Notes: generated by a model from the sequence alone, not told the origin. DNA of 28,491 bases from Elusimicrobiota bacterium (GCA_043819795.1 JBDREN010000033.1:1-28491), one strand, 5' to 3'. Counted from the stretch's first letter, positions 1-28,491 are shown. A program made the numbers and translations.

Positions 1-1
1 G

Positions 2-415
2 GCGGACCCGCCCGCCAAGGATCGCAAGCGCATGGAGAAGGCCCTGGCGCAAGCGGACCGCCGGCACCGCTTCGTGCGCGCCTCCCGGGGGGAGCACAAC
101 ATCTATCTCGCATCCGATATCCTGCGCCGCGAGGACGCGGCGCTTTCGCGGATCGGCGAACAGCTCAAGGCGGAGCTCGAGGACCTATCCTCACAGCCGC
201 TCTTGTCAGGCACCTACTGCGCGACGCTGTGCCATCCCAAAGTGGGCGTCAAAGTCCCGGCAAAGACGGTCAGGACGGGCGGGAAGCTCATGCCCCACAA
301 GACCCACGCGGAGATGATGGGCTGCGTGCGGTGCCATGAGATCGGGGCGCACAAGAAAGTCTTCCTGCGCAAAGGCGTGCGCCAGGAGGTCTGCGCGCCC
401 TGCCATGGCGAGTGA
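2..415 (+). CDS. Multiheme cytochrome c, C-terminal part (5' end outside window)
   Basis: The frame is open from base 2. It contains CATLCH (CxxxCH), CVRCH and CAPCH heme-binding motifs with PH/TH distal-His candidates; stop TGA at 413-415. Confidence 0.75.
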   Translation, partial: ADPPAKDRKRMEKALAQADRRHRFVRASRGEHNIYLASDILRREDAALSRIGEQLKAELEDLSSQPLLSGTYCATLCHPKVGVKVPAKTVRTGGKLMPHKTHAEMMGCVRCHEIGAHKKVFLRKGVRQEVCAPCHGE

Positions 416-522
416 GAACGCGCATCCCGGCCGTCGTGTCATCCCCGCGCCCATCCGCGGGCGGGTGCGGCCCATTTTCTTATTGGGCGATCCGATATAC
501 AATCGAAAATCGTTCGGATAGG

Positions 523-539
523 CTGGCATTTTTGTTGCT
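523..539 (+). promoter_or_regulatory. sigma54 (-24/-12) promoter of the tetraheme cytochrome gene
   Basis: CTGGCATTTTTGTTGCT: GG at 525-526, 10 nt, GC at 537-538. It matches TGGCAC-N5-TTGC and lies in an AT-rich intergenic stretch about 60 bp upstream of the ATG at 601. Confidence 0.8.
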
Positions 540-600
540 ATTCGGCTTGAACGGGTAGAATGATCCGTGCCGGACCCAGCGGCGAAGCCGCGGAGGAATC

Positions 601-1074
601 ATGAAACATGCCATTCTGACCTTGCTGGCCATGGCCGTTGCGACGCTCTTCGCCGCCACCCTCTCCTCGCAGGAGAAGGCCGGCGGGGCGGCCTATATCG
701 GGGAGAAGAAGTGCAAGATGTGCCACATGAAGCAGCACAAGGCATGGGCGGAGTCCCTGCATTCCAAGAACTTCTCGGCTCTCATCGGCGACGAGACGAA
801 AGATCCCTCCTGCCTCAAGTGCCACACCACCGGCTTCGACAAGGGCGGCTACGACCCTGCGAAATCCGAGGAGGAAAACGCGAAGTTCCTCAACGTCCAG
901 TGCGAGTCTTGCCACGGCCCCGGCGGCGACCATTTCAAGGCGCCCATGGCCCAGAAGAAGGACACCATAACGAGGACTCCGCTGAACTGCGCCGAGTGCC
1001 ACAATCCCCACAAGAGCTTCGGGGAAGAGGCCAAGGCGAAGAGGAAAGAGAAGGGCGGCGCCGGCACGCCCTAG
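601..1074 (+). CDS. Secreted tetraheme cytochrome c (cytochrome c554-like domain)
   Basis: SD GGAGGA before the ATG; Sec signal peptide; YIGEKKCKMCH..W..S.H pattern; four motifs CKMCH, CLKCH, CESCH(GPG), CAECH. Its stop overlaps the convergent regulator stop in CTAG at 1071-1074. Confidence 0.85.
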   Translation: MKHAILTLLAMAVATLFAATLSSQEKAGGAAYIGEKKCKMCHMKQHKAWAESLHSKNFSALIGDETKDPSCLKCHTTGFDKGGYDPAKSEEENAKFLNVQCESCHGPGGDHFKAPMAQKKDTITRTPLNCAECHNPHKSFGEEAKAKRKEKGGAGTP

Positions 1075-2498
1075 CCCGTCTTCAGCCCGAACTTATCGAC
1101 GCGGCGGCGCAGGGCGTCCCGGCCGATGCCCAGCAGCTTTGCCGCGTTGACTTGGTTGCCTCCCGTGCGCTCCAAAGCCTGGCGCACGAGGCTCTTCTCC
1201 ACCGCGTCGAGCCGGATCCCTCCCTCGGGCAGGTCGAACGCGCAGGGAGCCGGCGCGGCGTCGACCCCGGCAGGGGCGCCGTGCCGGACGCCCTCGGGAA
1301 GGGCGTTGGCGGCAGGTGCGGCGTCCGCAGGCGGCCGGGCGGCCGGGCCCGATGCCGGCCGGAACTCCGTCTCCCCCAGGATCAGCATCCGCTCCAGCGC
1401 GTTGCGCAGCTCCCGCACGTTGCCCGGCCAGGGGTACCCCAGCAGGGCCTTCCCCGTCCGCTCCGATAACGCGGGCTTCGGACGTCGCATCTCGCGGCAG
1501 AGGCGATCCAGAAGGCTTTCCGCCAGCGGAAGGATGTCCTCCCGGCGCTCCCGCAAGGGAAGCAGGCGCACCGTCAGCACGTTCACTCGGTAGTACAGGT
1601 CCGGACGGAAACGGCCCTCCGCCACCGCATTCTCCAGGTCCTCGTTGGTCGCCGCGATCACGCGAACGTCCACCGAGATGTCCTCCCCTCCCCCCACCCG
1701 CTTGAACGTCTTCTCCTCCAAGACGCGCAGCATCTTGGCCTGAAGACCCAGCGGCATGTGGCCGATCTCGTTGAGAAACACCGTGCCCCCCGCCGCTATC
1801 TCGAAGAGCCCCTTCTTGCGGTGCGTCGCCCCCGTGAAGGCCCCCTTCTCGTAGCCGAAGAGCTCGCTCTCCAGCAGCGACTCCGGGATGGAGGCGCAGC
1901 CGATCTCCATGAGCGGCTGGCCGGAGCGCGGGCTCTCCCAGTGGATCGTGCGCGCGAGCCGGTCCTTGCCCGTGCCGCTCTCCCCGAGCAATAGGATGGT
2001 GCCGAAGGGAGAGGCCGCCATCTTGCGTGCCGAGACGAGCACCTCGCGCATGGCGCCGCTGGCCGCCACGAAGGAGTCGAAGCTGTAGCGCACCCGCCGG
2101 CGCCGCCGCGCCTCTTGAATGCGGCTTCTGAGGGCTTCGGTCTCCAGGACGCGATTGAGGGTGAGCTTGAGGCCCTCGAGCTGCAGCGGCTTCGGGATGT
2201 AGTCCGCTGCCCCCTCGCGGATCGCCTCGATGGCGCTGTCCATGTCCGCGAACGCCGTCATGAGGATGACCGGGATCTCGGGACGGAGGCGGCGCGCCTC
2301 CTTGAGCAGCTCGAGCCCGCTCGCTCCCTCGAGACGCAGGTCGGTCAGGATGACGTCAAGGTCTTCCTTCTCGATAAGCGCCAGGGCCTTCTCGGCGCTC
2401 TCCGCGGTGAGGGCCTTATACCCGGCGGACCCCAGGCCCTCCGAAAGCGACCACCGGATCAACTCCTCATCGTCGACGATCAGGATCTTCGCGGCCAT
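1071..2498 (-). CDS. sigma54-dependent response regulator, NtrC/AtoC family (REC-AAA+-HTH), copy 1
   Basis: Receiver (IVDDE, LTDLRL, MTAF, IPKP), Walker A GESGTGK, ESELFG..GAFTGA, FRPDLYYR, YPWPGNVRELRN and a Fis-type HTH (GNQVNAAKLLGI). Confidence 0.95.
   Translation of the reverse strand: MAAKILIVDDEELIRWSLSEGLGSAGYKALTAESAEKALALIEKEDLDVILTDLRLEGASGLELLKEARRLRPEIPVILMTAFADMDSAIEAIREGAADYIPKPLQLEGLKLTLNRVLETEALRSRIQEARRRRRVRYSFDSFVAASGAMREVLVSARKMAASPFGTILLLGESGTGKDRLARTIHWESPRSGQPLMEIGCASIPESLLESELFGYEKGAFTGATHRKKGLFEIAAGGTVFLNEIGHMPLGLQAKMLRVLEEKTFKRVGGGEDISVDVRVIAATNEDLENAVAEGRFRPDLYYRVNVLTVRLLPLRERREDILPLAESLLDRLCREMRRPKPALSERTGKALLGYPWPGNVRELRNALERMLILGETEFRPASGPAARPPADAAPAANALPEGVRHGAPAGVDAAPAPCAFDLPEGGIRLDAVEKSLVRQALERTGGNQVNAAKLLGIGRDALRRRVDKFGLKTG
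1255..1299 (-). repeat. In-frame palindromic coding repeat, copy 1 (regulator linker)
   Basis: Plus strand gcggcgtcgaccccggcaggggcgccgtgccggacgccctcggga. Near-identical to 7656-7699, 16423-16467 and 16486-16530. Confidence 0.9.
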
Positions 2499-2580
2499 GG
2501 CAGGCTCCGGCGTTAAGGACTTCGGGCAACGAACTTGCCGGACCCGGCATCAAGATCATCGTCGTTGCCGCCGCTCCAAC

Positions 2581-2596
2581 TGCGCGGAATCGCGCA
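2581..2596. promoter_or_regulatory. Candidate upstream activator site for a sigma54 activator
   Basis: Perfect palindrome TGCGCG-GAAT-CGCGCA starting 57 bp upstream of the -24 GG. Related sites lie at 10451-10466 and 10471-10486 upstream of the hemA promoter. Confidence 0.6.
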
Positions 2597-2635
2597 CCGC
2601 GGCACGAATCCCCGCGACGCAGAAGGGTCAAAGGA

Positions 2636-2652
2636 CTGGCCAATTCGTTGCT
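2636..2652 (+). promoter_or_regulatory. sigma54 promoter of the multiheme c/b cytochrome operon
   Basis: CTGGCCAATTCGTTGCT: GG 2638-2639, 10 nt, GC 2650-2651. One mismatch from the hemA promoter. Confidence 0.85.
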
Positions 2653-2734
2653 GATTTATATGATTGACAAATAGTCCAAGCCTCAAGAACGCCGGCGCGG
2701 GTCCGGCGGCGTTTCGGGAGGGATAGTCGAAGGA

Positions 2735-5539
2735 GTGAACGCTCACGAGCTCGTGAAACGGCTGCGCCCCGGGCTCTGGGCTCTTTTCGCCGCGGCCTGC
2801 GTGGCCGGCGCTCCGGACGCCGCGGCCGCCCCCGCTGACGAGGCGGGATACTGCCTGGCCTGCCACGGAATCGAGGATTTCCAGACCGAGCGCGACGGAA
2901 AACCGCGCTCCCTCTTCATCGACCGGAGCGGATTCCAGAAGACCGTCCACGCGAACATATCCTGCGTCGCCTGCCACGCGGATCTGGATGGGGCGGAGCT
3001 GCCCCACGCCGACCGGCTCGCCCCGGCGCGGTGCGGCGCCTGTCACGCCGGGCAGGAGGAAAAGTTCGCCGACAGCCTGCACGGGAAGGCCCTGGCCCGC
3101 GGCGACAAGCTGGCGCCCCGATGCTCGAGCTGTCACGGCGCTCACGACATCCTGCCCATAAAACATCCGGAATCGGCCCTCTCTCCTTTGCGCATCCCGT
3201 TCGTATGCGGGTCATGCCACAGCGAGGGAGCTCCCGCGCAGAGGCAACGCGAGATCCACCAGCACAACATACTGAAGAACTACTCCTTGAGCATCCATGG
3301 GGAGGGCCTCCTGCGCAAGGGTCTGAGCGTCAGCGCCAACTGCGCCTCCTGCCATACGGCGCATCAGATACTCCCGCACACCGACGCGCGCTCATCCATC
3401 TCCCACGGCAATATCGCGAAGACATGCACCCAGTGCCACACCCAGATCGAGACCGTCCACCGCAAGGTGATCCGGGGGGAGCTCTGGCAGACGAAACCCC
3501 ACACCATCCCCGTTTGCGTCGAATGCCACCAGCCCCACAAGGTGCGGAAGGTATTCTACGACCAGGGCATGGCGGACCGGGACTGCCTCAGCTGCCACGC
3601 GCGCGAGGGCGTCCGGAGGGCCTCGGACGGCAAGTCCCTGCGGGTCGAGGCGGCGAAGATCGGCCGGTCCGTCCACGGCAAGACCGCCTGCGCGCAGTGC
3701 CACACGGGCGCATCGCCGTCGAAACGGCGTCCGTGCGAGACCGTGACCGGAAAGGTGGACTGCTCCGTGTGCCACAGCTCCCAGGTGGAGCAGTATCGCA
3801 AGAGCACGCACGGGGGGCTTTTCGCCCGGAAGGACCCGAACGCGCCCACCTGCGTGGAATGCCACGGAGACCACGGCGTTCTCGGGAAGAAGGATCACGC
3901 GTCCCCCACCTTCCCCATCAATGTCCCGGCCCTTTGCGCCCGCTGCCACCGGGAAGGCAAGCAGGCCGCCGTCCGCTACAGGGGAGAGCAGCACGAGATA
4001 CCGAAGAACTATGTGGAGAGCATCCACGGCAAGGGGCTCTTGAAGAGCGGGCTGGTGGTCGCCGCCACGTGCACGAGCTGCCATACGTCCCATGGCGAGC
4101 TGCCGGCGAGCGACCCGGCGTCCAGCGTGCATGAAGACAACATCGCACGCACCTGTTCCGGATGCCATCACGTGGTCTATGAGAAGTACGCCGTAAGCGT
4201 CCACTCCCCCCTCGTCACCAAGACCGACAAAAAGCTCCCGCGATGCAACACCTGCCACACCGCGCACACGATCAAGCGCACGGACAAGGGGGGATTCAAG
4301 CTGGAGATCATGGACCGGTGCGGCAAGTGCCATCTCGACGTCGCCAAGACCTACTTCGACACCTATCACGGGAAGGTCTCCCAGCTCGGCTACGACAAGA
4401 CGGCGAAATGCCATGACTGCCACGGCGCGCACGCCCTCTTCTCGGTGGACGATCCCCGCTCGCGCCTGAGCCGCCGGAACATCACGGAGACCTGCCGGAA
4501 GTGCCATCCGGGCGCCACCAAGCGGTTCGCGGGATACCTGACCCACAGCACGCACCACGACCCGCACAAGTATCCGCTGATCTTTTGGACCTTCTGGCTG
4601 ATGACGAGCCTCCTGGTCGGGACTTTCACCGTGTTCGGGATCCATACGCTGCTGTGGCTGCCGCGCTCCCTGCAGATGAGGCGCGCCCATCCTCCCGAGC
4701 CCTACCAGCCGGACAAGAAGCAGGTCCAGAGGTTCACGCCGCTCAGCCGCGTCCTTCACATCTTGATGATCGTGAGCTTCATGACCTTGGCGGTCACCGG
4801 AATGACCTTGAAGTTCTCCTATACGCGCTGGGCGGCGGTCCTTTCGCACATCCTGGGCGGATTCGAGACCGCCGGCTATCTCCATCGCGCCGCCGCGCTC
4901 CTCATGCTCGGCATATTCTTCACGCACCTTTGGGACGTGCTCACGCGCAAGCGCCGGGAGTGCGGCGGCTGGAAAGCCCTCCTCATCGGGCCGGACACCA
5001 TGCTCTTCACCAAACGGGACCTGAGCGAGTTCGTCTCCACCATCAAGTGGTATCTCGGCCTGGGCACACGCCCCGATTACGGGCGATGGACCTACTGGGA
5101 GAAATTCGACTATTTCGCCGTCTTCTGGGGCATCGCCATCATCGGCTCCACCGGGCTGGCCCTGTGGTTCCCCGAGCTGATCACTCGATTCCTTCCGGGC
5201 TGGATCATCAACCTCGCCACGATCATCCATAGCGACGAGGCGCTTCTGGCGACCGGGTTCATCTTCACCATACACTTCTTCAACACCCATTTCCGGCCGG
5301 AGAAGTTCCCCATGGACATCACGGTCTTCACTGGCCGGACGTCTTTGGAGGAGCTTCAGCGCGAACGGCGCGGCGAATACGACCGGCTCGCCGCGAGCGG
5401 CGAGCTGGACCGGTCCCTGGTCGATCCGCTGCCTCCCGGGTGGATAAAGGCCGCCCGGGTATTCGGGGCGGCCGCCCTTGCCGTGGGGCTCGCCCTGGTC
5501 GCGGGGATCATCTATGCCATACTGTTCGCGTACCGGTAG
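2735..5539 (+). CDS. 19-heme cytochrome c fused to a membrane cytochrome b domain (CbcL-like quinol:cytochrome oxidoreductase)
   Basis: GTG start, signal peptide and 19 counted CxxCH motifs, followed by several TM helices with His candidates for heme b (LHILM, LHRAA..THL, IHSDEA..IHFFNTH). The WTYWEKFDYFAVFWG motif is typical of FdhC/Ni-hydrogenase cytochrome b-like domains. Confidence 0.9.
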   Translation: MNAHELVKRLRPGLWALFAAACVAGAPDAAAAPADEAGYCLACHGIEDFQTERDGKPRSLFIDRSGFQKTVHANISCVACHADLDGAELPHADRLAPARCGACHAGQEEKFADSLHGKALARGDKLAPRCSSCHGAHDILPIKHPESALSPLRIPFVCGSCHSEGAPAQRQREIHQHNILKNYSLSIHGEGLLRKGLSVSANCASCHTAHQILPHTDARSSISHGNIAKTCTQCHTQIETVHRKVIRGELWQTKPHTIPVCVECHQPHKVRKVFYDQGMADRDCLSCHAREGVRRASDGKSLRVEAAKIGRSVHGKTACAQCHTGASPSKRRPCETVTGKVDCSVCHSSQVEQYRKSTHGGLFARKDPNAPTCVECHGDHGVLGKKDHASPTFPINVPALCARCHREGKQAAVRYRGEQHEIPKNYVESIHGKGLLKSGLVVAATCTSCHTSHGELPASDPASSVHEDNIARTCSGCHHVVYEKYAVSVHSPLVTKTDKKLPRCNTCHTAHTIKRTDKGGFKLEIMDRCGKCHLDVAKTYFDTYHGKVSQLGYDKTAKCHDCHGAHALFSVDDPRSRLSRRNITETCRKCHPGATKRFAGYLTHSTHHDPHKYPLIFWTFWLMTSLLVGTFTVFGIHTLLWLPRSLQMRRAHPPEPYQPDKKQVQRFTPLSRVLHILMIVSFMTLAVTGMTLKFSYTRWAAVLSHILGGFETAGYLHRAAALLMLGIFFTHLWDVLTRKRRECGGWKALLIGPDTMLFTKRDLSEFVSTIKWYLGLGTRPDYGRWTYWEKFDYFAVFWGIAIIGSTGLALWFPELITRFLPGWIINLATIIHSDEALLATGFIFTIHFFNTHFRPEKFPMDITVFTGRTSLEELQRERRGEYDRLAASGELDRSLVDPLPPGWIKAARVFGAAALAVGLALVAGIIYAILFAYR

Positions 5540-5575
5540 CCCCGCGCGGACCGCGCCCTCGACAGGACCTGCGAG

Positions 5576-5591
5576 GGGCGGCATCTTTGCT
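5576..5591 (+). promoter_or_regulatory. Possible internal sigma54 promoter
   Basis: GG at 5577-5578, 10 nt, then GC at 5589-5590 within TTTGCT. The -24 half is a weak match (GGGCGG). Confidence 0.35.
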
Positions 5592-5615
5592 AGGATTTCG
5601 TCGGAGGAGATCGTC

Positions 5616-7457
5616 TTGTCTGGAAAAGCACTCGGAGTCGTGTTCGCGGTCGTCGTCCTCCTGCTTCCCGCGCGCTCATGGGGGCAGGAGAACGCCGACT
5701 GCATGGCCTGCCACGGCGAAGGACTCATGGGCGCCTCCCGCGTGCGCCTGCCGGCGTTCCAGGCCTCGATCCACGGCGAGAACCTATGCGTTTCCTGCCA
5801 CGCGGACGCGGCCGACCTGCCCCACGCCGAAGACCTCAAGCCCGTGGCCTGCAAGAGCTGCCACCGGATCGAGTCGCAGATCTACATGGATTCCGACCAC
5901 GGCAGGGCCGTGAGCCGCGGGCTCAGCGAGGCCGCCGCCTGCAAAGACTGCCACGGGCACAGCCACACCCTGCTCAATTCCCGGCATCCGGACTCGCCCG
6001 TGAACAGGAAGAACATCCTGGCGACCTGCGCGCGCTGCCACGCCGACCCCAAACGGATGGCGAAGTTCCCTCTATCGGAGCGGGATCCGATCGACTCCTA
6101 CGGCCACACCGTGCACGGCGAGGCCGTCGCCGCCGGGAAGTCGAACTCGGCCGTGTGCACCGACTGCCACGGTTCCCACGACCTCCATGGGGCGGCCAAC
6201 AGCGCGAGCCGGGTGTTCTGGCGCAACGTCCCGGAGACGTGCGGCCGCTGCCACGCCAACGTGCTGTCGGTATACGCCGAGAGCATCCACGGCCGCGCCT
6301 CGAAGGCCGGGATCAAGGAGTCCCCCGTCTGCACGGGCTGCCACGGCGAGCACACGATCCGCTCGCCGAAGGACCGGTCCTCCGCGGCCTGGAGCGGCGC
6401 CGTCACCAAGACCTGCTCCGGATGCCATTCCTCGGAGCGGCTGATCCGGAAATTCGGCCTTCCGGTGGACCGCCTCAAGACCTACATGGACACCTACCAC
6501 GGCCTGGCGCAGCAGCGCGGAGACCTGCACGTGGCGAACTGCGCCTCGTGCCACGGCTTTCACGATATCCTGCCCCACACGGACCCCCGCTCATCGATCC
6601 ATCGCTCGAACCTGAGCAAGACCTGCGGGAAGTGCCATCCGGGAGCGGGGGCCCAGCTCTCGCGGGGCTTCGTGCACGCGCCCCCCACCGAGAGGCACTG
6701 GACCCTGCGGGCGGCATACCTCTTCTACCTGATCGTCATCCCGCTGACGATCGGCGGGATGCTGCTCCACAACGGACTTGATTTCCTCAAGAAACTCCTC
6801 CGCGCCGGACTGCCTCCGCCCCACGGCCATTCCGGGGACGACCTGCGCATGACGGTGAACGAGCGCTTTCAGCATATCGTGCTCACCGCGGTCTTCGTCA
6901 TACTCGCCTACACGGGCTTCGCTCTGAAGTACCCGGAGGCCTGGTGGGCCGCTCCCATGGCCCTGGCCGCGGAGCACACGAGGCGCGCCGCGCACCGCTG
7001 GAGCGCGCTCGTCTTCTGCCTGCTCGGGGTCTACCACGCGGCCTACATGGTCCTGACCCGGCGGGGAAGGCGCGTCCTCGGCGGCCTTATGCCGCGTCCG
7101 CGGGACATCGGGGACACGCTCCGCCTGACGGCCTACAACGCCGGACTGCGCCGGTCGGCCCCGCGCCTGTCGACGCCCTACAACTATATAGAGAAGTCGG
7201 AATACTGGGCGCTGGCGTGGGGCTCGGTGGTGATGGTCGTGTCCGGCGGGATCCTGGTGTTCCCGGACCTCACTCTGAAGCACTTCCCCATGTGGTTCCC
7301 GGAGCTGGCCACGATGGTCCATTTCTACGAGGCCGTCCTGGCCTGCCTGGCCATCGCCGTCTGGCACCTGTATTGGGTGGTGTTCGATCCGTCCGTGTAC
7401 CCGATGAACTGGAGCTGGATCACCGGCCACGTGAAGCGGCTGCACGGCAAGCGCTGA
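5616..7457 (+). CDS. 11-heme cytochrome c fused to a membrane cytochrome b domain (second CbcL-like paralog)
   Basis: SD GGAGGAG at 5603-5609, then in-frame TTG at 5616 and a signal peptide (..ARSWG/QE). It has 11 CxxCH and a TM domain with QHIVL, AHRW..YH, YNYIEKSEYWALAWG and VHFYEA..WHLY. Confidence 0.9.
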   Translation: MSGKALGVVFAVVVLLLPARSWGQENADCMACHGEGLMGASRVRLPAFQASIHGENLCVSCHADAADLPHAEDLKPVACKSCHRIESQIYMDSDHGRAVSRGLSEAAACKDCHGHSHTLLNSRHPDSPVNRKNILATCARCHADPKRMAKFPLSERDPIDSYGHTVHGEAVAAGKSNSAVCTDCHGSHDLHGAANSASRVFWRNVPETCGRCHANVLSVYAESIHGRASKAGIKESPVCTGCHGEHTIRSPKDRSSAAWSGAVTKTCSGCHSSERLIRKFGLPVDRLKTYMDTYHGLAQQRGDLHVANCASCHGFHDILPHTDPRSSIHRSNLSKTCGKCHPGAGAQLSRGFVHAPPTERHWTLRAAYLFYLIVIPLTIGGMLLHNGLDFLKKLLRAGLPPPHGHSGDDLRMTVNERFQHIVLTAVFVILAYTGFALKYPEAWWAAPMALAAEHTRRAAHRWSALVFCLLGVYHAAYMVLTRRGRRVLGGLMPRPRDIGDTLRLTAYNAGLRRSAPRLSTPYNYIEKSEYWALAWGSVVMVVSGGILVFPDLTLKHFPMWFPELATMVHFYEAVLACLAIAVWHLYWVVFDPSVYPMNWSWITGHVKRLHGKR

Positions 7458-7476
7458 GCCGCGGGCTGGCCCGCGG

Positions 7477-7478
<2 letters not shown>
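7457..7478. terminator. Hairpin between convergent genes (probable bidirectional terminator)
   Basis: Perfect 10-bp inverted repeat AGCCGCGGGC-TG-GCCCGCGGCT between the two stop codons; no U tract. Confidence 0.55.
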
Positions 7479-8898
<1,420 letters not shown>

Positions 8899-8913
8899 GG
8901 CCGCCGGCCGGCG

Positions 8914-10362
8914 TCAGCCGGTCTCCTCGAGTCCGGACGGCAGGCGCAAAAAGACGGAGGCGCCGCCGCCGGGAGCGTTCTCGATCCATACCTCTCCGCC
9001 GTAGGCCTGCACGATCTGCTTGACCACCGGAAGCCCCAACCCGCTGCCGCCCTTGCGGGTCGTGAAGAAGGGGCGGAAGATGTTGTCGAGATCATCGGCG
9101 GGCACGCCGGGGCCGCTGTCGCGGACCTGCGCCAGGATCGTCCCCGGACTCTCGGCCTCCGCCGAGACGGTCAGCTCTCCGCCCGACGGCATCGCCTGCG
9201 CGGCGTTCAGCAGGAGGTTCAAGAGCACCTGCTGCATCTGCTCGGGATTCGCCTTCACCCGTGGCAGGTCCTCCGGGACGCGCTCGACGAGCCTGATGCT
9301 CTGCGACCGCAGGCGGGACTCGATGAGGAACAAGACCCGGTCCAGCGCCGCCCGGAGACTGAAGGGACGGACTTCGGTCTTCGGCACTCGGGAGTACTCG
9401 AGGAAGTTGGCCATCGTCCTGTTCATCCGGGCGAGCTGATCGAGAATCTGGATGAGCACGGCGCGCCGCGGGTCCCCCTCCGGATGGTCCCGGAGCAGGA
9501 CCTGGATCGCCGAGCCGATCCCAGTCAAAGGGTTTCGCACCTCGTGGGCGAGGTGGGCGGTCAGCTCTCCCAAGGACGCCAGGCGGTCCATGTGCGCCAC
9601 CTGGCGCCGGTGGAGCCCCACGATCTCCTGCCGATCCTTCTGCAGAGTGCCGACCATGGAGTTGAAGCCCCGGGCGATGGTGCCGAACTCCCCCGTGAGC
9701 GGGGTGTCGATCCGGGTCTCGAGGCGGCCGCGGCCGACCTCCTCCATCGCGTCGGCGATGCGCCGCATGGGGCGATGCACCAAGCGGCGGACGAGGAACA
9801 AAGACGACGCCCCGAAAAGAAACACTCCTCCGAAGAACATGGAGAGGGCGTACCGGGAGTGCGCGCGCAGGCCCCGCGCCGTGCGGTCCAACGGCGAGAT
9901 GAGGCGTATGTAGCCCAGGAGCGGCTTATCGCGTTCGTGGCACCGGGCGCAGCTCGGCTTGAAGGGCAGCGGAAACTTCATCGTGAGCCACTTATCGCGG
10001 TCCAGCGGAGGCAGGTCGCTCCTGCGCACCTCCTCCCCCGTGCGGAAATCCGCCGTGTTCACGGCCCTCCCGTCCGCGTCCAGAAGCTGGGCGTAGCTCA
10101 CCGCCGGGCCCTTGCGCAGCGACTCGAAGACCTCGTCGATATGCTCCCGGGACTCCCGGAGCATGGCGTTCTCCACGGCGTCGGCCAGCAGCGGCGACAG
10201 GGAGCCGAGCGTATCCCGCTCCAGGGCCGTCAGCTGCAGGTACGTGGTCCGGAGGTCGTAGGCGATGTACGCGGAGAAGATCGCCCCGATGCAGGCGAAG
10301 GTGGTGGAGAAGAGCTTCACCCCAAGAGGCAAAGCCGCCCATCGTTCTCCCAGGCCCTTCAT
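8914..10362 (-). CDS. Membrane sensor histidine kinase with a periplasmic CxxCH (TM-sensor-TM-HAMP-HisKA-HATPase)
   Basis: Likely start is the ATG at 10362 after GGGGGAC. It has two TM segments, CARCH just before TM2, HAMP (GEFGTIARGFNSM), H-box LAHEVRNPL, N-box NLLLNA, DSGPG, and FFTT..GSGLGL. Confidence 0.9.
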   Translation of the reverse strand: MKGLGERWAALPLGVKLFSTTFACIGAIFSAYIAYDLRTTYLQLTALERDTLGSLSPLLADAVENAMLRESREHIDEVFESLRKGPAVSYAQLLDADGRAVNTADFRTGEEVRRSDLPPLDRDKWLTMKFPLPFKPSCARCHERDKPLLGYIRLISPLDRTARGLRAHSRYALSMFFGGVFLFGASSLFLVRRLVHRPMRRIADAMEEVGRGRLETRIDTPLTGEFGTIARGFNSMVGTLQKDRQEIVGLHRRQVAHMDRLASLGELTAHLAHEVRNPLTGIGSAIQVLLRDHPEGDPRRAVLIQILDQLARMNRTMANFLEYSRVPKTEVRPFSLRAALDRVLFLIESRLRSQSIRLVERVPEDLPRVKANPEQMQQVLLNLLLNAAQAMPSGGELTVSAEAESPGTILAQVRDSGPGVPADDLDNIFRPFFTTRKGGSGLGLPVVKQIVQAYGGEVWIENAPGGGASVFLRLPSGLEETG

Positions 10363-10450
10363 GTCCCCCGTAAGCGCCCCTCCTGCGACCGTCGCCAAGG
10401 TCGGTCTATGATACATATGGTCTTCGGCCGCGGCAAGGATAAACCAGCGA

Positions 10451-10486
10451 TGCGCGGTTCCGCCCAGATGTGCGTGTAATCGCGCA
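10451..10486. promoter_or_regulatory. Tandem candidate upstream activator sites
   Basis: TGCGCG-GTTC-CGCCCA (10451-10466) and TGCGTG-TAAT-CGCGCA (10471-10486), 20 bp start-to-start; both resemble 2581-2596. Confidence 0.6.
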
Positions 10487-10534
10487 CGTGGACGCCATTC
10501 CCGGGGATACCTAACGATTTTGACTGAGAAAGCG

Positions 10535-10551
10535 CTGGCCAATACGTTGCT
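10535..10551 (+). promoter_or_regulatory. sigma54 promoter of hemA-mtrA-mtrB
   Basis: CTGGCCAATACGTTGCT: GG 10537-10538, 10 nt, GC 10549-10550. Confidence 0.85.
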
Positions 10552-10573
10552 GTTTATTGTATTACTAGTCTGA

Positions 10574-11647
10574 ATGCACGCCATGACGCCGAGTTTCACG
10601 GTCGTCGGATTGAGCCACGTTTCAGCCCCCGTGGGGGTTCGGGAGCGGCTTTCGCTGAACGAAAAGGAGAGGAATACCATCTGCCTGCTCGCCGGACGCG
10701 AGTGCGGCATGGATGAGGCGGTCGTCCTGGCCACCTGCAGCCGCTTCGAGGTCTACGGGAACATCACCGAGGAGCGCCTGGGAGCCGTCAAGGATTGGCT
10801 CTGCCGGAGGGCGGGTCAGGATCTGGGCCCCATGCTGTATTCACACCGCGGGCGCGAGGCGGTCCGGCACCTGTGCCGCGTCGCCGCGGGCATGGACTCC
10901 TGGCTGGTCGGAGAGACCGAGATCCTCGGCCAGGTGAAGGCGGCCTACCTCCGGGCCTGCGGCCAGGGCACGGCCGGACGCGCCTGCCACTTGGCTTTCC
11001 AAAGGACCCTGAACGTAGCCAGGAGGGTGCGGCGCGAGACGAACATCGTGGGGGGCATCGCCTCCATCGGCGGCGCGGCCTCGGTCCTGGCCCGGCGCAT
11101 CTTCACCGACCTCCAAGAGAAGCGCATCCTGGTCTTCGGCGCCGGGGCCATGGCCGAGTCCACGGTCCGGCACCTTTGCGCGAAAGGGGTCAGCGGGGTC
11201 TGGGTCAGCAACCGCAGCCTGGATAGGGCGGGGAAGCTGGCCGCGCGCCTGGGCGGCGTCGCTTGCTCGCTGGAGGACGGATTCAATCTTCTGACCGAAG
11301 CGGACATCGCGGTCGTGTCCACCGGCGCGGACGGCTATCTGATCGACGCCGCCCGCGCCGAAGCCGTCTCCCGCCGCCGGGGATCGAAGCCGCTTTTCAT
11401 CATCGACATCGCGGTGCCGCGCAACGTCGATCCGGCGGCGGGGGACGTTTCGGGCATCTATCTTTACGACATCGACAGTCTCCGAAAGATCGTCGAGGAC
11501 AGCCTCGCCAATCGCAGGAAGGACATCGACGAGGCGGACGGGATCGTGGCCGAGGAGTCCCGGGACCTCTGGGACCGCATCGTCCGCCCGCCGGATACGG
11601 CAGGCTCGGGGCGCGGGCCGCGCGGGGAGGCGGCGCTGGTCGGGTGA
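10574..11647 (+). CDS. hemA: Glutamyl-tRNA reductase (short form; start may be 10583)
   Basis: VVGLSH..AP...RE, catalytic ATCSRFEVY, GMDSWLVGETEILGQVK, NADPH-binding GAGAMA, SNRS, and IIDIAVPRNVDP...LYDID. Confidence 0.93.
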   Translation: MHAMTPSFTVVGLSHVSAPVGVRERLSLNEKERNTICLLAGRECGMDEAVVLATCSRFEVYGNITEERLGAVKDWLCRRAGQDLGPMLYSHRGREAVRHLCRVAAGMDSWLVGETEILGQVKAAYLRACGQGTAGRACHLAFQRTLNVARRVRRETNIVGGIASIGGAASVLARRIFTDLQEKRILVFGAGAMAESTVRHLCAKGVSGVWVSNRSLDRAGKLAARLGGVACSLEDGFNLLTEADIAVVSTGADGYLIDAARAEAVSRRRGSKPLFIIDIAVPRNVDPAAGDVSGIYLYDIDSLRKIVEDSLANRRKDIDEADGIVAEESRDLWDRIVRPPDTAGSGRGPRGEAALVG

Positions 11648-11833
11648 CCGCATGATTTCGAGAGGAGTTCGCAGACGGGCCGCCCGTTTCAGGCCTTCGT
11701 TCCAGGCCTACCGCTGGGCGGCGACGCGCAGGGAAGGCGGACTGATCACGATCGGCGGACGGCTGTCCCGCTGGACGACGGCGGACGACCGCCGCCGGGG
11801 CTCGAGAGCCTAAGACGCATTCGGGAGGTCTTT

Positions 11834-12736
11834 ATGAGATTCAGCGCGATCAAGGCGACGGGATGGATCACCTTCGCGGCCGCGGCCGCCATCTTGCTCG
11901 GCGTCATGCAGAACCCGGAAAGCCGGGCTTCCGCGCAAGGCTCGGGCGACGCCGAGCTCATCGGATCCTCGACCTGCTCCGCCTGCCACACGGACCATGC
12001 GAAGGCGTTCGAGAAGACGCTCCACGGGAGGAAGCTCCCGGTCGTCAAGAACATCCCCTTAGAGAAGTCCTGCGAGACCTGTCACGGCCCGGGCTCGAAG
12101 CATGCCGAGGCCGGCGGGAACAAGAACGACCCCGGCTTCTCCACGATCGGGAAGGTGAGCGCGGACACCTGCCTGAGCTGCCACAAGGGCGGGGAGACCA
12201 AGCTCTGGGACGTCAGCGCGCACGCTCAGGCGGGCCTCGACTGCACGAAATGCCACGGCGTGCACAAGGGGGAGGGCACCAAGAACCTGATCCTTTCCCC
12301 GAACGAGACCTGCCTCCAGTGCCACAAGAAGAACAGGCTGGCGATGAACCTGCCCTCGCATCATCCCATGAAGGAGGGGAAGATGAGCTGCGCCAGCTGC
12401 CACAACCCGCACGGCGGGGAGTTCGGCAACCTGAGAGCGGAAAACACGACGGAGCTGTGCTTCAAGTGCCACGCGGAGAAGGCCGGGCCCTTCATCCACG
12501 AGCATCCGCCGGTCTCGGAGGACTGCAAGATCTGCCACGAGCCCCACGGCTCCCAGAACCACCGGCTCCTCAAGAAGAAGCAGCCGCTGCTCTGCCTGGG
12601 CTGCCACAAGCTGCCGCACTGGTCAACAGGCGCCATAGGCACCCCGTCTCTACAGGTGAGGCGGCTCTATTACCAGTGCACGAACTGTCACCGGGAGATA
12701 CACGGCTCGGATCAGAAGAAGCGCTTCGTCCCTTGA
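11834..12736 (+). CDS. mtrA: MtrA/DmsE/PioA/MtoA-family periplasmic decaheme cytochrome c
   Basis: SD GGGAGG, signal peptide and 10 CxxCH. Family motifs: CETCHGPGSKH, PSHHPMKEGKMSCASCHNPHG, CFKCHAEKAGPFIHEHPPV.EDC..CHEPHGS, CTNCH.EIHGS. Confidence 0.9.
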   Translation: MRFSAIKATGWITFAAAAAILLGVMQNPESRASAQGSGDAELIGSSTCSACHTDHAKAFEKTLHGRKLPVVKNIPLEKSCETCHGPGSKHAEAGGNKNDPGFSTIGKVSADTCLSCHKGGETKLWDVSAHAQAGLDCTKCHGVHKGEGTKNLILSPNETCLQCHKKNRLAMNLPSHHPMKEGKMSCASCHNPHGGEFGNLRAENTTELCFKCHAEKAGPFIHEHPPVSEDCKICHEPHGSQNHRLLKKKQPLLCLGCHKLPHWSTGAIGTPSLQVRRLYYQCTNCHREIHGSDQKKRFVP

Positions 12737-12778
12737 TGGGGAGCGTTCGACACTCGGGATTCGCGTGAAGGAGGTCTG

Positions 12779-14821
12779 ATGGCATACACGATATGGACGG
12801 TGACCCTGGCGTCGTCGCTGCTCCTCCCGTGGGGGCGTTCCGCCCGGGCGGCGGACGCCTCTGCCGGCGGAGAAATACGCTTCGTGAACATTGACAACCT
12901 GGGCCCCACCCAGGGGAGGGTCCGCGAGTACGACGGCCGGCAGCGGGACGGGTTCGAGACCGACCTCTGGCTTCGGTCGGCCTTCGGAAACACGCTGCTC
13001 GACCTAGGGGCGAAGGACCTCAACAGCGGCAACGACGGCGCGTACGCGAACTCGACCTGGAGGCACCTCAACAGCGGAAATGAGAGCGCGTACCTGGACT
13101 TGAACGTCGGGTCCCCGCTGCGCCTGCAGGGGGACCTCGGCATCCTGACCCACCGGCAGCCCGTTGTCTTGCACGGCATCATCATCAACGACGTGTACCT
13201 GAACGCCGCGGACGCCACGCCCGAATATGCGAGCGTCAACTACTTCCTGAACAGGTTCTACGGCCCGGAGGACCTGCTTTTCAAGCGCACGGAGAGCCAG
13301 GCGAAGCTGAGCCTCCGGTGCCCCACCCATCCCGCGAGCCTCAGCCTCAAGTACTGGCGCGAGGGCGAGCGCGGCGCCCAGCCCTTTGCCTACTACAACG
13401 GCAATCAATATGTCACGCGCCAGGACCTCGACCGGTATACCCGCGACATCACCGGGACGATCGAGTCGGGCGTCGGCGAGGGGCATGTGGCCTATGAGTT
13501 CATGACGAGGAAGTTCGCGGAGAACGCCCCCACCGCCGTGGACTCGACCGACGCCGGCTCCAACGGCATCATGCTCGAGAAGTACCTCAACATAATCTCC
13601 GACCAGAGCGTCAGGAAGCACAGCCTCTCCGGGACCTACCGGCTCAGGCCCAACCTGAAGGTCGCCGGAGGATTGTCCAGCCGCACACGGGAGCGCCACG
13701 AGACCCATTACAAGATGAGGGCCAATTCGGCCCACGCCGCGGTCGCCTACAAGCCGGCGAAGGACCTCTCCATCACCGGCAGGGCCTACGGCCGGGCGAC
13801 CAAGACCGAGGAGAACGAGGGCCACCCGATGTATCTGTACGATTTCCCGGCGGGGACCAACGCCGGCGTGGACAGCCTTGACTTTTACTCGTATAAGGGC
13901 GATCTCAAAATCAGCTACACGGGCATCAAGCATGTGGCATTCAAGGCGGGGTACAAGCCGTCGCACACCTACCGCCGCAACGCGGGCCTTCATTCCGAAC
14001 GGGAGACGTTCGCCAACGCGATCACGTATCAGGACGGGGTCAGCCATCCCGCATACACCATCGAGAACCCGACGGAGGCCAAGGACACCCGCCACGCCGT
14101 CAGCGCCGGCGTGGATTTCTCGCTTCCCGCGGACGCGCAGCTGGAGCTGGAGGCCGAGTGGCTCACGGCCAACCGGAGCGCGTATCAGTTCATGTCCACC
14201 TCGGAGAACGAGCAGAACGCGACGCTGACCGTGCCCTTCGGCCAGCGGACGCATTTCTTCGCGTCCGGAGGCACCCTTCTGTCTAAGAACGACAAAGCCT
14301 CGTTCGCGAAGTTCCGGAAGCGGCTGTCCCGGATCCTCTTCGGCCTCATGTGGATGGACAAGAAGGACCGGGGTTCGGCGGGTCTGAACTGCTCGTTCGA
14401 GGACGGCGAGGAGATCTTCGACGTATTCTACGACGAGAAAGACCCGGCCGCGGGCAGCGAAGGCCAGATCCATCTCGCCATGCCGTACCAGTACAAGAAC
14501 CACGTGATCTCGGGGAACGGGACGGTAAACCTGCCGTGGAACACGAGCCTCTCCGCGGACGCCTCCTACATCGAGTCCAAAGGCGACAATCTGACGCTGG
14601 GCGTCTTTAACCCGTACCTCACGCCGGCCGTGACGGCGGCGAACCTCTACCCGACCGATGTCCGGATCATCCATTGGGGCGTCTCGGCGGCGTACGAGGC
14701 GATAAAGAACGTAACGGCGAGGTTGGGCTACAATCAGTCGGTCTGGCTCGACGCCTACGACGGCGGCGCCAACAACGGCCGTGCCCATGTCGCGAGCTTC
14801 GACCTGTCCGCGAAGTTCTGA
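12779..14821 (+). CDS. mtrB: MtrB/PioB-type outer-membrane beta-barrel (porin of a porin-cytochrome complex)
   Basis: Directly after the decaheme gene; SD AAGGAGG; signal peptide; 680 aa; N-terminal RVREYDG motif; amphipathic beta strands; C-terminal Phe (FDLSAKF). The assignment rests mainly on context and architecture. Confidence 0.75.
   Translation: MAYTIWTVTLASSLLLPWGRSARAADASAGGEIRFVNIDNLGPTQGRVREYDGRQRDGFETDLWLRSAFGNTLLDLGAKDLNSGNDGAYANSTWRHLNSGNESAYLDLNVGSPLRLQGDLGILTHRQPVVLHGIIINDVYLNAADATPEYASVNYFLNRFYGPEDLLFKRTESQAKLSLRCPTHPASLSLKYWREGERGAQPFAYYNGNQYVTRQDLDRYTRDITGTIESGVGEGHVAYEFMTRKFAENAPTAVDSTDAGSNGIMLEKYLNIISDQSVRKHSLSGTYRLRPNLKVAGGLSSRTRERHETHYKMRANSAHAAVAYKPAKDLSITGRAYGRATKTEENEGHPMYLYDFPAGTNAGVDSLDFYSYKGDLKISYTGIKHVAFKAGYKPSHTYRRNAGLHSERETFANAITYQDGVSHPAYTIENPTEAKDTRHAVSAGVDFSLPADAQLELEAEWLTANRSAYQFMSTSENEQNATLTVPFGQRTHFFASGGTLLSKNDKASFAKFRKRLSRILFGLMWMDKKDRGSAGLNCSFEDGEEIFDVFYDEKDPAAGSEGQIHLAMPYQYKNHVISGNGTVNLPWNTSLSADASYIESKGDNLTLGVFNPYLTPAVTAANLYPTDVRIIHWGVSAAYEAIKNVTARLGYNQSVWLDAYDGGANNGRAHVASFDLSAKF
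13017..13105 (+). repeat. 48-bp imperfect tandem duplication within mtrB
   Basis: acctcaacagcgg..gcgcgtac begins at 13017 and again at 13065, encoding DLNSGNDGAY / HLNSGNESAY. Confidence 0.75.
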
Positions 14822-14970
14822 GCTTTCGGCCGGCGCGGTGCGTTGACGACTCCGGGCTGATCACAGCCGGACGACCTCCTTCTTCGCATCCCGGGCCCTA
14901 TTAGGCGGGGCCCGTCCCGGCGGCTCCGGGAGCCGGCCAACCCGCTCCCGCGGGATTCGCGGGGCGGAAC

Positions 14971-15008
14971 GGGCCCGATGCCTTCAAGGCTCGGGCCCCG
15001 TTTGTTGT
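14971..15008 (+). terminator. Probable intrinsic terminator after mtrB
   Basis: GGGCCCGA-t-GCCT-tca-AGGC-TCGGGCCC stem followed by cgTTTGTTGT. Confidence 0.55.
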
Positions 15009-15047
15009 GCTTGTCCCGGCGCCGCGCGCTCCGGGGAGATGACGCCA

Positions 15048-15359
15048 ATGGCCTTACCCAATTGCTGGGAGATCATGAAGTGCGGCCGGGAGCCCGGGGG
15101 CGTGAACGCCGGCCATTCGGGCGTATGCCCGGCCTTCCCGGACTACGGGCACAGCTGCTGGGGCGTCGCGGGCACCGTATGCGGCGACGACGCTCCCGGG
15201 ACCTTCGCGGGCAAGAAGTGGGGCTGTCTGGACTGCGAGGTCTTCAAGCGCTACGAGAGGCTCTCCGGGATCTGCGGAGAGCAGCTTGAGAGAGAGTATC
15301 CCGAAGAGGTCCGCAGGTTCGCCGACCTCATGGTGCGTCGGGCCTACGGAAACAAGTAA
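15048..15359 (+). CDS. Two-CW domain Cys-rich protein
   Basis: NCWEIMKCGREPGG..GVCPA..SCWGVAGTVC..CLDCEVF pattern with 8 Cys. SD GGGGAG spacing favours the ATG at 15048 over 15039. Confidence 0.8.
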   Translation: MALPNCWEIMKCGREPGGVNAGHSGVCPAFPDYGHSCWGVAGTVCGDDAPGTFAGKKWGCLDCEVFKRYERLSGICGEQLEREYPEEVRRFADLMVRRAYGNK

Positions 15360-15365
15360 CCTTCC

Positions 15366-15395
15366 GCCCGGCCCGGGCCGCGGGAGCCGGGCCCG
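15366..15395. terminator. GC-rich hairpin between convergent genes
   Basis: GGCCCGG...CCGGGCC inverted repeat between the two-CW stop (15359) and the aceF stop (15399). Confidence 0.4.
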
Positions 15396-15398
15396 ATA

Positions 15399-16838
15399 TC
15401 AAGCCGAGTCTTCCAAAGAAAGGACAAGGGGATGCCGGAACGCGTCCGCCACCCAGCGCAGGAAGCGGGCGCCGTCGGCCCCGTCGATGATGCGGTGGTC
15501 GTAGGATAGGGAAAGCGGCAGCATGAGCCGCGGGGCGCAGACCCCTCCCGAGAAAGAGGGCTCCTGGGCCGCCCTCGAGATGCCGAGGATCGCCACCTCC
15601 GGCCAGTTAACAATGGGCGAGAACTGCGTCCCGCCGATGCCCCCAAGATTCGTGATCGTGAAGCACCCGCCCCGCATGTCCTCCATGGACAGCTTCCGGG
15701 CGCGCGCCTGGGCCGAGACGCGGACGAGCTCCGCCGAGAGCTCGATGATGCCTTTCTTGTCCGCGTCGCGGATCACCGGCACCAATAATCCCCGCTCGGT
15801 ATCCACGGCCACGCCGATGTGGACGTACTTCTTGTGGACGATCTCGCCCGCCGCCTCGTCCAGGCTCGCGTTGAACTGAGGGAAGCGCTTGAGGGCCGCG
15901 GCGCAGATCTTGAGCGCGACCGCGGTGACGGTGAACTTGCCGCCTTTCTCCTCGAAACGCTTGGCGTAGCGTTTGCGCATGTCCTCGAGCTCGGTGATGT
16001 CCGTCTTGTCGTACTGGGTGACGTGGGGCACGCGGAGCCAGGCCGCGCTCATGTGGCGAGCCGTGCTGGCGCGCACGCTCGTCATGGGCTTGCGCTCGAC
16101 CTCCCCCCACTTGGCGAAGTCCGGCAGCGCCGCCGGCGCGGGAGCGGGCGGCTGTCCGACCGTCGAAGCGGGCCCCGCGGCCGCCCGCGCGCGAGCGTAC
16201 GCCTTGACGTCCTCGATGGATATCCTCCCCGCCGGGCCCGAGCCCGACACCGAGGCGATGTCCACGCCGATCTCGCGAGCGAAACGGCGGACCGAAGGAG
16301 CGGCCGGACCCGCCGGGGCAGCGCTGGGCCCTTCCGCGCCGGCGGCGGCGCGATCCTCCGTGGGCCTCGCGACGGGATCCTTCGCCTCCTGGACCCCTCC
16401 GGCGGGCTCGGCCGCGGGGGGCGCGGCGTCGACCCCGGCAGGGGCGCCGTGCCGGACGCCCTCAGGAGATGTCTTGGCGACCGGTGCGGCGTCGACCCCG
16501 GCAGGGGCGCCGTGCCGGCCGCCCTCGGGAGCGGCGTCGGCGGCAGGCGCCGACGACAATGCATCCGCCTTTTCAACGCCCGCGGCGGACTTGCGGCCGT
16601 CGCCGTCCTCGAACCTGAGGATCGCCTGTCCGGGCTTGACCTTGTCCCCGGCCTTGGCCAGTATCTCGGCTACTCGGCCGCTCAAAGGCGAGGGCACCTC
16701 GAGCGCGGCCTTCTCGGTCTCGAGCTCGATGACCGGCTGGTCCTTGACGACCTCGTCCCCTTCCTTGACGAGGACCGTGACCACGTCCCCTGATTCGATG
16801 TTTTCGCCCAGGTCGGGCAGCTTGAATTCGGTCGCCAT
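15399..16838 (-). CDS. aceF: Pyruvate dehydrogenase E2, dihydrolipoamide acetyltransferase (one lipoyl domain)
   Basis: Lipoyl domain LPDLGE..LETEKAALEVPS, E3-binding APSVRRFARE.GVD..V.GSGP.GRI, and catalytic FTITNLGGIG..LSYDHRIIDG; directly downstream of aceE. Confidence 0.93.
   Translation of the reverse strand: MATEFKLPDLGENIESGDVVTVLVKEGDEVVKDQPVIELETEKAALEVPSPLSGRVAEILAKAGDKVKPGQAILRFEDGDGRKSAAGVEKADALSSAPAADAAPEGGRHGAPAGVDAAPVAKTSPEGVRHGAPAGVDAAPPAAEPAGGVQEAKDPVARPTEDRAAAGAEGPSAAPAGPAAPSVRRFAREIGVDIASVSGSGPAGRISIEDVKAYARARAAAGPASTVGQPPAPAPAALPDFAKWGEVERKPMTSVRASTARHMSAAWLRVPHVTQYDKTDITELEDMRKRYAKRFEEKGGKFTVTAVALKICAAALKRFPQFNASLDEAAGEIVHKKYVHIGVAVDTERGLLVPVIRDADKKGIIELSAELVRVSAQARARKLSMEDMRGGCFTITNLGGIGGTQFSPIVNWPEVAILGISRAAQEPSFSGGVCAPRLMLPLSLSYDHRIIDGADGARFLRWVADAFRHPLVLSLEDSA
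16423..16530 (-). repeat. In-frame palindromic coding repeat, copies 3 and 4 (tandem, 63-bp period) in the aceF linker
   Basis: Cores at 16423-16467 and 16486-16530, encoding PEGGRHGAPAGVDAAP-VAKTS-PEGVRHGAPAGVDAAP. Confidence 0.9.
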
Positions 16839-16841
16839 GAG

Positions 16842-19505
16842 TTACTCCAGGATGGGGTCCGCCTTCTCGGGGTCTATCTCCAGCTCCTTCATAGCCTTGG
16901 CCACCGCGGAGGCCGGGAGCTTGCCCTCGCGGAACAGGGCGTTGAGCGCCGCCAGGGCGATGAACCGGGCGTCCACCTCGAAGAAGTCCCGCAGAGCCTC
17001 GCGAGTCTCGCTGCGCCCGAACCCGTCGGTGCCCAAGGTCCACAGCTTCCTCGGAAACGCGCCCGCGACCGCCTCGGGCAGCGCCCGCGCGTAATCCGTG
17101 GCCGCCACAAAGACACCCTGCTCGTCATTGAGGCACTCCTCGACATAGGAGAGCCGGGGAGGCTCCTCCGGATGGAGCATGTTGTGGCGCTGGACCATGC
17201 GCGCGTCCCGGCAGAGCTGCTTGTAGCTGGTCACGCTCCAGACGTCCGCGGCCACGCCTAACTTGTTTTCGAGGAGCTCCCGCGCGGCCAGGGCCTCGTG
17301 CAGGATGGCGCCGCTCCCGAAGAGCTGGGCGCGCGGTCCCCCGCCGCCCTTCTCGGACGCCCTGAACTTGTACATGCCCTTCAGGATGCCCCGCTCGACC
17401 CCCTCGCCCGCGGGCATGGCCGGCATGGGATAGTTCTCGTTGCCGACCGTGACGTAGTAGAAGATGTCCTCGCGCGCCTCGTACATCCGGCGGATGCCCT
17501 CGCGCACGATCACGGCGATCTCATAGGCGAACGCGGGATCGTAGCTGACCAGGTTCGGGACCGTCAAGGCCAGGACGTGGCTGTTGCCGTCCTGATGCTG
17601 GAGACCCTCGCCGGCGAGGGTGGTGCGGCCCGACGTGGCTCCCACCAGGAAGCCCTTGGTCCTCATGTCGCCCGCCGCCCATACCAGGTCCCCGACCCGT
17701 TGAAGCCCGAACATGGAGTAAAAGAGGAAGAAGGGGATCATGTTGATCCCGTGCGTGGCGTAGGCGGTCCCGGCCGCGATGAATGAGGACAGCGAGCCCG
17801 CCTCGGTGATCCCCTCCTCGAGGATCTGGCCGTCTTGGGCTTCCTTATAGTAGATGAGCTGGTCCGAGTCCACGGGCTCGTAGAGCTGGCCCACGTGCGA
17901 ATAGATGCCGCACTGCCGGAACAGGGCCTCCATGCCGAAGGTGCGCGCCTCGTCCGGGACGATGGGCACGATAAGCCGGCCGAGGTCCTTGTCCTTGAGG
18001 AGCTTGGCCAGAAGGCGCACCAGGACCATGGTCGTGGAGACCTCCCGCTCTCCAGTTCCCTTCTTGAACTCCTCGAAGAGCGCCGCGGGCGGGGCCGGCA
18101 GCTTCGCAGCCCGGGGGGCGCGGGCCGGGACGGATCCCCCCAACGCCTCGCGCCGCTCGCGCACGTACCTGATCTCCGGGCTGTCGTCGGGAGGCCTGTA
18201 GAAGGGGGCTTCGGAAACGTCCTCGTCGGAGATGGGGATGCCGAACCGGGAGCGGAACTCCCGCAGCTCCTCCTCGTTGAGCTTCTTCTGCTGGTGGGTG
18301 ACGTTTCTCCCCTCGCCCGCCTCGCCGAGCCCGTATCCCTTGATGGTGTGCGCCAGGACGACGGTCGGCTGGCCCTTGTGCTCCGAGGCCGCCTTAAAGG
18401 CGGCGTATACCTTCTGGGGGTCGTGCCCGCCGCGCCTGAGACGGCGCAGCTCGTCGTCGGAGAGGTGCTCGACGAGCTTGAGCAGGCGCGGGGCCTTGCC
18501 GAAGTGGCGCTCGCGCAGCTTCGCCCCGCTCTCGACCACCCATCTCTGAAGCTCCCCGTCCGGCACCTCGTTCATGGCCCGCAGAAGCTCGTTGCCCTTG
18601 TCCTTGGCGAACAGCGGGTCCCAGTCCGCCCCCCACATGACCTTGATCACGTTCCAGCCCGCGCCCCGGAAGACCGCCTCGAGCTCCTGGATGATCTGCC
18701 CGTTGCCGCGCACCGGCCCGTCGAGCCGCTGCAGGTTGCAGTTGACCACGAAGATCAGGTTGTCGAGCTTCTCCCTGCCGGCCAACGATATCGAGCCCAA
18801 CGCCTCGGGCTCGTCGGTCTCCCCGTCGCCCAGGAAGGCCCAGACCTTGGCGTCCGAGGGCTTCTTGAGCCCGCGGTCCTCCAGATATCGGTTGAAGCGC
18901 GCCTGGTAGATCGCCATCAGGGGGCCCAAGCCCATCGAGACGGTCGGGAACTCCCAGAAGTCCGGCATCAGCCAGGGATGGGGGTATGAGGAGAGCCCGC
19001 CGCCAGGATGCAGCTCCCTCCTGAAGTTCTCGAGCTGGCCGGTCGTGAGCCTGCCCTCCAGGAAGGCCTGCGCGTAGATGCCCGGGGCGGCGTGGCCCTG
19101 GAAGTACACGATGTCCCCCTCCCGGCCCTCGCCGCGCCCGCGGAAGAAATGGTTGAAGCCGACCTGATAGAGGGTCGCCGCCGAGGCGTACGTGGAGATA
19201 TGGCCGCCGATGCCGGTGGACACCCGGTTGGCCCGGACCACCATGGCCATCGCGTTCCAGCGGTTCACGCTCTTGATCCGGCGCTCCAGAGCGCGATCGC
19301 CCGGATAGGGAGGCTCGTCCTCGGGGGGGATGGTATTGATATAGGGCGTCTTCGCGGTGAAGGGCATGCGCACGCCCGCGCCGTGGACGTGGCTTTCCAG
19401 GCGCTTGAGCAGGCCCTTGACCGGCTCCTGGCCCTCGCGCTCGAGGACCTCGTCAATGGAAGCCAGCCATTCCTTGGTCTGTGTATCGTCGCGCAAGTCG
19501 GCCAT
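16842..19505 (-). CDS. aceE: Pyruvate dehydrogenase E1, homodimeric type
   Basis: 887 aa with GGHISTYAS, LSSYPHPWLMPDFWEFPTVSMGLGP, TPP motif GDGETDEPE..NCNLQRLDGP, PDEARTFGME and GEGLQHQDG. Confidence 0.97.
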   Translation of the reverse strand: MADLRDDTQTKEWLASIDEVLEREGQEPVKGLLKRLESHVHGAGVRMPFTAKTPYINTIPPEDEPPYPGDRALERRIKSVNRWNAMAMVVRANRVSTGIGGHISTYASAATLYQVGFNHFFRGRGEGREGDIVYFQGHAAPGIYAQAFLEGRLTTGQLENFRRELHPGGGLSSYPHPWLMPDFWEFPTVSMGLGPLMAIYQARFNRYLEDRGLKKPSDAKVWAFLGDGETDEPEALGSISLAGREKLDNLIFVVNCNLQRLDGPVRGNGQIIQELEAVFRGAGWNVIKVMWGADWDPLFAKDKGNELLRAMNEVPDGELQRWVVESGAKLRERHFGKAPRLLKLVEHLSDDELRRLRRGGHDPQKVYAAFKAASEHKGQPTVVLAHTIKGYGLGEAGEGRNVTHQQKKLNEEELREFRSRFGIPISDEDVSEAPFYRPPDDSPEIRYVRERREALGGSVPARAPRAAKLPAPPAALFEEFKKGTGEREVSTTMVLVRLLAKLLKDKDLGRLIVPIVPDEARTFGMEALFRQCGIYSHVGQLYEPVDSDQLIYYKEAQDGQILEEGITEAGSLSSFIAAGTAYATHGINMIPFFLFYSMFGLQRVGDLVWAAGDMRTKGFLVGATSGRTTLAGEGLQHQDGNSHVLALTVPNLVSYDPAFAYEIAVIVREGIRRMYEAREDIFYYVTVGNENYPMPAMPAGEGVERGILKGMYKFRASEKGGGGPRAQLFGSGAILHEALAARELLENKLGVAADVWSVTSYKQLCRDARMVQRHNMLHPEEPPRLSYVEECLNDEQGVFVAATDYARALPEAVAGAFPRKLWTLGTDGFGRSETREALRDFFEVDARFIALAALNALFREGKLPASAVAKAMKELEIDPEKADPILE

Positions 19506-19619
19506 GATCTTCCTCCAGTCCCCTGTAGTTAATCTAATTTCCCCGCTTTCCTCAATAGAGTCCCCGGGATTTGTACTACAATACGCGGAGAAGGCTCATT
19601 TTTCATGAGGAGACCGACC

Positions 19620-20906
19620 ATGAGGATCGATCACAGGACGGCGACGCATCTCGGGCTCGCGGCGGCTTTGGCCCTGGGCATGGGCTGCGTGAGCGCCAAG
19701 AAGTACTCCGCGCTCACCACCCAGGCCGACAAGACGGGCCAGGAGCTCGAGCAGACCAGGCAGACGCTCGCCCAGACGGCCGAGGCCCTGGACAAGGAGA
19801 AGAAGTGGGCGGGCGAGCTCGAGGCGGGCCTGACCGTAGCCCGGTCGGCCATGGTCGAGAGCAAGCAGGAGGCCGCCGCGCTGGAGGCGAGCCTCGCCGA
19901 GTCGCGGGCCGCCTTGGCCGAGACGAGAAAGAAAGGCGAGGAGCTGGAGGCGACCATAGCCCACGCGAAGACGCGCAACGAGCAGCTCGAGGCCGAGCGC
20001 GACCGTCTCGAGGCGGCCCAGACCGACCTGTCGAACGCCTTGAGCGCCAAGCGCGGCGAGCTCTCCAAGATGAACCTGAGGCTTCAGGAGGAGACGGCCA
20101 CGGCCAAGAAGAGCCTGTCCCAGACCCAGGCCCGCGTCTCGGACCTCGACCGCCGCATCCGGGAGCTCGAGACGACCCAGGACCAGCTCAGCGCCAAGGC
20201 GACCCAGATCGAGGCCGAGCGGGACCAGCTGCGCCTGAGCAACGACGAGCTCTCCCAGTCGCTCAAGGCCGGGCAGGACGAGCTCTCCGACACGGTCTCC
20301 CGGCTGAGCACGGAGAAACAGGCCCTCGAGAAAAAGATCGCGGGGCTCACCAAGGAGCAGGACGAGATACGCGCCAAGCAGGCCCGCGAGCTGGAGCAGA
20401 CCACGGCCACCTACGAGAGCCTCTTGGGCGAGCTCAAGGCCGAGATAGACGAGGGTCAGGTGAAGATCACGCAGTACGAAGGCAAGCTGACGCTCAACGT
20501 GGCCGAGACGATATTCTTCGCCTCCGGGGAGACCTCCATCAAGAAGGGCGGCCGCGAGGTTCTCTCACGCGTCGGGGACATCATCCGGCACCTGTCCGAC
20601 AAGCAGGTCCGCATCGAAGGCCACACGGACAACGTTCCCATCGCCCGGTCTTTGCGCGCGAAATTCCCCACGAACTGGGAGCTTTCGACCGCGCGCGCCA
20701 CCACGGTCGCGCGCTACCTTCAGGAAAATGCCGGGGTGGACCCGTCGCTGATCTCGGCGGCGGGCTACGGGGAATACCGGCCCGTCGCCTCCAACGATAC
20801 TACGGAAGGGAAGGCCCGCAACCGCCGCATCGAGATCGTTCTCCTCGACCGCGACCTGGGCCGCGCTCCCGAACCTCCGGAGATGAAGCCGGAGGCGGCC
20901 GAATAG
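19620..20906 (+). CDS. Lipoprotein with long coiled coil and a C-terminal OmpA/MotB peptidoglycan-binding domain
   Basis: SD GAGGAG before the ATG at 19620; lipobox LGMGC; roughly 250 aa of heptad-rich sequence; EGHTDN..NWELSTARA..GYGEYRP..NRRIEI. Confidence 0.88.
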   Translation: MRIDHRTATHLGLAAALALGMGCVSAKKYSALTTQADKTGQELEQTRQTLAQTAEALDKEKKWAGELEAGLTVARSAMVESKQEAAALEASLAESRAALAETRKKGEELEATIAHAKTRNEQLEAERDRLEAAQTDLSNALSAKRGELSKMNLRLQEETATAKKSLSQTQARVSDLDRRIRELETTQDQLSAKATQIEAERDQLRLSNDELSQSLKAGQDELSDTVSRLSTEKQALEKKIAGLTKEQDEIRAKQARELEQTTATYESLLGELKAEIDEGQVKITQYEGKLTLNVAETIFFASGETSIKKGGREVLSRVGDIIRHLSDKQVRIEGHTDNVPIARSLRAKFPTNWELSTARATTVARYLQENAGVDPSLISAAGYGEYRPVASNDTTEGKARNRRIEIVLLDRDLGRAPEPPEMKPEAAE

Positions 20907-20916
20907 CTCTCGGGTT

Positions 20917-21477
20917 TCAGGAAGGCTTTCCGGCCTTGAACGTCTCCAGCACGCGCCGGAAGACGCCCGCGTAGGCGCCGCCCTCGTCCTCGGGGCCCGC
21001 GTCGTTGATCGCGTAGAACCCGCCGCCCGTTTCCAAGAGGACCGTTCGCATGGCCAGCCGGCCCTCGGGGGCGTACTCGGGGGATTGCGGCAGGGGCTTG
21101 CACCAGCGCAGCTCCCGTGCCTGCACCCCCCCCACATCGAGCGGCGCCGCCTTGCGCGCGGTTTCGGCGGAAGGGCAATCGTGGGAGGCGACGTAGTCCT
21201 CGTACTCGGCCGGCGAGGAGTACACCTTGTTGCCCCGTGGGAAGAAGTCGACGGAGATGTAGTGCCGGACCGCGCGCTTTCCTTCAGGCGGAGGCGCCAG
21301 GAACTGCGCGCCGGGGACGTCCTCGCTGCGGCTCTCGATGACCGTCCAGTCCGAGGGCACCTCGACCGAGAAGCCGCCCTTGGCGAGCGAATACGTCCGG
21401 AAGCCTTCCTGTTTCATGGGACACCCCGACAATAGAAGGGCGAAGGCGGCGGTGGCCGCGAACGGTCCCGTCCTCAT
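20917..21477 (-). CDS. Small lipoprotein, possibly PsbP/DcrB-like fold
   Basis: The ATG at 21477 overlaps the upstream TGA (ATGA coupling). Lipobox LLSGC; FRTY....GFSVEVPSDW start; ends F.RVLETFK. Confidence 0.65.
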   Translation of the reverse strand: MRTGPFAATAAFALLLSGCPMKQEGFRTYSLAKGGFSVEVPSDWTVIESRSEDVPGAQFLAPPPEGKRAVRHYISVDFFPRGNKVYSSPAEYEDYVASHDCPSAETARKAAPLDVGGVQARELRWCKPLPQSPEYAPEGRLAMRTVLLETGGGFYAINDAGPEDEGGAYAGVFRRVLETFKAGKPS

Positions 21478-23210
21478 TTGTCGACGAGGGCTTGCAGACC
21501 CTTGGGCAGGGGCACGTCGAGCTTGTCGCTCATCTCGCGGAGCAGGGCCTTGTTCTGGTCGTCGAGCTTCATGGGCTGCTGTTTCCGGACCCATTCTTCC
21601 CGCGTAAGGTCCAATCTGGCGACGGTCTTGCCGAACGTGGCCGCCATATCATCCTTGTGATCCGCGAGGATCCCGTGCTTGACGGCGCGGGAGTAGGCAG
21701 TCTTGAGCTGCCTCACCCCGTACATCGGATACGGCTTGTCCGCGATGCTCTCCGCCACGAGCACGTGGGACTCGACGCTCAGCTTGGGCCACTCGCGCTC
21801 ATGGCGGCCCAAAGCGCGGTCGTAGTATTCCTTCAACTTACCGAAGCCGAACCGTATCTCGCCGACCGGCTTGCAGCTGTCCCCGTAGAGAGACGCGATC
21901 CCCCTGCGATTGGCGGTCAGGTCACGGGCGTAGTCCTCGTATTGGACCCAGTTGGAGGACAGGGGCTGGATCCTCATCATGAGGGAGGGATCCTCCTTGG
22001 CCTTCTCATGATAATAGCGGTTCTGGTTCCCGAAGGCCTCCCACTCCTGCTCCACCGGGTAGGTGAGCTTGTTGAAGATATCGACCCACCCGTTGACGGT
22101 ATCCTTCAAGAAGCCCCTGTACCTCTGCCGGGCCTGGGCCGCATGGGTCATCTCATGCACGTAGAGACCGTCGAACTCCCCGGCGACCTTCTCGATCATC
22201 CCGGGGTTCTTGGCGAGGTACGCGCGCAGCTTGACGGGATCCTCGAGCTCCTTCTCATCCGCGCCTGGATCGTAGAATTTGACCACGCCGGCCACCCGCG
22301 AAGTGTTAAAGCGGATCAATCCGCGACCCTTCTTGTCATGGTCGGCGAGAGTCTCCGCGTCAAGCTGAGCGAAATCGACTTTGGGAGGATCCGGCACCCG
22401 ATCGAGGACCTCCCTCCCGACTTCATAGCGGCCGACCTGATGGTTCAGAGCGGCGCCGACGCGCTTGCCGACTTCGGACGGACGGATAGGCTTCTGCGCC
22501 GGCGCCGGGGGCGGAGCCTCGACCGCCAGCGAAGGCACGCCCCCGACCCTGGGCACGGCGTTGAGCAGCGCCGTCTCCTTGGCGGAAAGCCCGCGCCCCG
22601 GCTTCGCCGGGCTCCCCGCTCCCGCCACCGCACCGCCGGCGGCGTCCATATACCGGGCTCTGCCCAGCGCCTGGGCGAGCCGGCCAGCCTTGAGGCCCAA
22701 GGCCTTGCGCCGCTCCGGGCCGACCTTGGAATCCTTGAGAAGCTTCTTGATGGTCTCGAGCTCGAGCTTCCGCCCGGCCTCGGTGGCGGTAGCGCCCGCG
22801 GGCTTCCTGCGCGGGACGCCTTTTGGGATATAGTTCGCGATGGCGGCGCCGAGCCCCTCCGCCTCCATCCCAAGCTTGGCGCCGACAAGCTCTATCTTCG
22901 CGCGGTAAAGGGCGATCTCCCCCCCGCTCGCGCACGGGAGCGCGCAACCCTCCTGCACGTCCCGGCCCTCGAGCAGGACGGCCCGCAACTCCTTGAGCCC
23001 TTCCGGTGGGACCTCCGGCAGGGAGACCGCATCGTCTATATAAGGCTCGCCGGGCCGGTGCTTCAGGAAAGACTGGTGGGAAACGGCCGAGGCCAGCGAG
23101 AGAGCCTCGCCAAAAGACGGCTCCTCGGCCTCGGACTGCGCGCAACGGACGTCTTGCGCTCCGAGACAAAGGGCCGTCAGCAGGCCGGTTATCAGCCAAG
23201 GGCGGGTCAT
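21474..23210 (-). CDS. Secreted hypothetical protein with an HExxH zinc-metallopeptidase motif
   Basis: 578 aa; signal peptide; Ala/Pro-rich linker; LYVHEMTHAAQ (HEMTH at 22143-22157) with downstream EQEWEAF. Confidence 0.7.
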   Translation of the reverse strand: MTRPWLITGLLTALCLGAQDVRCAQSEAEEPSFGEALSLASAVSHQSFLKHRPGEPYIDDAVSLPEVPPEGLKELRAVLLEGRDVQEGCALPCASGGEIALYRAKIELVGAKLGMEAEGLGAAIANYIPKGVPRRKPAGATATEAGRKLELETIKKLLKDSKVGPERRKALGLKAGRLAQALGRARYMDAAGGAVAGAGSPAKPGRGLSAKETALLNAVPRVGGVPSLAVEAPPPAPAQKPIRPSEVGKRVGAALNHQVGRYEVGREVLDRVPDPPKVDFAQLDAETLADHDKKGRGLIRFNTSRVAGVVKFYDPGADEKELEDPVKLRAYLAKNPGMIEKVAGEFDGLYVHEMTHAAQARQRYRGFLKDTVNGWVDIFNKLTYPVEQEWEAFGNQNRYYHEKAKEDPSLMMRIQPLSSNWVQYEDYARDLTANRRGIASLYGDSCKPVGEIRFGFGKLKEYYDRALGRHEREWPKLSVESHVLVAESIADKPYPMYGVRQLKTAYSRAVKHGILADHKDDMAATFGKTVARLDLTREEWVRKQQPMKLDDQNKALLREMSDKLDVPLPKGLQALVDK

Positions 23211-23227
23211 GGGGGTCCCTCACCCAA

Positions 23228-23256
23228 TATATGACCCCAAAAACCGTTTTTGTCAA
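23228..23256 (-). promoter_or_regulatory. Possible sigma70 promoter of the HExxH gene
   Basis: Minus strand TTGACA-N17-CATATA in an AT-rich divergent intergenic region. Confidence 0.4.
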
Positions 23257-23326
23257 TAGAAATAGGCATATGCCGGACGCGTGTCATTACTATAGTCGCG
23301 CTAAATTTCCTAGACTTTGGTCCCTT

Positions 23327-24061
23327 ATGCGCTTTCTCCTGCTCCTCGGGCTGCTCGTCTCCGGCTCCTCGGCCGGGGAGCCCCGGATCGACGCCGAGGC
23401 CCTCGTCCGCAGGGTCGAGACCGCCCACCGGGGCAAGACTTCGCGCGCGGTCGCGCGCATGCGCATCGTCACCGAGTTCTGGAAGCGCGAGCTCACGATG
23501 GAGATGTGGGGCGAGGGGCGCGAGCGCTTCCTCGCGGTCGTCCGCTCGCCCAAGAAGGAGCGCGGCACGGCCACGCTCAAGCGCGACGACGAGGTCTGGA
23601 ACTACCTCCCGAAGATAGACCGCCTCATCAAGGTCCCCTCCAGCCTCATGGGCGACAGCTGGATGGGCAGCCACATCACCAACGACGACCTGGTCAAGGA
23701 GGACAAGATCGAGGAGCTCTTCGACCTCACGGTCGAGTCGGTCGAGGGGTCCACCGTCACGATCCTCTGCGTCCCGAAGCCGGACGCGGCCGTGGTGTGG
23801 GGCAAGATCGTCTACCACGTGGACCAAGAGCGCCTCATCGCCCTCGATGTGGACTACTACGACGAGGACGGCGAGAAGGTGCGCACCCTCGCCTTCGACA
23901 AGGTCGAGAAGATCGCCGGCCGCTGGATCCCCCTGCGGATAAAGATCCTGCCCGTGGACAACCCGGACGAGCGCACGGAGATCGTCTACGACGAGCTGGA
24001 GCTGGATATCCCCCTCAAGAAGGGACTTTTCTCCCTGCGCGGCCTCAGGAGGAAGCGGTGA
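23327..24061 (+). CDS. LolA-like 'outer membrane lipoprotein-sorting protein'
   Basis: Signal peptide; SPKKERGTATLK...WNYLPKIDR.IK.PSS.MGDSWMGSHITNDDL; VVWGKI; YYDEDG; FSLRGL. Confidence 0.85.
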   Translation: MRFLLLLGLLVSGSSAGEPRIDAEALVRRVETAHRGKTSRAVARMRIVTEFWKRELTMEMWGEGRERFLAVVRSPKKERGTATLKRDDEVWNYLPKIDRLIKVPSSLMGDSWMGSHITNDDLVKEDKIEELFDLTVESVEGSTVTILCVPKPDAAVVWGKIVYHVDQERLIALDVDYYDEDGEKVRTLAFDKVEKIAGRWIPLRIKILPVDNPDERTEIVYDELELDIPLKKGLFSLRGLRRKR

Positions 24062-25299
24062 AGCTCTTCCTCCGTCTGGCCGCGCGCAACCTGGGAAGGC
24101 GGCCCGTTCGCACGTTGCTGACCATGTCCGCCATGGCCGGCGCCACGGCGCTCTTGGTGGTGGCCCTAGGGCTCCTCTACGGGATGATCTGGGACATGGT
24201 GGCCTCGGCCACCGAGACCTACTACGGGCACGCGGTCGTCACCGCCGAGAGATACCTGGACCGGCACCGGATCCAGCTAACCATGGATCAAGACGAGCCT
24301 CCGGAGGCGGTCCTCGACCACCCGGAGGTGACCGGGCGCGCGGCCCGGGTCCGCGGGTTCATGCTTCTGAGCGCGGGCGAGGGCGAAGAGAGCCAGACCC
24401 AGCCGGCCGAGGTCCTGGGCATCGACCCCGAGGCGGAGCGCGGGGTGAGCCGGCTTCCCAAGCGCGTCGCCGAAGGACGCTTTCTCTCGGGACTCAAGGG
24501 CGGCGAGATCGTGCTGGGACGGGGTCTGGCCCGCCGGCTCGGCGCGAAGATCGGGACCGAGATCGCGGCCATGGGCCAGGCCGCGGACGGCTCCATCGCG
24601 GCCGAGCTCTTCACGGTGACCGGCATCCTCGAGACCGGGGACAAGCTCCGCGACACGTCGCTGGCCCTCGTCGGCCGCGAGGACCTTCAGGCCGCGCTCA
24701 GCCTGGAGGGCAGGGTCCACGAATGGGTCCTCGCGCTCAAGCAGCCTCTCCAGGCCAAGCTGTGGGCCGAAGCGATCAAGGAGGCCGTGAAAGGCCGCGG
24801 CGTCGAGGTCTCCCCTTGGGACAGGTTCCTGCCGCAGATGAGCGAGATGATCGAGATGACCGGCGTCTACAGGACCATCTACGCGGTGATCTTCTACTTC
24901 GCGGTCGTGCTCGTGACCATGAACACCATGTACATGGCCCTCCACGAGCGCGTGCGCGAGTTCGCCATCATGGGCGCCGTGGGACTCAAGCCGACGCGGC
25001 TGGCGTCGCTTCTCATCATCGAAGCTCTCTACCTGAGCCTCGCCTCGGCGATCGCGGGCGGCGCGATCGGCGCGGCGTGGAGTCATCACTGGAACGTCCA
25101 TCCGCTGGACTTCCGCGAGAGCTTCACGTCGCTCACCTGGGTCGGCGCCTCGATCGAGCCGGTATTCCGCACCGCCCCCGGCTTCGAGCACGTCCTCTTC
25201 CCGGTCCTCATGACCGCCCTGATCGGCATCGTCGTCGCCCTTCTGCCGGCCTTCAAGCTCTACAGGCTGCGGCCGGTCGAGGTCCTGAGAGAGGTCTGA
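24058..25299 (+). CDS. ABC transporter permease (FtsX/MacB/LolE family)
   Basis: GTGA overlap start; LAARNLGRRPVRTLLT; periplasmic domain; NTMYMALHERVREFAIM; P.EVLR C-terminus. Confidence 0.9.
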   Translation: MKLFLRLAARNLGRRPVRTLLTMSAMAGATALLVVALGLLYGMIWDMVASATETYYGHAVVTAERYLDRHRIQLTMDQDEPPEAVLDHPEVTGRAARVRGFMLLSAGEGEESQTQPAEVLGIDPEAERGVSRLPKRVAEGRFLSGLKGGEIVLGRGLARRLGAKIGTEIAAMGQAADGSIAAELFTVTGILETGDKLRDTSLALVGREDLQAALSLEGRVHEWVLALKQPLQAKLWAEAIKEAVKGRGVEVSPWDRFLPQMSEMIEMTGVYRTIYAVIFYFAVVLVTMNTMYMALHERVREFAIMGAVGLKPTRLASLLIIEALYLSLASAIAGGAIGAAWSHHWNVHPLDFRESFTSLTWVGASIEPVFRTAPGFEHVLFPVLMTALIGIVVALLPAFKLYRLRPVEVLREV

Positions 25300-26540
25300 T
25301 GCTCTGGCTCAAGCTCGGCTGGCGCAACCTCTGGCGGTCCCCGCGGCGCACCGCCATCGAGCTCGCCTCCATCGCGGGCGCCGTGTTCCTCTGCATGTTC
25401 ATGGTATGCATGCAGGCGGGGATGTATCCCAAGATGATCGAGGAAGGCACCCGGATGGGCAGCGGCCACGTGGGCTTCTACCGGAAGGGCTATCTGGACT
25501 TGCGCCAGGTCAGCCTCTCCTTCCCCGTCACGGAGCTTATCGCAAAACTCGACAAAAACCCCGAGGTATCGGGAGTCTACGCCCGCGTCCTCCTGCCCGG
25601 GCTCGCGCGCTCCAGCCACGACAGCCGCGGCGGCGTGATGATGGGCGTGGATTTCCCGAGGGAGGCTGAGATCAACCCGCTCCTCAAGGACAAACGCATC
25701 GTCGAGGGACGGCTGCCCGAGGAGGACAAGCTCTGGGAGGCGGTCATGGGCGCGGAGCTGGCCAACGAGCTCGGCCTCAAGCTCGGGCGCAAGTTCGTAT
25801 GGATGGCCCAGGACCATAAGGGCGAGATGGTGAGCCGCCTCTTCCGCGTGCGCGGGCTTCTCGACACCGGCATCCCGGATATCGACAAGGGAGCGGTGCT
25901 CGTCCACCGCCGGGCCGCGGCGCGGCTCCTGGGCGCCGAGGACCGGGCGCACGAACTCGCGGTCCTCTTGAGCGATTACCGTCAAGCGGAACGGTTCCTG
26001 CCCAAGGCCGAAGAGCTCGCCTCGGGACTCGCCGGGGTGGAGGCCCTTCCCTGGCAGGAGGCCATGCCGCAGATCGCCGACGCCATCAGGCTCGACCGGA
26101 CGAGCGGGTACATCTTCTTCGGGCTCATCCTGGTCCTGGTCGGGCTCGGCACGGCCAACACCATGCTCATGAGCGTGATGGAGCGCGTCCGGGAGTTCGG
26201 GGTGGTGCGCGCGCTGGGCTTGGGCGGACCGGGGATCGTGAGCATGGTCTTCGCGGAAGGCGTGGTGCTGGGCGTCTTCGGCGCCGTCGTGGGCATCCTG
26301 CTCTGGATCCCCCTGGGGCTCTACGGCATGACCCACGGCATCGATTTCTCGGGGCTCATGAGCGGCGAAGGCCAGGAGTTCGGCGGCGTGCTCATCGAGC
26401 CCATCCTCAAGACCGGCTGGGACTGGCCCAAGACCGCGGTCGTGACCCTGATCGTGGCGGCGCTGGCTCTCGTCGCGTCGATCTACCCCACCTGCAGGGC
26501 GTTGCGCGTGCGGCCGGCCGACGCCATGAGGAGATACTGA
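25299..26540 (+). CDS. ABC transporter permease (FtsX/MacB/LolC family), second subunit
   Basis: TGATG coupling; LGWRNLWRSPRRT; NTMLMSVMERVREFGVVRALG; SIYP..RA....PADAMR. Confidence 0.9.
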   Translation: MLWLKLGWRNLWRSPRRTAIELASIAGAVFLCMFMVCMQAGMYPKMIEEGTRMGSGHVGFYRKGYLDLRQVSLSFPVTELIAKLDKNPEVSGVYARVLLPGLARSSHDSRGGVMMGVDFPREAEINPLLKDKRIVEGRLPEEDKLWEAVMGAELANELGLKLGRKFVWMAQDHKGEMVSRLFRVRGLLDTGIPDIDKGAVLVHRRAAARLLGAEDRAHELAVLLSDYRQAERFLPKAEELASGLAGVEALPWQEAMPQIADAIRLDRTSGYIFFGLILVLVGLGTANTMLMSVMERVREFGVVRALGLGGPGIVSMVFAEGVVLGVFGAVVGILLWIPLGLYGMTHGIDFSGLMSGEGQEFGGVLIEPILKTGWDWPKTAVVTLIVAALALVASIYPTCRALRVRPADAMRRY

Positions 26541-27235
26541 TGGCGGATACTCGACCTGTCGTCAAGGTACGCAACGCCGTGAAGCACTTCCAGAGCGGCA
26601 ACCAGAAGGTCCGGGCCGTGGACGGCGTGGACCTCGAGCTGCCCAAAGGCGATTTCGCGGCCCTGGCCGGACCGTCCGGCAGCGGCAAGACCACTTTACT
26701 CAACCTCATCGGAGGCCTGGACCGGCCGGACAAGGGCGAGATCTGGATCGACGGGCAGGCCGTCTCCAGACTAAGCGACGACGAGTTCACGTCCCTGCGC
26801 CTGTACAAGATCGGGTTCGTGTTCCAGGCCTACAACCTCATCCCGGTGCTCAGCGCCTACGAGAACGTCCAGTTCATCCTGCAGATCCAGGGCGTTCCGG
26901 AACGGGACCACGCCGAGCGGATCCACCCTTTCATGAGGATGCTCGGCCTCAAAGGCCTGGAGAACCGCCGCCCCCCTCAGCTGAGCGGCGGCCAGCAGCA
27001 GCGCGTGGCCGTGGCGCGATCCGTCGTGGGACGCCCCGCCATCGTGCTCGCGGACGAGCCCACCGCGAACCTCGACTCGGAGACGGCCGGCAGTCTCATG
27101 GACCTCATGCGCAAACTTAACGAGGAGCAGAGCGTGACCTTCCTGTTCAGCAGCCACGACCCCCTGGTCCTCGAGCGCGCCCGGCGCGTGATCCGGCTGC
27201 GCGACGGAAAGATCCAGTCGGATGAGAAAAAATAG
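26540..27235 (+). CDS. ABC transporter ATP-binding protein (LolD/MacB-like)
   Basis: GPSGSGKT, IGFVFQAYNL, LSGGQQQRVAVAR, LADEPTANLD and SSHD. Confidence 0.95.
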   Translation: MADTRPVVKVRNAVKHFQSGNQKVRAVDGVDLELPKGDFAALAGPSGSGKTTLLNLIGGLDRPDKGEIWIDGQAVSRLSDDEFTSLRLYKIGFVFQAYNLIPVLSAYENVQFILQIQGVPERDHAERIHPFMRMLGLKGLENRRPPQLSGGQQQRVAVARSVVGRPAIVLADEPTANLDSETAGSLMDLMRKLNEEQSVTFLFSSHDPLVLERARRVIRLRDGKIQSDEKK

Positions 27236-28490
27236 CGCGGCCGCGGCCCCGCCTCCCGCGGGACCGCGCGGCTGGGCTGGGCCCATAGCCGCGGCCGCCG
27301 CGCTGCTCATCACCCTTCCGGCCCTGGGAGAGGCCGCCGTCGAGACCGGCGTGGCCCTGCGAGAGAACCTCTTCCATTCGGGCACGCCGCCCATCGGAGG
27401 CCTCTCTCTTCCGACCAAGGGCTACTGGGTCTCGGGGACCTACATCCGCCCCTCGCTCGGCTACCTGACCGGCCCCTGGTCCCTGTCAACGGCCGTCGAG
27501 TTCCGCACGGTCTGGGACTCCACCGACGCCCCGAACACCGGCGCCGGCCAGGCCGGCGGCAACCCGTTCGGCGGCAGGGCGCTGCTCGAGCGCGTCGACA
27601 TGACGGCGCACCCGGTCCGGGAGCCGCATGCCCAGGCCGACCTGCGCGTCGAGAGGCTCAAGCTCTCGCGCTCCTTTTCGGTCTTCGACGTGGACCTGGG
27701 ACGCCAGCCCGTGACCCTCGGAACGAGCCACTTCGTGGGCGTGCTCGACGTGCTCGCGCCTTTCCCGCCCGGCGACCTCGACTCCACCTACAAGCCGGGA
27801 ATCGACTCCGCACGCGGGCGGATCTCCGTGGGCGAGGAGGGCGAAGCCGAGATCATCGCGGCCGCGGCGGACCCCTGGGCGGAATCGGCCGTGATCGGAC
27901 GCCTGCGACGGCGCGTGAGCAGCCTGGACCTGGAGGTCGTCGTGGGCAAGTTCAGGCGGCGCCTTTTCGGGGGCGCGGGCTGGGAGGGAGACGCGGGGCC
28001 GCTGGCCGTCTGGGGCGAGCTCGCTCTCTTCGAGCGGAGGCTCGACAAGGAGGCGCGTCGCGGCGGGGCGCATGACGCCGCGTTCGTGGGCGTGGCCGGG
28101 ACCGACTGGCGCGTGGCGGGCAACACGACCGTCGGGGGAGCGTTTTTCTACAACGATTTCGGAGCGAGCCGGACCTCGGACCTGCTCGCGGTGGCGACCG
28201 ACGCCCCCTACCGGGAAGGATGGGCCTTCCTGGGCTCACGGTCCTATTTCGTATCCACCTTCCACGCCGAGCCCCACGCTCTGGCCCACTTCGACCTCGC
28301 GGGGATGGTCAACCTCGTTGACGCCTCCACCCTCTGGCAGCCCCGCCTCACTCTCAACGTCCACGACAACGCGGACATCAGCGCCTACGGCTGGTTCGCC
28401 ACCGGCAAAAGACCCGCGGGAGCGGTGCCCCGCTCCGAGTTCGGCTCCGCGGCGGACGGCGCCGGCGTCTACGGCCGGGTGTTCTTCTAG
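27222..28490 (+). CDS. Putative outer-membrane beta-barrel protein
   Basis: Signal peptide; LGRQPVTLG..LDVLAPF..LD..YKPGIDS motif; amphipathic strands; C-terminal YGRVFF. It overlaps the ATPase stop, so it is likely in the same operon. Confidence 0.7.
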   Translation: MRKNSAAAAPPPAGPRGWAGPIAAAAALLITLPALGEAAVETGVALRENLFHSGTPPIGGLSLPTKGYWVSGTYIRPSLGYLTGPWSLSTAVEFRTVWDSTDAPNTGAGQAGGNPFGGRALLERVDMTAHPVREPHAQADLRVERLKLSRSFSVFDVDLGRQPVTLGTSHFVGVLDVLAPFPPGDLDSTYKPGIDSARGRISVGEEGEAEIIAAAADPWAESAVIGRLRRRVSSLDLEVVVGKFRRRLFGGAGWEGDAGPLAVWGELALFERRLDKEARRGGAHDAAFVGVAGTDWRVAGNTTVGGAFFYNDFGASRTSDLLAVATDAPYREGWAFLGSRSYFVSTFHAEPHALAHFDLAGMVNLVDASTLWQPRLTLNVHDNADISAYGWFATGKRPAGAVPRSEFGSAADGAGVYGRVFF

Positions 28491-28491
28491 G

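What the first reader, a model, noticed from the sequence alone, without database searches (positions are those of the whole stretch)
1255..16530. A short palindromic DNA element inserted in frame into linkers of unrelated proteins (RPE-like coding repeat)
Seen: a 44-45-bp core occurs four times (1255-1299, 7656-7699, 16423-16467, 16486-16530). Copies differ at only 1-3 positions, including third codon positions. All sit in the same orientation and frame in their host genes and encode PEG(V/G)RHGAPAGVDA. The hosts are unrelated: the AAA+-HTH linker of both sigma54 activators and the lipoyl/E3-binding linker of aceF. The core is a hairpin (CCGGCA-N9-TGCCGG with an inner GGCGCC). The unit is 63 bp (21 aa): in both regulators a GACGCCG(C/G)(A/G)CC direct repeat (DAAP..DA(A/G)P) recurs 63 bp apart across the core, and aceF has two units at the same 63-bp period. 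The V and G variants each occur once in a regulator and once in aceF. Known: Rickettsia palindromic elements and some REP/MITE-like repeats insert in frame into genes. Inference: this is a lineage-specific mobile or gene-converting repeat that adds peptide to flexible linkers. No transposase is visible in the window.
Basis: partly seen in the sequence, partly recalled or inferred. Interest (0 to 1): 0.88.

Follow-up and report, generated by a model that had tools for sequence, protein, structure and literature searches.

The report
Strand-oriented 63-bp in-frame insertion repeat
A 63-letter DNA repeat has inserted at dozens of places in this uncultured bacterium's genome, often in frame inside genes where it is predicted to add a floppy 21-residue loop, and because neighbouring copies face the same way whatever the gene direction, it likely spreads locally as single-stranded DNA at the replication fork.

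Summary
The four copies are real, but they amount to two insertion sites plus duplications. They belong to a genome-wide family: 38 copies lie within 6 mismatches of the core, and an HMM finds 70 hits against 0 in reversed DNA. One copy interrupts another repeat, fixing the unit at exactly 63 bp with a CCGC overlap. Orthologues of aceF, the regulators, ribF, mutY and two glycosidases lack the extra residues.

It is a DNA element, not a protein motif: 20 of 43 copies lie outside confidently called genes, and five of six frames are used. It is only weakly palindromic, with no terminal inverted repeats or locus-specific target duplication.

That strand is mostly the leading strand (22 of 23, or 22 of 26, loci), but single copies in relatives split 3:3.

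Best reading: a non-autonomous one-hairpin element moved as single-stranded DNA at the fork, probably by an HUH transposase in trans. No cognate enzyme was found. The scan has noted similar repeats in this and other genomes. New variant of RPE/REP/PATE-like repeats.

The parts
1255..1317 (-). 63-bp unit in sigma-54 regulator 1, in frame in the AAA+ to HTH linker
   Evidence: Boundaries transferred from the exact empty site on contig C83
1318..1321 (-). CCGC immediately 5' of unit 1 (target or overlap tetranucleotide; the unit also ends in CCGC)
1267..1287 (-). CCGGCA-N9-TGCCGG hairpin of unit 1, the most conserved part of the family
1289..1292 (-). GGCG 5' of the hairpin, a candidate guide tetranucleotide (inferred; no covariation support)
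   Evidence: GGCG in 47 of 56 copies; pairing rule from PMC3201880 passages
7655..7717 (-). 63-bp unit in sigma-54 regulator 2 (paralogue of regulator 1, same site)
16423..16485 (-). 63-bp unit, second of the tandem pair in the aceF lipoyl to E3-binding linker
16486..16548 (-). 63-bp unit, first of the tandem pair in aceF
1071..2498 (-). Host gene: NtrC-type regulator (receiver, sigma-54 AAA+, HTH_8), 475 aa
7477..8898 (-). Host gene: paralogous NtrC-type regulator, 473 aa
15399..16838 (-). Host gene: aceF (pyruvate dehydrogenase E2), 479 aa; linker 46-64 aa longer than in 7 relatives

Best explanation
This is a 63-bp selfish DNA repeat, present at dozens of sites in this genome, that likely spreads as a single DNA strand at the replication fork, probably cut and rejoined at CCGC by an HUH-type (Y1 or Y2) transposase acting in trans. 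SHOWN: dispersed family; exact 63-bp insertion with a 4-bp CCGC overlap at one site; empty orthologues; head-to-tail arrays; local clusters of more similar copies on one strand irrespective of gene strand. INFERRED: the strand that reads PEG in frame is exposed on the lagging-strand template; its hairpin is bound by the enzyme; a 63-nt circle (or a rolling-circle copy) inserts 3' of CCGC nearby on the same strand; and the element's own end recreates the target, which gives the arrays. INFERRED: because 63 is a multiple of three and two frames give Ala/Pro/Gly-rich peptide, insertions in linkers, tails and surface loops survive selection while most others are purged. The peptide is a tolerated passenger, not the purpose. 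The mobilising enzyme is NOT identified.
For: Exact empty site: the C83 copy splits a 45-nt repeat, and the rejoined flanks match 23 uninterrupted places. No TIRs and no locus-specific target duplication (5' vs 3' five-mer identity 0.689 within loci, 0.691 shuffled, 27 loci), as with IS200/IS605 elements and PATEs (PMC3119063 passages). CCGC precedes 15 of 47 first copies and ends 12 nt after the hairpin in 35 of 56 copies, against 1.3% per position; IS608 cuts 10 nt 3' of its hairpin (PMC3201880). The 3' half is conserved and the 5' half ragged. Eight of 10 multi-copy contigs are uniform in strand. Leading strand in 22 of 23 decided loci, 11:1 by contig, while genes are only 1349:1172; the dnaA-dnaN contig fixes G-rich as leading. 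The element is C-rich on that strand and CCGC is slightly commoner on the other, so composition does not explain it. Clustering: 27 same-contig pairs against 3.6 expected; same-contig copies differ at 7.2 vs 9.9 positions, p 0.002. Internal control: the DDE-type MITE is unoriented (16:11); a 54-bp module is 11:1 oriented when free and 3:3 when MITE-borne (sorted by eye). Lagging-template targeting is established for IS608/ISDra2 (PMC5027513), orientation bias for IS200 and IS91 (PMC3971601), and circle or rolling-circle amplification is proposed for BIMEs (PMC3333891). Four ~300-aa Y1 genes with HUH and Tyr and one intact-looking Y2 gene are in the genome.
Against: No Y1 gene is flanked by the repeat: 0 of 26 Y1 loci in the 7 other carrier genomes, and in G000 only C72, where the copy is 1.1 kb away inside another gene and the Y1 lacks HUH and Tyr. 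The G000 Y1 genes have their own TIRs. No TnpB, and the IS200-type gene is broken. Fork polarity is not reproduced in relatives: 3 leading, 3 lagging, 4 undecidable of 10 contigs. With four-fold sites only, G000 gives 22 of 26 loci and 10:3 contigs, and two contig pairs probably join inside the repeat, so contigs are not independent. The one exact-junction copy (C83) is itself on the lagging strand. Guide variants (GTCG, GACG, GGAG) show no matching change of the CCGC ends. Ends vary: 32 of 47 first copies lack an exact 5' CCGC, and ribF gained 108 bp (45+63) at a GACGC microhomology. The hairpin is weak and shows no compensatory change in its stem.
Confidence: 0.47

Rival explanations
1. No dedicated enzyme: the unit is copied by replication template switching. 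A stalled nascent strand jumps, by microhomology (GCCGC-ACC or GACGC words), to a nearby copy on the same template, copies 45 or 63 nt and jumps back; slippage then builds the arrays.
For: Local clustering and local similarity; about 10-bp similarity at both ends, with target-like 3' flanks; internal GACGCC repeat 45 bp apart and the 45+63 gain in ribF; variable ends; other unrelated repeat families in the genome also form same-strand local clusters; no cognate transposase found; no fork polarity in relatives.
Against: It does not by itself predict 10-11 of 12-13 contigs on the leading strand, unless they are one replichore region. The C83 insertion has only a 4-bp overlap. It is hard to see why one sequence with a conserved hairpin and loop recurs across two families of the order.
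Confidence: 0.3
2. Insertion is orientation-neutral (unknown enzyme or recombination), and the strand bias comes afterwards from orientation-dependent deletion or fork stalling.
For: Relatives' single copies lie in both orientations; exceptions exist in G000. Orientation-dependent instability of structured repeats is general knowledge (recalled, no call).
Against: The most alike, hence youngest, copies are already uniform in strand. Folding energy is similar on both strands (-17.8 vs -19.4 kcal/mol). It does not explain clustering.
Confidence: 0.1
3. A host-selected feature: a polar chromosome site (protein-binding, segregation-type) or a useful linker peptide spread by gene conversion.
For: Strand polarity in G000; one frame dominates in genes (17 of 23); orthologous-site copies persist in two pairs of relatives.
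Against: 41 matches in G000 but 0-4 in 100 relatives; five frames and non-coding copies; variation nearly flat across codon positions (0.092/0.086/0.125); orthologues lack the peptide; copies interrupt, and are interrupted by, other mobile repeats.
Confidence: 0.06
4. A classical MITE moved by a DDE transposase, or a fragment of the genome's 161-bp MITE.
For: A diverged 60-bp relative sits inside the 221-bp form of the MITE.
Against: No TIRs; no locus-specific target duplication; 12 of 15 complete MITE copies lack any extra module, so the module entered the MITE; the MITE is unoriented.
Confidence: 0.04
5. Assembly artefact of a metagenome-assembled genome.
For: Two contig breaks fall inside the repeat; no reads covering the sites could be laid.
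Against: Copies differ from one another, keep reading frames, and occur in 7 separately assembled genomes and one metagenome contig.
Confidence: 0.02

Closest known systems
Rickettsia palindromic elements (RPE; PMC10969869, PMC3184786 and PMC3733652, passages or parts seen)
   Same: Dispersed non-autonomous repeat; many copies fused in frame inside unrelated housekeeping genes, giving a recurrent peptide; no known dedicated transposase.
   Different: 63 bp rather than about 105-150 bp; one small hairpin rather than a long palindrome; head-to-tail arrays; strong local clustering and shared DNA strand (not mentioned for RPEs in the passages seen); GC-rich genome of another phylum.
GTAG/CGTC-tagged REPs, BIMEs and REPINs with TnpA-REP/RAYT (PMC3733652, PMC3333891, PMC3116915)
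   Same: Short hairpin with a conserved tetranucleotide nearby (a CGTC lies 5' of the stem on one strand); some intragenic copies; tandem REP arrays in opposite orientation on opposite sides of the P. fluorescens SBW25 chromosome are described.
   Different: No GTAG; the stem lacks the 8-9 bp A/T-starting stem, 4-5 nt loop and CCA tail of CGTC families; copies are head-to-tail, never inverted dimers; no flanked RAYT gene.
PATEs, especially the 52-bp terminal-only HqIRS46 of Haloquadratum (PMC3119063, passages)
   Same: Transposase-free, no TIRs, no target duplication, near-terminal palindrome, short single-palindrome form, ragged termini beyond the palindrome, nested with other mobile elements.
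   Different: No two-ended parent element or IS605-type transposon with this hairpin was found; in-frame coding copies and arrays dominate here.
IS200/IS605 peel-and-paste and IS91-family rolling-circle elements (PMC5027513, PMC3201880, PMC3971601)
   Same: Insertion next to a tetranucleotide without duplication; strand asymmetry tied to replication; cut about 10-12 nt 3' of a hairpin.
   Different: No transposase, one hairpin only, 63 bp; guide-target pairing not supported by covariation.
Mycobacterial MIRUs (PMC3184786, passage)
   Same: 40-100 bp, about 40-50 copies, GC-rich internal inverted repeat, open frames, tetranucleotide direct repeat at a filled site.
   Different: No imperfect TIRs, and no stop/start overlap with flanking genes was seen for this family; sequence relationship not tested.

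Membership tests
RPE (Rickettsia palindromic element) | Dispersed repeat inserted in frame in unrelated genes, absent from orthologues | tested here: met
RPE (Rickettsia palindromic element) | About 105-150 bp, strongly palindromic | tested here: not met
   63 bp; fold z about 0 to -0.9
RPE (Rickettsia palindromic element) | Sequence homology to RPE-1 to RPE-10 | not testable with these tools
   No RPE library held; Rfam has no match in the window
RPE (Rickettsia palindromic element) | Peptide is translated | not testable with these tools
   Host ORFs are intact; AlphaFold gives the ribF insert pLDDT <50 between two strands; no expression data
GTAG/CGTC REP (REPIN/BIME) | Terminal GTAG or CGTC tag abutting an 8-9 bp stem with a 4-5 nt loop (CGTC families) | tested here: not met
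   6-bp stem, 9-nt loop; CGTC is separated from the stem on one strand and variable on the other
GTAG/CGTC REP (REPIN/BIME) | Mostly inverted dimers, extragenic | tested here: not met
   Arrays are head-to-tail; 23 of 43 copies in genes
GTAG/CGTC REP (REPIN/BIME) | Copies flank a RAYT/TnpA-REP gene | tested here: not met
   0 of 26 Y1 loci in 7 carrier genomes; G000 Y1 genes have other TIRs; genomes are incomplete
MITE (DDE-mobilised) | Terminal inverted repeats | tested here: not met
   Ends are direct, not inverted, repeats
MITE (DDE-mobilised) | Target-site duplication that varies by locus | tested here: not met
   Within-locus identity equals shuffled; a fixed 4-bp CCGC duplication cannot be excluded at C83
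PATE / non-autonomous IS200-IS605 derivative | No TIR, no TSD, subterminal hairpin, insertion 3' of a 4-5 nt target | tested here: met
   One exact site; CCGC enrichment; only 15 of 47 first copies keep an exact CCGC
PATE / non-autonomous IS200-IS605 derivative | Ends resemble those of an IS605-type transposon | tested here: not met
   No HMM hit beside the two intact IS200-type genes of relatives or the broken one in G000; no TnpB in G000
PATE / non-autonomous IS200-IS605 derivative | Guide tetranucleotide pairs with the cleavage site | tested here: inconclusive
   GGCG fits CCGC under the IS608 rule, but 9 guide variants show no matching change; chance fit is easy in GC-rich DNA
PATE / non-autonomous IS200-IS605 derivative | Active strand on the lagging-strand template | tested here: inconclusive
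   22 of 23 or 22 of 26 loci in G000, 3:3 in relatives
PATE / non-autonomous IS200-IS605 derivative | Mobilised by TnpA through a single-stranded circle | not testable with these tools
   Needs biochemistry or circle-junction reads

The most novel reading that the evidence does not exclude
A minimal one-hairpin mobile unit: a 63-nt single-stranded circle in which one hairpin addresses both ends at CCGC hops locally along the lagging-strand template using a non-cognate host HUH enzyme. Several unrelated small repeat families of this genome (54-bp module, 45-nt subfamilies) ride the same fork-coupled route, which continually writes new linker peptides into housekeeping proteins.
Probability: 0.22. 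Interest if true: 0.78.

Novelty: new variant of a known kind. Interest (0 to 1): 0.5.

Why it matters
[quoted passage not shown] This family gives unusually testable handles: an exact 63-bp unit, a 4-nt junction, a defined strand, local spread, a short list of candidate HUH enzymes in the same genome, and an internal control (the same kind of module unoriented when carried by a DDE MITE). It also shows a route by which non-coding selfish DNA adds 15-42-residue loops to core enzymes (aceF, ribF, mutY). The phenomenon of coding repeats is known, the host is uncultured and no mobilising enzyme is identified, which limits the score.

Tried and rejected
Rfam scan of the window: no match. Protein search with aceF: the best 120 listed hits were distant (64-66% identity at most) and gave no close empty allele. 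Run search: no RNA holder listed. Laying three DNA runs' contigs gave only short pieces, none informative at the insertion sites. Phage and plasmid blastn: 1 and 2 weak partial hits (E 3e-3, 7e-4), treated as chance. Exact-pattern scans: 2 loci in GTDB genomes and 1 in metagenomes. A looser 18-letter pattern was mostly coding noise; of the 30 loci it returned, 5 were confirmed by HMM (all already known) and one more scored weakly. Five of the non-G000 matches (G014:C335, G009:C253, G012, G069, G077) were dropped as chance after inspecting their flanks. U32 peptidase orthologues were too distant to place the site. TSD test negative. Covariation search found no compensatory pair inside the stem. 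Ordering contigs onto replichores failed, both by synteny (scrambled within 20 kb) and by end overlaps. Promoter and terminator scan of one intergenic three-unit array: none. The resemblance between the hairpin's 5' arm and the Y1 genes' TIR start (9 of 10 letters) was set aside as weak, because that position varies in half the copies. The glmM/nnr 45-nt repeat of earlier notes is a separate family. An HMM iteration seeded on the glmM flank found only itself. Gene calls come from a home-made hexamer caller, so genic and intergenic counts are approximate.
Full report
OBSERVATION. They lie in two NtrC-type regulators (1071-2498, 7477-8898) and aceF (15399-16838), outside Pfam domains. The regulators are paralogues that differ at 10.4% of bases overall and 7.9% inside the unit, and aceF holds a tandem pair, so the window shows two independent sites. 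The core's stem is real but unremarkable in stability: z -0.01 for the 45-mer, and mean z -0.8 and -0.9 for the two strands over 26 loci. The alignment fold gives only a 4-5 bp helix, and no compensatory pair was found in the stem.

GENOME-WIDE FAMILY. The window is contig C33 of G000 (4.99 Mb, 241 contigs, 66.8% GC, 90% complete). Two named public records with the motif are titled uncultured Elusimicrobia bacterium, and earlier scan notes give the same phylum for this genome. A Hamming scan finds 38 copies within 6 mismatches of the core. An HMM built from them gives 70 hits at E<=1 and none in the reversed genome. Head-to-tail arrays of 2-3 units occur at 63-bp period (C33, C113, C140, C155), and diverged relatives at 58, 60 and about 63-64 bp. 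With a home-made gene caller, 23 of 43 anchored copies are inside confident genes and 20 are intergenic or at gene edges, against 83% coding (p 6e-6). Of the 23, 17 use the PEG frame and 6 use four other frames, 5 of them antisense. Variation is nearly flat over codon positions (0.092, 0.086, 0.125). This is a DNA element filtered by selection, not a conserved protein motif.

EMPTY SITES AND BOUNDARIES. aceF: the E3-binding motif starts at residue 178 against 114-132 in 7 relatives. Regulators: the two relatives that align on both sides of the site have 53 residues where G000 has 76. ribF: 11 of 14 orthologues have 41-44 residues where G000 has 81; two have different inserts in the same loop and one further on. 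The gain reads as 108 bp (45+63) bounded by a GACGC microhomology. AlphaFold places this insert, at pLDDT <50, between two strands of a kinase domain that otherwise scores mostly above 60. An amylase (69 vs 42-48), mutY (69 vs 39-40, 5 of 5) and a GH57 protein (126 vs 59-67, two sites) show the same. The exact junction comes from contig C83, where a copy splits a member of a separate 45-nt repeat family. Removing 63 bp restores a sequence matching 23 uninterrupted places, with a 4-bp CCGC overlap. CCGC precedes 15 of 47 first copies and ends 12 nt after the hairpin in 35 of 56 copies (background 1.3%). The two ends are no more alike within a locus than across loci (27 loci), so there is no locus-specific target duplication, and there are no inverted ends.

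STRAND AND PLACE. Eight of 10 contigs with several copies have them all on one strand, in genes of either direction and between genes. Using third-position skew corrected for gene strand, and the dnaA-dnaN contig C138 to fix G-rich as leading, 22 of 23 decided high-scoring loci are on the leading strand (8 of 31 undecided; 11:1 by contig). With weaker hits included it is 32 of 37. Genes are 1349:1172. Thirteen of 14 other repeat families were not significantly biased, though many are palindromic and so poor controls. Against this: with four-fold sites only it is 22 of 26 and 10:3 contigs, two contig pairs probably join inside the repeat, and single copies in relatives are 3 leading, 3 lagging and 4 undecidable. 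Clustering is firm: 27 same-contig pairs against 3.6 expected, never reached in 20,000 simulations. Same-contig copies differ at 7.2 vs 9.9 of 63 positions (p 0.002; 0.007 without the paralogue). So local, orientation-preserving spread is shown; a tie to fork direction is probable in G000 but not shown to be general.

DISTRIBUTION. A 19-letter core pattern matches 41 times in G000 and 1-4 times in 9 of 100 other genomes of the order (backwards control: 1 match in all). After inspection, true copies are in 7 other genomes (G002, G009, G014, G025, G039, G042, G100) and one metagenome contig. Hosts, named by eye from their translations (recalled labels, no family scan), are scpB, a RodZ-like gene, miaB and a DnaA-like gene. 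G000's own scpB-like and RodZ-like genes lie on contigs without HMM hits, so insertions are lineage-specific in both directions.

ENZYMES. G000 has five ~290-330-aa Y1 genes and a broken IS200-type gene. The five carry their own inverted ends, and one (C72, 1.1 kb from a copy) lacks HUH and Tyr. None of 26 Y1 loci in the 7 other carriers has the repeat within 1.5 kb. There is no TnpB match. There are three Y2 matches, one intact-looking (C91) and two broken; one broken gene holds a 54-bp module and the other a very weak copy-like stretch (E 0.26 genome-wide). Under the IS608 pairing rule (PMC3201880 passages), the GGCG 5' of the hairpin would address CCGC, but 9 guide variants show no matching change.

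MECHANISM. Shown: unit, junction at one site, empty orthologues, arrays, clustering, shared strand. Inferred (0.47): single-strand cut-and-join at CCGC by an HUH enzyme in trans on the lagging-strand template, as for IS608 (PMC5027513 passages), with arrays from reinsertion at the element's own end or rolling-circle copying as proposed for BIMEs (PMC3333891 passages). Main rival (0.30): enzyme-free template switching at microhomologies, which fits the ragged ends, the ribF junction and the relatives' mixed orientation. Survival in genes is explained by the multiple-of-three length and benign Ala/Pro/Gly frames (inference). That it is a mobile, non-autonomous DNA repeat at all I put at about 0.95.

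KNOWN KINDS AND NOVELTY. It works like an RPE in effect and like a terminal-only PATE in anatomy, but fails a defining test of each family: size and palindromy for RPE; tag, dimers and RAYT for REP; TIR and TSD for MITE; a parent IS for PATE. Intragenic REPs and replichore-opposed REP arrays are already described. I found no paper on such repeats in Elusimicrobiota (none of the 15 listed papers contains the phylum stem) or on strand-oriented intragenic repeats (2 general papers). The library lacks most subscription journals. Papers seen: PMC3733652 parts 1-4 of 8; PMC6006769 part 1 of 10 plus passages; passages of PMC10969869, PMC3184786, PMC3971601, PMC3116915, PMC5027513, PMC3597680, PMC3333891, PMC3119063 and PMC3201880. 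Figures and supplements (for example the REP consensus figures and the intragenic REP list of PMC3733652, and PATE ends in PMC3119063) were not seen and could hold a closer relative. Earlier scan notes report other in-frame repeat families in this genome and strand-oriented RPE-like repeats in seven other genomes; these are unchecked leads, and my strand reading was stated before I saw them. Verdict: real, new variant of a known kind, interest 0.5.

Noticed in passing
G000:C83:17848-18068; C37:10587-10801; 15 complete copies genome-wide: A 161-bp MITE with 16-17-bp TIRs and CTAG target duplication acts as a carrier: 12 of 15 complete copies are 160-162 bp, two carry a 54-bp module (215 bp) and one a 60-bp relative of the finding's repeat (221 bp).
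   Followed up: partly
G000:C37:10545-10850: The 215-bp MITE is inserted into a copy of the 63-bp element at a CTAG variant of its 5' half, so the two elements nest in both directions.
   Followed up: yes
G000:C138:3694-3859, C30:14665-45848, C171:5058-5160 and others: A 54-bp module (51-bp variants) forms head-to-tail arrays; free copies are 11:1 on one strand relative to skew, MITE-borne copies 3:3 (sorted by eye).
   Followed up: partly
G000:C83, C218, C36, C182 (46 loci): The separate 45-nt in-frame repeat is unoriented overall (24 lagging, 20 leading) but locally uniform, and two subfamilies seem to lean to opposite strands (by eye).
   Followed up: partly
G000:C85:1181-1417 and C52:16610-17053: Two broken IS91-family (Y2) transposase genes each contain a small repeat: a 54-bp module in frame in C85, a very weak 63-bp-like stretch in C52.
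   Followed up: partly
G000:C96, C102, C140, C198, C72: Five ~300-aa Y1 genes bounded by GG.GTCAGGC inverted ends (C72 also matches the DnaA C-terminal family); the C96-type end is itself a family of about 44 segments.
   Followed up: partly
G000, about 34 loci (example C70:4321-4357): A 37-bp intergenic hairpin family is strand-biased relative to skew (6:24, p 0.001); whether this follows transcription was not tested.
   Followed up: no
L062 (G005) and L066 (G014), ribF kinase loop: The same ribF loop carries different, unrelated inserts in two other genomes, and L072 has one nearby: a hotspot of tolerated insertions.
   Followed up: no
G000:C155:38802-40754; G009:C58; G014:C58: A DnaA-like ATPase gene carries the repeat in all three genomes, at a different place and frame in G000 than in the other two.
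   Followed up: partly
window 601-14821: Multiheme cytochrome cluster: two multiheme proteins fused to cytochrome b561-type domains (2735-5539, 5478-7457), a hemA-like ORF, another multiheme ORF (11834-12736) and a 680-aa ORF without Pfam match (12779-14821), possibly a porin-cytochrome pair (the last label is a guess).
   Followed up: no
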